Shown here piece after piece: positions 1 to 64,000 of a stretch of DNA of 64,000 bases (positions are counted from its first letter, which is position 1; every line of letters starts with the position of its first letter). Both the position numbers and the translations under genes were made by a program. Below the pieces are notes generated by a model. That model searched no databases. It saw only the letters and a program-made list of their open reading frames with translations, and was not told the DNA's origin. The stretch spans positions 514 through 64,513 of the forward strand of contig JAJEJB010000003.1 in NCBI GenBank assembly GCA_022828135.1. The letters are read 5' to 3'. Source of the stretch: Acidimicrobiia bacterium (lineage in GTDB: Bacteria > Actinomycetota > Acidimicrobiia > Acidimicrobiales > Aldehydirespiratoraceae).

Positions 1-289
1 GCGTCAGTGCCATCAGCGGCAGGGAGATCCCGTCGAGGCCGAGGATGTAGCGGCTGTTGATCACCTCGATCCAGCGGGCGTCGACCACATACTGCAGGGC
101 GCCGGCGTTGCCGTAGTCGAAGTCGATCAGCAGCAGGCCGCCGATCACCATCGCCAGCAGCGACGACAGCAGGGCCAACTGCTTGAGAGCCTTCTCCTCG
201 GCGGAGGGGACCGCCATCATCACCAGCGCCCCGACCAGCGGGACGAAGGTGACCAGGGTGAGGCCCCAATCGTTGAGAAAGTCGGTCAT
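1..289 (-). CDS. nuoM: NADH-quinone oxidoreductase subunit M, N-terminal fragment (continues beyond left edge)
   Basis: Not in the ORF track because it is open at the window edge. Manual translation from the ATG (cat at 287-289) gives MTDFLNDWGLTLVTFVPLVGALVMMAV...RWIEVINSRYILGLDGISLPLMALT, a NuoM/ND4-type N-terminus. It lies 50 nt downstream of nuoL on the same strand. Confidence 0.75.
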   Translation of the reverse strand, partial: MTDFLNDWGLTLVTFVPLVGALVMMAVPSAEEKALKQLALLSSLLAMVIGGLLLIDFDYGNAGALQYVVDARWIEVINSRYILGLDGISLPLMALT

Positions 290-338
290 AACTAGGTCCT
301 CGAAGCTCCTGGGTACTGGGGGATTGCGTTCTGGGGGG

Positions 339-2507
339 TCACAGCGACAGGATGAGCATGAACACGCCGGCGAGGATGGTCGCGGCTGCGAACAGGATTG
401 CGGCGTACTGCTGGACCTTGCCGGTCTGCATGCCTCTCAGGCTCTCGCCTGCGCCGTCGGAGGCCCGGCCCGAGCCGTCCACGATGACCCTGTCGATGAG
501 GGTCTGGTCAATGTGGTCGTACACGGCCCGGCCCGCGGCCACCGACTGGCGGCCCGCCTCGTTGACGACGCCGTCGATGACCCGCTGGTTGGACCAGTAG
601 GTGGCCTTGGCCAGGGGACCCTTCACCGCCTTGACGATCACGTCGGTGTAGAGGTGGTCGAAGTAGTACTTGTTGACCAGCGCGGTGTGGACCGCCCGCG
701 GCAGCCCGCCCCGCGACACCGGACCGTCGTCAATCTCGGTCAGCTGCTCCCCCGCGGCCTCCGAGCGCTGCTGCACGCCCTTGAAGTAGTAGCGCCAGGC
801 CAGGCCCGCGCCGATCAGGGCCACCAGCACCGACACGACGGCCAGCGACCAGCTCGGTTTGGCGTGGCCGATGGCCGGGAAGTAGGCCGCCACCGGCTCT
901 ACGTAGTGACCGAAGCGCTCCTGCCAGGCCTCGGGCCACAGCTGGAAGCCCTTGGGCATGTTGAACAGCCCGGCCACCACCGCGAAGAAGGCCAGCACGT
1001 AGAGCGGCACCAGGATGCGCGGGCCGGACTCGTGGGGGTGACCATGACCCCGGTAGGTGCCGAAGAACGTGAGGTACACGACCCTGGTCATGTAGGCCGC
1101 GGTCACCGCCGCGCCCACCATGCCCATCACCAGCATGAGGATGTAGTTGCCGTTGCCGTGGGTGCCGCCGAACAGACCCCAGCCGCCGGTGCCGGCCAGG
1201 ATCTCGTCCTTGGACCAGAAGCCGGCCAGCGGGGGCAGGCCCATCAGCGCCACCGTCGCCACCAGGAACGTGCGGTAGGTGTGGGGCATGACCTTGCGGA
1301 GCCCGCCCATGTCGGTCTTCATGTCGAAGCTGTGCACGGCGTGGCTCACCGAGCCCGACCCCAGGAACAGACACGCCTTGAAGAAGGCGTGGGTGAACAG
1401 GTGGAACATGGCCGCGGTCCAGGCGCCCACGCCGAGGGCCATCACCATGTAGCCGAGCTGGCTGACAGTGGAGTAGGCCAGCACCTTCTTGATGTCGTTC
1501 TGGGTGAAGGCCAGCATCCCGCCGAACAGCAGCGTGACCGCCCCGACCAGCGCCAGCACGTTGATGCTCGAGCCGGCGATCGACATGCCCTCCCAGAACA
1601 CCGGGTAGAGGCGGGCCACCATGAAGATCCCGGCCACCACCATGGTGGCGGCGTGGATGAGCGCGGACACCGGCGTGGGCCCGGCCATGGCGTCGGGCAG
1701 CCAGGTGTGCAGGATGAACTGGCCCGACTTGGACATCACCGCGGCCAGCAGGCACAGCGACGCCACCACCAGGGCGGTGTGGCTCACCTCCCCGGCGTTG
1801 ATGCGCTCGGACAGGGTGAGGGTGTCGAAGGTGCGGCCGGCGGCGAAGAACAGGATCGACACGCCCACCAGCAGCCCGATGTCGCCGACCCGGTTGGTGA
1901 AGAAGGCTTTGAGGGCGGCGTCGGAGTTGGCCTTGTCCTCCCACCAGTGTCCGATCAGCACGAACGAGCACACGCCGACCAGCTCCCAGCCGACGATCAT
2001 CTGCAGCAGGTTGTCGCTGAGGACGAAGAACAGCATGGCCGCGGTGAACAGGCTCAGGAAGGCGAAGAAGTGGGTGTAGCGGGCGTCGCCGGCCACGTAG
2101 TCGGTGCTGTAGATGTGCACCAGCAGCGACACCGCGGTCACCACGAACAGCATCATCACCGACAGGCCGTCGAGCAGGATCCCGGCGTCGTAGGTGATGC
2201 CGCCCCAATCGAGCCACCCCACCGTGCGGTGCACGGCCTGGACGCCCTCGTGGGCGTCGTCGCGATGGCCGATCCAGGTGATGACTGCGCCCACCGACAG
2301 CACGAACGAGCCCGCGACCGCGGCGACGCCCAGTGCGGAGCCCTTGCTCCGCATGCGCTTGCCGAACAGCAGGATGCCCGCAAACGACAGGGCGGGCAGC
2401 AAAGGCACCAGCCAGGCGAAGTCGAGGAAGAACCCGGCGCTGTCGACGGAGCTGGGCCCGTAGGCGACAGTCTCCTCGGCGGCAAGCGCGGCGGCGAGCA
2501 CGTTCAC
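339..2507 (-). CDS. nuoL: NADH-quinone oxidoreductase subunit L (copy 1, EFG-less cluster)
   Basis: 722-aa polytopic membrane ORF. It has NuoL/ND5 signatures (WLPDAMAGPTPVSALIHAATMVVAGIF, AYSTVSQLGYM) and a long C-terminal region. Confidence 0.95.
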   Translation of the reverse strand: MNVLAAALAAEETVAYGPSSVDSAGFFLDFAWLVPLLPALSFAGILLFGKRMRSKGSALGVAAVAGSFVLSVGAVITWIGHRDDAHEGVQAVHRTVGWLDWGGITYDAGILLDGLSVMMLFVVTAVSLLVHIYSTDYVAGDARYTHFFAFLSLFTAAMLFFVLSDNLLQMIVGWELVGVCSFVLIGHWWEDKANSDAALKAFFTNRVGDIGLLVGVSILFFAAGRTFDTLTLSERINAGEVSHTALVVASLCLLAAVMSKSGQFILHTWLPDAMAGPTPVSALIHAATMVVAGIFMVARLYPVFWEGMSIAGSSINVLALVGAVTLLFGGMLAFTQNDIKKVLAYSTVSQLGYMVMALGVGAWTAAMFHLFTHAFFKACLFLGSGSVSHAVHSFDMKTDMGGLRKVMPHTYRTFLVATVALMGLPPLAGFWSKDEILAGTGGWGLFGGTHGNGNYILMLVMGMVGAAVTAAYMTRVVYLTFFGTYRGHGHPHESGPRILVPLYVLAFFAVVAGLFNMPKGFQLWPEAWQERFGHYVEPVAAYFPAIGHAKPSWSLAVVSVLVALIGAGLAWRYYFKGVQQRSEAAGEQLTEIDDGPVSRGGLPRAVHTALVNKYYFDHLYTDVIVKAVKGPLAKATYWSNQRVIDGVVNEAGRQSVAAGRAVYDHIDQTLIDRVIVDGSGRASDGAGESLRGMQTGKVQQYAAILFAAATILAGVFMLILSL

Positions 2508-2520
2508 GGCTGGCAGTCCC

Positions 2521-2820
2521 TCAGCCCTTGAGCAGATCGGCCTCGGTGAGGTCGATACTTCGTCGGTTGCGGTATATGAGCAGGACGATGGCCAGGCCGA
2601 TGCCCACCTCGGCCGCGGCCACCGCGATCACGAACAGGGCGAACACCTCGCCGGCCACATGGTCGCGGAAGGCTCCGAACGCCACCAGGTTGATGTTCAC
2701 CGAGTTGAGGATGATCTCGACCGACATCAGGACCATGATCCCGTTGCGGCGGGCCAGCACGCCGTACACGCCGATGCAGAACAGGATCGCGGCCAGCAGG
2801 AGGAACTGGTTGAGGATCAC
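2521..2820 (-). CDS. nuoK: NADH-quinone oxidoreductase subunit K (copy 1)
   Basis: The track ORF 2521-3258 is over-extended. The homologous part starts at GTG (cac 2818-2820): [43 protein letters not shown]...[13 protein letters not shown]. This 99-aa protein has the classic NuoK/ND4L pattern. Confidence 0.9.
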
Positions 2821-2828
2821 GGCCGCCC

Positions 2829-3368
2829 CTACTCCTTGCGGGCCACGACGATGGCGCCGATCAGGGCGGCCAGCAGCAGCACCGACACCGCCTCGAAGGC
2901 CACTATGTACTGGCTGAAGATGGCGTCGGACACCGCAGCGAAGCGCTGGGGCTCGTCGATCACCACTCGGGTGTCGGAGTAGCTGTCGATCAGTGCGATG
3001 CCCATCACCACGGCCAGCAGCACGGCCACCAGGCCGGCCATGAGCCGCTTCTCGCCCGCCACCGAGTCGTCGTCGCCCATCGAGGCCTTGGTGAGCATGA
3101 TCCCGAACAGGAACAGCACGATGATGGCGCCGATGTAGACGAGCACCTGGGTGACCGCTACGAACTCGGAGCCCAGCAGGATGAACTGGGCCGCCGCGCC
3201 GGCCAGCACCAGCACCAGCCACAGGGCGGCGTGCACGACGTTGCGGGTGGTCACACACCGGATCGCGGACACGATCATCACCAGCGCGATCACGCCGAAG
3301 AAGACGTTCTGCGCGACGAAGAGGTCGCCGCCCGCCGCGCCCGCGGCCAGCACGCCCGCCGGCGTCAT
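2829..3368 (-). CDS. nuoJ: NADH-quinone oxidoreductase subunit J (copy 1)
   Basis: The start was trimmed to the ATG at 3366-3368 ([10 protein letters not shown]...), which forms an ATGA overlap with the nuoI stop. The 179-aa product contains [46 protein letters not shown], a NuoJ/ND6 pattern. Confidence 0.9.
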
Positions 3369-3907
3369 GTCGGGGGCACCTTCAGCTTCTTGGCCACCGA
3401 TCCCGACTCGTAGTCCTCGAACTCGGGGACGGTCTCCATCCACTCCGAGAGCCGGGACATGTCGTGGAGCAGATCGGCGATGCGGGGTTCGGCGAACTCG
3501 TACTCGGGGCTCCAGAACAGAGCCTCGAAGGGGCACACGTCCACGCAGATGCCGCAGAACATGCACAGCGCGTAGTCGATGTCGAAGCGGTCGAGAATGT
3601 TGACCTGCCGGGGCTTGCCGCCGGCGCGGCGGGGCGGGGCCTTCTCCTTGTGGCCCTCGATGTAGATGCACCAGTCCGGGCATTCCCGGGCGCACAGCAT
3701 GCAGGCGGTGCAGTTGCCCTCGTGCAGGGCTATCACGCCCCTGGCTCGGGGTGGGGGCGCCTCCTTGACGTGCGGATACTGCACCGTGGCTGCGCCCTTC
3801 GACGGCGCGGGCATCAGCGTGCGCATTCCCCGCTTGGGGAACACCGTGCGCACCACCGTCGTGCCGGTGACCTTCAGCCCCTTGACCAGTCCGGGTACGA
3901 GACTCAT
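3365..3907 (-). CDS. nuoI: NADH-quinone oxidoreductase subunit I (copy 1), 2x[4Fe-4S]
   Basis: The start was trimmed to the ATG at 3905-3907 ([10 protein letters not shown]...), an ATGA overlap with the nuoH stop. Two CxxCxxCxxxCP motifs are present ([24 protein letters not shown]). Confidence 0.9.
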
Positions 3908-4938
3908 CACACCACCACCTTGAGCACGCCGGTGACCACGATGTTGGCCAGGGCCAGCGGTACCAGGAACTTCCAGGCCAGGCGCTGTAGCTGGTCCTCG
4001 CGGAAGCGGGGGAACGTGAACCGGACCCAGAAGACCAGGAACGTCAGCAGCACTACCTTGCCGAACAGCACCAGCGGCCCGAGCAGATTGAGGAGGTTGT
4101 CGGCCGGATCGAGGCCGGGCACGTACCAGCCGCCTAGGAACAGCACCGCCGCAATGGCCGAGAACACGCCCGCGGTGGCGAACTCGCCGATGAAGAACAG
4201 CAGGAACCGCAGGCCCGAGTACTCGGTCATGTAGCCGGTGACCAGCTCCGACTCGGCCACCGGCATGTCGAACGGGGTCTGGGTGAGCTCGGCCTGCATG
4301 GCGATCATGAAGATGATGAAGCCGGCGAACTGGGTGATGATGAACGGGTTGCCGATCGCACCCCAGCCGAAGATCTCGCCGTTGGCCTGGGCCAGCACGA
4401 TCTCCTGGAGGTTCATGGTCTCGGCCTGGATGACCACCCCGACCACGGCCAGCAGCAGGGGCAGCTCGTAGGCGATGAGCTGGCCGGTGGCCCGCAGCCC
4501 ACCGAGCAGGGAGTACTTGGAGGCCGAGCCCCAGCCGGCCATGAGGATCCCGATCACCGACACCGAGCTGACGGCCATGGCCAGGTAGATCCCCAGATCG
4601 TTGGAGATGAACCATGCGTCGGGACCGCCCGGAAGCACGACGAGCAGCAGGAATGTAGAGGTCAGGACTACGAACGGAGCGGCCTTGAACACGAAGCGGT
4701 CGGCCCGTCTGGGAACAATGTCCTCCTTCTGGAGGAACTTGCCGATCTCGGCCAGTAGCTGGAGCGAGCCGTAGGGACCGGCCTCCATGGGGCCCAGCCG
4801 GCTCTGCATGAAGCTCACCATCTTGAACAGGTGGGCGTAGACCAGCGTGCCCGCCACCAGCAGCACGGCCACCAGGCCCGCCCCCACCCGGATCGAGGTG
4901 ACCTGCCAGTACGACAGCTCCGACAGCACTGAGATCAT
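3907..4938 (-). CDS. nuoH: NADH-quinone oxidoreductase subunit H (copy 1)
   Basis: The start was trimmed to the ATG at 4936-4938 ([12 protein letters not shown]...), an ATGA overlap with the nuoD stop. It contains [31 protein letters not shown] and [16 protein letters not shown], which are NuoH/ND1 signatures. Confidence 0.92.
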
Positions 4939-6104
4939 CGGTCGATGTCTCCGAGGATGAAGTAGAGGCTTCCGAGGATGGTGATGATGTCGGGCACGTA
5001 GACGCCCCTGAGCAGCCACGGTGTGATCGACACGTTGGAGAACGACGCCGAGCGGATCTTCACCCGGAACGGGAACAGGTCGCCCTTGGACACGACGTAG
5101 TAGCCCATCACGCCCAGGGGGTTCTCGGTCTCGACGTAGGCCTCGCCGGCGGGCACCTTGATGATGACGGGCACCTTGGCCATGATCGGCCCCGACGGGA
5201 TCCCGTCGAGCAGCTGGTCGACGATCTTGGTGGCCTCCCGGGTCTCCTGCATGCGCACCCAGAACCGGGCGAACGAGTCGCCGTCGGGATGGGTCCAGAC
5301 CTTCCAGTCGACCTGATTGTGGACCAGCCCGCACGGGCTGTCCCGGCGCACGTCCCAATCCACCCCGGAAGCCCGGATGTTGGCCCCGGTGAGGCCATAG
5401 GACAGGCCGACGTCGGGCGGGATGACGCCGATGCCGCGGGTGCGGGCCTGGAAGATCTCGTTGCCCTCGACCAGCTCCTCGATCTCGTCGCAGAAGTTGC
5501 GGATCTTGCGCATGGCCTGGCGGGTCTCGGCGATCCAGCCGGCCGGGAGGTCGTCCTTGAGGCCGCCGATGCGGTCGAAGTTGGGATGGAAGCGCCCGCC
5601 GGTGGCGGCCTCTATCTGGTTGAGGACATGCTCGCGGTCGCGGAAAGCGAAGAACACCGGGGTGATGGCCCCCACCTGCACCGCCATGTCACCCAGGAAC
5701 AGCGTGATGTTGGCGATGCGGCTCAGCTCGAAGAGGATGGTGCGGATCCATTGGGCCCGGGGCGGGGCCTCCACCTCCATGAGCCGCTCGGCGGCCAGGA
5801 TGAACGGCACCTCGTTGGCGAAGCTGCCCAGCCAGTCGATGCGGTTGATCAACGTGGTGACCTGCGGGTAGGTGCGGACCTCGGCCAGCTTCTCGTAGCC
5901 CCGGTGCATGTAGCCCATGACCGGCTCGGCCGCCACCACCTGCTCGCCGTCTAGCTTGGCCACGATGCGCAGCGTGCCGTGGGTGGCCGGATGCTGGGGA
6001 CCGATGTTGAGGGTCATGCCCTCGGTCTCGATCTCCAGGTTGACGCGGGCGTCGGCGGCCTGCGCGGCGATGTAGCTGAGCTGCTGGCGCTCGGTGACAG
6101 TCAC
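4935..6104 (-). CDS. nuoD: NADH-quinone oxidoreductase subunit D (copy 1)
   Basis: The start was set at GTG (cac 6102-6104), a GTGA overlap with the nuoC stop. It contains [17 protein letters not shown] and the C-terminal GDIDR typical of NuoD/49-kDa subunits. Confidence 0.9.
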
Positions 6105-6811
6105 GGCTCTGCGCCTTCGGTGGCGTCCCCACCGTCGTCCGTGGTGGGCATCAGCTCGACGTCGACCAAGCCGGGCCAGGGCTTCACGCGGCGGGCCAGC
6201 AGCGGGTAGTCCTTGCGCAGCGGATGCCCCTCGAACTCGCCGGGGAGATAGATGTGGCGAAGCCCGGGGTGACCGTCGAAGTCGATACCGAACATCTCCC
6301 ACGCCTCGCGCTCGTGCCAGTCGGCGCCCGGGTAGACCTCGACCCAGCTGGGGGCCCGCAGATCGTCGGCGGGCAGGTCCGCCTTGGCGATGATGGAGCG
6401 ACCCGAGGTCACGTCATTGACCCGGGCCAGGAGCTGGAAGCGGGTGTCCCCGCCGGCCACTCCAGTCTCGGTGGGATCAGGCTCCTTGGGCTCGGGAGGA
6501 TCGAGCGCGTTGTCCACGGAGCTGTCCATGTCGCGCCCGAACGGTGACGGCATCCAGTCGATGGCCGAGAGGAAGTTGAAGAACCCGAAGCCCTCCTCGT
6601 CGCGCAGGAAGCCGGCGAGATCAGCCCAGGCGTCGCGCTCCACTCGCACCCAGACCGCGCCCTGGTCTGTGTGCGACTCGACAAGGTCGTCGCCCAGTGC
6701 GTCGCCCAGGCGGGCCAGCAGCGCTTCGGCCTCAACGTCGACAGCGGGGGCGTCGGCTTCAGCGGCTTCAGCGCCGGCTTCGACGGCGTCAGTCGACGAC
6801 AATCGGCTCAC
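6101..6811 (-). CDS. nuoC: NADH-quinone oxidoreductase subunit C (copy 1), with acidic N- and C-terminal extensions
   Basis: It contains FNFLSAIDW...[28 protein letters not shown]...HPLRKDYP, a NuoC/30-kDa pattern. The start is uncertain: GTG at 6809-6811 or TTG at 6800-6802, and both overlap the nuoB end. Confidence 0.8.
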
Positions 6812-7289
6812 CCCTCCAGCGCTCCCCCATGTCCTCGTTCTGGATGCGCTCCTGCAGCATGACGATCCCCTCGAGCAGGGCCTCGGGTCGGGGCGGGCAG
6901 CCGGGCACGTACACGTCGACCGGAATGATCTGATCGACACCCTTGGTGACCGAGTAGCTGTCCCAGTAGGGACCGCCGCAGTTGGCGCACGAGCCCATGG
7001 AGATGACGTACTTGGGGTCGGGCATCTGCTCGTAGAGGCGGAGCACCGAGGGCGCCATCTTGTCGGTGACGGTGCCGGAGATCACCACCAGGTCGGCCTG
7101 CCGGGGGCTGGCGGGCAGGGGGATCACGCCAAGGCGCATGACGTCGTAGCGGGGCGAGCCGAAGGCTGCCCCCATCTCGATGGCGCAGCAGGCCAGGCCC
7201 CATTGGTACACCCACAGCGAGTACTTGCGGCTCATGTTGAGCAGCGTCGACAGGGGCTTGGGCATCTTGCCCGACTCGACTAGACCCAT
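6789..7289 (-). CDS. nuoB: NADH-quinone oxidoreductase subunit B (copy 1)
   Basis: The start was trimmed to the ATG at 7287-7289 ([12 protein letters not shown]...). The N2-cluster ligand motifs [19 protein letters not shown] and GCPPRPE are present. Confidence 0.92.
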
Positions 7290-7645
7290 CGCAGCATCCT
7301 CTTGCGCCAGGCATAGAGCAGGCCGAGGAGCAGGATGAAGATGAAGATGGCCATCTCGACCAGGCCGAACAGCGCGTAGGCCTCCAGGCGGGCGGCCCAC
7401 GGGAAGATGAACACAGCCTCCACGTCGAACAGCACGAACAGCAGGGCGAAGACGTAGTAGCGGATATTGGCCTGCGACCACATGTCCCCGATGGGGTCGA
7501 CGCCGGACTCGTAGTTCTCGACCTTTGCCGGGGTGGGGCGGGACGGCCGCAGGATGCGGCCCGCACCCAGCAGCGCGGCCACGATGACGGCGCCGAGAGC
7601 CCCGAATATGCCGACGGTCAGATAGGTGCGCAGGAACTCCGACAC
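7280..7645 (-). CDS. nuoA: NADH-quinone oxidoreductase subunit A (copy 1)
   Basis: 121-aa product with three TM segments. It contains YESGVDP...[23 protein letters not shown], a NuoA/ND3 signature. Confidence 0.9.
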
Positions 7646-7688
7646 GGGCCGGAAGCTTACCGGCGAGCCAGCCCTTGACGCGTTGTCG

Positions 7689-7755
7689 CCCGCTCCTGTT
7701 CGCTGCGCTCACGGGCCGCTCGGGCCACGGCCTCGCAAGCTCGGCCTCTAGCCGA
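7689..7755. repeat. Intergenic repeat, family A copy 1 (43-nt core plus CTCGGC-ctcta-GCCGAG hairpin)
   Basis: The core cccgctcctgttcgctgcgctcacgggccgctcgggccacggc matches 12261-12303 except for one extra base. It ends in a perfect 6-bp hairpin that spans the TAG stop of the 7748-8203 gene. Confidence 0.8.
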
Positions 7756-8203
7756 GAAGCACTACTCGGCGAGCCATCCAGGCCGCGCAACCCGATAGCA
7801 GCACGGCCGGTCCCGGGCGCCAGGCCACGACCGCCAGCCGCATTGCGGTTGCGTCGCCGGAAGACGGCACCGACAGGACATTGATGATCGCGAGCACACC
7901 GAGAAGGGCCACCGCAACCGACGCCCAGTAGACCGATTGCCGCAGCCGGGGGACCATGTCGGAGGCTGGAGTCGTGCAAACCGCGACGGCCGCGCCCACC
8001 AACAGGAGTCCGGTCAGGACATTGACGTTGGTGAGCGCGCTGTGAAGGTCGTCCCACCACGGGTAGCGACGATCGATCCCGGCGTACCGGATCATCGGCG
8101 CGACCACGTGCAGCAGCGCGGTGGCCAGCAGCACCACGACCAGCACTTCCCGCGCCTCGTCCCAGGCCACCGCCAGTGGCCGCCGGTCGCGCTCGCCAGC
8201 CAT
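7748..8203 (-). CDS. Hypothetical integral membrane protein (about 4 TM)
   Basis: 151-aa ORF with clear hydrophobic helices ([44 protein letters not shown]). No recognisable family. Confidence 0.5.
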
Positions 8204-8253
8204 GATGAGAACGTACCCGCTTACACGTCAGCGGTACGTGAAGGAAGCGGGAC

Positions 8254-8274
8254 GGCCTAGAGGATCTCGAGGCC
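8254..8274 (-). terminator. Candidate hairpin terminator downstream of the STAS gene
   Basis: GGCCTAGAG-gat-CTCGAGGCC forms an imperfect 9-bp stem with one mismatch, 20 nt past the STAS stop. There is no clear U-tract, so this is weak. Confidence 0.3.
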
Positions 8275-8294
8275 TAGGTGAACAAGAGAACTGA

Positions 8295-8699
8295 TCAGGC
8301 TCCAACCCCGGCGAGCGCGTCAGCGCGCGATCCGTGGACCGGGATGATCTTGTCGAACCCGCTGATCTCGAAGATCTCCCGGATGGAATCGGACAGCGAG
8401 CAGACGGCCATCTTGGCGTTCTGCTTCTGGAGCGTCTTGGCAACTAGCAGGACCACACGCAGACCGGCGCTGCTGATGTAGGAGATGCCTTCGAAGTCCA
8501 GCACCATCCCAGTGTCGTCCGGGCTGATGGCGGCTTCCAGTGCTTCATGGAACTCAAGGGCGTTGGCACCGTCGACGCGGCCCTCAGCCATTGCTATCAA
8601 CGCTCCCCCCTGCCTGTCAGTGCTGATATTCAATGGTCCGCATCTCCTCGGTATCGCGCTCGGCCTGTCGGCCAGCCGTGGCCGCTGACTGGGCGACAT
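8295..8699 (-). CDS. STAS-domain protein (anti-sigma-factor antagonist type)
   Basis: It contains GRVDGANALEFHEALEAAISPDDTGMVLDFEGISYISSAGLRVVLLVAKTLQKQNAKMAVCSLSDSIREIFEISGFDKIIPV, a SpoIIAA/RsbV-like pattern. The track ORF is over-extended. The start is either the ATG at 8697-8699 or the TTG at 8631-8633, which is preceded by GAGGAG. Confidence 0.75.
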   Translation of the reverse strand: MSPSQRPRLADRPSAIPRRCGPLNISTDRQGGALIAMAEGRVDGANALEFHEALEAAISPDDTGMVLDFEGISYISSAGLRVVLLVAKTLQKQNAKMAVCSLSDSIREIFEISGFDKIIPVHGSRADALAGVGA

Positions 8700-8858
8700 A
8701 GTAACCCGCGCGCACGGCGCGCGCCTACCGGACGGCCACAATGGCCCATCCCGCTGCGGAGGCGCCACGCGGCGCGAGCGTCTGGCTAGGGCCCTGCGAC
8801 CGGCGGCGAAGTAGTCTCGACTCGTTGACCCATCGCCTGACCGCGGGGGGCGAGCCGA

Positions 8859-10514
8859 GTGCTGCTGGACGTATTCCTTCCGATCGGGCTGCTCATCGTG
8901 GTGGCCAAGCTGCTGGAGGGCGCGCTCAGCCGCTTCGGCCTGAGTTCGATCATCGCCTTCACGCTGACGGGGGTGCTGCTCGGTCCGGCCACCGGGATCG
9001 TCGAGCCGAACCACGACCTGAACCTATTCCTGGAGATCGGCATCTTCGTGCTCTTCTTCATCGTCGGGCTGGATGAGATCGACGTTCCGGGCTTCGTGGC
9101 CACGATGCGGGGCCGGTACTTCGCGGCGGCCGTCATCTCAGTGCTCATCTCGCTGATGGCTGCACTCGTGGTCACATCGGACATCTTCGGGGTCGATCTG
9201 GGGCTCGGGCTCGCATTCGGCGAGGCCCTGGCGCTGGCCGGCATCCTCTCGCTGTCGAGCCTCGGTCTCGCGGCCAAGGTGCTGTCGGACTCCGGAACGC
9301 TCAAGCAGCCCATAGGGCTGAAGATCTTCACCATCGTGATCATCGCGGAAATCGCTTCGCTGCTGGTGGTGGGATTCACCATCGGGGAGCACGGTCACGA
9401 CCTCAACGTGGTCGCGGTGATGGCGCTGCTGGGCAAGATCATCGCCTTCGTGGTGGTGGCGTGGCTGCTGTCGGCGAAGGTCCTGCCGGTCGTCATCGTC
9501 TCGCTGCAGCGCATCTTCAACGTGCCGGAGCTGTCCTTCGGTCTACTGCTCGGAGGCCTGTTCCTGGTCGTCGTGGGAGCCGAGAACATGGGTCTGCACG
9601 GCACCATCGGGGCACTGCTGTTCGGGGCCGCCCTGTCCGGGCTGTCCCAGGGCGTGCGCGACGACATCATGCCGGGCATGCGCAGCGCCTCCGAGGGCTT
9701 CTTCGTCCCGCTGTTCTTCGCCTCGGCCGGCCTCCACTTCGACCTCTCCTTCATGGATCTGGAACCTGCGACCGCGGCAGCGCTGGTGTTGGTACCGCTT
9801 GTGGGCAAGTTCGCGGGCGCCTTCATCGGCACCTATGTCACCCGGATCGACGCTCCGTTCGCGCTGGCGACCGGCCTGATGTCCAAGGGCGTGGCCGAGA
9901 TCGCCTTCCTGCTCGTGCTTCTCGAGCTCGACGTCATCCCCAAGGAGATCTTCTCACTGCTTGTGCTGACCATGTTCGGATACATCCTGTTCATGCCGGC
10001 CATCCTGAACTTCGCGGTCAAGCGGGCGGTGCTGTCGGACCATCCCTCACTCCCCGACACCGTGACTCCGTCGTTCGCCCGCTATGCGCTGGAGGGCGTC
10101 AAGGTCCGCACCGTGTTGGACGCCACCCGCGAGTATCCGGGATCCGACACGCCGGTGGTGGACTTCATCGACGCCTGGACTGTGCCCAACCAGCACGACT
10201 ACCTGGTGGTGGACGGTGGAAAGGTGTCGGGGATCGTCTCGACGAGCGGACTCCACTCGGTACGTCGAGGCTCCGGTGCGACCTCCACGCTCGGGAAGGT
10301 GATGCGGGCCAGCACGCTGACCACCCAGCCCGACGAGCCGATCCACGATGCGCTGGAGAAGATGACCAACGCCTCCCAGACGGTGATCCCGGTGACGGAC
10401 CCGGAGTCGGGACGCTTCCTGGGGTCGGTCACGAGTGCCGACGTGATCCACCTGGTGGTGCTCATGAACGAGATCCAATCCGAGCTCCAGCAAATGGAGA
10501 CCGAGGAACCGTAA
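8859..10514 (+). CDS. Cation:proton antiporter (CPA2/Kef-type) fused to a C-terminal CBS pair
   Basis: GTG start. The N-terminus FLPIGLLIVVAKLLEGALSRFGLSSIIAFTLTGVLLGP and 12-13 TM segments are typical of Na+/H+-exchanger family proteins. The C-terminal roughly 140 aa contain two CBS-like units (VRTVLD...VVDGGKVSGIVS and VMRAST...IPVTDPESGRFLGSVTSADVI). Confidence 0.85.
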   Translation: MLLDVFLPIGLLIVVAKLLEGALSRFGLSSIIAFTLTGVLLGPATGIVEPNHDLNLFLEIGIFVLFFIVGLDEIDVPGFVATMRGRYFAAAVISVLISLMAALVVTSDIFGVDLGLGLAFGEALALAGILSLSSLGLAAKVLSDSGTLKQPIGLKIFTIVIIAEIASLLVVGFTIGEHGHDLNVVAVMALLGKIIAFVVVAWLLSAKVLPVVIVSLQRIFNVPELSFGLLLGGLFLVVVGAENMGLHGTIGALLFGAALSGLSQGVRDDIMPGMRSASEGFFVPLFFASAGLHFDLSFMDLEPATAAALVLVPLVGKFAGAFIGTYVTRIDAPFALATGLMSKGVAEIAFLLVLLELDVIPKEIFSLLVLTMFGYILFMPAILNFAVKRAVLSDHPSLPDTVTPSFARYALEGVKVRTVLDATREYPGSDTPVVDFIDAWTVPNQHDYLVVDGGKVSGIVSTSGLHSVRRGSGATSTLGKVMRASTLTTQPDEPIHDALEKMTNASQTVIPVTDPESGRFLGSVTSADVIHLVVLMNEIQSELQQMETEEP

Positions 10515-10550
10515 GAGGCCGAGCGGGCAGACGAGTTGGGGGCCGAGGCT

Positions 10551-11381
10551 CTAGTTCCGCTGCTCGTACACGAGCGGGAACCTCGCATCGTCGGCGGGGT
10601 ATGCGCCCGGCACTGCGGTGGTGTCGTCCTGGGTGACGGTGGGGTCGCAGCCCGGATGCGGGTACCAGGTGGCGTCATCGCCCAGCCAGCGGGTGGACAG
10701 CGCCACCCGGCGCTCGCGGCTCTCGTTGGCGGGCGAGCCGTGGATGATCCAGGCCGAGAAGAAGATGGCGTCGCCCGGCTCGACGTCGAACCCGACGATC
10801 TCGAAGCAGCCGTCGGAGCGGGCGCGGGCCTCCTCGACGTCAGGCATGGGATCGCCCTTGAAGTCCTCGGTCCAGCCACCCTGGCCGTCGAAGGACGTCG
10901 GGGCGTAGTACGCGTCCCAACGGTGCGAGCCCCTCACGAACTCGAGCGAGCTGTGGCTCACCCGGCTGCTGGTGGCCGCCACCCAAGCCGACACGATCTG
11001 CTTGCCCAGGAAGGGCCAGTAGGGAATGTCCTGGTGCCACGGCGTGGGCGCCGAGGTGAGCGGCTCCTTCACCAGCAGGTGATCGAAGTAGAAGCGCATC
11101 CTCTCGGAGCCGGTGAGCGACGCCGCCAGCGCTGCGACGGGCGACAAGAACACGAAGTCCCGGATCACCGGCGCGTGCTGCCAGCGGTACCGGGTGGTGA
11201 AGAGGCGGTCCTGGGCTGCGCCCGGGTTTGTGTCGGTGACCCACGGCCCTGGATCATCGAGCTGCATCTGGGCGTCCTCCAGGATCCGCGCCACCCACTC
11301 GCCGTCCACTGCACCCGGGATCTTGACGACCCCGTCGCGCTCGAAGGCGGCTCTCGTCTCGACCGAAATCACCGCCGACAA
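10551..11381 (-). CDS. Phytanoyl-CoA dioxygenase (PhyH) family Fe(II)/2-oxoglutarate oxygenase
   Basis: 276-aa product with FERDGVVKIPG at the N-terminus, a WHQDIPYWP (HxD) motif and a later IIHGSPAN His, matching the PhyH-family facial triad layout. Confidence 0.85.
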   Translation of the reverse strand: MSAVISVETRAAFERDGVVKIPGAVDGEWVARILEDAQMQLDDPGPWVTDTNPGAAQDRLFTTRYRWQHAPVIRDFVFLSPVAALAASLTGSERMRFYFDHLLVKEPLTSAPTPWHQDIPYWPFLGKQIVSAWVAATSSRVSHSSLEFVRGSHRWDAYYAPTSFDGQGGWTEDFKGDPMPDVEEARARSDGCFEIVGFDVEPGDAIFFSAWIIHGSPANESRERRVALSTRWLGDDATWYPHPGCDPTVTQDDTTAVPGAYPADDARFPLVYEQRN

Positions 11382-11408
11382 TCTAGATCAGCGGTCTACG
11401 CTGCGGTC

Positions 11409-12236
11409 ATGGCCCTGGTATTCGCCGGCGTCTGCAGCCATGCTCCCGGCATCGTCGGGCGAGCCGACCAGGCCGATCCGGATGTGAAGGACAAGGTCTA
11501 CTCCGCCTACGGCAAGATGGCCGAGGCTCTGGCCGCGGCCCGGCCCGACGCCCTGATGGTCGTGGCCGCCGAGCACTTCGGCAACTTCTTCATGAACAAC
11601 ATGCCGAGCTTCGCGATCGGGATGGCCGACTACTACGAGGGGCCCATCGAGGATCCGGGGTGGCTGGGTATCGAGAGGTTCGTGGTGCCGGGAGATCGAG
11701 ACCTGTCCCAGCGTCTGATCACCGAGATCATGGGCACGTCGGACGTCTCCTACGCCGAGGAGTGGAAGCTCGATCACGGGATCGCGGTTCCTCTCCACTT
11801 CCTGACCCCCGACTACGACCTGCCCGTGATTCCGGTCAACATCAACTGCCAGGGCCCTCCGCTGGTCCCCTATGGGCGGGTCTGGGCGTTCGGTGAGTCC
11901 ATCCGGAGGGCTGCCGATCTCGTGCCCGAGCGTGTGGCGGTCATCGGAACCGGCGGTATCTCCCACTGGCCGGCGACTCCCGACTCGGGGAAGATCAACG
12001 AAACCTGGGACCGAGACTTCCTCGATCGCTGGTGCCGCAACGACCGCGAGGCGCTGCTCGACTACGACGACCGGTCCGTCTACGCCGAGGCCGGCCAGGG
12101 CGCCTTCGAGATCCGCACCTTCATCGCGATCAGCGCGGCGGCTTCAGGGGCACCCGGCACAGTGCACTGCTACCAGCCGGTCCCCATCTTCGCGGTGGGC
12201 TGCACCATCGCGACCTACGACCTCGCCGCCGCCTGA
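11409..12236 (+). CDS. Class III extradiol ring-cleavage dioxygenase, LigB-type catalytic subunit
   Basis: The start was trimmed to the ATG at 11409 (MALVFAGVCSHAPGI...). It contains AAEHFGNFF, DHGIAVPLHFL and GTGGISHWP, the LigB/PCA-4,5-dioxygenase beta pattern. The upstream part of the track ORF is antisense to the PhyH gene. Confidence 0.85.
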   Translation: MALVFAGVCSHAPGIVGRADQADPDVKDKVYSAYGKMAEALAAARPDALMVVAAEHFGNFFMNNMPSFAIGMADYYEGPIEDPGWLGIERFVVPGDRDLSQRLITEIMGTSDVSYAEEWKLDHGIAVPLHFLTPDYDLPVIPVNINCQGPPLVPYGRVWAFGESIRRAADLVPERVAVIGTGGISHWPATPDSGKINETWDRDFLDRWCRNDREALLDYDDRSVYAEAGQGAFEIRTFIAISAAASGAPGTVHCYQPVPIFAVGCTIATYDLAAA

Positions 12237-12260
12237 CCGGCTGTCCGCTCGGACGTGCCT

Positions 12261-12327
12261 CCCGCTCTTGTTCGCTGCGCTCACGGGCCGCTCGGGCCAC
12301 GGCTCTTCGACCTATCCGCTCGGCCTC
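12261..12327. repeat. Intergenic repeat, family A copy 2
   Basis: It contains cccgctcttgttcgctgcgctcacgggccgctcgggccacggc followed by tcttcgacctatccgctcggcctct. The far end supplies the last codons and TAG stop of the LigA-like gene on the minus strand. Confidence 0.8.
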
Positions 12328-12671
12328 TGGCTCTGCTGGCCGAGGGCGGACGTGTGCGCGTCGACGCCCTCGTAGCCGCTCATGGCGTACACGCCGGCCC
12401 GCACCGGCCCGTGCTCGGCGATGCCGTCGCGCATCCGCTGGAGGTAGTCGGCCCACTCGATGTGGTGCAGGGCCGCGAAGTGCATCAGGATCTGCCCGTT
12501 GACGCCGAGGACATAGAGCAGGCCGATATCCGGAGCGATGAGCGCCTCGATCTCGGTGTCGTCGAGGTCGTAGGGCTCGAGCACAGCACGCCGATCGGCA
12601 AGGTAGGCCTCTTGAAGGCTCGGGTCGCGGTTGAGTTCGTAGAGGAACTTCTGGACGTGGTAGAGGCTCAT
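12312..12671 (-). CDS. LigA-type small subunit of aromatic ring-opening dioxygenase
   Basis: 119-aa product: MSLYHVQKFLYELNRDPSLQEAYLADRRAVLEPYDLDDTEIEALIAPDIGLLYVLGVNGQILMHF, a LigA-family pattern. It is convergent with the LigB-like gene. Confidence 0.7.
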   Translation of the reverse strand: MSLYHVQKFLYELNRDPSLQEAYLADRRAVLEPYDLDDTEIEALIAPDIGLLYVLGVNGQILMHFAALHHIEWADYLQRMRDGIAEHGPVRAGVYAMSGYEGVDAHTSALGQQSQRPSG

Positions 12672-12711
12672 CGGGGTCCCGAGCCTAGAGCCATTTCGCG
12701 ATCGGGCTGGA

Positions 12712-15150
12712 TCAGGGGGTGACCTCGTACTCGACGGCGGCCACCTTGCGGTCGCCGGCGTACACGTGGACCCAGTAGCGCCCAGGCGCCCACGCCTCGG
12801 ACGGTGCGGCGCCCAACGACAGCCGCCACGAGCCGCCGACGTTCCGAGGCTCGGGGGTCAGCACGACCGCCCGCTCAGCGAAGCGGAAGCCGTCCTCGAA
12901 GTACTCGACGATCCGCATCGGCACCTCGGCGACGGCGTCCACCCGGTACGAGTACTTCAGCTTGAGATACACCCAGTCGTTGCTGTCCTCCACGGTCCGC
13001 GCCGAGAACCCCGACACCGCCGGCCCCTCGGCGCCGACGACGATGGCGGCCTCGTCGATGCGCCCGTTGATGCCGGGCAGGCGTGGATCCACCGGGCCGT
13101 GGTCGAGGCCGCTCAGGTCGTAGGGCTCCGTTCCGTCGTACCAGCGCGCGATCACTGTGGCCGCAGCGTCGCCGCTCGCGAGGAACGCCTCTCGTAGATG
13201 ATCGACGGACAGCAGCGTCGTTTCCTGGCCGCGGGCGGGGCCGGCGGCGACCCGGGACCTCAGGTACAGGCTGCGGAGCCCTGCATGGAACGGGCCGTCG
13301 CCCAGGGTGCGGTAGAGGTCGACGAAGAGCCGCTCGCCGAGCGAATAGCTACAGAAGAATGCGAGTGCGGCTTGCTGCTCGCCCAGGCTCTCCAGTTCCG
13401 CTATGGCGCGGGCATGGGCACACGGACGGTCGGTTGCGCCGACGGGCTGGCCGGTCCGGGTCCTCCTGCTGATCGCCTCCACGAGGCGGGCGGCGCCCTC
13501 GTCGATCCAGGCGGAGTTGTCCCTCCAGTAGTAGTGCGCCACCTCGTGGGCGATCACGTCGGCAGCGACCTCGGCCCACTGGCGGTCGGCGTCGGTGTCG
13601 AGTCCGGCCTGGGCGGTTATGTGCGTGCCGAAGTTCAATCCTGCGAACGATCCGGTGGCGGCGTCCTGGAACAGCAGCGCGACATGGCTGGTCGGCAGCG
13701 GCACGGCCATGATCTCCTCGGCGCAGCGCAGCGAGTGCTCCAGCAGATCCATTGATCGCGCCGCGCCCGGGCCGGTGCGAATGATGTCGGCGACGACCTC
13801 GCCTGCCAGCGGCAACCAGAGGATGCGCCGCTCGATTGACACGGTGTCGGGATCGAGGAGCCTATCGATGAGGCCGGGATCGCCCCCGGCGCCGTGGAGA
13901 GTGCCAACCACCGGGCTCATGTCGTCAGACAAGCCGGCGCTCAGCGTCGGATGGGCCAGGACGCGCTCGAACGATTCCGGCCAGAAGAACGCCAGAATCG
14001 CCAGCGATCTCAGCGCCGTCACATCGGGCGTCTCGATGGTGGCCGCGAAGGGCATGTCCGCAATCCGAGCCGCAGCGGCCGCGTCGTGGTGGGCGATGGA
14101 CGCCAGACGGTCGACGGCCTCGGCCTCGGCAGCGTCGATGCTGTCGGTCATCCATCCCAGGGCGAGAACGTGCGCAGCAGTGTCCGCGTCGTTGTGGGCC
14201 ATCCATTGCAGATGCGAGACGGCCTCGGCCTCCGTGCCGTCGATTCCGTCCGTCAGCCAGTCCAGGGACGCGAGGCGCGACGCCACTCGAAGATCTTCGA
14301 CCGCCGTGTACAGCAGGTCCTGGATAACCGCCGACTCGATCTCGTCAACGCCGTCGCGTGCCCACTCCAGCCGCTTGATCGAGGAGGCCAGCCTCGCGTC
14401 CGTCTGCTCGAGCCAGTGGCCGTTCGCGAAGTCGCGCAGCGAGAAGGCGACCGCGGGCAGGGCGTCGGGAGCCGGCTCCTCCAACAGTTCGGGCGGGGCC
14501 GGCGGCAGCCCGCGCCCCGAGGTGTTGTGCCAGAGCCCGATCACATACACCGCCATCTGGGCCCGCGTCACCGCCGCTTCGCTGCTGCCCTCGGCCGCCG
14601 ACGGGATCACTCGCAGCCCCTGCAGGTAGTCGACGGCTTCCTGCAGCCCCGGATTGGCGGTCCCGCAGGTATCCACGGCCCGTCTGTAGGTCCGCATCAG
14701 GAACCGCGAGATCTGCGACGCGGTCAGCCTGGCATTCGGTTCGTAGGTGGTGGCCGTCGTGCCGGTGGTGATCCGGAGCCCGTAGAGGCAGTCGATGTCG
14801 GCGGCGTGGACGCTGTCGGGGTCCACATCCGTGAACGGCGAATCGACCTGGGGGCATGTCCGGCCGAGAACGTCGCGCCACAGTCGCACGATGAACGAGG
14901 CCATCTGAGCGCGGGTGAGTTCTCGCTCGGGGCCGTAGGTGCCGTCGGCCTGCCCGACCGACAGTCCGAGAGCCCGCATGCACAGGATGTGGTCAGCTCC
15001 GTAGGCACCGTCGCCGACATCGTCGAACTGTTCCACCCCAGCGGCATCGCACAATCCGTCCTGCGCCTCAGCACGAGCCCCCGCAACGGCAAGAAGCGAC
15101 GCAATGAGCGCAGCCGGCACACCGACCTTGGCGACCAAGAGCGAGCGCAA
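12712..15150 (-). CDS. Secreted SLH-domain protein with gluzincin (M1-like HExxH...E) metallopeptidase region
   Basis: TTG start and a signal peptide (VGVPAALIASLLAVAGARA-EA). There are two to three SLH-like units (FDDVGDGAYGADHILCMRALGL...LTRAQMASFIVRLW; FTDVDPDSVHAADIDCLYGLRI...LTASQISRFLMRTY). Repeated W-x-x-DG-I/V-D-x-x-E-A-E-A motifs follow, then the zinc motif VIAHEVAHYYW...WIDEGAA. Confidence 0.8.
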   Translation of the reverse strand: MRSLLVAKVGVPAALIASLLAVAGARAEAQDGLCDAAGVEQFDDVGDGAYGADHILCMRALGLSVGQADGTYGPERELTRAQMASFIVRLWRDVLGRTCPQVDSPFTDVDPDSVHAADIDCLYGLRITTGTTATTYEPNARLTASQISRFLMRTYRRAVDTCGTANPGLQEAVDYLQGLRVIPSAAEGSSEAAVTRAQMAVYVIGLWHNTSGRGLPPAPPELLEEPAPDALPAVAFSLRDFANGHWLEQTDARLASSIKRLEWARDGVDEIESAVIQDLLYTAVEDLRVASRLASLDWLTDGIDGTEAEAVSHLQWMAHNDADTAAHVLALGWMTDSIDAAEAEAVDRLASIAHHDAAAAARIADMPFAATIETPDVTALRSLAILAFFWPESFERVLAHPTLSAGLSDDMSPVVGTLHGAGGDPGLIDRLLDPDTVSIERRILWLPLAGEVVADIIRTGPGAARSMDLLEHSLRCAEEIMAVPLPTSHVALLFQDAATGSFAGLNFGTHITAQAGLDTDADRQWAEVAADVIAHEVAHYYWRDNSAWIDEGAARLVEAISRRTRTGQPVGATDRPCAHARAIAELESLGEQQAALAFFCSYSLGERLFVDLYRTLGDGPFHAGLRSLYLRSRVAAGPARGQETTLLSVDHLREAFLASGDAAATVIARWYDGTEPYDLSGLDHGPVDPRLPGINGRIDEAAIVVGAEGPAVSGFSARTVEDSNDWVYLKLKYSYRVDAVAEVPMRIVEYFEDGFRFAERAVVLTPEPRNVGGSWRLSLGAAPSEAWAPGRYWVHVYAGDRKVAAVEYEVTP

Positions 15151-15154
15151 TGGG

Positions 15155-15487
15155 TCAGCCCGTCGCCTGTCGGGCTGCGTCGGCGTCGGCGCGGCTGATC
15201 GAGCCGGCCGGCACCCGGCCCAGCGCGGCGGTGTCGACCCGGTTGGCGCCCGAGGTCAGCGCCAGCACCGGCTCACCGTCGCACTCGAACACCAGCGACT
15301 TCACGATCTGGCCCAGCTCGCACCCCACCGCGGCAGCCGCCTCGACGGCCGTGCGGGTGCCCTGAGGAAAGCGCCGCACATAGAAGTCGAGTCCCAGCTC
15401 GGCCGCCGCCGCAGCGAACCGCTCACGGGCACTGGGGCCAGCCATGCGGCTAATCACCCCGGTCGAACTGGATGCGGCGTGACTCAT
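15155..15487 (-). CDS. YbaK/ProX-type aminoacyl-tRNA deacylase domain protein, apparently C-terminally truncated
   Basis: It contains TRTAVEAAAAVGCELGQIVKSLVFECDGEPVLALTSGANRVD, matching the YbaK/EbsC core including the conserved K-S-L. The ORF stops right after ...QATG, where family members normally continue for about 50 more residues. Confidence 0.6.
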   Translation of the reverse strand: MSHAASSSTGVISRMAGPSARERFAAAAAELGLDFYVRRFPQGTRTAVEAAAAVGCELGQIVKSLVFECDGEPVLALTSGANRVDTAALGRVPAGSISRADADAARQATG

Positions 15488-15502
15488 AGCGCGAGGGGAG
15501 CG

Positions 15503-15742
15503 TCAGATCTCGTAACTGTCCTCAAACGGGGCCGGAATGAGCTCCTCGTACATGTCAGGATCGGGCGGATACACGCCCATCTTGCCGTTGCGCCGGTAAA
15601 CCACGCCCGTACCCGTCTGGTACGCCTTCAGATGGGCGTCCTTGGCCGCCATCCGCAGAGCTTCCAGCACATCCTCGTGCCATTCCTCGCCATGGAGCCG
15701 CCTGTCGCCCCGCGCGGCTTCTCGCTCCTTGCCATCAGTCAC
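15503..15742 (-). CDS. Small hypothetical protein translationally coupled to the zeta-like ATPase
   Basis: The GTG at 15740-15742 overlaps the upstream gene's TGA (15735-15737) by 8 nt. The 79-aa product reads VTDGKEREAARGDRRLHGEEWHEDVLEALRMAAKDAHLKAYQTG...EDSYEI. No family was recognised, and an internal ATG (MAAKDAH) is an alternative start. Confidence 0.4.
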   Translation of the reverse strand: MTDGKEREAARGDRRLHGEEWHEDVLEALRMAAKDAHLKAYQTGTGVVYRRNGKMGVYPPDPDMYEELIPAPFEDSYEI

Positions 15743-16259
15743 GATCGCGCCTCCTCTCAAGGACGACCGGAGCCAGTCCGCTGTTGTCGTACAGAACCCA
15801 GTGATCGACTCTCGCACTATAGATGTTACGCAGATTCCGAAGTCCGGCATCGAAGCGGCGCCGCACCACATCATCGGGAACGTGATGGCCGCCCTGGGCG
15901 ACCCGCTGCCGCACCCGCTCGATGGCGTACTCGGGAGATCTCAACGACAGGAACAGCAGCGTCACCCGGTAACCGCCATGTCGCCACTTGTCGATCCGGC
16001 GCAGGTAGCCGCGCCCGGCCAGGGTCGTCTCGAACGCGAAGCTCTGGCCCTCGGCCGCGAGCTCGTCAATCTCAGCCAGCATCAGCCGTCCCGCGGCCAC
16101 GTCGGCGTTGCGTCCGCCCAGGGGCGCGAGGCCGGATGCAATCAGATCGGCGTTCACGAACGGCAGTCCGCCGCCCTGAACCCGCAGATACCGGAATGCG
16201 AACGTTGTCTTGCCGGCACCGTTCGGCCCGGCGATGATCAGGATCTCCCCGCCTGCCAT
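15735..16259 (-). CDS. Zeta-toxin-like P-loop ATPase/kinase (COG4185-type)
   Basis: 174-aa product with Walker A (IIAGPNGAGKTT), FVNADLIA, FAFETTLAGRGY and RVAQGGHHVPDDVVRRRF. This is the characteristic layout of zeta/AAA_33-like toxins. Confidence 0.8.
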   Translation of the reverse strand: MAGGEILIIAGPNGAGKTTFAFRYLRVQGGGLPFVNADLIASGLAPLGGRNADVAAGRLMLAEIDELAAEGQSFAFETTLAGRGYLRRIDKWRHGGYRVTLLFLSLRSPEYAIERVRQRVAQGGHHVPDDVVRRRFDAGLRNLRNIYSARVDHWVLYDNSGLAPVVLERRRDRD

Positions 16260-16336
16260 ACCACAAGATTACAGAATCAAGCAACAAATAGCTTGAAACA
16301 TGTGGAATCCTATGCAGATTGCGCCTCGTGCGAGCC

Positions 16337-17836
16337 CTAGAGGCCGGCGGCGGTGCTGGCGAGGGATTCCAGCACGCCGGGGACTATGCCCATGGCCACC
16401 GTCAACAGCACCGCGGCCACGATCACCGCTCCTGCGCCGAGGCCGATAGCGGGCTTGGACGCTTCGGCCACCGTCTCAGCTTCGTCGCCAGAGTCGCGGA
16501 AGTACATGGCCACCACCACCCGCAGGTAGGCGAAGGCTGCGACCACCGCGCTCACCATGGCCACCACCGCCAGCCAGTACGAGCGGGCCTCGACGGCCGC
16601 GGCGATGACCGAGAACTTGGCCACGAAGCCCGACGTGAACGGCACGCCCGCCTGAGCCAGCAGCAGGATCGTCAGACCCAGCGCCAGCGCCGGACGGCGG
16701 GCGCCCAGGCCGGCCAGGGTGTCCAGGCCGGTGCGGTCGTCGTCCTGTCCCGACAGCACGCCCACCACCGTGAAGCTGCCCACCGCGATCACTGCGTAGG
16801 CCGCCAGGTAGAACATGACCGAGGCCACACCCGAATCGGAGGCCGCCTGCACGCCCAAGAGGATGAAGCCCGCGTGCGAGACTGACGAGTAGGCGAGGAT
16901 CCGCTTGGCATCGCTCTGGACCGCGGCCAGGACCGATCCAACCGCCAGGGTGGCGCAGGCCAGCGCGAACACGGCCGGTCGCCAGTCGTCGGCTCGCACG
17001 CCCAGGGCCTCCACGAAGACCCGGATGAGCGCAGCGAAGCCTGCGGCCTTCACTGCCGAGGCCATGAGAGCCGTCACCGGCGTCGGCGCGCCCACGTAGA
17101 CGTCGGGCGCCCAGGTATGGAACGGGGCTGCGGCCACCTTGAAGCCCAGGCCCACCAGCAGCATGGCCAGGCCGGCCAGAAGCATCCCGTCGCGAAGCAC
17201 GATGTAGGTGTCGAGATAGTCGCCGATCCCGTCCAGGTTGGTGGTGCCCGTCGCGCCGTAGACCAGGGCGATGCCGAACAGCAGGAACGCGGTGGAGAAG
17301 GCGCCCAGGACGAAGTACTTGAGACCGGCCTCCAGCGATTCGAGCCGGCGCAGGTTGAGTGCGGCCATCACATAGGCCGCAATGGACATGGTCTCGAGCC
17401 CCAGGAACAGCACGATGAGATCGGCCGCTCCGGCCATTACCACCGCGCCGGCCGCGGCCAGCAGGATCAGCACGCACAGTTCCGCGCTGGCGACCCCGAC
17501 GCGCTTGCAGTACCGGGGAAGGGTCGGAGCGGCCAGAGCCACCGCACCGAGAATCACCGCGGTCACGAACAGCGCCAACCGGTCCATCACCAGTTCGCGG
17601 CCGAAGGCCGAGACGTCTGCGTCCCGCTGCCACAGGACGGCTACCGAGACGAGACCGGCCACCGCCACCGCGAACGTCCAGACCGCATCCAGCACCGCGG
17701 GCATCAGCCGGCTCGGCACCAGCGAGCGCGCTATCAGCAGCACCAGCGCGCCGGCGGCGGGCAGCAGAACCGGCAGCAGCCCCGTCCAGTTGACGTCGGG
17801 CGTCTGCACCGGAAGCTGCGCCAGCACCGTGACCAT
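16337..17836 (-). CDS. nuoN: NADH-quinone oxidoreductase subunit N (copy 2, complete operon)
   Basis: 499-aa polytopic protein with LFLGLETMSIAAYVMAAL, LKYFVLGAFSTAFLLFGIALVYG and FHTWAPDVYVGAPTPVTA, which are NuoN/ND2 signatures. Confidence 0.93.
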   Translation of the reverse strand: MVTVLAQLPVQTPDVNWTGLLPVLLPAAGALVLLIARSLVPSRLMPAVLDAVWTFAVAVAGLVSVAVLWQRDADVSAFGRELVMDRLALFVTAVILGAVALAAPTLPRYCKRVGVASAELCVLILLAAAGAVVMAGAADLIVLFLGLETMSIAAYVMAALNLRRLESLEAGLKYFVLGAFSTAFLLFGIALVYGATGTTNLDGIGDYLDTYIVLRDGMLLAGLAMLLVGLGFKVAAAPFHTWAPDVYVGAPTPVTALMASAVKAAGFAALIRVFVEALGVRADDWRPAVFALACATLAVGSVLAAVQSDAKRILAYSSVSHAGFILLGVQAASDSGVASVMFYLAAYAVIAVGSFTVVGVLSGQDDDRTGLDTLAGLGARRPALALGLTILLLAQAGVPFTSGFVAKFSVIAAAVEARSYWLAVVAMVSAVVAAFAYLRVVVAMYFRDSGDEAETVAEASKPAIGLGAGAVIVAAVLLTVAMGIVPGVLESLASTAAGL

Positions 17837-19461
17837 CAGCCACCGCCCCCGTCATGTTCGGAGCCGCCGTTGTGGTCGGTCTCGTCAGTCGACCGGGACA
17901 GGTCCTCGAGGCTCACGGAGGGATGCACGTCGGCGACGGGCTCGGCAAAGCCGGCGACATTGTCCTCGACATGGGCGATGATGGCGTCCACCGCCGGCTC
18001 GACCCGCTCGATCACCGGCTTGGGATAGACGCCCATGAACACGATGGCCGCGATGAACGGCGCCATCACCAGGCCCTCGCGCCAGCGCAGGTCCGGCATC
18101 TCCGCGTTGGCGCCCGAAGCCGGCCCGTGGAACACCCGCTGGTAGGCCCACAGCAGGTACACCGCGGCCAGGATCACGCCCGCAGCCGCGACCACTGCCC
18201 ACCAGCGGTGGGCGTTGAAGGCGCCCAGCAGCACCAGCAGCTCGCCGACGAAGCCGTTGAGGCCCGGCAGCCCGACCGACGACAGCATCACCACCATGAA
18301 CACCGCGGCCAGCAGCGGCGCCGGCTTCTGCAAGCCGCCGAGCTCGGAGATCTCTCGGGTGTGGCGACGCTCGTAGATCATCCCCACCAGCAGGAACAGC
18401 GCCCCGGTGGACACTCCGTGGTTCACCATCTGCAGCACGCCCCCGGTCAGGCCCTCGGTGTTGAGCGCGAAGGTGCCAATCACGATGAAGCCGAGATGGG
18501 CCACCGAGGAGTAGGCCACCAGCCGCTTGAGGTCCCGCTGCATGGCCGCGGCGATGGCGCCGTAGATGATGCCGATCACGCCCAGCGTGATCATCAGCGG
18601 CGCGAAGTACACCGACGCCTCGGGGAACAGGTACAGGCCGAACCGGACCAGGCCGTAGGTGCCGAGCTTCAGCATCACCGCGGCCAGGATCACCGAGCCC
18701 GCGGTGGGCGCGTTGGTGTGGGCGTCGGGGAGCCAGGTGTGCACCGGGAACAGCGGCACCTTCACCGCGAAGGCCAGGGCGAAGGCCAGGAACAGCCAGC
18801 GTGCCGTGTTGGTGGCCAAGAGTTGATTGTTGGCGATGGTCACCAGATCGAAGGTGACATCACCGCCATTGCCGGATGAGTGCAGGAACGCCAGGGCCAC
18901 GATGGCCACCAGCATCAGGGCCGAGCCGAACATGGTGAAAAGGAAGAACTTGGTCGCCGCGTAGGCCCTCCGCCCGTGGCCCCAACCCCCGATCAGGAAG
19001 TACATCGGCACCAGCACGATCTCGAAGAAGACGAAGAACATGATCAGATCGAGGGCCACGAAGGTGCCCAGGCAGCCCGCCTCCAGCACCAGCATCCAGG
19101 CGTAATAGGCCTTGGGCGAGTGCTCGGCGTCCACGCCGACGATGGCCAGCGGGAAGATCAGCGCGGTCATCACCACCAGGAACAGCGACAGCCCGTCCAC
19201 CCCGACCTGCCACGAGATGCCCCAACCCGAGATCCACTCGTACTGCTGCCAGTACTGGAAGATGGCGGCGGAGCCGGCGTCGAACTCGGCGAGAACCCAC
19301 ACCGCCAGGACCGCGGACACCGTCGAGGCCACCAGCGCGACCGGCTTGAACAGGTCGGGTCGGGTTCGGGGCATCGCCAGCAACACCAGAGCCCCCGCCA
19401 CCGGGACCAGCACCAGCACGGTCAAAGCGGCCGGGAAGGACGTTGAAGCGAACGAGCCCAT
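17836..19461 (-). CDS. nuoM: NADH-quinone oxidoreductase subunit M (copy 2), with acidic C-terminal tail
   Basis: 541-aa product with VHTWLPDAHTNAPTAGSVILAAVMLKLGTYG and AYSSVAHLGF. It carries an extra hydrophilic tail of about 60 aa ending ...TDETDHNGGSEHDGGGG. Confidence 0.93.
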   Translation of the reverse strand: MGSFASTSFPAALTVLVLVPVAGALVLLAMPRTRPDLFKPVALVASTVSAVLAVWVLAEFDAGSAAIFQYWQQYEWISGWGISWQVGVDGLSLFLVVMTALIFPLAIVGVDAEHSPKAYYAWMLVLEAGCLGTFVALDLIMFFVFFEIVLVPMYFLIGGWGHGRRAYAATKFFLFTMFGSALMLVAIVALAFLHSSGNGGDVTFDLVTIANNQLLATNTARWLFLAFALAFAVKVPLFPVHTWLPDAHTNAPTAGSVILAAVMLKLGTYGLVRFGLYLFPEASVYFAPLMITLGVIGIIYGAIAAAMQRDLKRLVAYSSVAHLGFIVIGTFALNTEGLTGGVLQMVNHGVSTGALFLLVGMIYERRHTREISELGGLQKPAPLLAAVFMVVMLSSVGLPGLNGFVGELLVLLGAFNAHRWWAVVAAAGVILAAVYLLWAYQRVFHGPASGANAEMPDLRWREGLVMAPFIAAIVFMGVYPKPVIERVEPAVDAIIAHVEDNVAGFAEPVADVHPSVSLEDLSRSTDETDHNGGSEHDGGGG

Positions 19462-21339
19462 CTAGAAGCTCGTCCTGGCGAGGAACCACAACAGCAGCGC
19501 GACCGCGCCGGCCGCGGTCAGCAGCGCGTACGACCGCACGAAGCCCGTCTGCACCCGCCGCGCCCATGCGCCGCCGGCCCGCACCGAGCGGCCCACGCCG
19601 TCCACCGCGCCGTCCACGACGTTGGCGTCGAAGGCGGCGACCCCCTCGAAGGCCCGCCGGCCCGGCCCGCCCACGAAGCGGGTCCACGCCTCGTCGACGT
19701 AGAAGGCCCGGGCCGCGGCCGGCAACTCCACGCGGCTGGCCGGCAGCCGGTGCTGCAGATACACAGCCACCGCACCCGCGATCCCGATCGCGGCGCCGGC
19801 CATCGACACCAGCGCCAGCAGCCACTGGGCCCCGCCGCCCAGGCTCAGGTGGGCCTCGTTGCCGAACAGCGAGGGCTCCAGCCACGCCCCCATGAAGTGA
19901 AGGTCCTTGGTGAACGGCAGGTTGAGCCCCCCGGCCACCACGGCGGCGCCGGCCAGCACCACCAGGGGCGCTGTCATCAGGCGCGACGGCTCATGGGGAT
20001 GGGCGTCGGTGCCGTGGCGGGCCTCGCCGTAGAAGGTCATGAACACCAGCCGGCTCATGTAGAAGGCGGTCAGCACCGCAGTGACGATCCCCACCAACCA
20101 CAGCGCCGGGCTGCTGTCCCAGGCGTAGGCCAGGATCTCGTCCTTGGACCAGAAGCCCGCGAACGGCGGTACCCCGGCAATGGCCAGCCAGCCCACGATG
20201 AACGTGACCGCGGTGACCGGCATGGCGGCTCGCAGCGCGCCGTAGCGGCGCATGTCCTGGTCGCCGTCGAGTGCGTGGATGACCGAGCCGGACCCGAGGA
20301 ACAGCAGCGCCTTGAAGAAGGCGTGGGTGACCATGTGGAAGATGGCGGCCACGTAAGCCCCCGTGCCGACGGCCAGCATCATGTAGCCGAGCTGGCTGAT
20401 AGTCGAGTAGGCCAGCACTTTCTTGATGTCGTTCTGGGCCATGGCCGCACCGGCCGCGAACAAGGCGGTGGCCACGCCCACCCACGCGATCACGCCGGGC
20501 GCCCAGGCGTCGGCCGCGGCGATCAGCGGGTTGACCCGCACCATCAAGTAGACGCCGGCAGTGACCATGGTGGCCGCGTGTATGAGCGCCGACACCGGGG
20601 TGGGGCCGGCCATGGCATCGGGCAGCCAGATGTAGAGCGGCAGCTGGGCCGACTTTCCGGCCGCGCCCAGGAAGAGCAGGATCACGATGGCGGTCGCAGT
20701 GGTCGACGACAGCGAACCGGCCTGGCCGAACAGGTCCAGGTAGCGCACCGACCCCAGCGCTCCGAAGGCCCAGAACATGGCCAGCATGAAGCCCCAGTCG
20801 CCGACCCGGTTGGTGATGAAGGCCTTCTTGCCCGCAGTGGCGTTGGCCTCGTCGGTGAACCAGAACGAGATGAGCAGGTAGGAGCACACCCCCACGCCCT
20901 CCCAGCCGAGGAAGGTGAGGGCCAGGCTGTCGCCCAGCACAAGCACCAGCATCGAGAAGGCGAACAGGTTGAGATAGACGAAGAACTTCGAGAAGTCGCC
21001 GTCGCCGTGCATGTAGCCGATGGCGTAGAGGTGGATGAGGGCCCCCACCCCGGTGACGAACAGTGCCATCGTCACCGACAGGGGATCGACGAGCAGTCCG
21101 GCGTCGACCGAGAAATCACCGGCCGGGACCCACTCGAACAGGGTGACCACGAAGCGGCGCTCGGCCGGATCGCGGCCCATCAGGCTGAAGAAGACAGCCA
21201 CCGAGGACACGAACGAGCCGGCCATTGCCAGGGTCGCCACCCACCCGGCGCGGGGCTCGCCGAGGCGGCGGCCCAGCGCCAACAGCACGGCGAAGCCGGC
21301 CAGCGGGAAGGCGCAGATGAGCCAGGCGGCCTCGAGCAT
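19462..21339 (-). CDS. nuoL: NADH-quinone oxidoreductase subunit L (copy 2)
   Basis: 625-aa product with MLEAAWLICAFPLAGF..., WLPDAMAGPTPVSALIHAATMVTAGVY and AYSTISQLGYM. Confidence 0.95.
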   Translation of the reverse strand: MLEAAWLICAFPLAGFAVLLALGRRLGEPRAGWVATLAMAGSFVSSVAVFFSLMGRDPAERRFVVTLFEWVPAGDFSVDAGLLVDPLSVTMALFVTGVGALIHLYAIGYMHGDGDFSKFFVYLNLFAFSMLVLVLGDSLALTFLGWEGVGVCSYLLISFWFTDEANATAGKKAFITNRVGDWGFMLAMFWAFGALGSVRYLDLFGQAGSLSSTTATAIVILLFLGAAGKSAQLPLYIWLPDAMAGPTPVSALIHAATMVTAGVYLMVRVNPLIAAADAWAPGVIAWVGVATALFAAGAAMAQNDIKKVLAYSTISQLGYMMLAVGTGAYVAAIFHMVTHAFFKALLFLGSGSVIHALDGDQDMRRYGALRAAMPVTAVTFIVGWLAIAGVPPFAGFWSKDEILAYAWDSSPALWLVGIVTAVLTAFYMSRLVFMTFYGEARHGTDAHPHEPSRLMTAPLVVLAGAAVVAGGLNLPFTKDLHFMGAWLEPSLFGNEAHLSLGGGAQWLLALVSMAGAAIGIAGAVAVYLQHRLPASRVELPAAARAFYVDEAWTRFVGGPGRRAFEGVAAFDANVVDGAVDGVGRSVRAGGAWARRVQTGFVRSYALLTAAGAVALLLWFLARTSF

Positions 21340-21340
21340 C

Positions 21341-21658
21341 TCAGCCCTTCAGAAGCGAAACGTCGTCGGCCGTGGCGCCCGAGCGCCGCCGGTTGATGGC
21401 CACCACCAAAGCGAGGCCGATCACCACCTCGGTGGCCGCCACCACCAGCACGAAGAACACCGCGACCTGACCACCCACGTCATTGAGGCCGGCACCGAGT
21501 GCCACGAAGGCCACGTTCACCGCGTTGAGCATCAGTTCCACGCACATGAACATCACGAGCGGGTTCCGCCTCACCAGCAGGCCCAGCCCGCCGATGGCGA
21601 AGAGCGCTACCGCCAGCGCCAGGTACCAACCCGTCGACAGTCCGGCCAGATCCATCAT
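21341..21658 (-). CDS. nuoK: NADH-quinone oxidoreductase subunit K (copy 2)
   Basis: 105-aa product with RRNPLVMFMCVELMLNAVNVAF...VVAATEVVIGLALVV. Confidence 0.92.
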   Translation of the reverse strand: MMDLAGLSTGWYLALAVALFAIGGLGLLVRRNPLVMFMCVELMLNAVNVAFVALGAGLNDVGGQVAVFFVLVVAATEVVIGLALVVAINRRRSGATADDVSLLKG

Positions 21659-22236
21659 GTCTCCCGCACGGTTGTCTCCGCGGAGGTGGATCCATCGGAA
21701 CGGGATGTCCGGCGAGTCAGGATCACGGCGCCCACCACGGCCACGGTCAGCAGCGCCGCGGTGATCTCCACCGCAAAGGCGAACTCACTGAACAGCACCC
21801 GACCCATGCGCTCGATGTCGGTGGCGTCGCCATCGAGAGCCCGGTCGCCGCCAGCGCGACGCAGCCCGGTGAGCACGTCAGCGCCAGTGATGACAACCGT
21901 TCCCAACACCGCGACCAGGGCCGCACCGACAACGGCAGCCAGCGGTCGCTGCCCGAAGATGGGCTCGATTCGCAATTCCTCGGCCTTGTCGACGCCCAGC
22001 AGCATGATGACGAACAGGAAGAGGATCACGATGGCACCGGCGTACACGACCACCTGGACCGCGGCCAGAAAGTGAGCGTCGTTCAGCACGAACAGCACGG
22101 CCACCCCGACCAGCGTCTGGACCAGGAACAGGGCGGCGTGCACCGGGTTGCGGCTGGCCACCACACCGACAGCGCCAACCAGAATGATCACCGCCGAGAC
22201 GACGAACACGGCCTCAGCCACCGCTCGGCTCCTCAT
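21655..22236 (-). CDS. nuoJ: NADH-quinone oxidoreductase subunit J (copy 2)
   Basis: 193-aa product with SRNPVHAALFLVQTLVGVAVLFVLNDAHFLAAVQVVVYAGAIVILFLFVIMLLG. Confidence 0.9.
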   Translation of the reverse strand: MRSRAVAEAVFVVSAVIILVGAVGVVASRNPVHAALFLVQTLVGVAVLFVLNDAHFLAAVQVVVYAGAIVILFLFVIMLLGVDKAEELRIEPIFGQRPLAAVVGAALVAVLGTVVITGADVLTGLRRAGGDRALDGDATDIERMGRVLFSEFAFAVEITAALLTVAVVGAVILTRRTSRSDGSTSAETTVRET

Positions 22237-22837
22237 CGGCCGGCTCAGCGTCGCGCACGCCGTAGCCGAGCTCGCCGGACCAGGCCACCTCGCCCACGTA
22301 GCGGTGATCGCCGGAGGGCGAGGTGGCCCGCATCCAGCCTGAGGTCAGCGCGTCGTCGCCCTCGCGCCAGTCCTCCCACGGCATCCGGCGGGGCTGGCCG
22401 TCGTCGTCCACCAGCAGCTCGTCCTTGGTGTAGATGGCGTCGTCGCGGCTGGTGAACGAGAACTCGAACAGCTTCGACTCGGTGATGGCCTGGGTGGGGC
22501 AGGCCTCCACGCACAGATCGCAATGGATGCAGCGCAGGTAGTTGATCTCGTACACGTAGCCGTAGCGCTCGCCCGGCGCGACCGGATCGTCGGGATCGTT
22601 GTCGGCGCCGCGCACGTAGATGCAGTCGGCCGGGCACACGCCCGCGCACAGTTCACAGCCGATGCACTTCTCCATGCCGTCGTCGTAGCGGTTGAGCACG
22701 TGGCGACCGTGCAGCCGTTCCGGCTTGGGCCGCTTGACGTCCTTGGGCGAGTCGTCGAAGCCGCCCCGGTAGTCGGTGGTGACCCGGGGCAGGAACAGTT
22801 GGCGCAGGGTGACGGCGAAACCGTGCAGGTAACCCAT
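22214..22837 (-). CDS. nuoI: NADH-quinone oxidoreductase subunit I (copy 2), 2x[4Fe-4S]
   Basis: The start was trimmed to the ATG at 22835-22837 (MGYLHGFAVTLRQLF), immediately after the nuoH stop (22839-22841). It contains CIGCELCAGVCP and CIHCDLCVEACP. The C-terminal tail is longer than usual. Confidence 0.9.
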   Translation of the reverse strand: MGYLHGFAVTLRQLFLPRVTTDYRGGFDDSPKDVKRPKPERLHGRHVLNRYDDGMEKCIGCELCAGVCPADCIYVRGADNDPDDPVAPGERYGYVYEINYLRCIHCDLCVEACPTQAITESKLFEFSFTSRDDAIYTKDELLVDDDGQPRRMPWEDWREGDDALTSGWMRATSPSGDHRYVGEVAWSGELGYGVRDAEPADEEPSGG

Positions 22838-22838
22838 A

Positions 22839-24110
22839 TCAGGCCCTGTCCTCGACCGGGTCGGACTGCTCATCGGCGCGGGCGGCCTCGCTGTCACGGA
22901 TGCCGCGCCCGCTTCGCACCGCCCGGACCAGCAGAAGGGCCGCTCCGGCGAACACCAGCAGCGACACGACGGTGACCGCGGCCTCGCTCCAGCCCTGCTC
23001 GCGGCCCACGTCCAGGGCGGTCAGGAACAGGAACCAGCCCAGCGCCACCGGTATGAGAGCCTTCCATCCGAGGTCCATGAGCTGGTCGTAGCGGAACCGG
23101 GGCAGCGTGGCCCGCATCCATACGAAGCAGAACAGCAGCACGAACAGTTTCAGGAAGAACCAGACCACGCCCCACGCCCAGGCGATGCCGACGCCGCCCA
23201 CCTCGCTCACCAGCACCGGACCGGCCGGCCCGCCGAAGAACAGGGTGACGATGATGGCCGACATCGTGATCGTGTTCATGAACTCGGCCAGGAAGAACAG
23301 CGCGAAGCGGATCGACGAGTACTCGGTATGGAACCCGCCCACGAGCTCCTGCTCGGCCTCGACCAGGTCGAAGGGCGGGCGGTTGAGCTCGGCCGTGCCT
23401 GCGATCATGAACACGATGAAGGGCACCAGTCCGGTGACGATCACGTTCCAGCGGGGGATGATGCCGAAGTACCCCTCGGCCGCCTGCGCAACCACCATGT
23501 CATGGGTGGACAGGCCTCCGGTCACCAGCACGATGGATGCCACCGCCAGACCCAGCGCGGCTTCGTAGCTCACCATCTGCGCCGACGCCCGCACCGATCC
23601 CAGCAGGGGGTACTTGGACCCCGACGACCACCCGGCCAGCATCACCCCGTAGACGGCCACCGAGCTCATGGCCAGGAAGAGCAGGATCCCGATCGGCGGG
23701 TCGGCCACCTGGAGGTAGGTGGTGCGACCCCACCATTCGACCTGCCCAGCGTTGTTGAAGTCTCCGCCCAGCGGAACGATGGCGAAGGCCAGGAAGGCCG
23801 GGATGAGCGACAGGTACGGCGCCAGCTTGAACACGAACCGGTCCGACCGGTCCGGCACCAAGTCCTCCTTGAAGAAGAGCTTCGTGCCGTCGGCGAGGGT
23901 CTGCAGGATGCCGAAGGGTCCGGCGATCGTGGGCCCGAACCGCTGGTGCATCCCTCCCAGCAGCTTGCGCTCGAACCAGATCATCAGCATCACGGCCACC
24001 AGCAGGAACGCGAAGGCCACCACCACCTTGGCCAGCGTCAACACGACCTCGACCAGGCCGATGTCGCCGGCCAGCATGGGATCGGCGGCCAGCACGAGGG
24101 TGCCGCTCAT
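22839..24110 (-). CDS. nuoH: NADH-quinone oxidoreductase subunit H (copy 2), with extra C-terminal TM plus hydrophilic tail
   Basis: 423-aa product with WFERKLLGGMHQRFGPTIAGPFGILQTLADGTKLFFKEDLVP and EYSSIRFALFFLAEFMN. The tail reads ...SGRGIRDSEAARADEQSDPVEDRA. Confidence 0.93.
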   Translation of the reverse strand: MSGTLVLAADPMLAGDIGLVEVVLTLAKVVVAFAFLLVAVMLMIWFERKLLGGMHQRFGPTIAGPFGILQTLADGTKLFFKEDLVPDRSDRFVFKLAPYLSLIPAFLAFAIVPLGGDFNNAGQVEWWGRTTYLQVADPPIGILLFLAMSSVAVYGVMLAGWSSGSKYPLLGSVRASAQMVSYEAALGLAVASIVLVTGGLSTHDMVVAQAAEGYFGIIPRWNVIVTGLVPFIVFMIAGTAELNRPPFDLVEAEQELVGGFHTEYSSIRFALFFLAEFMNTITMSAIIVTLFFGGPAGPVLVSEVGGVGIAWAWGVVWFFLKLFVLLFCFVWMRATLPRFRYDQLMDLGWKALIPVALGWFLFLTALDVGREQGWSEAAVTVVSLLVFAGAALLLVRAVRSGRGIRDSEAARADEQSDPVEDRA

Positions 24111-26698
24111 CGGGCTTCCACCTCGACCGCCGTGACGTCGGTGCCCGCGGCGATTAGAGAGTTGGCCGGCGAGCCGGGTGCCAGCCAGTGGACCCTCAGC
24201 GAGCCGGCCGGAACACCCCGGTCGGCGGTCAGGGTCGCCTCGATGTGACCGAAGTCGGATACGACCCTCACCGCGGCGCCTTCGCCCAGACTGCTCCTGT
24301 CAAGGTCGGCCGGGTTGATGCGGGCGGATGCGGCTGGGGCCAGGCCTTGGCTCGACGGGCAGTGGCGCAACATTGTGCCGTCGTCGTACATGGTGCGGGT
24401 GGCCACCAGCAGGAATGCTCCGTCGGGTGGGGGCTCAGGTAGGTCCTCCCGGCCGGCGGGTCCTGTCGCAGGCTCCGTCCGGCCGACGGGGCTTCGCCCC
24501 ATTGTCGGCCGCCCGGACCTGCGCCACCCCCCGGCCTTGCCGGTCGCGCCCGCCCCCGCCAGCAACACACCTTCGACTGGATTCTCTTGCAACGCCTGCT
24601 CGGTGAGCGAGCTGTGGACGGAGGAGACTCGGGCTAGTTCGGCTCTTATGGCTTGGGGGGAGTCGAGGCCTTCGGTTGAGCCTGGCTTGAGCCTTTCGGC
24701 CAGGTCGGCCGCGATCATCCAGTCGGGGCGTGATGTTCCCGGCGGGGTGACCTTGCGGCTCATGGGGCTGACCCGACCCTCCAGATTGGTGAACGTGCCG
24801 TCGCATTCGGTGGGACCAGCGGCTGCAAGCACGATCTCGGCGGCCAGTGTGGCCGAGTCGTTCAGGAACATGTCCACCGCCGCGACGAGGGACGCCCCCC
24901 GCAGGCCCCGGTAGGCGAGGTCGCGGTCGATGAAGTCGTTCAAAGGATCGGCGCCGACGAGCACGAGCACGTCGATGTCGCCACGAGCGGCTGCCCGGAG
25001 AACGCTGGCGGCATCCAGCCCTGCGGCCGCCGGACGCCGCGGCCAGGCCTCTGCTAGGGATCCCTCGTCTTCGACGCCGTCAAGCCGCACTCGGCCGGGT
25101 AGCAGCTCCGGCGCCAGTCCTGCCTCCAGCGCGCCCATCACGTTGCCCCTCCGCAGCGCGGGCAGGAAGCGCACCGACGGCAGCGCTGACAGTTCCATCG
25201 CAGCTGCCTCGACCACCTCTGCTCCCTCGGCCAGCGACGCCCGGCCCAGCACAGCTGTCACGCCGTCATCAGCCTCTGCAAGGCACTGCGCCGCCGCTTC
25301 GATCTCGGACCGGTCCACGCCGGTGCTTCCGGCCTCGAACCCGTCGCCGACAGCCGCAGCCACCAATGCGCTCACCAGTTGAGCCGCGGTGCCGGGGCGG
25401 GGGCGCAGCGAGTGCTGGGCCAGGTGCGACAGGCCGGTCTCGCACGGTGTGACCTCGATCAGCTTCACTCCGTCGTTGACGATCCCGTGGCGCAGCCGCA
25501 GGTACAGCGTGCCCAGCTCCTCCTTGGGGTCGGGACCGATCAGAACCACGGTGCCGCCGGGCCGGCAGGCATCGTCGATGGTGGCTCTGGGCAGGCCGAG
25601 GACCACTGCGGGGTCGAGGCCGTCGCCGAGTTGGGCGTCGACGTTGTCGGTGCCGATCACTCCCTTGGCCAGCTTGGCCCACATGTACTGAGCCTCGTTG
25701 GTGAGCCGGGCCCCGCCCAGCACGGCCACACGCTCGGGCGGCACCGCGCCCACCGCGCCGGCGATCCGGTCGAGAGCCTCGCCCCAGCCGGCCTCCTGCC
25801 ACTCTGAAACCCCACCGCCTGCTGCGTCCCTCAGCATCGGCGCAGTGAGGCGCTCAGCGCTGTTTAGAGCCTCGAAGCCGAAGCGCTCCTTGTCCGTCAG
25901 CCAGCCCCAGTTGACGGCGTCGGCGTCGGCGCCCAGCACCCGCAGCACCCGGTTGCGCGACGCCTGCACCGCCACCCTGGCTCCCACGCTGTCGACCCAG
26001 GCGGTGGACAGCGTCTCGGTGAGATCCCAGGGCCGGGCCTTGAAGCGGTACGGCGCTGCGGTCAGTGCGCCCACCGGGCAGATCTGAACGGTGTTGCCCG
26101 AGAAGTACGAGGCGAATGGCTCATCGGGGAACGTGTTGACCTCGGTGTGATTGCCGCGGCCCATGAACTGGATCAGGGCGTCGCCGGCCACCTCGTCAGC
26201 GAAGCGGGTGCAGCGATCGCACAGGATGCAGCGCTCCCTGTCGAGGTAGACGGTCTCGCTGATGGCGATGGGCTTGGCGAAGTGACGCTTCTCCTCCACG
26301 AAACGGGTCTCCCCCGGCCCGTACGCCATGGTCTGATCCTGGAGGGGGCACTCGCCGCCCTTGTCGCATACCGGGCAGTCGAGCGGGTGGTTGATGAGCA
26401 GGAACTCGAGCACGCCGTCCTGGGCCTTCTTGGTGACCTCGGACTCGGTGGACACCTTCATGCCCTCCGACACCGGCACCATGCACGAGGGCTGCAGGGC
26501 GAAGCCGCGCCCAGTGTCCACCTCCACCAGGCACATGCGGCACATCCCCACCGGGCTCATCCGCGAGTGGTAGCAGAACCTCGGGATGTAGGTGCCGCTG
26601 CGCTCGCACGCCTCGATCAGCATCTCTCCCGGCGTTGCCTGCACCGCGACGCCGTCGACGGTGATCTCCACGGCAGTCCCGAGTTCTGCCGCGGTCAC
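24107..26698 (-). CDS. nuoG: NADH-quinone oxidoreductase subunit G (copy 2), carrying an in-frame repeat-element insertion
   Basis: 863-aa product with an N-terminal 2Fe-2S/4Fe-4S region (IPRFCYHSRMSPVGMCRMCLVEV, HPLDCPVCDKGGECPLQDQ, ERCILCDRCTRF) and a molybdopterin-fold remainder. Residues ...AGGWRRSGRPTMGRSPVGRTEPATGPAGR... are encoded by repeat family C. Confidence 0.93.
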   Translation of the reverse strand: MTAAELGTAVEITVDGVAVQATPGEMLIEACERSGTYIPRFCYHSRMSPVGMCRMCLVEVDTGRGFALQPSCMVPVSEGMKVSTESEVTKKAQDGVLEFLLINHPLDCPVCDKGGECPLQDQTMAYGPGETRFVEEKRHFAKPIAISETVYLDRERCILCDRCTRFADEVAGDALIQFMGRGNHTEVNTFPDEPFASYFSGNTVQICPVGALTAAPYRFKARPWDLTETLSTAWVDSVGARVAVQASRNRVLRVLGADADAVNWGWLTDKERFGFEALNSAERLTAPMLRDAAGGGVSEWQEAGWGEALDRIAGAVGAVPPERVAVLGGARLTNEAQYMWAKLAKGVIGTDNVDAQLGDGLDPAVVLGLPRATIDDACRPGGTVVLIGPDPKEELGTLYLRLRHGIVNDGVKLIEVTPCETGLSHLAQHSLRPRPGTAAQLVSALVAAAVGDGFEAGSTGVDRSEIEAAAQCLAEADDGVTAVLGRASLAEGAEVVEAAAMELSALPSVRFLPALRRGNVMGALEAGLAPELLPGRVRLDGVEDEGSLAEAWPRRPAAAGLDAASVLRAAARGDIDVLVLVGADPLNDFIDRDLAYRGLRGASLVAAVDMFLNDSATLAAEIVLAAAGPTECDGTFTNLEGRVSPMSRKVTPPGTSRPDWMIAADLAERLKPGSTEGLDSPQAIRAELARVSSVHSSLTEQALQENPVEGVLLAGAGATGKAGGWRRSGRPTMGRSPVGRTEPATGPAGREDLPEPPPDGAFLLVATRTMYDDGTMLRHCPSSQGLAPAASARINPADLDRSSLGEGAAVRVVSDFGHIEATLTADRGVPAGSLRVHWLAPGSPANSLIAAGTDVTAVEVEAR
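24449..24534 (-). repeat. Repeat family C copy inside the nuoG coding sequence (in frame)
   Basis: The reverse complement of 24449-24534 reads ccggggggtggcgcaggtccgggcggccgacaatggggcgaagccccgtcggccggacggagcctgcgacaggacccgccggccgg. It is near-identical to the intergenic copy at 61799-61886. Confidence 0.85.
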
Positions 26699-26733
26699 GA
26701 CGCGACCCCCGCGGTCCTGCGCGACCGGTGAGG

Positions 26734-26826
26734 TCGGGGGGTGGCGGCGAGTCGGGACGACCGACGAATAGGGCGAAGCCCGTGGCGGTCGGGCCGAGCT
26801 CGCCGACAGGACCCCCCGACCGGCGG
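26734..26826 (+). repeat. Repeat family C-related copy in the nuoG-nuoF intergenic gap
   Basis: It reads cggggggtggcggcgagtcgggacgaccgacgaatagggcgaagcccgtggcggtcgggccgagctcgccgacaggaccccccgaccggcgg. It shares the ggggggtggcg head, the GGGCGAAGCCC hairpin core and the gcgacag/gccgacag tail with family C. It fills most of an unusual 139-nt gap inside the operon. Confidence 0.7.
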
Positions 26827-26837
26827 GCGCGCGCCGG

Positions 26838-28256
26838 TCACTGGCTCGCTCCTACGGGGACTACCTCGATAGGGATGGGGTCTCGGCGGGTGATCTTGGC
26901 TTCGTACTCGTGGCGGAAGCGGCGGATGGTGGACACCACCGGGGCCACTGCGGAGGGTCCGAGCGGGCAGATGGTGGTCTGGCGGGGCGGAAAGGGCACC
27001 GCCTCTTGGCCGTTGTGGGCAGCCACCGGGTATGGGCCGGGGCTGATGTTGTCGCCTATGTCGAGCAGCAGGTCGATGTCGGAGGGCCGGCCCTCCCCGT
27101 CGAGGATGCGGCGCAGGATCTGTTCCAGCCAGGTCGTGCCCTCACGGCACGGAGTGCACTTCCCGCACGACTCGCGGGCGAAGAACTTCACCACTCGCCA
27201 CGCAGCCTTCACTGCGTCGGTGGTGTCGTCCATGATCACGATGGCACCGGATCCGAGCATCGAGCCGGCCGCACCCACCGGCCGCGCTTCCAGCGGCAGG
27301 TCCAGGTGCTCGGCGAAGAACCAGGGAGCCGAGCCGCCGCCGGGGATGAACATCTTGAGCTCGTGCCCGTCGCGTATCCCCTGGCAGAAGTTGTCGCCGT
27401 AGATCAGCTCCCGAAACGTGGTCACCCCGTGCTCGACCTCGTACACCCCGGGGCGGCGCAGATGGCCCGACACCGCGAACATCCGCGTGCCCGGCGACGA
27501 CTCCGACCCGTAGCGGCGGTAGGCCTCGGCTCCGTTGACCATCATCCAGGGCAGGTTGGAGAGGGTCTCCACGTTGTTGACGATGGTGGGCTGGCCGTAG
27601 AGGCCGACGGCGGCCGGGAAGTACGGCGGCTTGAGGCGGGGCATGCCCCGGCGGCCCTCCAGGCTCTCGATGAGCGCGGTCTCCTCGCCCACGATGTAGG
27701 CCCCCGCGCCCCACGCCATCACGATGTCGACCGAGAAGTCCGTGCCACAGATGCCGCGCCCCACGTAGCCGGCCTCGTAAGCCTCGTTGAGGGCGGCCGC
27801 TATGCGCTCCTGGGCCAGGGCCATCTCGCCCCGCACATACAGGAAGCACTGCTGCAGTCCCAGCGCGTAGCAGGCGATCAGGCACCCCTCGATGAGCTGG
27901 TGGGGATCGCGCTCCATGAGCAGGCGGTCCTTGTAGGTGCCCGGCTCGCTCTCGTCGCCGTTGACGACGAGGTAGTAGGGATGCTTGCCCGGCGGCAGGA
28001 AGCCCCATTTGACGCCGGCGGGGAACCCGGCGCCGCCCCGTCCCAGCAGCGTGGCCGCCCGTACTTCGTCATGCACCGCCGCCGGAGTCGTCTCCAGCGC
28101 GGCCCGGAGCCCCTCATAGCCCCCGGTCGCCTCGTAGCGCGCCAGGGTGAACGAATCGTCGTGCGTGAAGCGGCTCGTGATGAGCTTGGGGCCGTCGTTG
28201 TGCACATAGCCGGGCGCGTGCGCGATGTAGCCGTTCACAGCCATCTGCTGATCCAT
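26838..28256 (-). CDS. nuoF: NADH-quinone oxidoreductase subunit F (copy 2)
   Basis: 472-aa product with GRGGAGFPAGVKWGF (the FMN/NADH site) and ESCGKCTPCREG (N3 cluster). There is an ATGA overlap with the nuoE stop. Confidence 0.95.
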   Translation of the reverse strand: MDQQMAVNGYIAHAPGYVHNDGPKLITSRFTHDDSFTLARYEATGGYEGLRAALETTPAAVHDEVRAATLLGRGGAGFPAGVKWGFLPPGKHPYYLVVNGDESEPGTYKDRLLMERDPHQLIEGCLIACYALGLQQCFLYVRGEMALAQERIAAALNEAYEAGYVGRGICGTDFSVDIVMAWGAGAYIVGEETALIESLEGRRGMPRLKPPYFPAAVGLYGQPTIVNNVETLSNLPWMMVNGAEAYRRYGSESSPGTRMFAVSGHLRRPGVYEVEHGVTTFRELIYGDNFCQGIRDGHELKMFIPGGGSAPWFFAEHLDLPLEARPVGAAGSMLGSGAIVIMDDTTDAVKAAWRVVKFFARESCGKCTPCREGTTWLEQILRRILDGEGRPSDIDLLLDIGDNISPGPYPVAAHNGQEAVPFPPRQTTICPLGPSAVAPVVSTIRRFRHEYEAKITRRDPIPIEVVPVGASQ

Positions 28257-28870
28257 CAGCCAGCCACCTCGACGTCGTTGCGGCCCAGCCAGACGGGCGC
28301 TTCGCGGGCCTGCTCGGGCGGGATGACCCCGGCGAGACGCTCGGCGGGGATCGACTGCCTCACGGCGGACAGGGCGCCGTGGCGGGGAATGTCAAGACGG
28401 CTGGCGCGCAGGTCGTCGACCAGCCGGTCGAAGTCGTCGTGGGTTACCCGGCCCCGGTAGCGATAGTTGACCTGCAGGCACGGTGCTTCGGTGCAGGCCG
28501 CGATGCACTCCGCTTCCTCGAGGGTGATCATGCCGTCGTCGGTAGTTCCTCCGACCTCCACCCCCAGCGACTCGGCGGCATGGTGCAGAAGCTCCTCGCC
28601 GCCCCACAGAAGGCAGGAGATGTTGGTGCAGACGTTGATCATGTACGTGCCTACCGGCTCGAAGCGGAACATCTCGTAGAAGCCGGCTGTTCCCTTCACC
28701 TCGGCCGGGGTGGCCCCGACCAGTTCGCCGATGTGACGCATGGCGTCGTCGGTCAAGTAGCCGTCCTGCTCCTGCGCGAGGTGGAGCAGCGGGATGAGGG
28801 CCGAGCGGGACCGGGGGAACCACGAGATGATCTCGGCGGCCAGCGCCTCGTTGGCAGGACTGAGCGTCAC
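28256..28870 (-). CDS. nuoE: NADH-quinone oxidoreductase subunit E (copy 2)
   Basis: The start was trimmed to GTG (cac 28868-28870): VTLSPANEALAAEIISWFPRSRSALIPLLHLAQEQDGYL.... The 2Fe-2S ligands CTNISC...CIAACTEAPC are present. The upstream part of the track ORF translates the tandem repeat and is not NuoE-like. Confidence 0.88.
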   Translation of the reverse strand: MTLSPANEALAAEIISWFPRSRSALIPLLHLAQEQDGYLTDDAMRHIGELVGATPAEVKGTAGFYEMFRFEPVGTYMINVCTNISCLLWGGEELLHHAAESLGVEVGGTTDDGMITLEEAECIAACTEAPCLQVNYRYRGRVTHDDFDRLVDDLRASRLDIPRHGALSAVRQSIPAERLAGVIPPEQAREAPVWLGRNDVEVAG

Positions 28871-28905
28871 CGGCCCGCCTCCGGCATCGACAGGCGGCGG
28901 ACGCC

Positions 28906-29061
28906 GGTGCTCGACTTGCGAGTGAGTAGGGCGAAGCCCGTGCGAGCAAGCGAGCACCGGTGGCCGTCGCCGGGACGAACGGGGGTGCTCGACTTGCGAG
29001 TGAGTAGGGCGAAGCCCGTGCGAGCAAGCGAGCACCGGTGGCCGTCGCCGGGACGAACGGG
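28906..29061. repeat. Tandem duplication (2 x 78 bp) of a hairpin element in the nuoD-nuoE gap
   Basis: The unit is ggtgctcgacttgcgagtgagtagggcgaagcccgtgcgagcaagcgagcaccggtggccgtcgccgggacgaacggg, at 28906-28983 and 28984-29061. GTGCTCGACTTGC pairs with GCAAGCGAGCAC around the same GGGCGAAGCCC core seen in family C. Confidence 0.9.
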
Positions 29062-29063
29062 CC

Positions 29064-30353
29064 TCACCGGTCGACCTCGCCCATGATCGGGTCCACCGAG
29101 GAGATGATGGCCACGCCGTCGGCGATGAGACCGTCCTGCATCAGGTGCGGCAGGGTCTGGAGGTTCACGAAGCTGGGCGCCCTCACGTGCACCCGGTACG
29201 GCACTGACGTGCCGTCGCTCACCAGGTACACGCCGAGTTCGCCCCGCGGGGATTCCACCGCGGCGTAGGCCTCTCCGGCCGGGACCTTGAACCCCTCGGT
29301 GAAGATCTTGAAGTGGTGGATCAGCGCCTCCATCGATTCGTCGATGCGGGCCCGGGGCGGCGGCGTCACCTTCTTGTCCTGCGTCCGGTAGTCGCCTGAG
29401 GGCACCGCGTCGATGATCTGCGCGACGATGCGCAGCGACTCGCGGATCTCGTTGAGGCGGATGGCATACCGGTCGTAGCAGTCGCCGTGGGTTCCCACGA
29501 TGACGTCGAAGTCCACCTGGTCGTAGAACAGGTACGGCTCGTCGCGCCGCAGGTCCCAGGCCATTCCCGCGCCGCGCAGTATCGGCCCGGTGGCCCCGAG
29601 GGCGACGGCTTCGGCGGCACTGATGATGCCCACCCCTTGGAGCCGCTCACGCCAGATGGGCTGGCCGGTCAGCAGCGTGTCGTACTCGTCGAGTCGAGGC
29701 TCGATCAGCTCGATCAGCTCCGACACGTCGGCGCGCCAGTCGGCGGGCAGGTCGGCGGCCACGCCTCCGGGCCGGATGTAGTTGTGGTTCATGCGCAGGC
29801 CGGTGACCTTCTCGAAGAAGCGCAGCACCTCCTCGCGCTCGCGCCACCCGTAGATCATCATCGACACCGCACCCAGGTCCATGCCGTTGGTGGCCATGAA
29901 CAGCAGATGCGAGCTGACCCGGTTGAGTTCGCACATCAGCATGCGGATCCAGGTGGCCCTCGCGGGTACTTCGATGCCCAGCAGCCGCTCCGTGGCCAGC
30001 GAGAACGCCAACTCGTTGAAGAGCGGCGAGGCGTAGTCCATGCGGGTCACATTGGTGCCGCCCTGGAGGTACGTGAGCTGCTCGCCGGTCTTCTCCATGC
30101 CGGTGTGGAGGTAGCCGATGACCGGCTTGGAGCGCAGCACGGTCTCGCCCGAGAGTTCCAGCATCAGCCGCAGCACTCCGTGGGTCGACGGGTGGGACGG
30201 ACCCATGTTCAGCAGCACCAGCTCGTCGTCGCCGGGGTCGTCGGGGTCGCCGCCGATTGCCGCGGCCTCGGCCTCCGACATGCGCAGCACCGCGGAGGGC
30301 TCTCTCCGGCTGACCCGCTCTGCGCCTGCGGGTGCGATGTCGGTGGTGCTCAT
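29064..30353 (-). CDS. nuoD: NADH-quinone oxidoreductase subunit D (copy 2)
   Basis: 429-aa product with LNMGPSHPSTHGVLRL and the C-terminal MGEVDR. Confidence 0.95.
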   Translation of the reverse strand: MSTTDIAPAGAERVSRREPSAVLRMSEAEAAAIGGDPDDPGDDELVLLNMGPSHPSTHGVLRLMLELSGETVLRSKPVIGYLHTGMEKTGEQLTYLQGGTNVTRMDYASPLFNELAFSLATERLLGIEVPARATWIRMLMCELNRVSSHLLFMATNGMDLGAVSMMIYGWREREEVLRFFEKVTGLRMNHNYIRPGGVAADLPADWRADVSELIELIEPRLDEYDTLLTGQPIWRERLQGVGIISAAEAVALGATGPILRGAGMAWDLRRDEPYLFYDQVDFDVIVGTHGDCYDRYAIRLNEIRESLRIVAQIIDAVPSGDYRTQDKKVTPPPRARIDESMEALIHHFKIFTEGFKVPAGEAYAAVESPRGELGVYLVSDGTSVPYRVHVRAPSFVNLQTLPHLMQDGLIADGVAIISSVDPIMGEVDR

Positions 30354-30366
30354 CGCGGTCTCCGCT

Positions 30367-30855
30367 TCACCTGACGTTGGAAGCGGCCTTGAACTGGACC
30401 GGTATCCGGCCGCTGTCGTAGTCCTTGCGCAGCGGATAACCCGGCCAGTCCTCCGGCATCAGGATCCGTGACAGGTCCGGGTGACCCTCGAAGGCGATGC
30501 CGAACATGTCGTAGACCTCGCGCTCGAGGCTCTCCGAGCCGGGCCACAGATCGAACAGGGTGGGCAGGGTGGGGTCGTCGGCGGGAACCTGCACCCGCAT
30601 GCGCAGGCGCTCTCGCCGCTCGTGCGACATCAGGCTGGCCACGACCTCGAACCGTTCCGGCTGCACCCCTTCGGGCAGGCTCCGGTCGGCGCCGTACGTC
30701 AGGTAGTCGACTGCGGTGAAGTCGATGAGCTGGTCGAAGCCGTCGGCTCGGACCGCGGCAGCGACGTCGAGCCACTGGCTCGGTGACGGATGGATCACGG
30801 CCTGGCCGCGGGACGGCCGGTCGCCCCCGACTGGGGCCCCGTAGCGCTCAGCCAT
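30367..30855 (-). CDS. nuoC: NADH-quinone oxidoreductase subunit C (copy 2)
   Basis: The start was trimmed to the ATG at 30853-30855 ([11 protein letters not shown]...), overlapping the nuoB end by 8 nt. It contains FTAVDYL...[40 protein letters not shown]. Confidence 0.88.
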
Positions 30856-31447
30856 GCCCGCGGCGGATGGTCGCAGTTGCCGTCTGGCCGTCGATCTGTT
30901 GAACCGCGATGCCGGCACCGCCGGACTCGCTGGCGGCTCGGCGGGCCAGCAGCTCCCCGGACAGGATCTCCTGGTGGAGCGTGAAGATGGCGTGCATCAG
31001 CGTCTCGGGACCGGGCGGGCATCCCGGCGCGTACACGTCCACCGGCACCACCTGGTCTACGCCCTGGACGATGGCGTAGTTGTTGAACATGCCTCCGCTG
31101 GAGGCGCACACGCCCATGGAGATGACCCACTTGGGCTCCATCATCTGGTCGTAGATCTGGCGCAGCACCGGGGCCATCTTCTGGGAGACCCGGCCGGCGA
31201 CGATCATCAGGTCGGCCTGGCGGGGCGAGGCCCGGAAGACCTCCATGCCGTAGCGGGCCAGGTCGTAATGGGCCGCTCCCGTGGCCATCATCTCGATGGC
31301 GCAGCAGGCCAGGCCGAAGGTCGCAGGCCAGCAGCTGCGGGCCCTCGACCAGTTGACCAGGCTCTCAAGCTTGGCCGTCATGAAGTTGTGCTGGATGGCC
31401 TTGAGGCCGTGCTCCCGCAAGTCGGCGACCTGGTCAGAGACCCCCAT
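30848..31447 (-). CDS. nuoB: NADH-quinone oxidoreductase subunit B (copy 2), with C-terminal extension
   Basis: 199-aa product with [22 protein letters not shown] and GCPPGPE. An extra roughly 35-aa tail reads ...[32 protein letters not shown]. Confidence 0.93.
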
Positions 31448-31947
31448 CAGACCACCTCCGACGGGCTGGGAACGCGGCCCTCGAGTCCCACGCGTCGAAC
31501 CGTCGTGCGAGCAGTGCGGGCCGCGGACACGATCTCCTCATCGGGCCCCGTCTCCTCGGAGGGGCTGGCCGAGCGTCCGGGCTTCGACGCCGGCCCCCAT
31601 TCGAGTGCGCCGGCGGAGATCAGATATACGAACGACTCGAACACCGCGAAGCTGAACACCAGCAGGACGACGAGTCCGAACAGTCCCAGGCCGCCCCGGG
31701 CCACCGCGTAGGGGTAGAACAACACGATCTCCACGTCGAAGACGATGAAGATCATGGCCACCAGGAAGAACCGGACGGGAAACCGCTCGGGAGTGTCGCG
31801 CGACGGCACGATCCCGCACTCGTAGGGATCCAGCTTGGGAACGGTCGCCCTCCGCGGGGCCAGCAGACCCGAGGCAACGAAGCTCCCCGCCGCGAACAGC
31901 GCCGCCAGCACGAACAGCGCGAACAGGGGGAGGTACTGCCCTAGCAC
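31447..31947 (-). CDS. nuoA: NADH-quinone oxidoreductase subunit A (copy 2), with about 50-aa hydrophilic C-terminal tail
   Basis: GTG start at 31945-31947. It contains YECGIVP...[27 protein letters not shown]. The tail reads ...[49 protein letters not shown]. Confidence 0.9.
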
Positions 31948-31987
31948 CGCTCAGGCGTCCACCCGGAGGTCGATGTTCCCCCGCATC

Positions 31988-33019
31988 TCAGGCGTCCACT
32001 CGTGCTCCCGCCTCGCGCTGGCGCCAGGCCAACTTGTCGCGCTCGTGCAGGAACAGGCACAGCGCGCCGAAGATGCACAGGGAGCCGAGCGCCACCAGGG
32101 CCGGCTTGAGGCGGAGGTTGCCGAGGTCGCGGATCATGATCACCGAGATCACCGGCTTGGACTCATCGACGATGGGTCTGGGCGGAGGCTCGCCGGGAAC
32201 CAGGAGCTGATCGATCACCTCCTGGACCTGCACCACCGCGTATCGGGTTGGATGGGTGATGGTCACCGCGGTGCGGATCTGGGTCCAGATCCGGTCCCAC
32301 CGGTTCGGGTCGTCGGGCAGTCCCCGCTTGCCGCCGATGGTGTAGGCGTCGAGCAGCTTGAAGTCGTCCTGGGAGACGAACGTGAGGTCGGGGCTCTCCA
32401 GCAGCAACGCCACCGCGGAGGCCTGGGCATCGCCCGCCTCGGCGGTGGACAGGAGCTTCCAGCCGCCGAGTTCGATCCGGCCGGCCGCCTCAGCGTCCGC
32501 GATCAGGCCGGGCGACACCGCGGCCAGCTCCGACAGCGTGGTGGCACGATTGCGGGCCAACTCGTCGGCGACGAACTCGTCGATCTCGGAGGCGCTGAGC
32601 CCTTCGGTCTGGTCCGGCGTGAGCGTGTCCCTGCTGACCACGCCGAACTCGGCCTGCGCGACAGGGTCGTCGGAGTCCACGGCGAGTTCGAAGGCGGTCG
32701 GAAGCTCGGGAAGGTCGGGCAGCACTCTTGCCTCTTCCAGAGCCGCCGCGTCGAGGTCGCCCACGTTGATCTCCTGCAAGTGCCAGGTGGGAGCGTCGCC
32801 GGCCCACCCGATGCCGTAGATCCACCAGACGACGGCCATGATCACCATCCAGCCGAAGAACCCGGCGGTCGCGATGAGGGTGCCCAGCCGGGTTCCGGTG
32901 TTCAGGGCGAGCAGCAACCAGACCGAGCCCATGAGCACGATCACGCCCGCGAATACCGCCATGAAGCCGCGGATCTCGGGATCCCAGGCGAGCCCGGCGA
33001 TCACATCAAGCGATTCCAT
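31988..33019 (-). CDS. Hypothetical membrane protein (3 N-terminal TM, large acidic extracytoplasmic domain, C-terminal TM)
   Basis: 343-aa ORF lying between the cytochrome c gene and nuoA on the same strand. It has clear TM segments (FMAVFAGVIVLMGSVWLLLAL, LIATAGFFGWMVIMAVVWWIYGI, ALVALGSLCIFGALCLFL). No family was recognised. Confidence 0.6.
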   Translation of the reverse strand: MESLDVIAGLAWDPEIRGFMAVFAGVIVLMGSVWLLLALNTGTRLGTLIATAGFFGWMVIMAVVWWIYGIGWAGDAPTWHLQEINVGDLDAAALEEARVLPDLPELPTAFELAVDSDDPVAQAEFGVVSRDTLTPDQTEGLSASEIDEFVADELARNRATTLSELAAVSPGLIADAEAAGRIELGGWKLLSTAEAGDAQASAVALLLESPDLTFVSQDDFKLLDAYTIGGKRGLPDDPNRWDRIWTQIRTAVTITHPTRYAVVQVQEVIDQLLVPGEPPPRPIVDESKPVISVIMIRDLGNLRLKPALVALGSLCIFGALCLFLHERDKLAWRQREAGARVDA

Positions 33020-33091
33020 GCCACCAGTTCCTCTCGAACGCGACCATCACATCAAGTGCTGCCACGTCACAGGTTCCTCTCGAACGCGACC
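33000..33091. repeat. 46-bp tandem duplication spanning the cytochrome c stop and the downstream gene start
   Basis: The units at 33000-33045 and 33046-33091 share identical ends (atcacatcaag ... gttcctctcgaacgcgacc). Their diverged 16-nt centres carry, respectively, the ATG of the 31988-33019 gene and the TGA of the cytochrome c gene. Confidence 0.85.
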
Positions 33092-34326
33092 ACGGCGTCG
33101 ATCTGGTCCTGGGTGAGCGTGGCCGGGTAGACCACATCCAGGCCGTCGTCGGTGCGCGGACCGAAGCCCGGCATCTGGCCGTTGCCGCCCGAGCCGCCCC
33201 GGCCGTAGGTCTGGCCGATGCTCTGACCGGCCGAGATGAAGTCGGAGTGCAGGGCCGCGGTCTCGAACTGGTCCAGGGTGCTGCCGCCGGTCAGGTTGGG
33301 GCCGAAGAAGCCGCCGCCGTTGTTGTACGCCGCAAGGATCGGGCCGGCGTGGCCGTCGATGCTGTCGTCACCGTCGGTGGTTGCGTCGAAGGACCAGCCG
33401 TAGGTGTGGCAGCGGGCGCAGCTGTAGGTGCCTCCCGCGGCCCGGTTGTTGAAGATGATCTCGCCGTAGCTCCGGTACAGCTCGCTGCCGGGCGCCTGGC
33501 CCGACGCCAGCAGCTCAAGGCCGGCGTGGCGGATGGCCTCAGCGTTGCCCTCCAGAGACGGGTCGGCGGCCAGAGCCATGGCCCGGGCCTCCTCCACCGC
33601 GGCATCCACCGCTCCGAGCCACTCGTCCACCGCACCGTCGTCGGCGGCCACGCCCAGATGCTCGGCTATGCCCTCACGGATTCCGCCGTCCACGATCTCG
33701 CGCAGGTCCGACTCGGGGACCTGTATGCGCCGCAGGTAGTAGATCAGGTAGTCGACCTGCTGCGGGGTGAGAGGTCCGCCGCCGGGAGTGCCCCACGCCG
33801 GCATCACGTTGTTGCGGCCGTAGTTGAGTACATGGCGGACCTCGTCCTCGCTGAAGCGGGACAGCACGGTGTTCAGCGCCGGGGCGGTCCAGGCCACCGT
33901 GGCCACGAAGTTGCCCTCCGCGTCTGTGAGCGTGTACGGCGCGGAGCCGCCGGTGCCGTCGGCGCCGTGGCACCGCTGGCAGTCGGAGCCCTCGACGTAG
34001 AGCTCGCCGCCCCGGTCCGCGAAGATCCGGTCGGTGTCCTTGATGAGGCCCTCGTGTCGTCCGGGCTCGCCCAGCCAGTAGAGCGGCAGGCCCACCCCGA
34101 TGATGGCCAGCATGGCCAGCCCGGCCAGCAGGGACTTGTCGAGCTTGCTGCCCTCCAACTCCTCGTCCTCGAGGTAGGGCCTTCGGTTGGGAGCCAGCTC
34201 GATCTCGCTGCCCACCTCGTCGCGGGCCGAGCGCGAGTTGAGGATCAGGTAGACGACATACCCGACGAAGACGATGCCGAGTATGACGAACCCTATGGTT
34301 CGCTGGGTGGAGGCGGCGAGGAGCAT
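33067..34326 (-). CDS. Membrane-anchored dihaem c-type cytochrome
   Basis: 419-aa product with two N-terminal TM segments and two CxxCH motifs (CQRCH, CARCH). It lies directly downstream of the Rieske gene. Confidence 0.85.
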   Translation of the reverse strand: MLLAASTQRTIGFVILGIVFVGYVVYLILNSRSARDEVGSEIELAPNRRPYLEDEELEGSKLDKSLLAGLAMLAIIGVGLPLYWLGEPGRHEGLIKDTDRIFADRGGELYVEGSDCQRCHGADGTGGSAPYTLTDAEGNFVATVAWTAPALNTVLSRFSEDEVRHVLNYGRNNVMPAWGTPGGGPLTPQQVDYLIYYLRRIQVPESDLREIVDGGIREGIAEHLGVAADDGAVDEWLGAVDAAVEEARAMALAADPSLEGNAEAIRHAGLELLASGQAPGSELYRSYGEIIFNNRAAGGTYSCARCHTYGWSFDATTDGDDSIDGHAGPILAAYNNGGGFFGPNLTGGSTLDQFETAALHSDFISAGQSIGQTYGRGGSGGNGQMPGFGPRTDDGLDVVYPATLTQDQIDAVVAFERNL

Positions 34327-34361
34327 GCGCGCGGCGGCTTCCTACAGGTCGGTGCGAGCCA

Positions 34362-35231
34362 CTAGTGACTCGCCTGGCCGAGGCAACTCGGCCCCTCGGC
34401 TTCCTGGCCGGTGGTGTTGGTGCCGATCGGCGGGCCCTGGATGATCGTGCCGGTGTCGACGGTGAGCGATCCGTCGGCGCTGACTTCCACGGCGAAGCGG
34501 TCCATGCCCCTGGGTGCCGGCCCGGCCCGCTTCTCGCCCACCTGGTTGTACTTCGAGCCGTGGCACGGGCACTCGAACCACTGCGAGGTCACGCACTCAG
34601 GCACCCGGCAGCCCAGATGGGGGCACTTCTGGTACAGCGCCACGATGCCGCCGTCGAGCCCCAACTGGTGGCCCGCGGTCATCCCGGCCAGTTCGGGCCC
34701 CGAGTAGGCCGTGGCGGCCTTCTCCACCGCGCCGTTGGGGTACTCGGTGAGCCACATGCGGCCCTCCGGCTTGTACAGGAACCCGGAGTTGTCGCGGATC
34801 TCGGCCAGCAGATCGCTCACCAGGCCCACCTTGATCTTGGAGCCGAAGCCGCTGCTGCCCTGAGGCCACAGGAAGGCGATGCACGCCACGCCGAACCCCG
34901 AGAGGCTCAGGCTCATCAGCATCACGATCGTCCGGTTGAAGAACTGGCGGCGGCTCACTCCGATCGTCTCGGGATCGGGCGGGACATAGGGAACGGGCGG
35001 CCCGGAGCCTTCCGTCGGCGCCAGCGCGCTGGAGCGAGCCGCAGCCGCGGCCTTCTCCACCTCCCGACCTGTAGGCGGCGCCTCGGCCCGCAGCACCACC
35101 GATGACCGGTCCCGGCTGCGGGTCTCGCGCGACAGCATGCCGATGGCGGCGTCCGACTGGCGCCGGCGAACCGCGGCGAGCACAGCCACGATGGCCAGCA
35201 CGGCCAGCACAGCCACAGCCACATAGATCAT
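34362..35231 (-). CDS. qcrA: Rieske [2Fe-2S] iron-sulfur subunit of a quinol:cytochrome c oxidoreductase
   Basis: It carries the Rieske boxes CPHLGC and CPCHGS. A Tat-like SRRQFFN precedes a TM segment, and there is an extra N-terminal TM. Confidence 0.9.
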   Translation of the reverse strand: MIYVAVAVLAVLAIVAVLAAVRRRQSDAAIGMLSRETRSRDRSSVVLRAEAPPTGREVEKAAAAARSSALAPTEGSGPPVPYVPPDPETIGVSRRQFFNRTIVMLMSLSLSGFGVACIAFLWPQGSSGFGSKIKVGLVSDLLAEIRDNSGFLYKPEGRMWLTEYPNGAVEKAATAYSGPELAGMTAGHQLGLDGGIVALYQKCPHLGCRVPECVTSQWFECPCHGSKYNQVGEKRAGPAPRGMDRFAVEVSADGSLTVDTGTIIQGPPIGTNTTGQEAEGPSCLGQASH

Positions 35232-35247
35232 CGGTTGCCTCCCACCG

Positions 35248-36045
35248 TCATAGCTCGAAGAACAGTCCCGCTTGCCAGGGGAATACGAAGTTGAACCCCG
35301 GACCCCTGAAGAAGGAGCCGATGATCACCAGCACCGCCCAGAACATGAGGTGGATGGTCATGAGGCTGATGGCGAACTTGCGGTCCTCAGGCTTCTTGGA
35401 CGGGTTCCTGTCGATGTAGGGCGCCAGCATCAGCGCCAGCAGCCCGACACCGGGAATGGTGACGCCCGCCACCATCGGATGGAACATCGTCAGCAGCTCC
35501 TGCAGGCCGAGGAAGTACCAGGGTGCCTTGGAAGGGTTGGGTGTCTGGTTGTAGTTGGCCAGCTCCAGCAGCGGGGCGTTCACGAAGATCGAGAAGATCA
35601 GCGTGAACGCGGTGATGAACAGCGAAGCCACGAACTCCACCACCAGCAGGTGCGGCCACACGTGCACCTTGTCCTGTGGCTTGGACTTCACGTCCTGGAT
35701 CGAGCCCGACTTGACCACCGTCAGCAGGCGCTGGGTGTGCCCGCCGGGGCCGGTGGCACCCGTCGCCGGCGCGGTCGGTGGGGCGGCTACGGCCACTCCC
35801 CCGCCGCCGGCTGCCGCGGCCGGAGCCTGGGCCTCCGGGGCGCCGCCGGACGCCTCAGCCCTCGCCGCCTTGGACCGCTCCAGCAGGTGCGGCGGAATCT
35901 TGCTTGCCGCCTGTTGCTCGGCCTCGGCAGCGCCGTCGCCTGAGCCTGCGGCTGCGGGCCCGCCTGCCGCGGCGGCCTTGGCCGCCTCGGCCTTGGCCCG
36001 GGCCTCCTCGGCCCGCTTGCGCAGATGCTCGGGGATCTCCACCAT
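35248..36045 (-). CDS. Cytochrome b C-terminal half / b6f subunit IV-like protein with Ala/Gly-rich N-terminal extension
   Basis: The C-terminal roughly 150 aa align by eye to PetD/QcrB-C (PSKAPWYFLGLQELL is equivalent to the PEWYF motif; 3 TM). The N-terminal roughly 110 aa are low complexity with a duplicated IP-x-HL-x-x-R-x-x-x-AR-A motif. Confidence 0.85.
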   Translation of the reverse strand: MVEIPEHLRKRAEEARAKAEAAKAAAAGGPAAAGSGDGAAEAEQQAASKIPPHLLERSKAARAEASGGAPEAQAPAAAAGGGGVAVAAPPTAPATGATGPGGHTQRLLTVVKSGSIQDVKSKPQDKVHVWPHLLVVEFVASLFITAFTLIFSIFVNAPLLELANYNQTPNPSKAPWYFLGLQELLTMFHPMVAGVTIPGVGLLALMLAPYIDRNPSKKPEDRKFAISLMTIHLMFWAVLVIIGSFFRGPGFNFVFPWQAGLFFEL

Positions 36046-36063
36046 CGCCGCCTACCTCTACTC

Positions 36064-36858
36064 CTACAGCGGACCCGAGATGCCGCCGTCCTTGCGGACG
36101 CGCCAGAAGTGGACGGCCAGGAAGATCACGAGCACGAACGGCAGCATCAGCACGTGCAGCACGTACCAGCGCAACAGCGTGTCCGTTCCGATCTCCACTC
36201 CGCCGAGCAGCACGAACCGCACCTGGTCGCCGAACACGGGCGTGTAGCCCATCATGTTGGTGCCCACGGTCACCGCCCACAGCGCCAGCTGGTCCCACGG
36301 CAGCAAGTACCCGGTGAACGACAGCAGCAGCGTCAATTTCAGCAGGATCACGCCGATGACCCAGTTGAACTCCCGGGGCGGCTTGTAGGCCCCGTGGTAG
36401 AAGACCCGGGCCATGTGCAGGAACACGGTGATCACCATGAGGTGGGCGCCCCACCGGTGCATGTTGCGGACCAGCAGGCCGAAGGTCACCGAGGTCTGCA
36501 GGATGTAGATGTCGTCCCAGGCCTGGGCCGCGGTGGGACGGTAGAAGAACATCAGGAAGATGCCGGTGACGGTCTCGAGGATGAACAGGAAGAAGCTCAG
36601 ACCGCCCAGGCACAGGGTGTAGCTCACCTTCACGGCGTGACGCTTCACCTTCACGGGGTGAAGGTGGTACAGCACGCTGTTCATGACCACGTACGACCGG
36701 TTCCGGGGGCTGTCTGTGTAGCCCTTGCGGAAGATCGACCCGGGCCGGAAGATCGAGGTCCAGGCCTGCGATCCCTGGACCTGGTCGCCCAGCTTCGTCA
36801 TCTGGGCGACGAGGCGGTCCGGCAGAGGCGTCTTGCGCTCGTCTGTGTCGATGGCCAT
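36064..36858 (-). CDS. qcrB: Cytochrome b6-type subunit (N-terminal four-helix half of cytochrome b)
   Basis: The start was trimmed to the ATG at 36856-36858 (MAIDTDERK...). The helix-B His pair NMH-x13-H and the helix-D pair H-x14-H show b6-type spacing. The Cys in TLCLGG corresponds to the b6 FYC(I/L)GG heme-ci ligand. The C-terminus [10 protein letters not shown] closely mirrors plastid/cyanobacterial b6 (RKQGISGPL). Confidence 0.9.
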
Positions 36859-36896
36859 GGGTCTCCTGCGGATCGAGTCTGGGGGTCGAGATTTTC

Positions 36897-37313
36897 CTAA
36901 GCGAGTCGCATCCCGTAGCCGTAGCCATGGGAGTTGGTTCTCTGGTGAGGGTCGCCCCCGGGGGGAGGATCGCCCATCTTGCCGAGAATGATGACGCCGG
37001 TCGGGCAGCGATCCACGCAAAGCGCGCAGCGCGTGCATACGTCATCGTCGATTGTGAAGATCACCTTGTCGGCGGGGTCTATGCCCGGCAGCTCGGTGCC
37101 GACGGCCTCGTCGACGGCGTCGGTCGTGACCATGAAGATGCACTTCCACGGGCAGATGTCCACGCAGCCCTCGCACATGATGCACTCTGACTGGTCGATG
37201 TGGATGAACTGCTTGGGCTTGACAGCCTGAGCGAGCCAGGCCGCGTCCACCTCCTGGAGCACGTAGTCGTCCCGGAACTCCGGCATGGGCGGGTTGGCGT
37301 CGGTAGTGGTCAC
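36897..37313 (-). CDS. 2x[4Fe-4S] ferredoxin-domain protein
   Basis: The GTG at 37311-37313 overlaps the upstream gene's TGA (GTGA). The 138-aa product carries [12 protein letters not shown] and [12 protein letters not shown]. Confidence 0.85.
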
Positions 37314-37822
37314 GCCTCGGATCCCTCCCGAACCAGGGGGCGCCCGAAGCTGGAGAGCTCGACGGCCTCGGCGGCCTCGGCCTTCTTGCCCCGGTTCTGC
37401 CACACCATCCACAGCCACACCTGCGCGCCGACCGCGACGACGTAGATCCCGCTGGCGATGACATCGCGGATCACCACATAGGTGATCGTGAACGGGAAGC
37501 TGCCGCCCTGCGCCTGGGCCCGCAGGATCCCTCCCGGGCCGACGAAGAGCTTGTCGGTTCGCCAGTTGAGCTCGTTGTCCGCCCACGCGAGCCACTGGTG
37601 GGGCACGACCCCGTATATCCAGAACATCCCGAAGAAGACGATCATCGCCCCGAACATGGCCTCGCCCCACGTGACCGAGGTCCCCACGGGGCGGCGCTTC
37701 GTGTAGGCGAGGATGGCGCCGACGAGTGCGACCGTGACCACGATTGACAGAGCGAAGGCGACCACCGGTACTCCTCGGCGACGACTACTGACGGCTGGCA
37801 GTGTAGTCCGAGCAGGGCGCAC
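37310..37822 (-). CDS. Hypothetical membrane protein (3 TM), first gene of the bc-type cluster
   Basis: 170-aa ORF with a GTG start. TM segments include VVAFALSIVVTVALVGAILAY, AMFGAMIVFFGMFWIYGVV and IASGIYVVAVGAQVWLWMVW. It is translationally coupled to the ferredoxin gene. No family was recognised, and the exact start is uncertain. Confidence 0.6.
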   Translation of the reverse strand: MRPARTTLPAVSSRRRGVPVVAFALSIVVTVALVGAILAYTKRRPVGTSVTWGEAMFGAMIVFFGMFWIYGVVPHQWLAWADNELNWRTDKLFVGPGGILRAQAQGGSFPFTITYVVIRDVIASGIYVVAVGAQVWLWMVWQNRGKKAEAAEAVELSSFGRPLVREGSEA

Positions 37823-37982
37823 CCTCTCCGGACCGGCGTAGGTCTATCAGCGCAGGACGTTCGATCCGAACACCGGGAGGCGTGATGTCGGCGTGGACGC
37901 CTGCTCGGGAATGGTTCCGGCGGAGAGAGGACCGTCCCCAACTTCCCCGAGTGGAGGCCATCTCTCCGCCGGAACAGCCTTT

Positions 37983-38011
37983 ACAGTAGCTGAAAATTAA
38001 CAATATCTCAA
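37983..38011 (-). promoter_or_regulatory. Candidate housekeeping-sigma promoter for the bc-type/nuo gene array
   Basis: On the minus strand it reads TTGAGA (38011-38006), a 17-nt spacer, then TACTGT (37988-37983). It lies in the only AT-rich patch of the 211-nt gap upstream of 37822. This is based on pattern match only. Confidence 0.3.
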
Positions 38012-38033
38012 CCCGTGTGCAGGAGCGCGCGTC

Positions 38034-38525
38034 TCAGCCTCGGAACTTCGAGGCATAGCCGATGCGCATGGCGGGGCGGAAGATCAACTCGGTGGCCGCG
38101 TACATCGATCCGAGAATGCCGTCCAGCACTCCGGCGGTCAGCTGCGAAACCGGTGTGGAGCCCGACAAGAACACCGCGTCCTCGGGTCCGATCTCGAGCT
38201 TCAGGCCAGTCAGGCGCCGGTTCCGGCGCAGCAGGTGCTCGTAGAAACGGGCCTCGTTCTCCTCCGGCGCCGGGACCAGGTAGGTCTCGTAGTGCAGAGT
38301 GCGCTGGCCGAGGGTGAACCAGATCGTCCACACGTCCTTCTCCTCGCCGCAGACTCGCACGTACCACCGCCGCTGGTCCGGTTCGCCCCGCTCGACCGCG
38401 GCTATGGCGCCGTTGGCGGAGGCTGCCGCCGTCAACCACTGATCGATGCGGCCCTCCAGCGCGTTGAGTTCCCGGGGCGAAGCGAGCGGCGCGGTCATCT
38501 GAGCGACAGGGTAATGGCGCAGCAC
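38034..38525 (-). CDS. YbjN-like (type III secretion chaperone-like fold) protein
   Basis: 163-aa product. RRWYVRVCGEEKDVWTIWFTLGQRTLHYETYLVPAPEENEARFYEHLLRRNRRLTGLKLEIGPEDAVFL fits the YbjN family pattern from memory. Confidence 0.6.
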   Translation of the reverse strand: MLRHYPVAQMTAPLASPRELNALEGRIDQWLTAAASANGAIAAVERGEPDQRRWYVRVCGEEKDVWTIWFTLGQRTLHYETYLVPAPEENEARFYEHLLRRNRRLTGLKLEIGPEDAVFLSGSTPVSQLTAGVLDGILGSMYAATELIFRPAMRIGYASKFRG

Positions 38526-38582
38526 GACCCCGGGCCGCGGGCCGCATTGACCGTCACTTGAGGGCGGCGATAGCTTCGCGGC

Positions 38583-41500
38583 GTGTCATCCGCGGCGCGG
38601 CCAGCCGCGATCTCGTCATCGGGATCGACAGAGCGCTCGACACTCTCGAGTTCGCGGCCGTTTCCGCGGCTCTTCGCTGTGGCGCTGTCGGTTATTCTGG
38701 TCGCCGGGCTGCTTGAGGTTGGGTGGGCAGGCGCCGCCGCCGGAACTTCGAGCCAGTCAAGCACCTCGACTCTGGGTCCGTGCGATACGGGCTGGGTTGC
38801 GCCAACTCCAACAGCCGTGGCGGTCACCAGCGTGCCGATCAAGGTCGCTTCGACCAGCGACGACTATTTCGTGCTGTATGTGAATCGCACGCTCCGCGGC
38901 GGCACCTCCACCGACATTGCGGTCTCGGTAACGCTGGGCCAGCCGGGCACGACCACCTTGTCGGACAATCTGGCCGCGTTGGACGCCGGCGACTACCGGG
39001 TCGAAAAATATCAGGTTGCCTCGCCCGCCGACATCGACGGAGACTGCATCGACGACATAACCGAACTCAACGACCTCGGGAACCTCAACCCGATAAACCC
39101 GGCGTCCACCATGTCCGTCGACCGCGGGCGTACAGCCATCGACTCCCACACGACGTTCCAGCAAATGTCCTATCAGGGGAAAGCGGTTCTCATCGACACA
39201 CATCTGAGGAATCTGGAGTATGTGAAGTTCTGGCTATTGCGTCCGCCTGGCGGCGAGCCTGAGATCTACTTCATGAACACGAACACGCACCGGTCGCACA
39301 TCAATTTTGCAATCGCCCTGCCGTTGCCACATGCGAAGCGGGCTGGGGCCATGCGCGGTGAGATCGTGTTCCACCCCAATGTGGTGGCGCCTGACGGTTC
39401 TTTGGGCACTTACCGCTTTGCGTTCCAGCCGCTGGATCGGTTCACGTTCGAAGATGTGGCCTATTCGTATGAGCTTCTGGCTGCGGCCATGCCGGCGCTC
39501 GCGAACAACCTCATGTACTATCCGATGCCCTCCAACGTCGATCTCTACGAGAAGGAGAAGGCCAAGTACGACGCTTCGAGGGTGAATGTTCTGTTGCAGA
39601 ATGATGTGATGCCCGACGTTGAGTACACGATGCTCAACGAGGCTGAGGGCTATGGCCTGTTGCGCGAGATCGAACCGGGTGAGACTCCCGGACCTCGGGA
39701 TGTCGCCATTCTTGCCCGGCTGCCCAATGACCTGCCGCGGGTAGCGGGCATCATCACGACCGTTCCGCAGACGCCGCTGTCACATGTGAACCTGCGAGCG
39801 ATACAGAACAGAGTGCCCAACGCCTTCATCCGCGACGCTCTCGATGACGATGACATCGGTGATCTGATCGACACTCACGTCTATTACAAGACGGCCGCGA
39901 GCGGCTATACCCTGCGTGCTGCGACCAAGGCCGAGGTTGACGCCCATCACGCCACCTCAAGGCCTGCGAATGCGCAGGTCCCCGGGCGAGACCTGACGGT
40001 GCAGGCGGTCACCTCGCTCGACGACATTGATTTCGACGACTGGAACGCCTTCGGCGTGAAGGCGGCGAACGTGGCGGAATTGAGCGGGCTCACCACGCTG
40101 GCCAGCGGGGTGGCGCCCGATGGCTTCGCCATCCCGTTCTACTTCTACGACGAGTTCATGAAGCAGGCGACAGTCTCCGAGGAGACGCTTCTGGGCAAGA
40201 AGAAGTGGCCCGATGATGAGAAGATCACGCTGGCGGCCGGGACCACGCTCGCCGACGCGGTGACGCAGATGCTGGCCCACACGAAGTTCCAGGCGGACTA
40301 TGACATCCAGGAGGAGATGCTCGACGACTTGCGCGACGCCATAGAGGACGCGACCACGCCGCAGTTCATCATCGACGCTCTGGTTGCCATGCACGCCAAG
40401 TACCCCGACGGCCAGTCGCTGCGCTACCGCTCCAGCACCAACAACGAGGATCTGCCCAACTTCAACGGTGCCGGCCTCTACGACTCCAAGACGCAAGACC
40501 CCGACGAGACCCTGAACGACGGCATCGACAAGTCGATCAAAGGGGTATGGGCCAGCCTGTGGAACTTCAGAGCATTCCTCGAGCGTGAGTACCACCGTGT
40601 CGACCACACGGCGACGGCGATGGGCGTGTTGGTGCATCCCAACTATTCCGACGAGCTGGCCAACGGCGTGGCCGTCAGCTTCGATCCCATCACGGAACTC
40701 GACGACATGTACTACGTCAACACCCAACTCGGAGAGGATCTGGTCACCAATCCCGAGGCGAACTCGGTGCCCGAGCAGCTGCTGCTGGACTCGGCTGGCA
40801 CGGCCAACGTGCTGGCTCGCTCCAACCTCGCCGAGGCCGACAAGCTGTTGATGACCGACGCGCAGATGGTTCAGCTGCGCCGCAGCCTCAAGATCATCCA
40901 CGACCACTTCGCGACGCTCTATGGGATCGCCGACGGCGACGACTTCGCCATGGAGATCGAGTTCAAGATCACCGCGGCCAACAAGCTCGCCATCAAGCAG
41001 GCCCGTCCCTGGGTCTTCGCGCCCCCGCTGTCGCTGACGCCCTCGGTCACCCTCGCGTTCGGGGCCGCCGAGGTTGCCGAAGGGTCGCCGCTGTCGCTGA
41101 CGGTGGCCCGCATCGGTGGCATCCTGGCGGATCCGCTCACCGTCGATCTTTCGTGGAGCGAGTCCGGCGCCATGCTGGCGGGCACACCGCCGACATCGTT
41201 GACCATCTCGGCCAACACCACATCCGCCACCGTGACCGTGGCCACGACCGACGACAACACCCCCGAACCCGACAGCGTCGTCACCGTCACCATCGGCCCG
41301 AGCAGCGACTACGAAGCAGCTGGCACCGGAACCGCGTCCGCCACTGCGACCGACGACGACCGCTCCACCGTCAAGATCAAGCCACCGCAGACCGCGCTCA
41401 GCGAGGGCGACAGTGTCGTGTTCGCTCTGACCCGAACCGGCGGCGACATGACGAAGGTGCTGGTCGTGGACGTTGCCGTCAGCGAGACCGGCGCCATGCT

Positions 41501-44282
41501 GGCCGGCACACCGCCGACGTCGGTGGCCTTTGGGTCGAACGTGCGCAACGCTGCGCTCACGCTGGCCACGATCGACGACGACACCTCCGAACCCGACAGC
41601 GCCATCATCGCGACGGTCGTTCCGCGCCATGACTACGGCATCGCCGCGCCCGGCAAAGCGGTCGCCTTTATTGCCGAGGACGATTCACCGGTCTCGGCTG
41701 ATGTTTGTGTGGTGGGGTTGTCGGGCGACGTGAGCCTTTCCCATTCGTGGATCGACATGTGTGGTTCTGCGGAAGGACAAGGCCGTTACGCGCGCTACTA
41801 CTCGTTCTCGTTGGCGAGTGCGAGCACGGTGACGATCGATCTTGAGGCGTCGGTAGACACATATCTGCGCCTGCGGAGAGGTTCCAACAAGAAGTCCGGT
41901 GCCACCTTGACCTTTGACGATGACGGCGGCGCCGGGACCAACTCTCAAATCATTGAGGCGCTGACGGCGGGCGATTACACGATAGAGGCGACCACTTACT
42001 ACCAAGCCAGGACGGGGCCATTCACTTTGACCTTGACGGGCGCTGGTCTGCCCGCGCCGCCGCCGACGGAGCCGGAGGTGAGCATCACGGCAGGCAGCGC
42101 TGTCGTCGAGGGCCATAGTGCGGTGTTCACTGTCACGGCCGATCCGGTGCCGTCGAGTGCGTTGACAGTGGATGTGACGGTCGCTTCGTCGGGTGACTTC
42201 GGTGCGAGCACAGGGCCGCGGCAGGTGACGATTCCTGCTTCGGGCAGCGCAACGTTGTCGGTCGCCACCACCAACGACATTGTCGACGAAGCAGACGGGT
42301 CGGTCACTGTCACCGTAACCAGCGGCTCGGGCTACACCGTGTCGCCCGCCGCGGGTGCAGCGGCTGTCGCGGTGAGCGACGACGACGATCCGGTGTGCGC
42401 CCCGAACCTTCCCTCCGATGCGGTGACGGTGTCGGAGGTGACGGGCTGGCGTGACGCTCACGATCATGACAGTGCGCATGTGCTGCGCTGGAACCGGGTG
42501 CTGACCGCTCTGGGCGCCGACACCGGCGAGACCGCCATGACCGTGGCCGAGTCGCAGGCGAATGAGGATCAGTTCATGGCGTCGCGCTGGGATCGGGTCA
42601 CTCGCACCCTCCGGGCGCTGGAGGCATGCAACAACCCGCCGGTGGAGCCCGAGGTGAGCATCACAGCCGGTTCCGGTGTCACTGAGGGCGGCGACGCGGT
42701 GTTCACCGTCGCGGCAAGCCCGGCGCCGTCGGCGGCGTTGCTAGTGGATGTGACGGTGGCGCAGAGCGGCGATTTCGGCGCGGCGACGGGCTCCCATCAG
42801 GTGACGGTCTCCACGGCTGGTTCGGGTTCGCTGACGTTGTCCACGACCAACGATGATGTTGATGAGCCGGATGGTTCGGTGACGGTGACGGTCGATGACG
42901 GCTCGGGCTACTCCGTGTCGTCCACGGCTGGCTCCTCCACGGTTGCGGTGGCCGATGATGACGATCCGCCGCCGCCGGTGTGCGCGCCGCAGTTGCCGTC
43001 TGATGCGGTGACGGCGTCGGAGGTGACGGGCTGGCGTGACGCTCACGATCATGACAGTGCGCATGTGCTGCGCTGGAACCGGGTGCTGACCGCTCTGGGC
43101 GCCGACACCGGCGAGACGGCCATGACCGTGGCCGAGTCACAGGCGAATGAGGATCAGTTCATGGCGAGCCGCTGGGACCGCGTCACGCGAACGCTTGAAG
43201 CGCTCGCACAGTGCAACAATCCGCCGCCTCCGCCGCCCCCTCCGCCGCCGCCTGCTACGCCTGAGGTGAGCATCACCGCCGGCGGCGGGATCACCGAAGG
43301 CGGCGACGCAGCGTTCACCGTCGCTGCCGACCCCGCGCCCCCAAGCCCGCTGACGGTTGATGTCGCCGTTGCCGAGACGGGCGACTATGGCGTGAGCACT
43401 GGATCGCGCCAGGTCACGATCCCCACCAGCGGCACCGCCACACTGACCGTCGCCACGACCAACGACAGCACCGACGAAGCAGACGGGTCGGTCACCGCCA
43501 CCGTGAGCAGCGGTCAGGGATACACCGTTTCGAGCACTGCGGGCTCCGCGGCCGTGGCAGTGAGCGACGACGACGATCCCGCACCCCCTCCGCCGCCGCC
43601 GGTGATTGAGCCCGAGGTGTCCATCGCTGCGGGTGCGGGCGTGTCCGAGGGCGGCGGCGCAGTCTTCACTGTGACCGCGGATCCGGCGCCGTCGGCTGCG
43701 TTGACGGTGGACGTGACGGTCGCGCAGAGCGGCGATTTCGGCGCGGCGACGGGTTCTCGGCAGGTCACGGTGCCCACGTCTGGAAGCGCAGCGCTGACGG
43801 TGTCCACCACCGACGACAGCACCGACGAGGCCGACGGTTCGGTGACGGTGACGGTCGATGACGGCTCGGGCTACACGGTCTCCGCGACACAAGCCTCGGC
43901 GACGGTCGCCGTCGCCGACGACGACGACCCGCCCCCGCCGGCGTCGAAGCCGTCGATCTCAGTGGGCGACGCGACGGCCGGCGAGGGCGACGGCGCGGTC
44001 GGGTTCACCGTGGAGCTCAGCGCCGCGAGCGCCGGCACGGTGACGGTGTACTACTCCATGTACGGCGGCACCGCGACGGCCTATGACGACTACCGGCCCG
44101 AGTGGGGCAGCGTCACCTTCGCCCCAGGCGAGACCTCCCAAACCGTGCAGGTCTCGCTCATCGACGACCGCACCCCCGGCGAGGGAACCGAGACCTTCGT
44201 GCTGAGGCTGCGCCTCTTCGACACCACCCACGCCACAATGGGCGACGGCCAAGCCACCATGACCATCACCGACAACGACTAG
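38583..44282 (+). CDS. 1,899-aa exported multidomain protein: swivel-His plus ATP-grasp (PEP-utilising/PPDK_N-like) core, Calx-beta-like repeats, PPC domain
   Basis: GTG start and an N-terminal signal/anchor (FAVALSVILVAGLL). A DGDCIDDITELNDLGN Ca-binding-like motif follows. The swivel-His motif GIITTVPQTPLSHVNLRA has its His codon at 39783-39785. ATP-grasp signatures FGVKAANVAEL, GFAIPF and RYRSSTNNEDLPNFNGAGLYDS are present. Eight roughly 105-aa beta-type repeats are present, seven of them ending in Asp runs. There is a PPC-like domain at aa ~1041-1153 and a terminal Calx-beta-type unit. Confidence 0.9.
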   Translation: MSSAARPAAISSSGSTERSTLSSSRPFPRLFAVALSVILVAGLLEVGWAGAAAGTSSQSSTSTLGPCDTGWVAPTPTAVAVTSVPIKVASTSDDYFVLYVNRTLRGGTSTDIAVSVTLGQPGTTTLSDNLAALDAGDYRVEKYQVASPADIDGDCIDDITELNDLGNLNPINPASTMSVDRGRTAIDSHTTFQQMSYQGKAVLIDTHLRNLEYVKFWLLRPPGGEPEIYFMNTNTHRSHINFAIALPLPHAKRAGAMRGEIVFHPNVVAPDGSLGTYRFAFQPLDRFTFEDVAYSYELLAAAMPALANNLMYYPMPSNVDLYEKEKAKYDASRVNVLLQNDVMPDVEYTMLNEAEGYGLLREIEPGETPGPRDVAILARLPNDLPRVAGIITTVPQTPLSHVNLRAIQNRVPNAFIRDALDDDDIGDLIDTHVYYKTAASGYTLRAATKAEVDAHHATSRPANAQVPGRDLTVQAVTSLDDIDFDDWNAFGVKAANVAELSGLTTLASGVAPDGFAIPFYFYDEFMKQATVSEETLLGKKKWPDDEKITLAAGTTLADAVTQMLAHTKFQADYDIQEEMLDDLRDAIEDATTPQFIIDALVAMHAKYPDGQSLRYRSSTNNEDLPNFNGAGLYDSKTQDPDETLNDGIDKSIKGVWASLWNFRAFLEREYHRVDHTATAMGVLVHPNYSDELANGVAVSFDPITELDDMYYVNTQLGEDLVTNPEANSVPEQLLLDSAGTANVLARSNLAEADKLLMTDAQMVQLRRSLKIIHDHFATLYGIADGDDFAMEIEFKITAANKLAIKQARPWVFAPPLSLTPSVTLAFGAAEVAEGSPLSLTVARIGGILADPLTVDLSWSESGAMLAGTPPTSLTISANTTSATVTVATTDDNTPEPDSVVTVTIGPSSDYEAAGTGTASATATDDDRSTVKIKPPQTALSEGDSVVFALTRTGGDMTKVLVVDVAVSETGAMLAGTPPTSVAFGSNVRNAALTLATIDDDTSEPDSAIIATVVPRHDYGIAAPGKAVAFIAEDDSPVSADVCVVGLSGDVSLSHSWIDMCGSAEGQGRYARYYSFSLASASTVTIDLEASVDTYLRLRRGSNKKSGATLTFDDDGGAGTNSQIIEALTAGDYTIEATTYYQARTGPFTLTLTGAGLPAPPPTEPEVSITAGSAVVEGHSAVFTVTADPVPSSALTVDVTVASSGDFGASTGPRQVTIPASGSATLSVATTNDIVDEADGSVTVTVTSGSGYTVSPAAGAAAVAVSDDDDPVCAPNLPSDAVTVSEVTGWRDAHDHDSAHVLRWNRVLTALGADTGETAMTVAESQANEDQFMASRWDRVTRTLRALEACNNPPVEPEVSITAGSGVTEGGDAVFTVAASPAPSAALLVDVTVAQSGDFGAATGSHQVTVSTAGSGSLTLSTTNDDVDEPDGSVTVTVDDGSGYSVSSTAGSSTVAVADDDDPPPPVCAPQLPSDAVTASEVTGWRDAHDHDSAHVLRWNRVLTALGADTGETAMTVAESQANEDQFMASRWDRVTRTLEALAQCNNPPPPPPPPPPPATPEVSITAGGGITEGGDAAFTVAADPAPPSPLTVDVAVAETGDYGVSTGSRQVTIPTSGTATLTVATTNDSTDEADGSVTATVSSGQGYTVSSTAGSAAVAVSDDDDPAPPPPPPVIEPEVSIAAGAGVSEGGGAVFTVTADPAPSAALTVDVTVAQSGDFGAATGSRQVTVPTSGSAALTVSTTDDSTDEADGSVTVTVDDGSGYTVSATQASATVAVADDDDPPPPASKPSISVGDATAGEGDGAVGFTVELSAASAGTVTVYYSMYGGTATAYDDYRPEWGSVTFAPGETSQTVQVSLIDDRTPGEGTETFVLRLRLFDTTHATMGDGQATMTITDND

Positions 44283-44322
44283 AGGCCGAGCGGATAGACC
44301 CCGCTGCGACAAGACCGCTCTC
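44281..44322. repeat. Short family-A-related element between the convergent giant gene and mshA
   Basis: It reads agaggccgagcggatagaccccgctgcgacaagaccgctctc. The first 17 nt equal the reverse complement of 12311-12327. It starts inside the TAG stop of the giant gene. Confidence 0.6.
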
Positions 44323-44340
44323 ACCTACCCGCGCACGCGC

Positions 44341-45558
44341 TTAGCCGCGAGCGCAGTCGACCAGCACCCGGGTGGCGAGACCGTCGAAGATTCTGCGCAG
44401 GCGGCCGGCGGTGGCCGTCCAGGAGTACCGACCGGCCATCTCGGCGCCCCGGCGGGCCATGGACGCGGCCAGCGCCGAGTTGTCGAGGATGGACAGCACC
44501 GCCTCGGTGTAGCGGGCCGGGTCGCGTTCCGGGATGCGGAAGCCGTTGCGACCGTGGTCCACCAGCGTTCGCAGCCCGCCCACGTCGGCAGCGACAACCG
44601 GCACGCCACAGGCTGCAGCCTCCAGGGCGACGAGGCCGAACGACTCCGACCGGCTGGGCACGAGGCACACATCCGCGGCCCGGTAGTAGGTCGAGAGCAG
44701 GTGGTGCGGTTGCGGGGGAACCAACGCGACGCGTCCTTGCAGGCGGTGGCGGCGGACGGCGCGGTCGAGTCGCAGGAGTTCGCGCTCTCCGTCGGGACCC
44801 GAGGCGCCCCCCACCACGAGGAGCTGGGCGTCGCCGTAGCGACGGCGAAGGCCGGCGAGGGTCTCCACGGCTACGTCGAGACCCTTCAAGGGCTGAATAC
44901 GACCGACGAACAGCAGCACCGGGCCGTCACCCAGCCCCAGCGCGGCGCGGGCTCCCGGGCGCGACCCCACCGAGAACACGGCCCCGTCGACGCCGGGCGC
45001 CACCACGTCGATGCGTTTGGGATCGGCGCCGTACAGCCCCGCGAGCTGCTGCAACTCCGTCACTGAGTTGGCCGTGATGACGTCGGAGCAGGCGATCACC
45101 TCCGCCTCGGCATCGATTCGGCGCTGCGGTTCGGGATCACCGGTCTCGGCCTTGACTCGAGCCAGCGTGTGGAAGGTGGACACGAGCGGCAGGTCGAGCT
45201 CGTGCTTCAGGCGGTGGCCGGCCAGCCCCGACAGCCAGTAGTTGGCGTGCAGCACGTCTACCGGGTGCTGCTGGAGCCACGCTCCGACACCGTCGGCGAA
45301 GTCCTCCACCACGCCCGGGAGCGACTCCTTGGACATTTCGGTGGCTCCGGCAGCCACATGGACGACTCTGAATCCGGGCTCCACGTCGACGACGGTGGGC
45401 CCGTCGCGGTTGCGCCTCACGAAAACGGTGGCGTCGATGCCTGTCTGGGCCAGCGCGGAGACGAGCTCCCGCACGTAGACGTTCATGCCGCCCGCGTCGC
45501 CCCGTCCGGGCAGCACGAGCGGAGATGTGTGAAGCGACAGGACCGCGGCGCGACTCAC
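44341..45558 (-). CDS. mshA: D-inositol-3-phosphate glycosyltransferase (mycothiol biosynthesis)
   Basis: 405-aa GT4 enzyme with a GTG start. The N-terminal LSLHTSPLVLPGRGDAGGMNVYVRELVSALAQTG is the MshA hallmark, and there is a C-terminal E-x7-E region (PSRSESFGLVALEAAACGVPVVA). Confidence 0.9.
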   Translation of the reverse strand: MSRAAVLSLHTSPLVLPGRGDAGGMNVYVRELVSALAQTGIDATVFVRRNRDGPTVVDVEPGFRVVHVAAGATEMSKESLPGVVEDFADGVGAWLQQHPVDVLHANYWLSGLAGHRLKHELDLPLVSTFHTLARVKAETGDPEPQRRIDAEAEVIACSDVITANSVTELQQLAGLYGADPKRIDVVAPGVDGAVFSVGSRPGARAALGLGDGPVLLFVGRIQPLKGLDVAVETLAGLRRRYGDAQLLVVGGASGPDGERELLRLDRAVRRHRLQGRVALVPPQPHHLLSTYYRAADVCLVPSRSESFGLVALEAAACGVPVVAADVGGLRTLVDHGRNGFRIPERDPARYTEAVLSILDNSALAASMARRGAEMAGRYSWTATAGRLRRIFDGLATRVLVDCARG

Positions 45559-45588
45559 GAACGATGGAGGATATCTGTCGTCTGTTGG

Positions 45589-45834
45589 CTAGCCGCCCGA
45601 GACGGGGGGCAGCACGGCAATCTCGTCGTCGTCTCCTACGGGTGCGTTGGGCGCGGTCGGCTCGCCGTTGCACCACACCTGACAAGTCTCCAGCAGCCCG
45701 GCAAAGTCATGGCCATAGCGGTCACAGGCCTCCTCCAAGACCTCTCGGACGGTGGCGCCGGGCACCCTGTCACGACCGGTCCCGGCCGCCTCCCGAGCCG
45801 ATGCGAACAGTCGCAGACGCGCCACGGGCGCCAT
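45589..45834 (-). CDS. MoaD/ThiS/CysO-type sulfur-carrier protein
   Basis: The start was trimmed to the ATG at 45832-45834 (MAPVARLRLFASAREAAG...). The 81-aa product ends in ...AVLPPVSGG, the diagnostic C-terminal Gly-Gly. Confidence 0.7.
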   Translation of the reverse strand: MAPVARLRLFASAREAAGTGRDRVPGATVREVLEEACDRYGHDFAGLLETCQVWCNGEPTAPNAPVGDDDEIAVLPPVSGG

Positions 45835-45898
45835 GGTAGTCATGGCCGGCAGGCATCCGCGGCCTGCTGATGCCGTCGGGTTACGGTCGCTCGCGATC

Positions 45899-46501
45899 AT
45901 GGTCAATATTCTCGTCGTCCGTCACGCCGAGTCCGTCTGGAACCTGGACGGCCGCTGGCAGGGCCACGCCGACCCCCCGCTGTCGGTCGCGGGCGCTGCT
46001 CAGGCGCGGGCCGCAGCCGCCAACCTGGACGGTGTCGAGTGCATCGTCTCCAGCGATCTTGACCGGGCTCGCGAGACTGCCGAGATCATCGCCGAATCAC
46101 TCGGCACCGGGCCGGTGACCTGCGATCCGGGATGGCGCGAGCGCAACGTGGGCCTGTGGCAGGGGCTCACCAGCGAGCAGATCGAGCGCGACTTCCCCGG
46201 CGATCTGGCCGCAGGGAACTATCCACCCGGCTGGGAAAGTGACGAGTCGCTGATCGAGCGTGTGTTCGACGCCGCGCACCGCAGCGCGGCCCGGGCCTCG
46301 TCCGGTGATGTGCTGGTTGTGTCACATGCCGGTGTTATCTATACACTTGAAAGGTATTTCGGATGCGCCTTCAGGCGCATCGGCAATCTCGGTGGTCTCC
46401 GGATCCTGGTGCAGTCGGGTGACGTGCGCTTGCAAGGCCGAATCGCGCTCACTGGCGACGGTGCGTGCCTCAGGCCCGCTGCCACAACGGAGCGACGATG
46501 A
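45899..46501 (+). CDS. Histidine phosphatase (phosphoglycerate mutase-like) family protein
   Basis: Start at the ATG at 45899 (MVNILVVRHAESVWN...). It contains the RHxE catalytic motif, SSDLDRARETA and VVSHAGVI. Confidence 0.85.
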   Translation: MVNILVVRHAESVWNLDGRWQGHADPPLSVAGAAQARAAAANLDGVECIVSSDLDRARETAEIIAESLGTGPVTCDPGWRERNVGLWQGLTSEQIERDFPGDLAAGNYPPGWESDESLIERVFDAAHRSAARASSGDVLVVSHAGVIYTLERYFGCAFRRIGNLGGLRILVQSGDVRLQGRIALTGDGACLRPAATTERR

Positions 46502-47064
46502 GCGTTATCGAAACACCCCTTGGCGACGCCGAGGAGGCGCCCACGCCCCAGAGTCTCCCGCCCGTGCGGGTGATCCGCAGTTCCAAGCGACAGAAGACGG
46601 TGTCGGCCCGCATGTCGGACGGCGTGCTGGTCGTGCGGGTTCCAGCGTGGACCACGAAGGACGAGGAGCAGGCCCTGGTGAGCAAGGTCCTGACCCGCTT
46701 CGAGGAGAAGTGGCGGTGCGGCCACCTGCCGCTGGAGCCCAGGGCCCGGGAGCTCGCGGCCCGCTTCGGCCTTCCCGAGCCGCGCTCGATCCAGTGGTCG
46801 TCCCGGCAGCGCCTGCGTTGGGGATCCTGCTCGACCGGAAGCGGCGACATCCGGATCTCGACCCGGCTGGCCGAGGCACCCCCCTGGGTCCTCGACCATG
46901 TGATCATCCACGAGCTGGCGCACCTCGTCGTAGCCGAGCACTCACCCGAGTTCCAGGCCCTCGTGAACCGCAACCCCTACGCGGAGCGAGCCGAAGGGTA
47001 CCTGTTGGCCCTCAGCGACCTCGGCCGCACAGCGAGGCCGTCACAGGACGCCCTCGCCAGCTGA
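46498..47064 (+). CDS. YgjP-like (DUF45/M48-type) metal-dependent hydrolase
   Basis: The ATG at 46498 overlaps the upstream stop (ATGA). It contains RLRWGSCSTGSGDIRISTRL and HELAHL. Confidence 0.8.
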   Translation: MSVIETPLGDAEEAPTPQSLPPVRVIRSSKRQKTVSARMSDGVLVVRVPAWTTKDEEQALVSKVLTRFEEKWRCGHLPLEPRARELAARFGLPEPRSIQWSSRQRLRWGSCSTGSGDIRISTRLAEAPPWVLDHVIIHELAHLVVAEHSPEFQALVNRNPYAERAEGYLLALSDLGRTARPSQDALAS

Positions 47065-47073
47065 CACCCCCGA

Positions 47074-47313
47074 TCAGCTGTTCCCAGCCGCGGGATCGCC
47101 GGCTGACTCTTCGAGTTGGGCTGCGAGTGTCTCGGCCGCTTCCAGGTTGTCGGTGTCGAGCGCGGAGAGGGCTGAGTCCACGGTGTCCAGGTCCCGCTCG
47201 ATGCCTTCGAGTTGGGCCGCGCTGCGAGCCGCTTCGCCGTCGGGAGGTGGGTGGTCGTCCGCCTCGCCGGCGGCTTGACCCTCCGGGGGCACCGCCCCGC
47301 CTGTCTCGTCCAT
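47074..47313 (-). CDS. Small acidic hypothetical protein
   Basis: The internal ATG of the track ORF 47074-47451 gives a 79-aa product (MDETGGAVPPEG...LEGIERDLDTVDSALSALDTDNLEAAETLAAQLEES). It is helical/acidic with no recognised family, so this is weak. Confidence 0.3.
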   Translation of the reverse strand: MDETGGAVPPEGQAAGEADDHPPPDGEAARSAAQLEGIERDLDTVDSALSALDTDNLEAAETLAAQLEESAGDPAAGNS

Positions 47314-47365
47314 GCCAAGAGAGTAACCGCGGCGCGCGCACCCGAGATCTGAGAGACTGGGCGCC

Positions 47366-47737
47366 GTGGCTCTCAACGTTCTCGGCGGCGAGTTGCAGCC
47401 GTGCTCCTTCGACCCGCTCACCGGCTGGTTCCGGGACGGCTGCTGCAACACCGACTCCGGCGACTACGGCGTGCACACAGTGTGCGCGGTTATGACCGCC
47501 GAGTTCCTTGAATTCTCAAGGGCCGCAGGCAACGATCTCTCGACCCCGCAGCCGGCCATCGGCTTCGACGGGCTGTCGCCCGGCGACCACTGGTGCCTCT
47601 GCGCACCTCGTTGGACGGAGGCGCTCGAGGCCGGAGCCGCGCCCCAGGTCGTGCTGGAGGCGACCCACGCCCGCACGCTGGAATGGGCGAACCTCAGCGA
47701 CCTGAACGCCCACCGCTTCACGGGCGAGCCTGCCTGA
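47366..47737 (+). CDS. DUF2237 family protein
   Basis: 123-aa product with LNVLGGELQPCSFDPLTGWFRDGCCNT...HTVCAVMTAEFLEFS...GDHWCLCAPRW, the characteristic DUF2237 Cys pattern. Confidence 0.8.
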   Translation: MALNVLGGELQPCSFDPLTGWFRDGCCNTDSGDYGVHTVCAVMTAEFLEFSRAAGNDLSTPQPAIGFDGLSPGDHWCLCAPRWTEALEAGAAPQVVLEATHARTLEWANLSDLNAHRFTGEPA

Positions 47738-47767
47738 AAGCGTCGCGGTCGCTGCCAGAATGGGGGC

Positions 47768-47840
47768 GGGCCGCTAGCTCATCGGGTAGAGCAGGAGACT
47801 TTTAATCTCAAGGTGCCGGGTTCGAGCCCCGGGCGGCCCA
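47768..47840 (+). tRNA. tRNA-Lys (anticodon UUU)
   Basis: A manual cloverleaf fold gives acceptor GGGCCGC/GCGGCCC, D arm GCTC-atcgggta-GAGC, anticodon arm GGAGA-CTTTTAA-TCTCA (one 27:43 mismatch), variable loop AGGTG and T arm CCGGG-TTCGAGC-CCCGG, with discriminator A. It is 73 nt and CCA is not encoded. Confidence 0.9.
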
Positions 47841-47880
47841 CCGGCTGGAACCTGTACGGCTAGCGGTACCCTCCACTGCC

Positions 47881-48762
47881 GTGGAGTGGAACCCGGGACC
47901 TCAGGACCAGGGTCCTTTCTGGCCCGGCGACGCCGAGCGGCGCAGCCCGCGGTGGGTGCCGATACTCGTAGCCGTCGCGTTGGTGATCGTGGTCGTGGGC
48001 GGCGTGATCTGGTGGCTCGGTCGCGACGGTGGAGACGACGGTGACACTCCGGCCGCCGCGGACGGCACCGAGGAGTTGAGCCAGGACAGCGAAGCGGCCG
48101 CGGCGCCCGCCGTCGAAGATGACGACGACGGGAGCACAGGGAGCGGGAGCACAGGGAGCGGGAGCACGGGGGACGGGAGCATCGGGGACGGGGCGACCAC
48201 GACCTCAACCTCCGCGGCCACCTCCACTACGACCACGGTCCAGGCCACCACCACCACGATCACGACCGTGCCGCCGGACAACCCGGAGCAATTCGGGCCG
48301 CCGAGGCTCAGCAACCGATCCACCGTCTCGACCGTCGGCCTCGACGAGGTCCACTTCGGGATGACGGTCGCCGACGCCCAGCAAGCCGCGGGGACGGTGC
48401 TTGTGCCCGCGGGACCGACCGGCGCCTGCTACCACGTCGTGCCCCACGACGCTCCCGAGGGGATCGTCTTCCTGGTGCACTCGGGCACCATCGAGCGAGT
48501 GGACATCAACAGCGGGCCGATCACGACCCGCTCCGGCGTGGGCGTCGGGTCTCCCGAGAGCATGGTCACCGACCTCTTCGGCGACCGCATCGAGCGGGAG
48601 GTTCGGGTCGACGGCACCGTCGACCTGGTCTTCGTGCCGAGGGACCCGGGAGACCAGAACTACCGGGTGGTGTTCAACGTCTCCGAGGGAGCCGTGCGGG
48701 CCTTCAAGTCCGGGCGCCTGCCCCAGGTGATGCAGGACACCGGCTGCGAGACCCCCCAATAG
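47881..48762 (+). CDS. Hypothetical single-pass membrane protein with acidic/Thr-rich linker and C-terminal globular domain
   Basis: 293-aa product with a GTG start and one TM (WVPILVAVALVIVVVGGVIWWL). The linker has GSTGSG repeats, encoded by 18-nt tandem DNA repeats at about 48130-48190. No family was recognised. Confidence 0.6.
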   Translation: MEWNPGPQDQGPFWPGDAERRSPRWVPILVAVALVIVVVGGVIWWLGRDGGDDGDTPAAADGTEELSQDSEAAAAPAVEDDDDGSTGSGSTGSGSTGDGSIGDGATTTSTSAATSTTTTVQATTTTITTVPPDNPEQFGPPRLSNRSTVSTVGLDEVHFGMTVADAQQAAGTVLVPAGPTGACYHVVPHDAPEGIVFLVHSGTIERVDINSGPITTRSGVGVGSPESMVTDLFGDRIEREVRVDGTVDLVFVPRDPGDQNYRVVFNVSEGAVRAFKSGRLPQVMQDTGCETPQ

Positions 48763-48785
48763 CAGACAGCGAGCTTGCGGAGCCG

Positions 48786-49334
48786 TCAGGAGGGCGGTTC
48801 GCGCTCGTAGCTGTAGCAGTGGATCTCGAACTCTCCGAAGCCGACCTCGGTGGCCTCGCCCGTCTCCAGGTCCAGATCCCGCACGAAGCGGATGGCAGAG
48901 GCGCGGATCACGTCGTCCTGCAGGTAGAAGTCCAGCGGGCTCTCCAGCGACGGCTCGATGCGCGTCTCGTCCGCTAGGCGAAGACCGACGTAGGGATCGA
49001 CGAACGAGGCCTCCAGGTACAGCTCCACCGGACCTCCGGAGACGGGATCGTCGCCCGCCCCCAGTACCACCACGTCACCCGCGCCGCGGTCATGGCAGGT
49101 GACCGCGAACTCGTACTGGACGTCGCCGACCTTGGCTGTTCCCTCGGAGCCAGGAGGCTCCGGCGGCGCGGTGGTCGTGGTCACGACCTCCTCGTCAACC
49201 GTCTCCTCGGCCACCAGCGGACCGTCGGCGGTGTCGGCGCAAGCCGGCGCGGCTATGGCGGCTCCGGCGACCGCGAGCAAGACGCCGAAGCCGCGCAGCA
49301 GCCTTCCGGGCGCGCCGCGGCAACGAGACGGCAT
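48786..49334 (-). CDS. Putative lipoprotein
   Basis: 182-aa product. The signal peptide has a lipobox-like motif (LLAVAGAAIAAPAC). No family was recognised. Confidence 0.6.
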   Translation of the reverse strand: MPSRCRGAPGRLLRGFGVLLAVAGAAIAAPACADTADGPLVAEETVDEEVVTTTTAPPEPPGSEGTAKVGDVQYEFAVTCHDRGAGDVVVLGAGDDPVSGGPVELYLEASFVDPYVGLRLADETRIEPSLESPLDFYLQDDVIRASAIRFVRDLDLETGEATEVGFGEFEIHCYSYEREPPS

Positions 49335-49410
49335 CGCGCAACGCTACGCGCCCGGCGCTGGGCACGCCGCATCAAGAGCCCCGGACCGGGTGGAGATGTA
49401 GGGTTGGGCG

Positions 49411-49584
49411 GTGCCCTCACAGAGCGAGTTGCGAAAGCGCCAGGTCCGGTCCGCCAGGCAGTCGGCCGGCAGCGGGCCGCGCACCGGCTCCCGCCGGGAC
49501 CGGCAGCGTCGCCTGGTGGCGGTGGTTGCGGTGCTGGTGGTGACGATGATGGTGGCCTCGCTGGCCGTGGGCCTCCTGGCCTAG
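49411..49584 (+). CDS. Possible 57-aa tail-anchored small membrane protein
   Basis: It is below the track's size cutoff. A GTG at 49411 runs to a TAG at 49582-49584, giving VPSQSELRKRQVRSARQSAGSGPRTGSRRDRQRRLVAVVAVLVVTMMVASLAVGLLA. The third codon position is strongly G/C-rich, and the ORF ends 16 nt upstream of the PPIase gene. This is speculative. Confidence 0.25.
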   Translation: MPSQSELRKRQVRSARQSAGSGPRTGSRRDRQRRLVAVVAVLVVTMMVASLAVGLLA

Positions 49585-49600
49585 TGGGGCGCTACAGACG

Positions 49601-50452
49601 ATGAGCACGGCCAAGCGGGAGCGCCAGCGCGAGAACCGGCGCATGCGCCTGGCCGCCGACGAGGCCGCCGCCAAGCAGTACGCCACCCGACGGCGCGTCA
49701 AGCTCATCGGCATCGCCGCGGTGGTGGTGGCCGCGGCGCTCGCGGTGCTCGGGTTCCTCCAGCGCGACAACTCCGAACCCGAGCCGGCCGCTGAGCCGGC
49801 CGCTGAGCCGGCGGTCGAGCCGGCGGTCGAGCCGGCGGCGGCAGCATGTCCGGCTGTCGACGGGTCGAGTCCCCGGACGATCGACTTCGACAGCCCCCAC
49901 CCCATGTGCATCGACCCCGAGGCTCGCTATGTCGCCGTCTTCGACACCAGCGAGGGCGAGATGCGATACGAGCTGACCGCGTCGGAGACCCCGCTGACCG
50001 TCAACAACTTCGTGACGCTGGCCCGCTGGGGCTACTACGACGACACCCTGCTGTTCCGCACCGACCCGTCCATCGACATCATCCAGGGCGGCTCGCCCCA
50101 CACCAACGACAACCGGGATCCCGGACCCGGGTACACGATCGCCGACGAGCCCGCCTTCGACGCCGACCCGGAGACCGGCGGGCTCACCGGGCCGTACCGC
50201 TATCAGCCCGGCCAGCTCGTGATGGCCCGGTCGGCCGGACCGGACTCGGCCAGCGCGCAGTTCTTCCTGACCACCGGCCCCAACGCCTCCAGGCTGGACG
50301 GCCAGGGCACCTACGTGGTATTCGGCCAGACCGACGACGCCGGACTGGCCGTGGCCCAGTCGATCATCGGCCTTCACGAACCGGGTGGATCCCTCGGCGG
50401 GGCGCCATCGCGTGACGTGACCGTCCACTCGGTCACCATCGAGGAGACCTGA
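49601..50452 (+). CDS. Membrane-anchored cyclophilin-type peptidyl-prolyl cis-trans isomerase
   Basis: 283-aa product with an N-terminal TM and an (EPAA/EPAV)n linker. The cyclophilin core includes TVNNFVTLARWGYYDDTLLFR, QGGSP and GQLVMARSAGPDSASAQFFLT. Confidence 0.9.
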   Translation: MSTAKRERQRENRRMRLAADEAAAKQYATRRRVKLIGIAAVVVAAALAVLGFLQRDNSEPEPAAEPAAEPAVEPAVEPAAAACPAVDGSSPRTIDFDSPHPMCIDPEARYVAVFDTSEGEMRYELTASETPLTVNNFVTLARWGYYDDTLLFRTDPSIDIIQGGSPHTNDNRDPGPGYTIADEPAFDADPETGGLTGPYRYQPGQLVMARSAGPDSASAQFFLTTGPNASRLDGQGTYVVFGQTDDAGLAVAQSIIGLHEPGGSLGGAPSRDVTVHSVTIEET

Positions 50453-50493
50453 GCCGACCGGGCGGAAAGCGAACTGGCAGCGCTGAGTGCCGT

Positions 50494-51183
50494 TTACGGC
50501 GCTCCCGGCTGCCAATTCTCCAGATCGACGGTGGTGCCGCCTTGGCGGGTCTCGACCGTGCCACCGAGCACGGTCCAGTCCTGGCGACTGGAGGATGACG
50601 CCAGCACCTCTGGCTCGGCCGTAGAACACACCGCCGCGCCGGACTCAAGGGCCATGAACAGCACCGACTCCGGGACCATCCCCCACAGGCGCCGGCGCCG
50701 GTCACGGGGCCAGTTCTCCCAGCCGGCCGCGACGACGATGCCGTCATGGAGCCCCAGGCCGACGGTGAGCGCGCCGCCGCGGTCGTCCACCATCGAGGCG
50801 CACACCGCCGCCGCGGCCGCACCCGACCAGACGATGTCGGCGCCACGCCGCTGCGCCGACACGATCGCCTCCAGCAGCGGGGTCGCCTTGACCGCGCTCA
50901 CGAAATGGGCAGGGGACCCGTCCAGAACCAGCACGCCGTCGCACTCTGCGATCGGCCCGCACACCTCGCGGTCCAGCGCGTCGGACCGGCGCAATGCGCT
51001 CACCACTGCGGGCCGGAGGGACAGCGCTTCGGCCCAGGCGCCGATCCGGGACATCAGCGCGTCGGGACGCCGGAAGGCGGCCGCCACGGTCACAACCGCG
51101 ACCGAGTCGCAACCCGTCAGAGCACGGCCCGCGGGCGTGCCCGCATCCAACTCGCGGCCCCCGGCAAGGACGAGCCGACTCAT
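50494..51183 (-). CDS. Peptidase S51/cyanophycinase-like fold protein, probably catalytically inactive
   Basis: 229-aa product. Its layout resembles S51 (GADIVWSGAAAAAVCASM aligned to G-x-SAGA; GLGLHDGIVVAAGWENWPRDRRRRL aligned to GLGL...DQHF..RGR..RL), but the nucleophile Ser and the His positions are replaced. This is recognition from memory only. Confidence 0.45.
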   Translation of the reverse strand: MSRLVLAGGRELDAGTPAGRALTGCDSVAVVTVAAAFRRPDALMSRIGAWAEALSLRPAVVSALRRSDALDREVCGPIAECDGVLVLDGSPAHFVSAVKATPLLEAIVSAQRRGADIVWSGAAAAAVCASMVDDRGGALTVGLGLHDGIVVAAGWENWPRDRRRRLWGMVPESVLFMALESGAAVCSTAEPEVLASSSSRQDWTVLGGTVETRQGGTTVDLENWQPGAP

Positions 51184-51689
51184 GTGCCTTCAGATCGAGG
51201 GGACTGGCGGCGGGCTCTCAGCACCACGTACTGGCGCCACTCGGGCGGGACCGATGTCGCCTCGCGGCGGTGGATGTCGGTGACAAACAGACCGCGGGAG
51301 CGCACGGCCGACACCACGTCGCGGCCTCGGGTGCGGGGCCAGGGCGGGCGGGATCGGGCGGTCAGCCACCTGGGCAATGCCCCGCGGTAGAGCCCGGCGG
51401 GCTCCACCATGAGGATCCAACCCTCGTCGGCCAGGACCTGATCGATCGCGGCGACATAATCCTCGAGCGAGGTCGCCTGGGGGGTGCACATGAAGGACAG
51501 GACCGTGTCGTAGCGAGCACCGCTGCGGCTCTCGGACCGCAGCGCGGCCTCGGAGTCCCCGGCCGGCACGCTGAACACCCGGCCCACGGCGGTGGCAGCC
51601 AGCGTCCGGCAGCGCTCGTCCACCTCTTCCAGCAGGGCCGCGGGGGGTACCGCCAAGTCCCGCTCCCCGGCCCGGGCACCGGTGGTCAT
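51180..51689 (-). CDS. Hypothetical protein (weak class I methyltransferase-like segment)
   Basis: 169-aa ORF overlapping the downstream gene by 4 nt. YDTVLSFMCTPQATSLEDYVAAIDQVLADEGWILMVEP resembles the post-motif-II region of SAM methyltransferases. No GxGxG motif was seen. Confidence 0.4.
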   Translation of the reverse strand: MTTGARAGERDLAVPPAALLEEVDERCRTLAATAVGRVFSVPAGDSEAALRSESRSGARYDTVLSFMCTPQATSLEDYVAAIDQVLADEGWILMVEPAGLYRGALPRWLTARSRPPWPRTRGRDVVSAVRSRGLFVTDIHRREATSVPPEWRQYVVLRARRQSPRSEGT

Positions 51690-51711
51690 CGTTCCAACCT
51701 ACTCTCTCCAC

Positions 51712-52389
51712 ATGCCCGCCGATGCGAGGCTGGATGCTTGCCGCTGGGTCTTCCCAGATCCCTCCAGCAGTGACGAGGGGGGCCTAGTGGCGGTCGGCGC
51801 CGACCTTGAGCCGGCCACCCTGCTGGCCGCCTACAGCCGAGGCCTGTTTCCAATGCCGTTGAAGCCAGAGGGGCGCATCGGGTGGTGGTCCCCTCCCGAG
51901 CGTGGCGTCCTGGAGCCCGACGGGCTGATCGTGCACCGCTCGCTGCGCCGGGCCTGCCGCCGCTTCGACGTCAGGGTGGACACCGCCTTCGCCGAAGTAG
52001 TCGACGGCTGCGCCGACCCAAGCCGGCCCCACGGCTGGATCGACGATCAGATGCGGACCGCGTACGTGCGCCTTCACCACGCGGGCCTCGCCCACAGCGT
52101 CGAGACGTGGCGCGACGGCGAGTTGGTCGGCGGCCTCTACGGCGTGGCCGTGGGCGGGCTGTTCGCCGGCGAGTCCATGTTCTACCGGACCAGGGATGCC
52201 TCGAAGGTCGCTCTCGTGGCCCTGGCTGCGGGCCTCCAGGACGGCTTCTCGAGACTGATCGACGTCCAATGGGCGACGCCGCACCTGCTCTCCCTCGGCG
52301 TGAGCGCCATCCCGCGCCCGCAGTACCTGCGGCGCCTGCCGGCGCTGCTCGCCTCCCCGCTTCCGGCGATGTTCCGGTCGGGCGGTTAG
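51712..52389 (+). CDS. aat: Leucyl/phenylalanyl-tRNA-protein transferase
   Basis: Start at the ATG at 51712 (MPADARL...). It contains LLAAYSRGLFPM, WWSPPERGVL, HGWIDDQMRTAY..LH..GLAHSVETW, GGLYGVAVGGLFAGESMF and ASKVAL. Confidence 0.88.
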   Translation: MPADARLDACRWVFPDPSSSDEGGLVAVGADLEPATLLAAYSRGLFPMPLKPEGRIGWWSPPERGVLEPDGLIVHRSLRRACRRFDVRVDTAFAEVVDGCADPSRPHGWIDDQMRTAYVRLHHAGLAHSVETWRDGELVGGLYGVAVGGLFAGESMFYRTRDASKVALVALAAGLQDGFSRLIDVQWATPHLLSLGVSAIPRPQYLRRLPALLASPLPAMFRSGG

Positions 52390-52399
52390 TGCGGCTGGG

Positions 52400-52633
52400 T
52401 CAGGTCCAGCCGCCGTAGCGGGCCCGGCGTCTCCAGGGTCGGCCGGCATAGCGCCAGCGGGGTGACGCCGCCGGCATGGTTGGGGCGGCGAGGTGCGGCC
52501 AGATCTCGGAGCGGAATTCCTCGACCGCGGCAGCGATCGCAGCCCGCTCGGCATCGGTCGGCTCCGGGGTGATCGACGCGATCTCCGAGCCGCCTGCGAC
52601 CTGGCTTCCTGCGGTCGTCTCCACGGCGGTCAC
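52400..52633 (-). CDS. Acyl-CoA carboxylase epsilon subunit
   Basis: 77-aa ORF overlapping the stop of the carboxyltransferase gene (ATGA). The ...[13 protein letters not shown]...[19 protein letters not shown] pattern and its position match the actinobacterial AccE/PccE family. Confidence 0.6.
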
Positions 52634-54186
52634 AGCGGGACGTTCCCGTGCTTGCGCTCGGGGATCTCCTCGCGCTTGGACTCCAGCACCCGCAGACCGG
52701 CCACGATCTTGCGGCGAGTCTGCGACGGCTCGATCACCTCGTCCACGAAGCCGCGCTCGGCTGCGACATAGGGGTTGGCCAGCCTCTGCGTGTAGTCGTC
52801 CACCAGCTCGTCTCGGCGGGCCGCCGGATCGGCTGCGTCAGCCAACTCGCGGCGGTAGATGATCTCGACCGCGCCCTGGGGGCCCATGACGGCGATCTCG
52901 GCGGAGGGCCAAGCGAAGGAGAGGTCCGAGCCGACACCCTTGGAGTCCATGACCACGTAGGCGCCCCCGTAGGCCTTGCGGGTTATGACCGAGATGCGGG
53001 GCACCGCGGCCTCGCAGTAGGCGTACAGGAGCTTGGCCCCGTGACGGATGATGCCGCCGTGCTCCTGGTCGACGCCGGGCAGGAAGCCGGGGACATCGAC
53101 GAAGGTCAGAAGCGGGATGTTGAAGGCGTCGCAGGTGCGCACGAAGCGGGCCGCCTTCTCAGCCGATTCGATGTCGAGGACGCCGGCCAGGACCATCGGC
53201 TGGTTGCCCACGACGCCCACCGAGCGCCCGTCGATGCGGGCGAACCCGCACACGATGCTGCGGGCCCAGGAGGCGTGATACTCCAGGAAGTCGCCGTCGT
53301 CGGCGACCTCGGCGATCACGTCCTTCATGTCGTACGGGACGTTGGGGCTGTCGGGCAGCAGGGTGTCCAGTGCCGGGCACTCGCGATCGGGGTCGTCGGC
53401 CGACTTGTAGGCCGGGGGCTGCTCGAGGTTGTTGGAGGGCAGGAAGGACAGCAGCGCCTTCACGTCGTCGAGAACATCTTGCTCGCTCGAGGCGACGAAG
53501 GTGGCCACCCCCGACTTGGTGCTGTGACTGGTGGCCCCTCCCAGATCCTCGAGGGTCACCTCCTCGCCGGTGACCGTCCTCACCACGTCGGGTCCGGTGA
53601 TGAACATGTGCGACTTCTCGCGCACCATGAAGATGAAGTCGGTCATAGCCGGGCTGTACACGGCTCCCCCGGCGCACGGTCCGAGGATCACGCTGATCTG
53701 GGGGATCACACCCGAGGCCTGGACGTTGCGGAAGAAGATCCCGCCGTAGCCGTCCAGCGAGACGACGCCCTCCTGGATGCGGGCGCCGGCGCCGTCGTTG
53801 AGGCCGATGATGGGCGCGCCGACCGACACCGCGAGGTCCATCACCTTGTGGAGCTTCTCGGCGAACACCTCGCCCAGCGCGCCGCCCATGACCGTGAAGT
53901 CCTGGGCGAACACGAAGACCTTACGGCCGTCGATGGTCCCCCAGCCGGTGATCACACCGTCGGTGTAGGGCCGGTCGTCCAGCCCGGCCTCGTGGGCGCG
54001 GTGGCGGGCCAGCATGTCGAGCTCATGGAACGAGCCTTCGTCGAGCAGGTAGTCGAGCCGCTCCCGGGCCAGCATCTTGCCCTTGTCGTGCTGGCGCTTC
54101 ACGGCCCGCTCGGGTCCGGCCGCCAGCGCCTCGGACTTGCGCGCTCTCAGATCCTCGAGCTTGTCGTGCATGGACGCCCCGGCCAC
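52630..54186 (-). CDS. pccB: Acyl-CoA (propionyl-CoA) carboxylase carboxyltransferase beta subunit
   Basis: 518-aa product with [38 protein letters not shown] and [10 protein letters not shown], typical of the PccB/AccD5 family. The start could instead be the ATG 15 nt downstream (MHDKLEDL). Confidence 0.93.
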
Positions 54187-54291
54187 GGGCCTGAAGGCTA
54201 CCGGTAGCCCGCGGCGTGCCGGGCTTCGGGCATTGGGCGCTCCGGAGTGGCGGCCGGCTCCGGCTCAGTGATCGGGCCGTAGCCTACGACG

Positions 54292-54993
54292 ATGGCCGAA
54301 CAGGGTTCGAACGACTGCGGCGGGGCGCCATCGGCCCGCACCCGGGTGCGGCGGGGGGTGCCGAGGGCCCGTTACGGGCGCGACGACATTCTCGGGATCC
54401 TCGACGCCGGGATGATCGCCCATGTGGGCGTGACCACGCCCGAGGGGCCGCTGGTGCTGCCCATGGCCTACGGCCACGACCGTGAGCGTCTCTACCTGCA
54501 CGGCGCGGCCGCCAACCATCTGCTCGGCACCGGCGACGGCCATGAGGTGTGTGTGACCGTCACCCATCTCGACGGGCTGGTGATGGCCCGCACACCGTTC
54601 CACAACTCGATGAACTACCGGTCGGTGGTGGTGCGGGGCCTAGCGACCCGAATCGACGACGAGGCAGGCAAGCGCCGGGCCTTGAAGCTGGTCACCGACC
54701 ATGTAGTGGCCAACTGGGACTCCGTCCGCCCGCCGTCGCAGACAGACCTGCGCAAGACGCTCGTGCTGGAGTTGCCGCTGACGGAGGCGTCGGCCAAGGT
54801 CCGCACCGGTGACCCGGTCGATGAGCCCGACGACATCGCCGGTCCGTGGTGGGCCGGCGTCGTGCCGATCACTTCCCGCTTCGAGCCGCCGGTCGCGTCG
54901 GCCGATCTCATCAGCGGCGCCGAGCCTCCGGAGTCCATCGCCGACATGGCCGGCCACACCCCCGACGAGAGACCGCAGCCCGACCGGGGCTGA
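54292..54993 (+). CDS. Pyridoxamine 5'-phosphate oxidase family (FMN-binding split-barrel) protein
   Basis: 233-aa product with ILDAGMIAHVGVTTPEGPLVLPMAYGHDRERLYLHGAAANH...MNYRSVVVRGLA, a NimA/PNPOx-like pattern. Confidence 0.85.
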   Translation: MAEQGSNDCGGAPSARTRVRRGVPRARYGRDDILGILDAGMIAHVGVTTPEGPLVLPMAYGHDRERLYLHGAAANHLLGTGDGHEVCVTVTHLDGLVMARTPFHNSMNYRSVVVRGLATRIDDEAGKRRALKLVTDHVVANWDSVRPPSQTDLRKTLVLELPLTEASAKVRTGDPVDEPDDIAGPWWAGVVPITSRFEPPVASADLISGAEPPESIADMAGHTPDERPQPDRG

Positions 54994-55044
54994 ACGGGAG
55001 TTCGAAGGCCATCCGCGGCCGGGGCCGAGACCGACCCCGCACGC

Positions 55045-56280
55045 CTAGTAGTCGTCGTAGTCGTCGTCGTACTCGTCGTAGTCGTCGTCGTACTCGTCGT
55101 AGTCGTCGTCGTACTCGTCGTCGTAGGGCTCGTACTCCTCGGAGGTGGCGTAGTCATCGCCGCCGACGAGCAGGTCCTCGTCGACGATCGCCTCCGGCGG
55201 CGGGGCGTCCACGCTGATATCGGCGTCGAAGTCGAAGAACTCCAGGGTCAGCAGGCTCGAGGGCATCCCAGCGTCGGCGTCCTCTCCGGCGAGACCGGCG
55301 AACATTGAGGCCAGGTCGAACGTCAAGCGCCGTATCAGGCTCTCGTCATCGATCCATACGTCCACTTCGAAGCCTGCGTCGAGGAATCCGAAGATCTGAT
55401 CCATCCCCTCTGCGAACGGGTCCGAGGCGGTGTCGTCGAACGCGCCGGCTTCGGAGGTCTCGTCGTCGTCGGGCTCCATTCCCAGGGCCTCGCCCATCAA
55501 ATCGAGCAGCGATACCTGGAAACGCACTCTGGTGGCCTCCACCCCCCTGACGTCCTCCCGGCCAACGATCTCGGGGGCGCTGGCGGCCTCCAGGAAGGCG
55601 CCCGTCTCGCCCAGCAGGTCGCAGTCGCTGGGCGGGGCGTCGAGCATCTGGGGGAAGGCGCACATCACTCCCGCTGATCCCATGACATCGCTCATCGGAT
55701 CAGCGCCCGGGACGGGTTCGGCCACGTACCAGGCCTCGTCGACGCCCAGTCCCGCCAGGGTCTCCGCCGCGGCCGGAGGCCTCACATACACGACACCCCC
55801 CACGTACCGCATCTCGGCATCGGCGCCGCCGGGGAACTCCGGGTCCATCCCGGGCGGCAGCTCGATCGACACCGCGAGATCGCCGTCGGCATCGGATTCG
55901 AAGCTCGTCGAGAACTCGAACCCCGGTGCGAGCTCGACACTCGCCTCGCCGCGGACCGAGCGCCCGTCAAGGGTCGTCGTGGCCGAGGCCAGCAGAGCCT
56001 CGGCGTCCATGGGCGCGGCCGGGTCGCCGCCGTCGGCCGCACTGGCCTCGCCCGGCTCGTCCGAGCCCGCGTCAGGCTCACCGCCGTCCGTGATCGCGTC
56101 GGGGTCGCTCGCCTCGGTGCCGTCCGTCTCCGGCGAGTCGTCCGGTCCCGCTTGGGTGGTGACGGTCGCCTCACCCTCGGGCTGCTGATCGCTGACGGTG
56201 TCGGCATCGCCGCCGCCACAGGCTGCACCTACTAGCGCCAATGCCGCCAGCAGCGTCGTGGCCAATCGGATCCTGAGCAT
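55045..56280 (-). CDS. Putative lipoprotein with extreme Asp/Tyr-repeat C-terminal tail
   Basis: The start was trimmed to the ATG at 56278-56280, which is preceded by GGAGGCGAAG. The signal plus lipobox reads MLRIRLATTLLAALALVGAAC, and the body is acidic. The tail is ...YDDEYDDDYDEYDDDYDEYDDDYDDY. Confidence 0.7.
   Translation of the reverse strand: MLRIRLATTLLAALALVGAACGGGDADTVSDQQPEGEATVTTQAGPDDSPETDGTEASDPDAITDGGEPDAGSDEPGEASAADGGDPAAPMDAEALLASATTTLDGRSVRGEASVELAPGFEFSTSFESDADGDLAVSIELPPGMDPEFPGGADAEMRYVGGVVYVRPPAAAETLAGLGVDEAWYVAEPVPGADPMSDVMGSAGVMCAFPQMLDAPPSDCDLLGETGAFLEAASAPEIVGREDVRGVEATRVRFQVSLLDLMGEALGMEPDDDETSEAGAFDDTASDPFAEGMDQIFGFLDAGFEVDVWIDDESLIRRLTFDLASMFAGLAGEDADAGMPSSLLTLEFFDFDADISVDAPPPEAIVDEDLLVGGDDYATSEEYEPYDDEYDDDYDEYDDDYDEYDDDYDDY
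55057..55119 (-). repeat. Three perfect 21-nt tandem units encoding (YDDDYDE)3
   Basis: gtagtcgtcgtcgtactcgtc is repeated at 55057, 55078 and 55099 (plus-strand reading). Confidence 0.9.
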
Positions 56281-56297
56281 CTTCGCCTCCCAACGGC

Positions 56298-56315
56298 GAG
56301 GCACTTGTGTGCCTC
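56298..56315 (-). other. Perfect 7-bp-stem hairpin next to the lipoprotein gene SD (function unknown)
   Basis: GAGGCAC-ttgt-GTGCCTC lies 18 nt upstream of the ATG at 56280, in the 184-nt gap after the permease gene. Confidence 0.25.
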
Positions 56316-56464
56316 CGACACTACTGACGCCCACATGGCCGCCCGCGGTTCCAAGATTTAGCCAGCCTTGACCGAGCATCCGCCTGCCGCGGCCACCCTC
56401 TTGCCCGTCGTTCGGCACGATCGCAGTCACGCCGCCACGATGGCCCGACTCTCCCGCACGACCG

Positions 56465-58240
56465 TCAGCCGTCCGGCTCGCCGGTCTGATGCGGCCGGGA
56501 CGGCGGGTTGACATGGACGGTGACGATCTCGAGCTCGTGGTACTGCTGGTGGAGCACTGAGGCCGCGTAGTGCTGGAGCAGCCGCAGCGAGACGTCGCGC
56601 TCGACCGGTCTGTCCGCGGTCGGCTCGTCGAGCACGGCCAGCCGGTCCTCGATGTTCTCGCCCCGGGCCGCGGCCACGAACTCGAGCACGGCCCGCCCGT
56701 CCTGCTTGCTGGCTGTCACACGCAGCGCTCGCCCGGCGAGGTCGTCGTCAGCCCCTTCGACGTCCAACAACGTCAGCAGGGTCTCCTCGGCGACCGCGTC
56801 GAGCCTCTCCGACATCGGAGTCCCCCAGCGGTGGCGCGTCGCGAAGTCGTCCAGGAACTGCCGGATGCGCGGCAGCTCCGACAACGCCAGGTCTGTTCGC
56901 AGCCGATGGCGGCGGGCTTGGGTCGCCTCCATGAACAGCGTCAGCACGATCGCCACCAGGCCGCCCGCAGTCATGCCGTTCTCTAGGAAGCCGCCGGCGA
57001 ACCCCTCCAGGTACTCCGGGAAGATCAGGTTGTTCTGGAAGCCGACGCCGAGCCAGAACGCGACTCCCGCGATGAGGCCCTTGCGGTAGTCCGCGGCCTC
57101 TTCGGCGACGATGCGCATGCCGACGACGAACAGCAGCGCTATCAGCACCGTGGCGTACGCCGCGACGACTGCGTCGGGTATCGCGATCACCAACGCCAGG
57201 AACTTGGGCAGGAGGGCCATCACCATGAAGACGACACCGATGGCAACGCCGACGCGGCGGGCGGCGACCCCGGTGAGCTCGGTGATGGCAACGCTGCTGG
57301 AGTAGGTCGTGTTCGGGACCGTGCCGGCCAGTCCCGACAGCAGATTGCCGGTGCCGTCGGCGGCCACCGCTCCCTGAACGACGCGGTAGTCCACCGCCCG
57401 CGGCTGGCGCCACGAGACGCGCTGTATGGCCACCGAGTCGCCCAGAGTCTCGATCGCGCCGATGATCGTGACCATCACGAAAGCGGGCAGAAGGCTCCAG
57501 AACGCCGAGCCGAACGAGAGGTCGAGGCCGGGCCAGTCGGCATCGGGCAGACCGATCCAGGCCGCGTCAGCCACCCGGTCCGTGTCGTACAGCCCGAAGG
57601 CCGCGGCCACCACCGAGCCGGCCACGACGCCGATGACCGGCGCCCACAGCCGGAGGCTGCCTGAGGATCCCAGCGCCACGGCAATGATCACGACCATGGT
57701 GACCACGTAGGTCGTGGGCGAGCTCCATTCGGAGCTGCCCTCCGGTGAGGCCGTCACCATGTCGAAGAGGAGCGGCATCACGGTCACCGCGATCAGCATC
57801 ACCACCGTGCCGGCGACGGTGGGGGTCAGGAGTCTCCTGAACAGCGACAGCCTCGCGGCGAGCAGGAACTGGAAGAGCGACGACGCCACCACGAGCGTGG
57901 CCAGCAGTCCGGGGCCTCCCTCCAGCAGCGCGGCCACGCACACCGCGATGAACGCGCCCGACGTCCCCATCATCAGCACGTACCCGGCGCCGATGCGTCC
58001 GAGCCGCACCGCCTGGAGGACTGTGCTGGCCCCGCTGACGACCGCGGCCGCGAACACCGCCCATGTCAGGTACGACTCGCTCTCGCCGGCGGCCCGGATG
58101 ATGATCGCGGGTGTGAGCACGATGCCCGCGATGGCGAGGACCGCGAACTGGAGGCCCAGTCCGGCGGTCAGCGCCGCGGGCGGCTTGTCGTCGGGCTCGT
58201 ACCGGATGTGGCGCGGCTGTGCCGATGCTGCCTGTTCCAT
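56465..58240 (-). CDS. NCS2 (xanthine/uracil/purine permease) family transporter with extra cytoplasmic C-terminal domain
   Basis: The start was trimmed to the ATG at 58238-58240 (MEQAASAQPRHIRYEPDDKPP...); an alternative ATG lies 39 nt upstream. It has about 13 TM segments and NCS2-like segments (LMMGTSGAFIAV, GIAGTVPNTTYSSSVAIT-like LAGTVPNTTYSSSVAITELTG). The last roughly 165 aa are soluble. The 5' 690 nt of the track ORF are rejected. Confidence 0.85.
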   Translation of the reverse strand: MEQAASAQPRHIRYEPDDKPPAALTAGLGLQFAVLAIAGIVLTPAIIIRAAGESESYLTWAVFAAAVVSGASTVLQAVRLGRIGAGYVLMMGTSGAFIAVCVAALLEGGPGLLATLVVASSLFQFLLAARLSLFRRLLTPTVAGTVVMLIAVTVMPLLFDMVTASPEGSSEWSSPTTYVVTMVVIIAVALGSSGSLRLWAPVIGVVAGSVVAAAFGLYDTDRVADAAWIGLPDADWPGLDLSFGSAFWSLLPAFVMVTIIGAIETLGDSVAIQRVSWRQPRAVDYRVVQGAVAADGTGNLLSGLAGTVPNTTYSSSVAITELTGVAARRVGVAIGVVFMVMALLPKFLALVIAIPDAVVAAYATVLIALLFVVGMRIVAEEAADYRKGLIAGVAFWLGVGFQNNLIFPEYLEGFAGGFLENGMTAGGLVAIVLTLFMEATQARRHRLRTDLALSELPRIRQFLDDFATRHRWGTPMSERLDAVAEETLLTLLDVEGADDDLAGRALRVTASKQDGRAVLEFVAAARGENIEDRLAVLDEPTADRPVERDVSLRLLQHYAASVLHQQYHELEIVTVHVNPPSRPHQTGEPDG

Positions 58241-58354
58241 GACGACGATGATTGCGAAGACATGCCGCACTTCCAACATTGCGACTGGCTGGCGTGGGGC
58301 CGTCCTGGACGCGGCGAGGTAGCGGCCGACCGGATGCGTTGATTGCATGGCGGG

Positions 58355-59434
58355 ATGGACAGAGACGAGTTTCACGACAAAGTGGTGTCCGGGCGGGCCT
58401 GGGCCGAGTTCTGCGACGCCCTGAAGGCTGCCGGTGACCTGGTCCAGGAACGGTCCACCTGCGACCTGGACCGGATCGAGGGCTACCGGTTCCTGAGCCG
58501 GCTGGCCCGGGGCGGGCTCTACAGCTCGATCGAGACCGGCGACGTGCGCTTCCCGGTGCTCACAACCATGCCCGACCAGGTCAAGATCGGCTCGGACAAT
58601 CCCGACTCGCTCTACATGTCGGGCAACATCGACGGCCGGCTCAACTACCGCATCTCCGGCCAGCGGGGGACCGTCCACTACCTGTCTTTCACCGCCTTCA
58701 CCGGAAGCTACGGCGTGGGCCAGGAGCGTCTCGGCCAGGCCGGCTTCCTGCACGGAGGGGACCTCCTCGTCGACGACGACGGTCGCTTCGAGATCTTCGT
58801 CGGGCCCGAGCAACGGGGCGACAACTGGCTGCAGACCAGTCCCGAGCCGACCCTCATCGCCATCCGGCAGTTCTTCCTGGACCGCGACAACGAGCTGCCG
58901 ATCTCGGTGCGGATCGAGTGCCTCGACCACGACGATCTCCCCCCGCCGCTGCCGGCCGAGCGGTTGGGCAAGGCGCTGGAGTCGGCGGCCGCGTTCGTGG
59001 CCGGAGTGTCAGCCGTCTTCAGCGGATGGGTGGACGATCTCGGCGCCAGTGCCCGCAACGGCCTCACGACCGAGGCGGGGCCGATGCAGGGAGCCTGGGG
59101 CGACCCCAACCAGATCTTCCGGCACGGCACCTACGACCTCGACGACGGCGAGGCCCTGCTGATCGAGTTCACCCCGCCCGAGTGCTTCTACTGGAACTTC
59201 CAGGTGGACAACCGCTGGATGGAGAGCCTCGACTACCGCCGGCTGCCGGTGACCGTCAACAAGCGCACCGCCCGCTACGAGCCCGACGGCTCGGTGCGCA
59301 TCGTGGTGGCGGCTGCCGACCCCGGCTTCGGCAACTGGATGTCGACCGACGGGCACCGCTTCGGCGCCATCGGCCTGCGCTGGAACCAGGCCGTCGCCGA
59401 CGTCGAGCCCGACGTACGGGTGATCAGCGTCTAG
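58355..59434 (+). CDS. DUF1214/DUF1254-like protein
   Basis: The ATG at 58355 is in frame with the track's TTG at 58343. It contains DLDRIEGYRFLSRL, SDNPDSLYMSG, YWNFQVDNRWMES and NWMSTDGH. This matches the DUF1214-family pattern from memory. Confidence 0.6.
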   Translation: MDRDEFHDKVVSGRAWAEFCDALKAAGDLVQERSTCDLDRIEGYRFLSRLARGGLYSSIETGDVRFPVLTTMPDQVKIGSDNPDSLYMSGNIDGRLNYRISGQRGTVHYLSFTAFTGSYGVGQERLGQAGFLHGGDLLVDDDGRFEIFVGPEQRGDNWLQTSPEPTLIAIRQFFLDRDNELPISVRIECLDHDDLPPPLPAERLGKALESAAAFVAGVSAVFSGWVDDLGASARNGLTTEAGPMQGAWGDPNQIFRHGTYDLDDGEALLIEFTPPECFYWNFQVDNRWMESLDYRRLPVTVNKRTARYEPDGSVRIVVAAADPGFGNWMSTDGHRFGAIGLRWNQAVADVEPDVRVISV

Positions 59435-60570
59435 TCCAGGAACTTGAAGGCGGTCCGCATCTCGGCCACGAACAGCTCGGGCTGCTCGAACGCCGCGAAG
59501 TGGCCGCCCACTTCGGGTTCGTTCCAGTAGCGGATGTCGGTGTAGCGCTTCTCGGCCCAGCGCCGGCTGGCCCGGAAGACCTCGTTGGGGAAGATGCTGC
59601 ATGCCGTGGGGATCTCGACCTCGCCGGCGGCGAAGCTGGCGAAGCTCTCCCAGTAGAGCCGGGCCGACGAGGCCCCGGTGGCGGTGAACCAGTACAGCGA
59701 CACGTTGTCCAGCAGCTGGTCGCGGCTGTAGTAGTCCTCGGGGTGGGCGCTGCGGTCGGTCCACGACCAGAACTTCTCGAGGATCCAGCCGGCGAGGCCT
59801 GCCGGCGAGTCCACCAGGCTGTAGCCGATGGTCTGGGGCCGGCTCGACTGCTGCTTGGAGTAGCCGGAGTCCCACTTGTCGTAGTAGCCCATCGACTCCA
59901 GCGCGGCCTGCTCCTTGGCCGTCAGGTCGGCCATCGACTCCTTGGACGGCCCGGCCACCGGCATGTTGGTGTGGATGGCCCGGCACCGTCCGAGGTTCTG
60001 CATGCCGATGTGGGTGGTCACCGCCGAGCCCCAGTCGCCGCCCTGGGCCACGTAGCTGTCGTAGCCGAGGCGATCCATCAGCTCGTCCCACATCGCCGCG
60101 ATGCGCTCCACGCCGGTGCCCGGGGCCGAGGGCCTGGCGCTGAAGCCGTAGCCGGGCAGCGACGGCAGCACCAGATGGAAGGCGTCGCCCTCTGTTCCGC
60201 CGTGCGACGTCGGGTCGACGAGCGGGTCGATCACCTGGGTGAACTCCAGCACCGAGCCGGGCCAACCGTGGGTGACGATCATGGGCAGGGCGTCGTCGTG
60301 GGTCGAGCGGATGTGCTGGAAGTGGACGTCGAGCCCGTCGACGTCGGTGATGAAGTTGGGTCGGGAGTTGATGGCGGCCTCACAGCGCCGCCAGTCGTAG
60401 TCGCGAGCCCAGTACTCGCACACCTCTCGCAGGTACGCCAGCGGGATGCCCTGGGACCAGTCGTCGACGACCTCGGGCTCGGGCCAGCGGGTGCGAGTCA
60501 GCCGGGTCTTGAGGTCGTCGATCTCGGCGTCGTCGACCCCGACGGTGAACGGACGGATCTCTGTGCTCAT
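59431..60570 (-). CDS. Epoxide hydrolase (EHN N-terminal domain plus alpha/beta hydrolase)
   Basis: The start was trimmed to the ATG at 60568-60570 (MSTEIRPFTVGVDDAEIDDLKTRLTRTRWP...). It contains THGWPGS (the HGWP oxyanion motif), the nucleophile GGDWGS and GGHFAAFEQP. Confidence 0.88.
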   Translation of the reverse strand: MSTEIRPFTVGVDDAEIDDLKTRLTRTRWPEPEVVDDWSQGIPLAYLREVCEYWARDYDWRRCEAAINSRPNFITDVDGLDVHFQHIRSTHDDALPMIVTHGWPGSVLEFTQVIDPLVDPTSHGGTEGDAFHLVLPSLPGYGFSARPSAPGTGVERIAAMWDELMDRLGYDSYVAQGGDWGSAVTTHIGMQNLGRCRAIHTNMPVAGPSKESMADLTAKEQAALESMGYYDKWDSGYSKQQSSRPQTIGYSLVDSPAGLAGWILEKFWSWTDRSAHPEDYYSRDQLLDNVSLYWFTATGASSARLYWESFASFAAGEVEIPTACSIFPNEVFRASRRWAEKRYTDIRYWNEPEVGGHFAAFEQPELFVAEMRTAFKFLD

Positions 60571-60686
60571 GCCGGGCATGGTAGGCAGCGACGCGGCTGC
60601 GGAGGACCGGCCGACGCGTTCTCGATGTAGTTGTGCCGCTCTCGTGCGCCTAACTACGTCAAGAACGGCCACGTAGGCTCAGCGCC

Positions 60687-61757
60687 GTGGACCTGCCCGT
60701 GATGCCGCCGGTGAAGCCGATGCTGGCCAAGGCCGTCAGCGGGATCCCCGACGGCGATCTGGCCTTCGAGCCGAAGTGGGACGGCTTCCGCTGCATCGTG
60801 TTCCGCGACGGCGACGAGGTGGAGTTGGGCAGCCGCAACGAGCGGCCCCTCACCCGCTACTTCCCCGAGTTGATCGAGCCGCTCAAGGCTGGGCTGCCAC
60901 CCCGGGCGGTGGTCGACGGCGAGATCATCGTGCCGGTGGACGACCGGCTCGGATTCGACGCCCTGCAGCAGCGGATCCATCCGGCGGAGAGCCGGATCAA
61001 CCGGCTGGCGGTCGAGACTCCGGCCGAGTTCATCGCCTTCGACGTGCTGGCCGTGGCCGACGCCGATCTCATGGGCGAGCCGTTCCGGGATCGGCGGGCG
61101 GTGCTGGAGGCGATGGCGGGCGCTTTCGAGGCCCCGGTCCGGCTGGCCCCGTCCACCGTCGACCGGGATCTGGCCCGCGACTGGTACGAGCGCTTCGAGG
61201 GCGCCGGGCTCGACGGCCTCATCGCCAAGCCCCGGGGCGGGATCTACGAGCCCAACAAGCGGACCCAGTTCAAGGTCAAGCACACCCGTACAGTCGACGT
61301 GGCCGTGGCCGGCTTCCGCATGCACGTCGACGGCGAGGGGGTGGGCTCGCTGGTGGTGGGCCTGCACGACGACGCCGGCCACCTGCACCACTGCGGGGTG
61401 GCGGCCAGCTTCACCGCCCAGCGGCGCCGGGAGTTGCTCGGCGAGCTGCGGCCCCACGTGATGGACGACCCCCGCGACCATCCGTGGGCGGAATGGATGG
61501 ACCCGGCCGCCCACCATGAGGGCGCGGTGATGCCCGGCACGCCCAACCGGTGGTCCGGCCAGCGCCGGCAGCAGCCCTGGGTTCCGCTGCGGCTCGAGCT
61601 GGTGGCCGAGGTCAAGTACGAGGCCATGCTCAACGGCCGTTTCCGGGGCACCACCCGCATGGTGCGCTGGCGGCCCGACCGCACCCCCGAGTCCTGCAAC
61701 TTCGACCAGATCGAGACCGCGCCGCCCATGGGCATCAGCGAAGTCCTATCCGCCTGA
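60687..61757 (+). CDS. ligC: ATP-dependent DNA ligase (LigC type)
   Basis: GTG start. The N-terminus MDLPVMPPVKPMLAK matches the mycobacterial LigC N-terminus. The adenylation motif I EPKWDGFR is present, followed by DGEIIV, FIAFDVL, LDGLIAKP and KVKH. Confidence 0.9.
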   Translation: MDLPVMPPVKPMLAKAVSGIPDGDLAFEPKWDGFRCIVFRDGDEVELGSRNERPLTRYFPELIEPLKAGLPPRAVVDGEIIVPVDDRLGFDALQQRIHPAESRINRLAVETPAEFIAFDVLAVADADLMGEPFRDRRAVLEAMAGAFEAPVRLAPSTVDRDLARDWYERFEGAGLDGLIAKPRGGIYEPNKRTQFKVKHTRTVDVAVAGFRMHVDGEGVGSLVVGLHDDAGHLHHCGVAASFTAQRRRELLGELRPHVMDDPRDHPWAEWMDPAAHHEGAVMPGTPNRWSGQRRQQPWVPLRLELVAEVKYEAMLNGRFRGTTRMVRWRPDRTPESCNFDQIETAPPMGISEVLSA

Positions 61758-61798
61758 AGAACAAGTGCTCCAGTTGCGGGAGCGCGCGGCCGGCTAGG

Positions 61799-61886
61799 CC
61801 GGGGGGTGGCGACGGGTCCGGGCGGCCGACAATGGGGCGAAGCCCCGTCGGCCGGACGGAGCCCGGCGACAGAACCCGCCGGCCGG
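61799..61886 (+). repeat. Repeat family C, intergenic copy between convergent ligC and the exonuclease gene
   Basis: It reads ccggggggtggcgacgggtccgggcggccgacaatggggcgaagccccgtcggccggacggagcccggcgacagaacccgccggccgg. It contains nested inverted repeats around GGGGCGAAGCCCC. Confidence 0.85.
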
Positions 61887-61897
61887 AACAGCCAGCC

Positions 61898-62761
61898 CTA
61901 CGACGCGGCCAGCTCGCGGGCCCGAGCGGCGAGGCGCTCAGCGCCCAGCACAGCGCAGCGCTCCTCGAGACCGGGTCGCGGTCCGCGCCATTCCATCTCG
62001 TCGACGGTGGCCGACACGGGGGCGCCGAGCTCCACGGTCGCGATCCGGCGGAACAGCAGCGCGTCCTCGAAGCTGTCTCGCAAAGCGGCCGCCAGCTTGG
62101 CCGCGCCCCGCACCTGCACGTCCCACTGATCGGGGTCGAACGGGATGGCGGTGATGTGGCCGTAACGGGCCAGCAAGGCCGACGCCGACTTGGCGCCCCA
62201 GCCGGGCAGGCCCGGGAAGCCGTCGGCGGAGTCGCCCACCAGGCCGAGATAGTCGGGTATCGATGCCGGGGGCACACCGAACTTGTCCACCACCCCGGCG
62301 TGGTCGTAGAGCACTCTCTGGCGCCGGTCGTACTGCACTATCCGCCCGTCGACGGTCACGCACTGGGCTAGGTCCTTGTCCGGCGTGCAGATCACCACTT
62401 GCTCGACACGCGGGTCGCCGGCGGCCACCGCCGCGGCGGACGCCAGCCCGTCGTCGGCCTCATGCTCGATCTGCGGCCAAACCGCGAATCCGGCCAGCTC
62501 CAGCAGCTCTTCGAGTTCGGGGAACTGGGCCTTGAGGTCAGGGTCCACCCCGCTGCCGTCCTTGTAGCCGGCCAGCATCTCGTTGCGGAACGACTCGATC
62601 ACGTGGTCGGTGGCTATGCCGATGTGGGTGGCGCCATCGGACACGAGGTCGAGCATCGAGTTGAGCACGCCCCGCTGGGCACCCCGGCGCGGGTCGCGGT
62701 TCGACTTGGCGTAATGGAAGCGGAAGAGCTCGTAGGTGCCGTCGATCAGATGCACCAGCAC
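61898..62761 (-). CDS. 5'-3' exonuclease / flap endonuclease (Pol I N-terminal domain-like)
   Basis: 287-aa product with LIDGTYELFR, EADDGLA, CTPDKDLAQ and DYLGLVGDSADGFPGLPGWGAKSA (H3TH). Confidence 0.88.
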   Translation of the reverse strand: MLVHLIDGTYELFRFHYAKSNRDPRRGAQRGVLNSMLDLVSDGATHIGIATDHVIESFRNEMLAGYKDGSGVDPDLKAQFPELEELLELAGFAVWPQIEHEADDGLASAAAVAAGDPRVEQVVICTPDKDLAQCVTVDGRIVQYDRRQRVLYDHAGVVDKFGVPPASIPDYLGLVGDSADGFPGLPGWGAKSASALLARYGHITAIPFDPDQWDVQVRGAAKLAAALRDSFEDALLFRRIATVELGAPVSATVDEMEWRGPRPGLEERCAVLGAERLAARARELAAS

Positions 62762-62774
62762 CGCGCCGACCCCG

Positions 62775-63173
62775 CTACTCCTCGACCAATTCGATCAGGG
62801 TGCCGAACGACCCCTTGGGATGGATGAACGCGATGGTGGTATTGCGGCTGCCGGGCCTCGGCGCCTCGTCTATGGGCGTGGCCCCAGCCTTCACCATCGC
62901 TTCCAGTGCGGCCGCGCAGTCCGGCACCCGGTAGCCCACGTGGTGCAGGCCCTCGCCCCGCTTGTCGAGGAACTTGGCCACGGGCGAGTCGGCGCGTGTG
63001 GCCGAGATGAGTTGCACGTAGCTCTCGGCCACCGCGAGCAGGGCCTCCTCGACCCCGTCTTGCTCCACCACCTCGCGATGTTCGACCTCTGCTCCCAGAG
63101 CGTCCCGGTACCAGTCGATCGCGGCGTCGAGGTCACGGACCGCGATGGCGACATGGTCGATCTCAGTGAGCAT
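62775..63173 (-). CDS. mce: Methylmalonyl-CoA epimerase (VOC family)
   Basis: 132-aa product with IDHVAIAVRDLDAAIDWY, GLHHVGYRV and FIHPKGSFGTLIELVE. Confidence 0.88.
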   Translation of the reverse strand: MLTEIDHVAIAVRDLDAAIDWYRDALGAEVEHREVVEQDGVEEALLAVAESYVQLISATRADSPVAKFLDKRGEGLHHVGYRVPDCAAALEAMVKAGATPIDEAPRPGSRNTTIAFIHPKGSFGTLIELVEE

Positions 63174-63198
63174 CGCGGCAATCTACCCGTTCGGCCTC

Positions 63199-63807
63199 TC
63201 AGGCTCCGTCGAGTGATCTGCGGCCCTCGAAGGCCCGCCCCAGCGTGATCTCGTCGGCGTACTCGAGGTCGCCGCCCACCGGCAGGCCGCTGGCGATGCG
63301 GGTCACCTGCACCCCGGCAGGCTTGAGGTACTTGTGGACCAGCATCGCGGTCGCCTCGCCCTCCAGATTGGGATTGGTGGCCACGATCACCTCTTCGATG
63401 CCCTCGTCGGTCACCCGGGCCAGAAGCTCCTTGAGGCGGAGCTGGTCGACGCCGACACCGTCGATCGGGCTGAACGCTCCCTGAAGCACGTGGTAACGGC
63501 CCGCGAACTCACCGGTGCGCTCGACCGCCACCACGTCCTGGGCGTCCTCCACGACGCAGACAAGGCTCGGATTGCGCCTGGCATCGCGGCACACGGCGCA
63601 TTCGCCGCCCTGCTCGGCCAGGTTGAAGCAACGAGGGCAGTACGACACCTTCTCCTTGGCCTCGGAGATCGCCCGGGCCAGCCGGTTGGCGTCCTCGGTC
63701 GGTGCTCTCAACAGATAGAACGCCACCCGCTGCGCCGACTTGGGTCCGATGCCGGGCAGCCGTCCGAGCTGATCGATCAGCTCCTGAACTGCGCTCGAGT
63801 AGCTCAT
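63199..63807 (-). CDS. recR: Recombination protein RecR
   Basis: The start was trimmed to the ATG at 63805-63807 ([33 protein letters not shown]). The zinc finger [17 protein letters not shown] and the Toprim [12 protein letters not shown]...[12 protein letters not shown] are present. Confidence 0.95.
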
Positions 63808-63821
63808 CTCGACACCCCCGC

Positions 63822-64000
63822 TACGTCTCGTCGCCGGCGTTTTCGCCGTCTGGTTCGGGCAGCAGGGTGAGCTCCGTTCCGGGGAAGGTCGCCTTGATCT
63901 TCTCTTCGATGTCGTGGGCGTGGCTGGGGGCCTCGGCCAGGTCATCCAGATCGGCTAGGTCGAAGCCGTCAACGGCTTCCTCCTCCGGTGGTCCGTCAAG
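63822..64000 (-). CDS. 3' end of an upstream gene (acidic C-terminus), possibly dnaX; runs off right edge
   Basis: Manual translation gives ...[59 protein letters not shown]. Its position upstream of recR is where dnaX (or ybaB) normally sits. No diagnostic motif falls within the window. Confidence 0.35.

Follow-up and report, generated by a model that had tools for sequence, protein, structure and literature searches.

The nuoG gene, which encodes subunit G of NADH-quinone oxidoreductase, lies at positions 24107 to 26698 on the minus strand of the window, the whole 64,000-nucleotide stretch of DNA that was analyzed. From the open reading frame (ORF) list and its translation, the gene has a GTG start and encodes 863 amino acids, with the complete NuoG set of Pfam domains: Fer2_4, NADH-G_4Fe-4S_3, Fer4_Nqo3, Molybdopterin (residues 283 to 669), and Molydop_binding (residues 762 to 858). 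The closest relative of this protein in the PDB is M. smegmatis NuoG (8e9g_G). An earlier note on this DNA had proposed that nuoG carries a repeat in frame, and we located the 86-nt sequence at 24449 to 24534 on the minus strand, within the 863-amino-acid ORF. It is an A-type hairpin core, of the variant designated A86, and encodes residues 723 to 750. The proposed read-through peptide GGWRRSGRPTMGRSPVGRTEPATGPAGR corresponds exactly to these residues, but the unit itself proved longer than 86 nt. A conserved leader of 15 nt, GCGCGACCGGCAAGG, stands 5' of the core in most copies; therefore, the complete covariance-model match in nuoG, composed of the leader, the core, and 3 nt, covers 24446 to 24549 on the minus strand (100.4 bits, E = 8e-17 with the R1 model), and the element with its flanks encodes residues 718 to 752. 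Peptides that span residues 718 to 758 or fall inside them include TEPATGPAGR and EDLPEPPPDGAFLLVATR, and the A86 peptide GGWRRSGRPTMGRSPVGRTEPATGPAGRED is identical among species of three clades.

The insert had been placed in a linker immediately before the C-terminal block of NuoG, and our analysis agrees on both counts. The block DGAFLLVATRTMYDDG comprises residues 759 to 774 and follows the read-through peptide, and the insert precedes the C-terminal domain, standing where M. smegmatis NuoG has a 17-residue linker (residues 669 to 685 of 8e9g_G). In the AlphaFold model of NuoG, coil with pLDDT values below 50 falls exactly at residues 717 to 752, and the domains on either side score 85 to 95. 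As modeled, the insertion point is a structurally permissive surface position, and the insert probably forms a disordered loop. Conservation of the reading frame suggests that the insert is translated as part of NuoG.

The nuoG element was predicted to fold into a hairpin, as had been described, with a minimum free energy of -62.4 kcal/mol (z = -5.2), and none of 200 shuffled sequences was as stable. A single 33-bp hairpin is kept by 39 distinct copies of the repeat, with 98.1% of cells paired and compensatory changes in 10 of the 33 pairs; the observed score was reached by 0 of 500 shuffles, and sliding the register of the pairing reduced the paired fraction to 22 to 45%. The full unit is one hairpin of approximately 105 nt. 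After the 15-nt leader comes a basal stem, which is conserved and carries an asymmetric internal loop (GGCCGGGGGGTGGCG ... CGACAGGACCCGCCGGCC), and inside this stem sits an exchangeable interior hairpin, which is of type A, of type B, or missing ("mini"). The unit is bounded by an 11-nt terminal inverted repeat with one mismatch, GGCCGGGGGGT / ACCCGCCGGCC, invariant in the 39 copies. Every frame of the GC-rich repeat unit is open. Although the hairpin is GC rich, the element does not qualify as an intrinsic (Rho-independent) terminator: no T-run follows the hairpin on either strand, and so the U-tract is absent. At the gathering score, Rfam 15 returned only a tRNA in the window, and at E <= 10 the element gave chance miRNA-precursor matches only, at 12 to 15 bits.

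The segment belongs to an interspersed, hairpin-forming family of the MITE/REP type that is read in frame in NuoG, as had been proposed. The 3.69-Mb genome contains 10 A-type copies, 3 B-type copies, and 1 termini-only mini copy, in addition to solo termini; 10 full copies were counted with the covariance model at E <= 1e-13. The family was matched in 33 of the 39 genomes of Candidatus Aldehydirespirator, with up to 38 copies in each and hundreds genus-wide; no copies were counted in G003, G010, G013, G037, G041, and G043, in contrast to genomes with more than 20. A covariance-model search of 120 other genomes of the order gave one weak match only. When 400 Actinomycetota genomes, drawn evenly, were scanned with a strict pattern for the basal module, 3 matches of chance-like character emerged, against 2 for the reversed control. 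Judged by these searches, the family appears confined to Candidatus Aldehydirespirator and essentially absent outside it. The genus comprises sponge-associated Acidimicrobiia, and the genome analyzed here has a GC content of 69%.

An intergenic A-type copy lies at 61784 to 61889 on the plus strand (R1 match, 105.3 bits), between convergent genes whose stops are 26 nt and 8 nt away. Its 88-nt core, at 61799 to 61886, is indeed nearly identical to that of nuoG (94.3% over 88 aligned columns), but with 5 differences rather than the two or three previously counted. In this genome all 13 noncoding copies are intergenic; approximately 10 of them follow a stop codon at a distance of 2 to 33 nt, and convergent genes flank 6 of them. 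The nuoG site is the sole coding site found among the copies examined, 13 of the 14 copies in the genome being intergenic. Eight long-frame tblastn matches of the insert peptide in relatives were candidates for further coding insertions, but each turned out to be located between genes or upstream of one. One orthologous spacer between convergent genes is, depending on the species, empty or occupied by a single A, two or three A units, three B units, a mini, or solo termini. The spacer thus holds 0, 1, 2, or 3 units; arrays are direct tandems, with a period of 111 nt for type A.

Copies of hairpin repeats also occupy two junctions of the nuo operon. The nuoF-nuoG spacer holds a diverged A-type copy at 26719 to 26826 on the plus strand, antisense to the operon (90-nt core; R1 match, 90.2 bits); the segment from 26734 to 26826, which is 79% identical, had correctly been recognized as a diverged relative. 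Orthologous copies are present in 7 other species, and further species have an empty junction with a 4-nt overlap; overall, the copy is found in approximately 11 of 27 loci, in both orientations. The spacer contains a relay ORF of 48 amino acids (26695 to 26841, minus strand), whose GTG overlaps the TGA of nuoF and whose TGA overlaps the GTG of nuoG. Six other species share this conserved relay arrangement: it is likewise seen in L028, L030 (58 amino acids), L036, L044, and L046, and in G042 the relay ORF has 40 amino acids and the repeat copy is in the other orientation. The nuoD-nuoE spacer carries two tandem 78-nt hairpin repeats (28898 to 29053) of a second interspersed family, D14, which has 5 copies in the genome and shares the GGGCGAAGCCC apex. 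Here a relay ORF of 66 amino acids (28867 to 29067, minus strand) begins with a GTG that overlaps the nuoD stop and ends with a TGA that overlaps the GTG of nuoE. Both relay ORFs have a GTGA overlap at each end.

The nuoG site is occupied by type A in 12 of the 39 genomes and by type B in at least 8 genomes (9 loci), is occupied by a mini in G012, and holds remnants or nothing elsewhere. Since occupancy extends across the crown of the genus, colonization of the site must be old, and the insertion does not mark a recent event. Nor did orthologues free of the element show a clean 29-residue gap; instead, they have a linker 24 amino acids shorter, with unrelated filler. Element-free alleles of the linker measure 123 to 135 nt versus 198 nt, with no alignable junction, and a clean empty site is not recoverable because the linker evolves too fast. 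The note had also considered that nuoG might be the source of the intergenic copies, as would be expected if close orthologues carried the segment and the genomes held no other copies of it. Close orthologues do carry it, but other genomic copies are abundant, which gives the direction as from the family to nuoG; the intergenic copies do not derive from nuoG, given that this genome has at least 14 copies of the repeat and that 33 of the 39 genomes carry the family.

Type A residents of nuoG occur in three separate clades, and their monophyly was rejected (p-AU 1.6e-27), the placement in clades using the NuoG gene tree in place of a species tree. The type A element in nuoG has an average identity of 98%, reaching 100% between the three clades, versus 81% for the flanking 300 nt; the A86 core is identical at 86 of 86 positions in nuoG of species from all three. 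The immediate 75-nt flanks of the element track the species tree and not the cassette type. A86 is also found at intergenic positions in G018 and G044, again with 86 of 86 positions identical, and one of the B copies located between genes in the genome analyzed here is identical to the type B resident of nuoG in other species. The nuoG residents measure 86, 77, 80, and 35 nt, every length being 2 mod 3, and the intergenic A copies sampled (n = 28) measure 88, 90, or 87 nt. Interiors other than A encode unrelated peptides, GGWHGGKEWRRLRRQAAPVTGPAGR for the B resident and GGWPAPGPAGR for the mini resident, and some nuoG copies (L030 and L032) have stem-breaking substitutions. Another NuoG insert, near residue 500 in G008, was tried as a repeat and rejected: it folds well but is single copy in its own genome.

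Traces of mobility were sought in the same genomes. The Y1_Tnp domain of RAYT transposases (PF01797) was detected in 0 of the 39 genomes of the genus, including the genome analyzed here, and the control genomes responded. In this genome, no distant pair of termini brackets a gene as a parent insertion sequence (IS) would; termini occur only as element pairs 35 to 90 nt apart or as solo remnants, and the terminal 5' motif at two mismatches is too common in a GC-rich genome to be informative. As neither a RAYT transposase nor a partner IS was found, strict membership in the REP or MITE class is not established. Flanking direct repeats vary by site: CCGG at the C25 site (empty in L122 and filled in L110), the 7-bp GTGACCG at nuoF-nuoG, the 7-bp CCGGTGA at nuoD-nuoE, and none that is clear at nuoG. 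Being inconsistent in length, these candidate target-site duplications are only suggestive.

The explanation that we consider probable is that a genus-specific, nonautonomous hairpin repeat has long resided in the NuoG linker, where it is read through and where its interior has been swapped under selection for the reading frame. Membership of the segment in the family, covariation of the hairpin, and occupancy of the site across species are direct observations, as are the polyphyletic distribution of type A, its high identity relative to the flanks, the frame rule, and the relay ORFs. A copy would have entered the linker between the molybdopterin-like and C-terminal domains in an ancestor shared by most of the genus. 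Since all frames of the unit are open and the resident lengths keep the frame, ribosomes are expected to read through the nuoG element, and the product may be a disordered loop of approximately 35 residues, rich in Gly, Arg, and Pro, that Complex I tolerates. The interior would since have been replaced repeatedly by other family members, at nuoG as at intergenic sites. Recombination or gene conversion at the conserved termini is the most likely route of this exchange and would be anchored in their 20 to 26 nt, a length that is short for RecA-type recombination. Selection on the reading frame in nuoG would admit only variants with a length of 2 mod 3, and the requirement for read-through would extend to nuoF-nuoG and nuoD-nuoE, where the repeats sit within relay ORFs that preserve the 4-nt stop/start overlaps. 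Alternatively, an ancestral allele under very strong selection could account for the perfect identity of A86 in three clades.

Two other explanations were weighed. If the nuoG hairpin were kept for a role in the mRNA, it would be an internal site of pausing, processing, or partial termination. Jointly with the related hairpins at nuoD-nuoE and nuoF-nuoG, it would determine how much of the upstream nuo products is made relative to the downstream ones, and the peptide would be a by-product. The contrast in nucleotide identity between element (98 to 100%) and flanks (approximately 81%), the continued occupancy of the nuoG site in much of the genus, the clustering of three hairpin repeats in the nuoD-to-nuoG segment, the very stable predicted hairpin (-62 kcal/mol), and the location of noncoding copies at gene 3' ends, like that of terminator or stabilizer elements, are all consistent with such a role. 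However, the site is empty or degenerate despite an otherwise intact operon in G001, G003, G006, G010, G014, G015, and G017; the A, B, and mini residents differ completely in their interiors; the nuoF-nuoG copy is patchily distributed and lies in both orientations; the hairpins have no following T-tract; and the stems of the L030 and L032 copies are broken. We therefore regard an mRNA role as unlikely. A Gly/Arg/Pro-rich loop co-opted for a function in NuoG, such as signaling assembly or making a contact, with protein-level selection on the ancestral A86 allele, would account for the peptide shared by three clades and for a frame that is always preserved. This we find harder still to accept: the conservation extends to synonymous sites, for which selection on the protein offers no explanation, the B and mini interiors encode unrelated peptides, the loop is predicted to be disordered, identical DNA stands at intergenic sites, and several species have no insert.

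The genome is a metagenome-assembled genome (MAG) of 59 contigs. Because misassembly classically arises at repeats, a collapsed or misjoined repeat was also considered, along with nuoG as the source of the intergenic copies. We deem both scarcely credible. The same insert stands at the same codon position in 12 genomes, including the single-contig chromosomes G005, G018, G042, and G044, and it interrupts neither the ORF nor the conserved domains that flank it; intergenic copies of the family number in the hundreds over 33 genomes, and among them are subtypes and tandem arrays that have not been seen in nuoG. The sharing among 12 genomes and the intergenic-only subtypes contradict this reading. 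A more far-reaching proposal, which we offer as a doubtful one, is that the hairpin cassettes are host maintained and not just selfish DNA that is tolerated: a trans-acting factor recognizing the invariant basal stem and its ACAGG/GG internal loop would swap, amplify, and lose interiors site-specifically at fixed addresses, and the cassettes would act as translation-dependent punctuation in polycistronic mRNAs. If so, they would be kept in operons only where they are translated, as relay ORFs or in NuoG.

The closest known systems to this repeat, read as an old, frame-selected resident of NuoG, are the mycobacterial MIRUs and the Rickettsia RPEs. MIRUs are described as actinobacterial GC-rich units of 40 to 100 bp with internal inverted repeats and imperfect terminal ones (Supply et al. 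1997, cited through Delihas 2011, PMC3184786), present in tens of copies per genome, located in intercistronic operon spacers with ORF ends that overlap the neighbors, and forming tandem arrays of variable copy number, with short direct repeats at filled sites (PMC3184786). The present family is alike in its Actinomycetota host, GC-rich unit, internal inverted and imperfect terminal inverted repeats, tens of copies, operon-spacer copies with ORFs overlapping the flanking genes, variable tandem arrays, and short direct repeats at some filled sites. It differs in forming a single long hairpin of 33 bp, whose basal stem is conserved and whose interior can be exchanged, in its many copies between convergent genes rather than in operons, in its one copy in coding sequence, and in its confinement to Candidatus Aldehydirespirator. 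The resemblance is one of architecture, not drawn from sequence comparison.

RPEs are described as palindromic repeats of approximately 100 to 150 bp, in frame in unrelated housekeeping genes (Ogata et al. 2000; PMC10969869, PMC3184786), with the extra peptide translated at fold-compatible positions and, in R. conorii, 44 insertions, nearly half of them in ORFs (PMC10969869, PMC3184786). The nuoG element is similar in being a palindromic repeat of comparable length, with an in-frame copy in an intact ORF at a position predicted to be permissive, with intergenic copies elsewhere. In contrast to RPEs, intragenic insertion is not frequent, with one coding site among all copies examined, and the host is a symbiont whose free-standing genome has 69% GC, rather than one that is reduced and AT rich. 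To our knowledge, exchange of cassette variants at one codon position has not been described for RPEs. REP elements are approximately 35 bp long and are mobilized by the Y1 (RAYT) transposase. Like REP/BIME elements (REPINs), the present repeats are GC-rich extragenic palindromes at 3' ends or between convergent genes, modular, clustered, and evolving in concert, but they form a single hairpin of approximately 105 nt and direct tandem arrays rather than inverted pairs, and the Y1_Tnp search was negative in all 39 genomes of the genus. Among the modular pneumococcal repeats (BOX, RUP, and SPRITE), BOX elements are modular in make-up, and SPRITE has a terminator-like form. With these repeats and with MITEs, the family shares a nonautonomous nature, imperfect terminal inverted repeats, stable RNA folds, and occasional in-frame fusions; it differs in that the search of this genome yielded no parent IS sharing its ends, target-site duplication is inconsistent, and there is no U-tract.

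This is a case, outside Rickettsia and in a high-GC actinobacterial symbiont, of a core respiratory enzyme whose gene contains an in-frame palindromic repeat in many species. The site is a natural experiment, with one codon position holding different repeat variants by species, all of frame-preserving length, so that selection on the reading frame visibly filters which members of a repeat family are allowed in a gene. The nuoG copy and the relay ORFs jointly suggest that repeats persist in the nuo operon where ribosomes read through them. In the annotation of sponge-symbiont MAGs, these elements will give rise to spurious "novel domains" and small ORFs and to polymorphism in length, and the variable tandem arrays could be used as strain markers, as MIRU-VNTR loci are.

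The 86-nt element core that the earlier note had placed within nuoG was found at window positions 24449-24534 on the minus strand, inside an 863-aa open reading frame (24107..26698, minus) that encodes the full NuoG domain set, namely Fer2_4, NADH-G_4Fe-4S_3, Fer4_Nqo3, Molybdopterin (residues 283-669) and Molydop_binding (residues 762-858). The insert peptide, GGWRRSGRPTMGRSPVGRTEPATGPAGR, corresponds to residues 723-750 and lies upstream of the conserved NuoG block DGAFLLVATRTMYDDG (residues 759-774). Alignment of the copies with their flanks revealed a conserved 15-nt leader, GCGCGACCGGCAAGG, ahead of the CCGGGGGG start, and because this leader belongs to the unit, the full nuoG match to R1, a covariance model built for the type A element, runs from 24446 to 24549 (minus). 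By these alignments, the repeat unit exceeds 86 nt in length. At 94.3% identity, the copy at 61799-61886 is near-identical as previously described, but it carries 5 differences in 88 columns rather than the two or three claimed; the relative at 26734-26826 is indeed diverged, being 79% identical to the nuoG element.

The earlier note had also proposed a genome-wide copy count and a fold of the element. Searches of the 3.69-Mb genome (68.8% GC) with BLAST, nhmmer and R1 returned 10 full type A copies over 8 contigs, and a single long hairpin was predicted for either strand; the mRNA strand gave -62.4 kcal/mol (z = -5.2), a stability that none of 200 shuffles reached. From weaker family matches we recognized type B (3 copies in this genome), which has the leader and termini of type A (CCGGGGGGTGGC ... 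GACAGGACCCGCCGGCCGG) with a different interior hairpin, and a mini form (1 copy) consisting of the termini alone; a few solo termini are also present. A 33-bp structure was scored over 39 distinct type A copies drawn from several genomes; 98.1% of its cells were paired, and 10 pairs showed compensatory changes. The observed covariation was matched by 0/500 shuffles, and pairing fell to 22-45% in a register-slid control. Type A copies vary neither in the basal stem with its GG/ACAGG internal loop nor in the apical GGGGCGAAGCCCC; the covarying part is the middle stem.

The genus was recognized from NuoG relatives as Candidatus Aldehydirespirator (Acidimicrobiia), several of whose records bear isolate names resembling sponge-metagenome bins. 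R1 matched 33 of the 39 genomes of the genus, with up to 38 copies per genome, counts in relatives being lower bounds. Outside the genus, it matched neither of 2 genomes from another genus of the Aldehydirespiratoraceae, a family treated as sponge-associated (PMC11706023), and gave 1 weak match in the remainder of 120 genomes from the order. Searching 400 Actinomycetota genomes with a stringent basal-module pattern produced only chance-level matches, and Rfam held no corresponding family. Y1/RAYT transposases were absent from all 39 genomes of the genus, and no distant pair of termini flanking a gene was seen in this genome, where all copies other than the one in nuoG are intergenic. About 10 of them lie 2-33 nt past a stop codon, and 6 occupy spacers of convergent genes, with the remainder between co-directional genes. 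The repeats are not canonical intrinsic terminators, because no T-tract follows the hairpin in the sequences examined. Eight candidate "in-frame" matches in relatives all lay upstream of genes or between them, and nuoG was the sole coding site found for the family.

We aligned the NuoG proteins of the genus and scored element forms at exactly the same linker position. The type A peptide GGWRRSGRPTMGRSPVGRTEPATGPAGRED was detected with a variant-specific pattern in 12/39 genomes, the type B peptide GGWHGGKEWRRLRRQAAPVTGPAGRE at 9 loci, the mini peptide GEAGGW-PAPGPAGRE in G012 and a degenerate remnant, AAGWPVSSE, in 3 genomes; in about 6 genomes, among them the basal species of the genus, the linker had no element. 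The clean gap of ~29 aa sought in orthologues was not observed, because empty alleles hold unrelated filler; the EGVLL-to-MYDDG distance is 123-135 nt in these alleles, compared with 198 nt in the nuoG described here. In a single-gene NuoG tree from which variable columns were left out, type A occurs in three separate clades, each adjoining B-bearing lineages, and at least 8 state changes are required at the nuoG site. Enforcing a single type A clade, a group named after the tree was seen, cost 266 log-likelihood units (p-AU 1.6e-27).

In the nine A-bearing species compared, mean identity over the 86-nt core is 98%, and representatives of the three clades agree at 86/86 positions, whereas identity is 81% over the adjoining 300 nt on each side and 82% in the 15-nt leader. 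The 75-nt flanks track the gene tree (within-clade A-B pairs, 0.71-0.81 identical; cross-clade A-A pairs, 0.63-0.83). What A-bearing species share is limited to the element itself. By our own arithmetic, the neutral probability of zero differences in 86 nt at ~20% divergence is ~5e-9. The contrast between core and flanks therefore points to either recent exchange of the cassette or unusually strong constraint. We favor exchange because the type B sequence in nuoG (G011 and others) recurs without change in an intergenic type B copy of the present genome (C13:70914), because the 86-nt core resident in nuoG also occurs between genes (86/86 identical in G018 and G044; 80/86 at the nuoF|nuoG junction of G042), because some nuoG copies (L030 and L032) carry stem-breaking changes, and because one orthologous convergent-gene spacer shows the same polymorphism. 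That spacer (C25:91198-91303 in the present genome) is empty, at 9-22 nt, in three species and elsewhere holds a single type A copy of varied subtype, two or three type A copies, three type B copies, a mini copy, a mini array or solo termini. Long identical tracts are confined to the 20-26 nt of invariant sequence at either end of the cassette (the leader with the 5' end, and the 3' end with GAGGA); under exchange, the crossovers would likely have occurred there. The spacer is itself a VNTR-like locus: at L126 (G001), L128 (G006) and L137 (G002) it holds tandem arrays of 2 or 3 type A units, with a 111-nt period, or of 3 type B units.

Core lengths at the nuoG site are all 2 mod 3 (type A, 86 nt; type B, 77 and 80 nt; mini, 35 nt). 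The 28 measurable intergenic type A cores are 88 nt (18), 90 nt (8) or 87 nt (2) long, and none is 86 nt. The commoner 88-nt form would break the nuoG frame, and the rarer 86-nt form is the only type A form in nuoG. No stop codon occurs in any of the six frames of the element, which is unremarkable at ~80% GC (estimated chance, ~15%); because all six frames are open, read-through is limited only by length. The frame-preserving length pattern is the best available evidence for the putative translation of the segment within NuoG. From a nonexhaustive search of the literature, we know of no precedent for variant cassettes being exchanged repeatedly at a single codon position or for a visible frame filter on repeat variants.

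In empty nuoF|nuoG junctions, the nuoF stop and nuoG start overlap (GTGA or ATGA). The spacer here is 139 nt long and is filled by a type A copy of 90 nt that is antisense to the operon. Through this copy runs a 48-aa relay ORF (26695..26841, minus) whose GTG overlaps the nuoF TGA and whose TGA overlaps the nuoG GTG. A 7-bp direct repeat, GTGACCG, lies on either side of the insertion. The same arrangement is present at L028, L036, L044 and L046; L030 has a 58-aa relay ORF following a 30-nt insertion, and the G042 copy has the opposite orientation and a 40-aa relay ORF. At least 6 other species keep the arrangement, whichever way the element points, and G011 has a mini copy that is in frame with nuoG. 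At the G002 junction (L027) the leader occurs three times and the 3' end twice, a partial internal duplication of the element ends. The nuoD|nuoE spacer holds two tandem 78-nt hairpin units of a second repeat family (28898-29053), flanked by CCGGTGA and traversed by a 66-aa relay ORF (28867..29067, minus) with GTGA overlaps at both ends. The genome contains 5 copies of this second family, the others being on contigs C1, C4 and C20; it has only the GGGCGAAGCCC apex in common with the type A/B family. The reading frames suggest that the repeats at both junctions would also be embedded in translation.

Such overlapping ends are a property described for the MIRUs of mycobacteria, in which the ends of the ORFs overlap adjacent genes of the polycistron, filled sites carry short direct repeats and the TIRs are imperfect (PMC3184786). 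MIRUs are the closest system in architecture, both they and the present family being actinobacterial and intercistronic and having relay ORFs as well as variable tandem arrays. In-frame palindromic repeats are also known, the Rickettsia RPEs being the classic case (PMC10969869, PMC3184786) and the closest system for the nuoG instance. Unlike REP/RAYT elements, the present family has no RAYT, and that assignment was not supported; nor was strict MITE membership, as a parent IS was not found in this genome and TSDs were inconsistent. Since the repeat is MIRU- and RPE-like yet differs from REP/RAYT elements and strict MITEs, we conclude that it is a new family of a known kind of element, restricted to Candidatus Aldehydirespirator.

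In the alignment to Mycobacterium smegmatis NuoG (8e9g_G), residues 691 and 753 pair with 668 and 686, respectively; the intervening 61 residues, 35 of them element encoded, stand in place of a 17-residue linker. In an AlphaFold model built with a 35-sequence alignment, residues 717-752 are coil with pLDDT below 50, compared with 85-95 in the adjoining domains, and this span coincides exactly with the leader-plus-element peptide. Gly, Arg and Pro are abundant in the insert peptide. The most economical reading of the model is that the insert is a tolerated, predicted disordered surface loop. Confidence was also below 50 at residues 99-224, despite strong sequence conservation in this Fe-S cluster-binding region, probably owing to the shallow alignment and absent cofactors and not to disorder.

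Further variation was seen in NuoG. At the same linker, OZ220727 (L040) carries a different basic segment, GGESGGRLGSIRRPRSRRLHSSTATKPASIRD, with no covariance-model match, which could be either a decayed copy or a different element, and G044 (L044) has a partial duplication of the element ends, encoding ATGPAGRED twice. G002, with 9% contamination, has two nearly identical nuoG loci (C2:227730-230306 and C3:35805-38381), each with a B-type insert, that probably represent two strains in one bin. In other species of the genus, additional in-frame inserts of 20-60 aa occur at further linker positions, near residue 300 in L013 (G011), at about 455-500 in L012, L014, L016, L017 and L018, and near 545 in L014. 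One of these inserts, in G012, is a long acidic run, and the insert in G008 was rejected as a repeat, being single copy in its genome.

Follow-up and report, generated by a model that had tools for sequence, protein, structure and literature searches.

A split b6-type complex III with a putative ferredoxin subunit, encoded by a seven-gene operon of Acidimicrobiia and other Actinomycetota

Among described Rieske/cytochrome b complexes, the closest to the one reported here belong to the APWY clade of Kao & Hunte (2014, PMC4122944), which Dibrova et al. (2013; 2017, PMC5600118) call subfamily G and which takes in Geobacter ExtP/ExtQ. The clade is defined in print but has no characterised member. 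In PMC4122944, the split cytochrome b of Acidimicrobidae is already placed in the APWY or CxGG clades, and Ilumatobacter (Acidimicrobidae) is listed among the split actinobacterial cytochromes b. As far as we could see, PMC4122944 and PMC5600118 do not describe, for the actinobacterial members, a stand-alone ferredoxin or the two membrane proteins that we call M1 and M2. Anammox bacteria are already known to combine cytochrome b of this subfamily with cytoplasmic FeS/NAD(P) modules (PMC5600118, PMC12954380). The complexes of Kuenenia stuttgartiensis, Kuste4569-4574 and Kustd1480-1485 (Kartal 2013; PMC12954380), share with ours a b6-type core and a cytoplasmic FeS module encoded beside cytochrome b; their Rieske proteins have been identified, with potentials of +303 and +335 mV, and AlphaFold3 models of the anammox complexes trace a proposed electron path from haem cN through [4Fe-4S] clusters to FAD (PMC12954380).

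In the 64,000-nucleotide window, the whole stretch of DNA that was analysed, which comes from an uncultured member of Acidimicrobiales, a preliminary description had reported a seven-gene b6-type cluster. The ORF coordinates confirm both its position and its order, with all genes on the minus strand and nuoA next:

37310-37822, minus strand, M1, small membrane protein (ORF; candidate accessory subunit)
36897-37313, minus strand, Fdx, 138-aa 2x[4Fe-4S] ferredoxin (ORF; Fer4 families)
36064-36858, minus strand, cytochrome b6-like protein, 264 aa, four helices (Cytochrome_B, Pfam)
35248-36045, minus strand, subunit IV-like protein (SU-IV), 265 aa (Cytochrom_B_C, Pfam)
34362-35231, minus strand, Rieske [2Fe-2S] protein, 289 aa (Rieske, Pfam)
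33067-34326, minus strand, membrane-anchored dihaem cytochrome c, 419 aa (Cytochrom_C, Pfam; CQRCH and CARCH)
31988-33019, minus strand, M2, membrane protein, 343 aa (ORF; candidate accessory subunit)
31447-31947, minus strand, nuoA (context), 40 nt beyond M2, where a complete complex I operon begins

From M1 to nuoA the intergenic gaps are, in order, −4, 38, 18, 16, 35, 47, and 40 nt. The first is a GTGA overlap, visible in the sequence, of 4 nt between the M1 stop and the GTG start of Fdx, and a search of the M2/nuoA gap for a terminator-like site found none. In 69 of 80 Acidimicrobiales loci nuoA and nuoB follow M2, the remaining loci ending at contig ends; this is not so in the other families sampled.

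Cytochrome b is split, as the preliminary description had it, into a b6 protein matching Cytochrome_B (1.8e-46) and a separate SU-IV matching Cytochrom_B_C. The b6 protein passes the NCBIfam ExtP model (305.6 bits, cut-off 290), scoring 215 bits with the b6 model and 114 bits with that of actinobacterial QcrB (cut-off 500), and its best solved relatives are b6 chains (1e-47) versus about 1e-23 for actinobacterial QcrB. The b6 hallmarks previously read from the translation all hold: the histidine spacings H-x13-H and H-x14-H are present, each within a 17-residue segment; the cysteine of LCLGG, proposed as the haem ci ligand, aligns to Cys35 of YCIGG/YCLGG in solved b6 chains and is conserved in relatives; and a 10-residue C-terminal segment aligns to RKQ-GISGPL of those chains. 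The Qo motif of SU-IV, which had gone unremarked, is KAPWYFLGLQE, that is, APWY and not PEWY. APWY occurs in SU-IV of 77 Acidimicrobiales loci and of 23 out of 24 other actinobacterial loci, the 24th ending at a contig end. From its sequence this cytochrome b is a member of the APWY clade (subfamily G), with which it shares the split, the CxGG haem-ci motif, and the APWY motif; the cysteine context is LCLGG here, whereas WCMGG is typical of the clade.

The four-helix b6 plus SU-IV, the histidine spacings, the haem-ci cysteine, and RKxGISGPL are also shared with b6f (PetB/PetD/PetC/PetA) and with Firmicute and heliobacterial b6c complexes. Those carry PEWY or PDWY instead of APWY, and our cluster encodes neither a cytochrome f nor an SU-IV-cytochrome c fusion but has M1, Fdx, and M2 in addition, together with an N-terminal extension on b6 (WxSIFRPGS...) that is conserved and about 50 residues long. 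SU-IV, too, is extended at its N-terminus, by about 130 residues rich in Ala and Gly that include two IPxHL(L/R)xR motifs; a genome-wide search found the IPxHL motif credible in SU-IV only. SU-IV aligns to the three-helix PetD-type C-terminal domain, whereas anammox SU-IV has five helices.

The Rieske protein carries a twin-arginine motif (SRRQFF), the sequences CPHLGC ... CPCHGSKY, and the Ser/Tyr pair that goes with a high potential. Its best solved relatives are Kuenenia Kuste4569 and Kustd1480 (9rk4, 9rk3), both from complexes that carry an NAD(P) reductase; it has CPCHGSKY in common with them, and CPCHGSxY is the prevailing form across the clade wherever the motif was detected. The dihaem cytochrome c, with its two CxxCH motifs, is syntenic in 74 of 80 Acidimicrobiales loci (the others end at contig ends) and is presumed to be the electron exit towards a haem-copper oxidase, the genes for which are located elsewhere in the genome. 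Such a membrane-bound dihaem exit, the menaquinol substrate, and the phylum are shared with the bcc complex QcrCAB of Mycobacterium and Corynebacterium. There, however, QcrB is a single protein of about 540 aa without the cysteine, and the genes adjoin cta genes, whereas no cta genes neighbour the present cluster; by sequence the cytochrome c has no solved relative, with no detectable similarity even to the solved actinobacterial QcrC. Anammox complexes contain hexa- or octahaem cytochromes in place of a dihaem protein.

The 95%-complete genome has one Cytochrome_B match, and a canonical qcrCAB was looked for elsewhere in the genome and not found, leaving this aerobe with the b6-type complex as its one complex III, where the APWY clade has it as an additional copy, and set apart from anammox bacteria, which have several Rieske/cytochrome b complexes. 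A menA match of 250 bits (cut-off 102) identifies a gene of the classical menaquinone pathway, MqnA of the futalosine pathway was not found in the genome, and menaquinone is common to this organism and the anammox complexes. The preliminary description was right to set the cluster apart from qcrCAB, and in relatives Fdx, M1, and M2 keep strict synteny with the b6/Rieske genes. As an oddity of a single organism, though, the cluster does not stand: the layout is the genomic norm in Acidimicrobiia, Nitriliruptoria (Egicoccus, Euzebyales), and many Actinomycetota, and the APWY placement of the split cytochrome b of Acidimicrobidae is published (PMC4122944).

The ferredoxin, which had been described as foreign to both the b6f and the bcc paradigms, remains so; in b6f systems the ferredoxin/FNR interaction is transient and debated, whereas here a ferredoxin is encoded within the operon. 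Fdx matches Fer4 dicluster families (Pfam). A loop of some 30 residues lies between its two CxxCxxCxxxCP motifs, and both the N-terminal segment DDYxLxxVDxxWL and the tail GYGYGMRL are conserved. Because its sequence shows neither a signal nor a TAT motif, in contrast to the Rieske protein with its TAT motif, it is predicted to be cytoplasmic. All eight cysteines are invariant across the phylum. Median identity over the 80 Acidimicrobiales loci is 82% for Fdx, second only to b6, compared with 71% for SU-IV and 61% for the Rieske protein. Fdx adjoins b6 in all 80 of these loci and in 20 of 20 Fdx-positive genomes sampled from at least 15 other families, directly upstream in all 100. Across 401 sampled genomes of the phylum it occurs in 157, this b6 type occurring in about 163; of roughly 100 genomes whose cytochrome b is exclusively of another type, none has it. 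Coupling, adjacency, co-occurrence, and conservation together argue for counting Fdx as a member of the module. Many public annotations name it NuoI, an assignment that we reject (43 bits against a cut-off of 113, TIGR01971): both have a ferredoxin fold with two clusters and an insertion that separates the motifs, and in Acidimicrobiales Fdx lies near the nuo operon, but in other classes it is not near nuo genes, and the genuine NuoI is encoded in the nuo operon (about 22217-23020).

An exhaustive search covered 1.84 billion representatives. Outside the Fdx family, the nearest single-domain matches were to GltD-like FAD/NAD(P) oxidoreductases about 600 aa long, in their C-terminal domains; these score 43-75 bits with the Fdx family profile versus 34 bits for the organism's own NuoI. 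The similarity is moderate (34% over 89 residues). Three of the GltD-like genes lie directly upstream of a split cytochrome b - SU-IV - Rieske - cytochrome c cluster and one directly downstream of b6 - SU-IV(APWY), while one protein of similar score is not beside cytochrome b. Two of the GltD-bearing clusters have neither the haem-ci cysteine nor the Ser/Tyr Rieske pair, so the module can occur without them. In anammox bacteria it is a large GltD-like oxidoreductase with four FeS clusters, whereas Fdx has two.

M1 has a core of 2-3 TM helices with the motif VPHQWLAWAD, an RD before the last helix, and a basic cytoplasmic tail; its start codon is uncertain, since homologues share this core while their N-termini vary. 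In 78 of 80 Acidimicrobiales loci it precedes Fdx, and the two remaining loci end at contig ends; an M1-related TM ORF was detected in 18 of 20 loci from other families. M2, whose AlphaFold2 model has pLDDT 90, starts with a TM hairpin and finishes with a TM helix; the alpha/beta domain between them has about 230 residues and is predicted to face outwards. Outside the class only the hairpin is conserved. M1 has no Pfam, NCBIfam, or PDB match, and M2 no Pfam, NCBIfam, or other profile match; a fold comparison of M2 with the PDB gave nothing better than E 0.13, which is no match. We infer that both are clade-specific accessory membrane subunits.

We consider it probable, though well short of certain, that the seven genes encode the organism's sole Rieske/cytochrome b complex, a split b6-like menaquinol:cytochrome c oxidoreductase with Fdx as an n-side subunit and candidate FeS port on its cytoplasmic side; this judgement covers jointly the core, the Fdx subunit and FeS wire, the GltD-like counterpart, the Q cycle, and M1/M2. 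An ordinary Q cycle would be the main job of the complex, which would pass electrons to the membrane-anchored dihaem cytochrome c and from there to a haem-copper oxidase. Fdx would sit as a stoichiometric subunit beside haem bH and haem ci, its clusters forming a short wire from the Qi/haem-ci region to a cytoplasmic partner, and may correspond to the ferredoxin domain at the C-terminus of the GltD-like NAD(P) oxidoreductase subunit in anammox-type complexes, cut down to the two clusters nearest the membrane. Both directions of flow are proposed: ferredoxin-level donors might feed low-potential electrons through haem ci into menaquinone, or a cytoplasmic acceptor might take up the low-potential electron that leaves Qo. 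What makes such a route plausible is that Fdx is conserved, where its gene lies, and its homology to the module of anammox type.

The main competing possibility, to which we give a minor but real chance, is that Fdx, as a common soluble ferredoxin, works with unrelated enzymes and has only its transcription in common with complex III, for example for level matching. Fdx is small and has no membrane segment, and no natural fusion to b6 or M1 was found, apparent fusions in public protein sets being frameshifted artefacts; its single-chain structure model is poor (pLDDT 39). Moreover, four Euzebyales-family genomes lack the Fdx gene altogether while keeping b6 (with the cysteine), SU-IV (APWY), the Rieske protein, cytochrome c, and M2, with M1 kept in at least three of the four loci, so that Fdx is dispensable for the core enzyme. 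Mere co-transcription, however, accounts poorly for a position upstream of b6 held in 100 of 100 loci across phylum-level divergence, with translational coupling, for conservation equal to that of core subunits, for absence from genomes with other cytochrome b types, and for homologous domains being parts of oxidoreductase subunits in Rieske/cytochrome b operons.

That same dispensability would suit a bound subunit carrying no catalytic flux, its clusters serving as a redox or oxygen sensor or as a structural n-side cap, and a sole complex III does require a normal Q cycle; but with all eight cluster ligands invariant phylum-wide, and with the homologous GltD-type domain forming part of an evident electron wire to FAD, we think this improbable. 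We rate equally low the proposal that Fdx, M1, and/or M2 are biogenesis factors, for instance for n-side haem ci attachment without CCB or for FeS/haem delivery. Haem ci insertion outside cyanobacteria and plastids is presented as an open problem in PMC5600118, and neither M1 nor M2 could be assigned to a known family or fold. Yet lineages without Fdx retain the CxGG cysteine, which shows that Fdx is not needed for it; the gene tables of GltD-ferredoxin clusters contain no recognisable M1 or M2 counterpart, with or without the cysteine; and the large M2 domain, predicted to lie outside the cell, would be on the wrong side for haem ci.

The ferredoxin-bearing layout is standard in a large part of Actinomycetota. 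A menaquinol:cytochrome c reductase with a candidate FeS port on its cytoplasmic side could aid tests of electron exchange between ferredoxins and b6-type complexes.

The seven genes that the preliminary description had placed at 31988-37822 are confirmed by their open reading frames and, for the five recognisable families, by Pfam and NCBIfam, and they are listed here in the order in which they are read.

Open reading frames of the cluster, with the NuoI-like frame discussed below (window coordinates)
37822 to 31988, minus strand: cluster of seven ORFs in the order M1-Fdx-b6-SU-IV-Rieske-cytochrome c-M2
First ORF, minus strand: M1, membrane protein of 170 aa
Second ORF, minus strand: Fdx, ferredoxin of 138 aa with two CxxCxxCxxxCP motifs and only Fer4 domains
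Third ORF, minus strand: cytochrome b6-like protein of 264 aa, Cytochrome_B N-domain, four-helix b6
Fourth ORF, minus strand: subunit IV-like protein (SU-IV) of 265 aa, Cytochrom_B_C, adjoining the b6 gene
Fifth ORF, minus strand: Rieske protein of 289 aa, SRRQFF export motif, CPCHGSKY with the Ser/Tyr pair
Sixth ORF, minus strand: cytochrome c of 419 aa, two CxxCH motifs, dihaem class-I
31988-33019, minus strand: M2, membrane protein of 343 aa
About 22217-23020 (C7:22730-23533 in the genome), minus strand: NuoI-like ORF within the nuo region

Five recognisable families are represented among the products, and M1 and M2 match no family in Pfam or NCBIfam. The intergenic gaps from M1 through M2 are −4, 38, 18, 16, 35, and 47 nt, the first being a GTGA overlap between the stop codon of M1 and the GTG start of Fdx, and M2 is separated from nuoA by 40 nt. 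No match to the Rex operator TTGTGAA-N4-TTCACAA, with up to 3 mismatches allowed, occurs within the window, and scans for sigma-70 sites and for terminators were uninformative. M1, M2, and the cytochrome c gave no meaningful match in profile or sequence searches of the PDB. The AlphaFold2 model of M2 (pLDDT 90) has three transmembrane helices and an alpha/beta ectodomain predicted to face outwards, with no fold match in the PDB (best E 0.13), and outside the class the N-terminal hairpin alone is conserved; both M1 and M2 are clade-specific proteins. The model of Fdx, built on a 41-sequence alignment, was unusable (pLDDT 39).

The cytochrome b of this cluster is split after helix D, with b6 and SU-IV encoded by separate adjacent genes, as membership of the APWY clade or subfamily G requires. 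The H-x13-H and H-x14-H spacings reported in the preliminary description hold in the translation, the Cys of LCLGG that it assigned to haem ci aligns with Cys35 of solved cytochrome b6, and the C-terminus that it likened to b6 ([10 protein letters not shown]) aligns with RKQ-GISGPL. It had overlooked the motif at the quinol-oxidation site (Qo) of SU-IV, which is APWY (KAPWYFLGLQE). The N-terminus of SU-IV also bears an Ala/Gly-rich extension of about 130 residues (window 35716-36045) with two IPxHL(L/R)xR motifs, and a regular-expression scan of all ORFs of this genome found the IPxHL motif credible only in SU-IV.

Among solved chains, the b6-like protein has its best matches in b6 (about 1e-47), followed by proteobacterial cytochromes b (about 1e-32), whereas actinobacterial QcrB reaches no better than about 1e-23. 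Its NCBIfam scores are 305.6 bits with the Geobacter ExtP model (above the cut-off of 290) and 215 bits with the cytochrome b6 model. Cytochrome b6f (PetBDCA) contains cytochrome f (PetA) and PEWY, whereas the cluster has a dihaem class-I cytochrome c and APWY; in the actinobacterial bcc complex (QcrCAB), QcrB is unsplit and about 540 aa long, whereas the cytochrome b of the window is split and scores 114 bits with the QcrB model against a cut-off of 500. The earlier preference for a b6-type complex over canonical qcrCAB is borne out by model scores and solved-chain matches. Splitting of cytochrome b, together with APWY and CxGG, defines the 'APWY clade' of Kao & Hunte (PMC4122944), whose listing includes the split cytochrome b of Ilumatobacter (Acidimicrobidae) and according to whom none of its members has been characterised; the corresponding group of Dibrova et al. 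(PMC5600118) is subfamily G. The motifs, the ExtP score, and the listed split cytochrome b of Acidimicrobidae give indirect support for placing this cytochrome b within the split b6-type APWY clade or subfamily G.

The nearest public relatives are Acidimicrobiales MAGs, many of them sponge-derived. Fdx lies directly upstream of b6 in 80/80 fetched Acidimicrobiales loci, and a contig end accounts for every gene that is 'missing' from these loci. Across the 80 loci, median identity to the window is highest for b6 (88%), Fdx (82%), SU-IV (71%), and Rieske (61%), followed by M1 (50%), cytochrome c (42%), and M2 (40%). The CxGG Cys is present in 77 Acidimicrobiales loci and 24/24 other actinobacterial loci, and APWY in 77 Acidimicrobiales loci and 23 of the 24 others, the 24th being truncated at a contig edge. 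In an even sample of 401 genomes from the phylum, Fdx was found in 157 and the b6 type of the window in 159 at E <= 1e-100, plus four with truncated matches (counted by hand). Fdx is absent both from the genomes with a second b6-like type (about 60; E 1e-41 to 1e-59 against the b6 of the window) and from those with QcrB-like matches only (about 40). The second type occurs in families f25, f41, f29, f53, f44, f65, and others of the sample, and in the order to which the window belongs two genomes (G173 and G225) have a QcrB-like match only and no Fdx. In 20/20 Fdx-positive genomes from at least 15 other families, two of which are represented by Egicoccus halophilus and Euzebyales, each of class Nitriliruptoria, the order is Fdx-b6-SU-IV-Rieske-cytochrome c(-M2), with an M1-related transmembrane protein preceding Fdx in 18 of the 20 loci. 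Linkage to nuoA is restricted to Acidimicrobiales.

The preliminary description had made its reading depend on synteny of Fdx with the b6 and Rieske genes in relatives, which holds in the 80 and the 20 loci alike, and on conservation of the Cys, which is kept in the 77 and the 24 loci given above. It had also presented the arrangement as unusual unless this should prove to be the norm for the clade; it is that norm. No paper describing the cluster was found in the literature on b6f, complex III, or ferredoxin in Acidimicrobiia. The original observation is confirmed, and its interpretation is supported in part. Rather than an oddity of this organism, the cluster represents a known type of complex in a widespread and uncharacterised form.

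Four loci from the family of a Euzebyales MAG (L110-L113, genomes G164, G203, G229, and G177) have b6 within about 100 nt after M1, with no Fdx gene at the locus or elsewhere in the genome. They retain the Cys, APWY, SU-IV, Rieske, cytochrome c, and M2, so Fdx is accessory and dispensable both for the core and for the Cys. Decay of the GGY(K/R) tail at the C-terminus of M1 upon loss of Fdx was considered and rejected, because the tail is lost in 2 of these 4 loci and kept in the other 2, giving no clear signal of co-evolution between the tail and Fdx. Such Fdx-less lineages could act as natural controls.

When the Fdx family profile was run against 1.84 billion representatives, only 33 proteins matched at E <= 1e-30. 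Multi-domain polyferredoxins aside, the nearest single-domain matches outside the family lie at the C-termini of proteins about 600 aa long that combine Fer4_20, Pyr_redox_2 (FAD/NAD(P)), and a terminal dicluster ferredoxin. The anammox Rieske/cytochrome b complexes are reported to have NAD(P) oxidoreductase subunits with this GltD-like architecture. These GltD-type C-terminal domains score 43-75 bits with the profile, the NuoI of this genome 34 bits, and every further ferredoxin domain of the genome 21 bits or less. As for gene context, the genes of library proteins P0421, P0484, and P0405 each immediately precede a split cytochrome b gene, after which come SU-IV-like, Rieske, and cytochrome c genes; that of P0389 immediately follows b6 and an APWY subunit IV, and P0459 has an unrelated context. 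At three loci (L117, L119, and L120) the oxidoreductase ferredoxin domain occupies a gene position equivalent to that of Fdx, and an N-terminal W-x-S-(I/F)-F-R-x-G segment is common to the b6 of the window and the cytochromes b of GltD-bearing clusters. Among solved proteins, the Rieske protein of the window is closest to Kuste4569 and Kustd1480 from the anammox bacterium Kuenenia (9rk4, 9rk3), with potentials of +303 mV and +335 mV, respectively; models of the complexes to which these two belong contain a path that leads from haem cN through [4Fe-4S] clusters to FAD (PMC12954380). Dibrova et al. had already pointed out that large NAD(P)/FeS oxidoreductases occur together with cytochromes b of subfamily G (PMC5600118).

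The cluster of the window contains no Pyr_redox gene, and hence no GltD-like FAD/NAD(P) oxidoreductase of the anammox type; it does contain a 2x[4Fe-4S] domain beside cytochrome b that is akin to the C-terminus of such oxidoreductases. Taken together, the profile scores, gene context, Rieske kinship, and cited co-occurrence suggest that the stand-alone actinobacterial Fdx is best seen as the membrane-proximal two-cluster portion of an anammox-type oxidoreductase module. On metagenome contigs L117/L118 and L119, a GltD-like NAD(P) oxidoreductase ending in a ferredoxin domain lies directly upstream of a Cys-less split cytochrome b (TWGLGG), with AAWY at Qo, a Rieske protein without the Ser/Tyr pair, and multihaem cytochromes among the neighbours; those of L117/L118 also include a molybdopterin enzyme/NrfD module and a Rex-like gene. 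Since these two GltD-bearing clusters lack both features, the oxidoreductase module is not tied to the Cys or to the Ser/Tyr pair.

Public collections name Fdx homologues NADH-quinone oxidoreductase subunit I, formate hydrogenlyase subunit 6, PreA subunit, or DUF362 protein. Identity with NuoI was rejected: Fdx scores 43 bits against a TIGR01971 cut-off of 113, its gene lies upstream of b6 and not between nuoH and nuoJ, and the nuo region has its own NuoI-like ORF. The latter, at about 22217-23020, has the best ferredoxin-like score of the genome after Fdx and is taken to be the true NuoI, distinct from Fdx. Apparent M1-Fdx and Fdx-b6 'fusions' (P0260, P0267, P0270, P0273, P0290, P0333, and others) were likewise discarded, as real and out-of-frame sequence alternate in them, and in genomes of families f21 and f55 a stop codon interrupts the Fdx frame that seemed to run on into b6. 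The fusion proteins are frameshifted chimeras, probably of error-prone assemblies, and could mislead domain-architecture surveys of public protein collections.

The genome, which is 95% complete, yields a single Cytochrome_B match, that of the cluster, and no second cytochrome b was found in it. Canonical qcrCAB, for which the preliminary description had proposed a search, is therefore absent from the genome. Haem-copper oxidase genes and menA are present, and MqnA was not found. With a single cytochrome b, a haem-copper oxidase, and menA, the organism has this complex as its sole complex III, in an aerobic chain that runs on menaquinone. In abundant marine, freshwater, soil, and sponge-associated Acidimicrobiia, it is likewise the sole complex III.

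At the sequence level, the parts that make up a b6-type menaquinol:cytochrome c reductase are shown, and a normal Q cycle must be the main activity of the complex, because it is the only complex III of the organism. In b6f, the N-terminus of b6 faces the cytoplasm-equivalent side, the one on which Fdx would be placed. This orientation, the lack of an export signal on Fdx, and the SRRQFF motif on Rieske point to Fdx sitting on the cytoplasmic face of the complex, where it may connect the region of haem bH and haem ci to a partner in the cytoplasm. Through such a port, electrons at ferredoxin level could pass into the quinone pool, or the low-potential electron could leave, given a Ser/Tyr Rieske paired with menaquinol. 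CPCHGSKY, closest similarity to Kuste4569 (+303 mV), and menA would be in keeping with a putative high-potential Rieske centre paired with menaquinone.

The boldest proposal, which we consider rather unlikely, is that Fdx forms a redox port, hard-wired to haem ci, in the complex that alone serves a large aerobic group of Actinomycetota as complex III, making it either a direct ferredoxin-level:menaquinone reductase or a quinol-driven bifurcating enzyme. As a reductase, it would be a bacterial counterpart of the ferredoxin-quinone reductase activity of b6f, an activity long sought, with ferredoxin-haem ci electron exchange a debated route of cyclic electron flow in photosynthesis. As a bifurcating enzyme, the high-potential (Ser/Tyr) Rieske paired with menaquinol would push the second electron via the b haems and haem ci onto the [4Fe-4S] clusters, and ferredoxin-level reductant would be made in an aerobe; diversion of a low-potential electron from quinol oxidation to cytoplasmic acceptors has been proposed, and is unproven, for anammox bacteria.

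The interest of the cluster lies in its built-in ferredoxin. Because Fdx routinely goes under a wrong name (NuoI, PreA, or formate hydrogenlyase subunit 6), reconstructed respiratory chains of these groups miss a component. If Fdx is a bound n-side subunit, these bacteria would be a genetically simple system, aerobic and in part cultivable (Egicoccus halophilus, Salinilacustrithrix flava, Aquihabitans), in which to ask whether and how ferredoxin-type centres and haem ci of b6-type complexes trade electrons, and whether Rieske/cytochrome b complexes can divert a low-potential electron to cytoplasmic acceptors.

Follow-up and report, generated by a model that had tools for sequence, protein, structure and literature searches.

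Can an enzyme of the ATP-grasp/phosphohistidine dikinase type work outside the cell? This question is raised by one gene of the window (the whole stretch of 64,000 nucleotides of Acidimicrobiia DNA that was analysed), which was originally predicted, from the sequence alone, to code for an exported protein where a dikinase-like catalytic core stands among domains of an extracellular type. To our knowledge, ATP-grasp/phosphohistidine dikinases are regarded as intracellular, and hardly any work has looked at enzymatic phosphorylation beyond the bacterial cell.

The ORF is real. It codes for 1,899 aa, as predicted, and a full-length copy of 1,883 aa (P0384), which is 92% identical and has the same architecture, is found in a different assembly; the window contains no further copy of the gene. 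The features of the protein are collected in Table 1. The original description is right about the ATP-grasp domain, the export signal and the PPC domain, but not about the PF00391-type nature of the histidine domain, nor about the presence of eight Calx-beta repeats. Likewise, the part of its interpretation that concerns export and an intact core is supported, while the PF00391 swivel, the reuse of the fold as a binding module, the role in antibiotic modification and the connection with YbjN are not.

Table 1. Features of the 1,899-aa protein and of its gene (nucleotide positions are those of the window).
Feature	Residues	Position	Strand	Basis or remark
Whole gene, exported multidomain protein	1-1899	38583..44282	+	GTG start; stop codon included
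N-terminal export signal or signal anchor	1-54	38583..38744	+	read directly from sequence
N-terminal beta-sandwich	~74-144	38802..39014	+	AF2 models, pLDDT >90; strands at core positions 23-90
DxDxDxxxD loop (DIDGDCIDD), putative Ca2+ site	150-158	39030..39056	+	conservation
Alpha/beta domain of unknown fold, proposed acceptor-binding domain	~174-339	39102..39599	+	AF2, pLDDT about 80-97
Phosphohistidine-carrier-like domain, 7 strands and 3 helices	~344-459	39612..39959	+	AF2 secondary structure
His401 codon, proposed phospho-carrier histidine	401	39783..39785	+	within LSHVNLRA
ATP-grasp nucleotide-binding domain	489-812	40047..41018	+	PF01326 and Foldseek
Calx-beta-like units A1 and A2	817-927, 930-1037	41031..41693	+	internal similarity; DNA repeat family D3
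PPC (bacterial pre-peptidase C-terminal) domain	~1040-1155	41700..42047	+	PF04151, E=1.6e-5, 26.1 bits (cut-off 25.9)
Four Calx-beta-like units ending DDDD, with H1/H2 modules and Pro-rich linkers		42069..43928	+	internal BLAST, DNA repeats
Canonical C-terminal Calx-beta	1787-1899	43941..44279	+	PF03160, E=9.2e-21, best stretch aa 1797-1899

Export signals and the C-terminal half

The N-terminus of the protein consists of an Arg-rich n-region and a hydrophobic stretch, LFAVALSVILVAGLL, followed by AGAAAG/TSSQ, and the basic-then-hydrophobic export signal of the original prediction is borne out by its relatives. The N-terminus of P0384, MKRANWRPFASVLSVILVAGLL..., reads as a classical signal (this orthologue begins with MKRANWRPFASVLSVILVAGLLEVGLAGAAAG). 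A simple hydrophobicity scan detects a hydrophobic, signal-like N-terminal segment (15-mer) in 74 out of 100 full-length homologues, among which canonical signal peptides of the AxA type are common. The T9SS sorting domain (Por_Secre_tail, TIGR04183) scores above its cut-off of 23 bits in homologues from two species, Lewinellaceae L081 and Lewinella L079 (34.1 and 28.6 bits), and the N-termini of two Bacteroidota homologues (L067 and L070, from a Prolixibacteraceae MAG and a Bacteroidales MAG) look on inspection like those of lipoproteins, with a hydrophobic stretch followed by ...ACG. The domains to which the core is fused in the homologues are exclusively of an extracellular type: cadherin, fn3, Calx-beta, Big, LDL-receptor-B and SWM repeats. 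The sequences thus support the export of the window protein and of the whole family.

ATP-grasp enzymes are expected in the cytoplasm, and one may argue that the protein resides there and that its hydrophobic N-terminal stretch has been mis-read as a signal, considering that 26 of the 100 homologues have no strongly hydrophobic N-terminal 15-mer. Inspection of these 26 sequences indicates that most of them either have a short N-terminus that looks truncated, or carry additional domains in front of the core. The T9SS sorting domains, the lipoprotein-like N-termini, the AxA-type signal peptides and the nature of the fusions all speak against a cytoplasmic location, as do the invariant Ca loop and the conserved Cys pair described below, and we consider this very improbable reading as effectively refuted.

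The C-terminal half contains seven Calx-beta-like units rather than the eight that had been counted originally, although the last one is indeed canonical. Pfam sees just this last unit and, below the threshold, A2 (E=1.9e-5); the six others (A1, A2 and B1 to B4) are tied to canonical Calx-beta by internal similarity (internal BLAST gives E=4e-24 for A1 against A2, and E=0.002 for A1 against the canonical unit). Set among units B1 (aa 1163-1269), B2 (1355-1461), B3 (1559-1665) and B4 (1676-1782) are two copies (H1, aa 1270-1352, and H2, aa 1462-1544) of a helical module of 83 aa, which is bracketed by cysteines and has no sequence match in Pfam or in the PDB. The predicted run of 11 prolines is found at aa 1547-1557, and the predicted PPC domain scores just over the cut-off. 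At the DNA level, family D1 has four copies and family D2 has two copies that are 88% identical; Tandem Repeats Finder reported none of these repeats, as their period is above 500 nt, and they were resolved by a separate search.

The ATP-grasp domain, His401 and the family core

Judging from sequence comparisons, the core of about 776 aa defines a large uncharacterised family. Its homologues number more than 1,800 and form 1,471 clusters at 50% identity, and the genomes of GTDB species contain at least 583 matches, from six or more phyla. The family is particularly frequent in sponge symbionts, and many of the carriers are MAGs of such symbionts (Poriferisodalis, Poriferisocius, SB06xx bins), with repeats of a eukaryote-like kind (cadherin, fn3 and LDL-receptor); Dyadobacter luteus RS19 and Lewinellaceae bacterium SD302, on the other hand, are cultured and have no indicated link to sponges. 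A search of the literature on secreted, T9SS-linked or bacterial GWD-like dikinases returned nothing relevant and no characterised member of the family. In a preprint on giant genes, PPDK_N occurs as an abbreviation in a figure legend, where domains are counted according to their predicted localisation, and this carries no functional information.

The ATP-grasp domain of the original prediction is found with high significance. PF01326 (PPDK_N) matches aa 489-809 with E=4.2e-22 (79.3 bits, compared to a cut-off of 27), the motifs GVK, RYRSS, EIEF and KQARP are present, and Foldseek relates the domain to rifampin phosphotransferase (RPH, 5hv1, E=4.4e-16), PEP synthase (PEPS, 2ols, E=2.7e-13), HpeI (E=2e-12) and pyruvate phosphate dikinase (PPDK, 1kbl, E=2.9e-8). 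The family profile spans the full ATP-grasp domain of PEPS 2ols (E=4e-11), including its MDIEW...LQARP motifs, and matches 8a8e with E=5e-13. The AF2 model of the core is confident (pLDDT 89.4, pTM 0.81), and the coordinates of the domains in Pfam and AF2 confirm that the His domain comes ahead of the ATP-grasp domain, as had been noticed.

The key residues of this domain are K493, R614/R616, S635, E791, E793, Q806 and R808. K493, R616 and S635 align to K22, R117 and T136 of RPH-Lm, which are required according to mutagenesis studies. E791/E793 and Q806/R808 were assigned from the MDIEW...LQARP motifs of PEPS 2ols, and the equivalence with Glu297 of RPH comes from the DIEW/EIEF motif, not from a direct alignment. 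In an alignment of 345 homologues, K493 is kept in 330/331 sequences, R616 in 321/321 and S635 in 318/319; E791, E793, Q806 and R808 are kept in at least 98%, and the ATP/Mg ligands overall in 98-100% of 307-331 homologues. His401 is kept in 340/342. The conservation of His401 and of these ligands, on which the original prediction depended, is therefore about 99%, and from its sequence the core of the family looks catalytically intact.

The codon of His401 is where it had been predicted. The His domain is about 115 aa long in the AF2 model (pLDDT about 85-97), its motif is PNDLPRVAGIITTVPQTPLSHVNLRA, and the helix predicted at core positions 347-354 starts at His401. It is important to note that this domain, which had been thought to match the phosphohistidine swivel consensus of PEP-utilising enzymes, is not recognised as such: PF00391 (PEP-utilisers mobile domain) matches neither the window protein, nor its His segment, nor any of 21 family members, even at E<=10, and an assignment of the PF00391 type was rejected. 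The motif reads SHVxLRA as opposed to SHAAIxAR, and has one residue more than the consensus of PEPS/PPDK. Searching PDB sequences with a profile of this region gives 0 matches, and the comparison by Foldseek of the N-terminal and His model with the PDB returns no dikinase swivel domain. The only Pfam match that recurs for this region is PF22973 (GWD1_pHisD), with weak matches in 9 of the 21 members (best E=0.014). These are collinear, spanning about 60 residues (positions 49-111 of the 115 in the profile), and their scores reach 14.7 bits among those listed, compared to a cut-off of 27 bits. When the His region is compared with GWD exon fragments by hhalign, just a 15-column motif is aligned, with a probability of 7%, and when the family HMM is run against fragments of an algal GWD locus, the His exon comes third of 281 with a non-significant score. 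Of these observations, the PF22973 matches point weakly to an affinity of the His module with the phosphohistidine domain of GWD.

Considering that ATP-dependent catalysis outside the cell is unusual, that adhesin-like repeats invariably surround the core and that the His domain has diverged from PF00391, it may be that the dikinase fold is catalytically inactive and has been reused as an adhesin head, either structural or for the binding of a nucleotide or a phospho-ligand. Such a reuse as a binding module had also been put forward originally. However, pseudoenzymes normally lose their catalytic residues, and those of this family (including the nucleophilic His and the equivalent of Lys22) are about 99% conserved across phyla. 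We disfavour this reading because of this near-absolute conservation, and find it quite improbable.

The N-terminal domains and the reaction they may serve

The segment between aa 56 and 487 matches zero Pfam families at E<=10, and the search of the PDB with the N-terminal and His model by Foldseek gives nothing at E<0.06. The beta-sandwich that comes first in this segment has no match in Pfam or in the PDB. It is followed by the DGDCIDD motif that had been described as Ca-binding-like, and whose Asp residues are nearly invariant: D150, D152 and D158 are kept in 337/337 sequences, and D154 in 336/337. Cys155, inside this loop, pairs in conservation with Cys67 (nt 38781-38783); the two occur together in 236 of 259 sequences. 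The family cores are otherwise Cys-poor, and most contain exactly two cysteines.

The alpha/beta domain, in which K215, Y229, N232, H239, Y277 and R333 are conserved (H239 in 337/342 sequences, R333 in 340/344), is proposed to bind the acceptor because its position corresponds to that of the central domain of GWD (PMC13553574). Its conservation matches that of the catalytic domains and speaks for a specific second site.

We lean towards the view that the protein is an "acceptor, water dikinase" that is exported, and either tethered to the surface or released, and whose three-part core of about 776 aa has the domain order of GWD. The cycle would be as follows. The protein would be exported via Sec, and in Bacteroidota relatives it would then proceed via T9SS or as a lipoprotein; it would fold outside the cell with Ca2+ bound to the DxDxDxxxD loop and, probably, a Cys67-Cys155 disulfide. 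By homology with known dikinases, Mg-ATP would be held in the ATP-grasp domain by K493, R616, S635, E791/E793, Q806 and R808, and His401, on its small mobile domain, would attack the beta-phosphate, with release of AMP and loss of the gamma-phosphate to water. The His domain would then pivot to the N-terminal alpha/beta domain (K215, Y229, N232, H239, R333), where the phosphate would be handed to a hydroxyl of an extracellular acceptor. The Calx-beta-like, PPC and Pro-rich half may be a variable stalk or adhesion region that places the enzyme on a surface or in a matrix. Several points speak against this mechanism. There is little ATP outside cells, and no partner that would supply it was found, nor do the gene neighbourhoods described below give a clue. 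The His module is not recognised by PF00391, by the PDB profile search or, as a swivel domain, by Foldseek, its PF22973 scores stay well under the cut-off, and it hardly aligns with the GWD fragments. The N-terminal domains, for their part, resemble neither the all-helical central domain of GWD nor the rifampin-binding domain. Only the analogy with GWD and the adhesin-type nature of the fusions speak for a polymeric or matrix acceptor; if the enzyme is active, its acceptor domain would be new to the dikinase superfamily.

A bolder version, which we regard as possible but doubtful, is that the dikinase works as an ATP-driven phosphohistidine relay outside the cells of bacteria of at least six phyla, notably of sponge symbionts, and that these bacteria export it to phosphorylate an extracellular macromolecule. 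This could be a glycan or a protein of the host or matrix, or a polymer of their own envelope, with extracellular ATP as the fuel. If this is true, bacteria would have their own equivalent of starch phosphorylation, with the difference that it happens outside the cell.

The acceptor could also be small. The protein would then be a phosphotransferase of the RPH, phenolic-phosphate-synthetase or HpeHI type, inactivating or modifying an antibiotic, a phenolic or a toxin while the compound is still outside the cell; such an enzyme would fall within the "acceptor, water dikinase" reading, with a small molecule as the acceptor. RPH-Lm and HpeI are the best structural matches of the ATP-grasp domain, the partial NCBIfam matches include RPH, PigC and RedH, and phenolic and enolic hydroxyls of many kinds are substrates of the superfamily. 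But the match to the RPH equivalog, NF041857, is restricted to aa 563-722, within the ATP-grasp domain, and scores 45.6 bits compared to a cut-off of 999; the domain order is different, and Foldseek detects no resemblance between the N-terminal domain and the domain that binds rifampin. Long adhesin-type stalks are, besides, atypical of resistance enzymes. We found no specific support for the antibiotic-type phosphotransferase that had been suggested originally, and consider a small acceptor as unlikely.

Another hypothesis is that there is no acceptor but water. The enzyme would perform the first half-reaction only and release the phosphate, with ATP -> AMP + 2 Pi as the net reaction, either to harvest phosphate from dissolved ATP or to remove a danger signal, ATP, from the tissue of the sponge, the adhesin-like tail holding the enzyme at the interface between host and symbiont. 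In RPH-Lm, the variants that are unable to modify rifampin indeed keep an ATP pyrophosphatase activity. The many sponge-symbiont MAGs among the carriers, with their eukaryote-like repeats, are in keeping with this idea, and so are the gene neighbourhoods: there is no conserved neighbour gene across 80 loci, the Bacteroidota loci are not polysaccharide-utilisation loci, and no gene context related to an acceptor was found. On the contrary, the strong conservation of H239 and R333 in the alpha/beta domain, and the cultured carriers for which no sponge link is indicated, do not fit the hypothesis, and simpler secreted nucleotidases exist for such a job. We do not expect this consumption of ATP to be the function of the protein, and give it a low likelihood.

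The divergent YbjN ORF of the original prediction does lie 57 nt upstream of the dikinase gene (38034..38525, - strand), but it is not a conserved partner: among 81 related loci, this adjacency is seen in one relative only, which is 97% identical. YbjN was rejected as a functional partner, and this neighbour is incidental.

If the family is active, it would perform an unrecognised extracellular reaction, which could be the modification of a host matrix or of a microbial polymer, the inactivation of a small molecule, or the removal of an extracellular ATP signal. Some carriers, such as Dyadobacter luteus RS19, are cultured, and the question is therefore directly testable.

Comparison with known dikinases and surface proteins

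That the His domain precedes the ATP-grasp domain had been described as the reverse of PEP synthase and RPH, but this order is that of the plant glucan water dikinase, in which an acceptor domain, a His domain and a C-terminal ATP-binding domain follow one another (PMC13553574). GWD1 (EC 2.7.9.4) and phosphoglucan, water dikinase, of plants and algae, therefore have the same three catalytic parts as the window protein, in the same order. The His domain of StGWD1 consists of 7 strands and 3 helices, and its H992 opens a short helix; the predicted His domain of the window protein has the same composition, with the catalytic His also at the start of a short helix, and the spacing of the T-x8-LSHVxxRA motif is identical in both. 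The differences are also clear. Our family has no CBM45 or CBM20 module (aa 56-487 having no Pfam match), the central domain is all-helical in GWD whereas the window protein has a beta-sandwich and an alpha/beta domain, and the plant protein is plastidial whereas this family is bacterial and exported. In addition, PF22973 scores far under its cut-off, and the family HMM finds the GWD His exon only marginally. The substrate of the family is almost certainly not starch.

RPH-Lm (5HV1, 5FBS), whose relatives include BsPPS, PigC/RedH and HpeHI, is the best structural match of the ATP-grasp domain, and the chemistry expected by homology is the same, ATP being converted to AMP, Pi and a phospho-acceptor via a phosphohistidine. 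RPH-Lm is cytoplasmic, however, and its domains come in the opposite order (ATP-grasp, then substrate domain, then His); its substrate-binding domain is unrelated, and the His domain of the window protein is not PF00391. The ATP-grasp domains of PEPS and PPDK are homologous to that of the window protein over the whole length, and their Mg and phosphate ligand motifs are conserved. The window protein differs from them in having neither the PEP/pyruvate TIM-barrel (PEP-utilizers_C does not match it) nor PF00391, and in the order of its domains; TIGR01418 (53.5 bits, cut-off 739.75) and NF005057 (67.2 bits, cut-off 598) match only its ATP-grasp domain.

Last, the C-terminal 1,080 aa, made of Calx-beta-like, PPC and Pro-rich modules, resemble the surface proteins built from Calx-beta, cadherin, fn3 and PPC domains, and the homologues replace these modules with cadherin, fn3, Big or SWM repeats. 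As far as we know, large surface proteins of this kind normally have no ATP-dependent catalytic head. This large family combines a strict conservation of catalytic residues with signals for export by Sec, by T9SS or as lipoproteins, and with adhesin-like stalks.

The reading frame and its C-terminal half

The predicted open reading frame, at 38583..44282 on the plus strand, is present, starts with GTG and codes for 1,899 aa. An assembly artefact is excluded, since an independent ENA assembly encodes a matching full-length protein, P0384 (1,883 aa, 92% identity), with the same series of domains from the signal through to the C-terminal Calx-beta unit. A 97%-identical orthologue (L001 7204-12822, GCA_022821685.1, JAJEDD010000035.1) is annotated as two genes, of 1,349 and 514 aa. 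The break falls within the repeat region, where the ENA copy is unbroken, and probably results from a repeat-induced assembly error or a frameshift in that MAG. The N-terminus of P0384, MKRANWRPFASVLSVILVAGLLEVGLAGAAAG, reads like a textbook signal; the window protein has the same h-region, preceded by an Arg-containing n-region, upstream of which there is no alternative ATG.

The C-terminal half was resolved into modules by internal BLAST and DNA repeat analysis. The Calx-beta-like repeats and the PPC-like domain of the original prediction are found, but the repeats number seven (A1, A2, B1–B4 and the canonical unit), not eight. H1 and H2 are two copies (88% DNA identity) of an unannotated, Cys-bracketed 83-aa module (VCAPxLPSDAVT...ALExCNNPP), probably helical, which lies between Calx-beta-like units. 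Because this module matches nothing in Pfam or among PDB sequences, an extracellular domain not yet described is a possibility.

Features of the window protein; conservation was counted over 345 aligned homologues
Feature	aa	nt	Basis or conservation
His401	401		340/342
K493	493		330/331
R616	616		321/321
S635	635		318/319
E791	791		302/308, Asp in 6 more
E793	793		306/308
Q806	806		307/307
R808	808		306/307
DxDxDxxxD loop	D150, D152, D158		337/337
DxDxDxxxD loop	D154		336/337
H239, N-terminal alpha/beta domain	239		337/342
R333, N-terminal alpha/beta domain	333		340/344
Calx-beta-like unit A1	817-927		internal BLAST, DNA repeats
Calx-beta-like unit A2	930-1037		internal BLAST, DNA repeats; sub-threshold Pfam Calx-beta
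PPC domain	~1040-1155		segment Pfam scan, E=1.6e-5, just over cut-off
Calx-beta-like unit B1	1163-1269		internal BLAST, DNA repeats
Helical module H1 (probable)	1270-1352	42390-42641	internal BLAST, DNA repeats
Calx-beta-like unit B2	1355-1461		internal BLAST, DNA repeats
Helical module H2 (probable)	1462-1544	42975-43226	internal BLAST, DNA repeats
11-Pro run	1547-1557		after H2
Calx-beta-like unit B3	1559-1665		internal BLAST, DNA repeats
Calx-beta-like unit B4	1676-1782		internal BLAST, DNA repeats
Canonical Calx-beta unit	1787-1899		Pfam, E=9.2e-21

The ATP-grasp and the His module

The assignment of the ATP-grasp to the PPDK/PEP synthase (PEPS)/rifampin phosphotransferase (RPH) kind, already proposed from the sequence, is solid. 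Pfam PPDK_N matches aa 489-809 (E=4.2e-22), PDB sequence searches return PEP synthases and rifampin phosphotransferase, and the family profile can be aligned to N. meningitidis PEPS along the full length of the ATP-grasp, with IEIEF...LAIKQARPW against MDIEW...LYILQARP. Foldseek, used with a confident AF2 model of aa 55-830 (pLDDT 89.4, pTM 0.81), finds RPH-Lm (E=4.4e-16) and also PEPS, HpeI and PPDK; each of these matches is confined to the ATP-grasp. Residues K22, R117 and T136 of RPH-Lm, which are required according to mutagenesis (PMC4844700), align to K493, R616 and S635.

The His module had been taken for a swivel domain of the PEP-utilising type, which the searches contradict: PF00391 gives no match at E<=10 in the window protein or in 21 family members. 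A profile of the His region has zero matches among PDB sequences, and no fold in the PDB matches the confident model of aa 55-480 (pLDDT 91.3) at an E-value under 0.06. In Pfam one family alone recurs, PF22973, which represents the phosphohistidine-like domain of alpha-glucan water dikinase (GWD); its signal is weak (9 of the 21 members, best E=0.014) and follows profile positions 49-111 of 115 collinearly. In the spacing from T to H and in its SHVxxRA pattern, the family motif, IITTVPQTPLSHVNLRAIQN, agrees with that of database sequences annotated as GWD or PF22973, (V/I)(L/I)TPDxPDVLSHVSVRARN, and differs from the GGxTSHAAIxAR of PEPS and PPDK. With hhalign, just the 15 motif columns align to GWD; when the family HMM was run against an algal GWD locus, the GWD His exon ranked third of 281 fragments, with a non-significant score.

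The His domain of StGWD1 consists of 7 strands and 3 helices, a short helix opening with the catalytic His, and only "distantly resembles" those of RPH and PPDK (PMC13553574). The modelled module (core residues 290-405) likewise has exactly 7 strands and 3 helices, and the predicted helix at core 347-354 begins with His347, which is His401 of the full protein. The His module does precede the ATP-grasp, as originally described, an order reversed relative to PEPS and RPH but not to GWD, since StGWD1 runs CBM45 x2, central domain, His domain, ATP-binding domain (PMC13553574, 2026 JBC). From this weak sequence evidence and the consistent architecture, the module is best described as a putative, divergent GWD-like phosphohistidine domain.

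Family extent, export and neighbourhood

The ~776-aa core (aa 55-830) forms a conserved unit. It has more than 1,836 homologues; the 120 listed are 54-97% identical to the query, or 54-65% if the near-identical orthologue is set aside. The N-terminal and His part alone retrieves 1,471 clusters at 50% identity, 368 of them with E<=1e-30. GTDB species-representative genomes contribute at least 583 matches, distributed over Acidimicrobiia, Dehalococcoidia, Acidobacteriota, Latescibacterota, Bacteroidota, Verrucomicrobiales and Deferribacteres. Sponge-associated MAGs make up many of the carriers (Ca. Poriferisodalis, Ca. Poriferisocius, SB06xx bins); two cultured strains, Dyadobacter luteus RS19 and Lewinellaceae SD302, are among the others. 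The cores of MAGs from Acidimicrobiia and from Dehalococcoidia, a different phylum, are 60-68% identical and many come from sponges (L002-L040), which suggests possible lateral transfer within sponge microbiomes. Some members (representatives P0121 and P0123) carry two complete dikinase cores per polypeptide, two paralogous genes lie in tandem in a Vicinamibacterales MAG (L041 6343-13075), and several genomes have two or more dispersed paralogues.

Export holds for the family as a whole, as originally predicted for the window protein. In 74 of 100 full-length homologues the N-terminal segment is strongly hydrophobic and as a rule ends in AxA-Q, and the N-termini of Prolixibacteraceae and Bacteroidales homologues, when inspected, resemble lipoprotein signals in having a hydrophobic stretch and then ...ACG. 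The Lewinellaceae and Lewinella homologues end in a type-A sorting domain of type IX secretion (T9SS), with TIGR04183 at 34.1 and 28.6 bits (curated cut-off 23) and support from PF18962 (E=2e-9); the Dyadobacter homologue has a weaker CTD. The fusion partners seen are all repeats of extracellular kinds (cadherin, fn3, Calx-beta, Big, PKD, LDL-receptor class B, SWM, AIR9-Ig), and they showed no further catalytic domain, except for a partial Arylsulfotran_2 match in P0221 (73 of 301 profile positions, within the cadherin-repeat region). The core typically has exactly two Cys, Cys67 and Cys155, co-conserved in 236/259 sequences (odds ratio 21, sequence kinship ignored), which is consistent with a disulfide. 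A mis-predicted cytoplasmic enzyme is effectively excluded.

In a Latescibacterota MAG (L049 6650-12241), the core is C-terminal, preceded by six YWTD repeats (LDL-receptor class B) and by cadherin, fn3, PKD and Big_9 domains, so that the ectodomain looks strikingly like a eukaryotic one.

Across 80 loci, the gene neighbourhood has no conserved member. The YbjN gene reported 57 nt upstream is indeed there, divergent (38034..38525, minus strand), but as a family partner it is rejected: it occurs in 1/81 loci, that of the near-identical relative. The Dyadobacter and Lewinellaceae loci have unrelated housekeeping neighbours and no SusC/D or glycoside hydrolase genes. Directly downstream, a 405-aa ORF (44341-45558, minus strand) is a GT4 glycosyltransferase by synteny with L001, from whose annotation a bc-type complex (cytochrome b/Rieske/cytochrome c) and a ferredoxin cluster are expected at ~30000-38000 (minus strand); elsewhere, family members are not linked to any of these genes. 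At gathering threshold, Rfam matches the window just once, at a single tRNA gene (47768-47840, plus strand).

Proposed function and known systems

Our functional hypothesis, which includes a His-domain homology drawn from sub-threshold matches, combines the observed domains, their order, export and conservation with a chemistry inferred by analogy with PPDK, PEPS, RPH and GWD. The best-supported explanation, which we hold with moderate confidence, is an "acceptor, water dikinase" that is exported and competent for catalysis. ATP would bind in the ATP-grasp, His401 on a pivoting domain would take the beta-phosphate with release of AMP and Pi, and the phosphate would be handed to an acceptor held by the novel N-terminal domain, while the variable C-terminal repeats may serve as stalk or adhesin. 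An RPH-type small-molecule phosphotransferase, a sub-case of this dikinase, is rather unlikely, and so to the same degree is an enzyme that consumes ATP outside the cell and passes the phosphate to water. The idea of an inactive binding module is more doubtful still, because the catalytic residues are conserved, as a check of His401 and the ATP/Mg ligands confirmed.

We found no account in the literature of a secreted or T9SS-linked dikinase, nor of bacterial GWD-like enzymes, and we therefore rate the family as a probable catalytic engine of known type, combined with a new acceptor domain and placed in a compartment where it was not expected. An ATP-grasp/phosphohistidine enzyme as T9SS or Sec cargo, its catalytic residues intact in sequences numbering thousands, would surprise a specialist. 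The window protein misses the equivalog models of PEPS, PPDK and RPH by hundreds of bits; it lacks the PF00391 domain and PEP-binding barrel of PEPS and PPDK, and the CBM45, CBM20 and helical central domain of GWD. Its predicted mode is that of a GWD/RPH-type dikinase, yet it belongs to none of the defined families.
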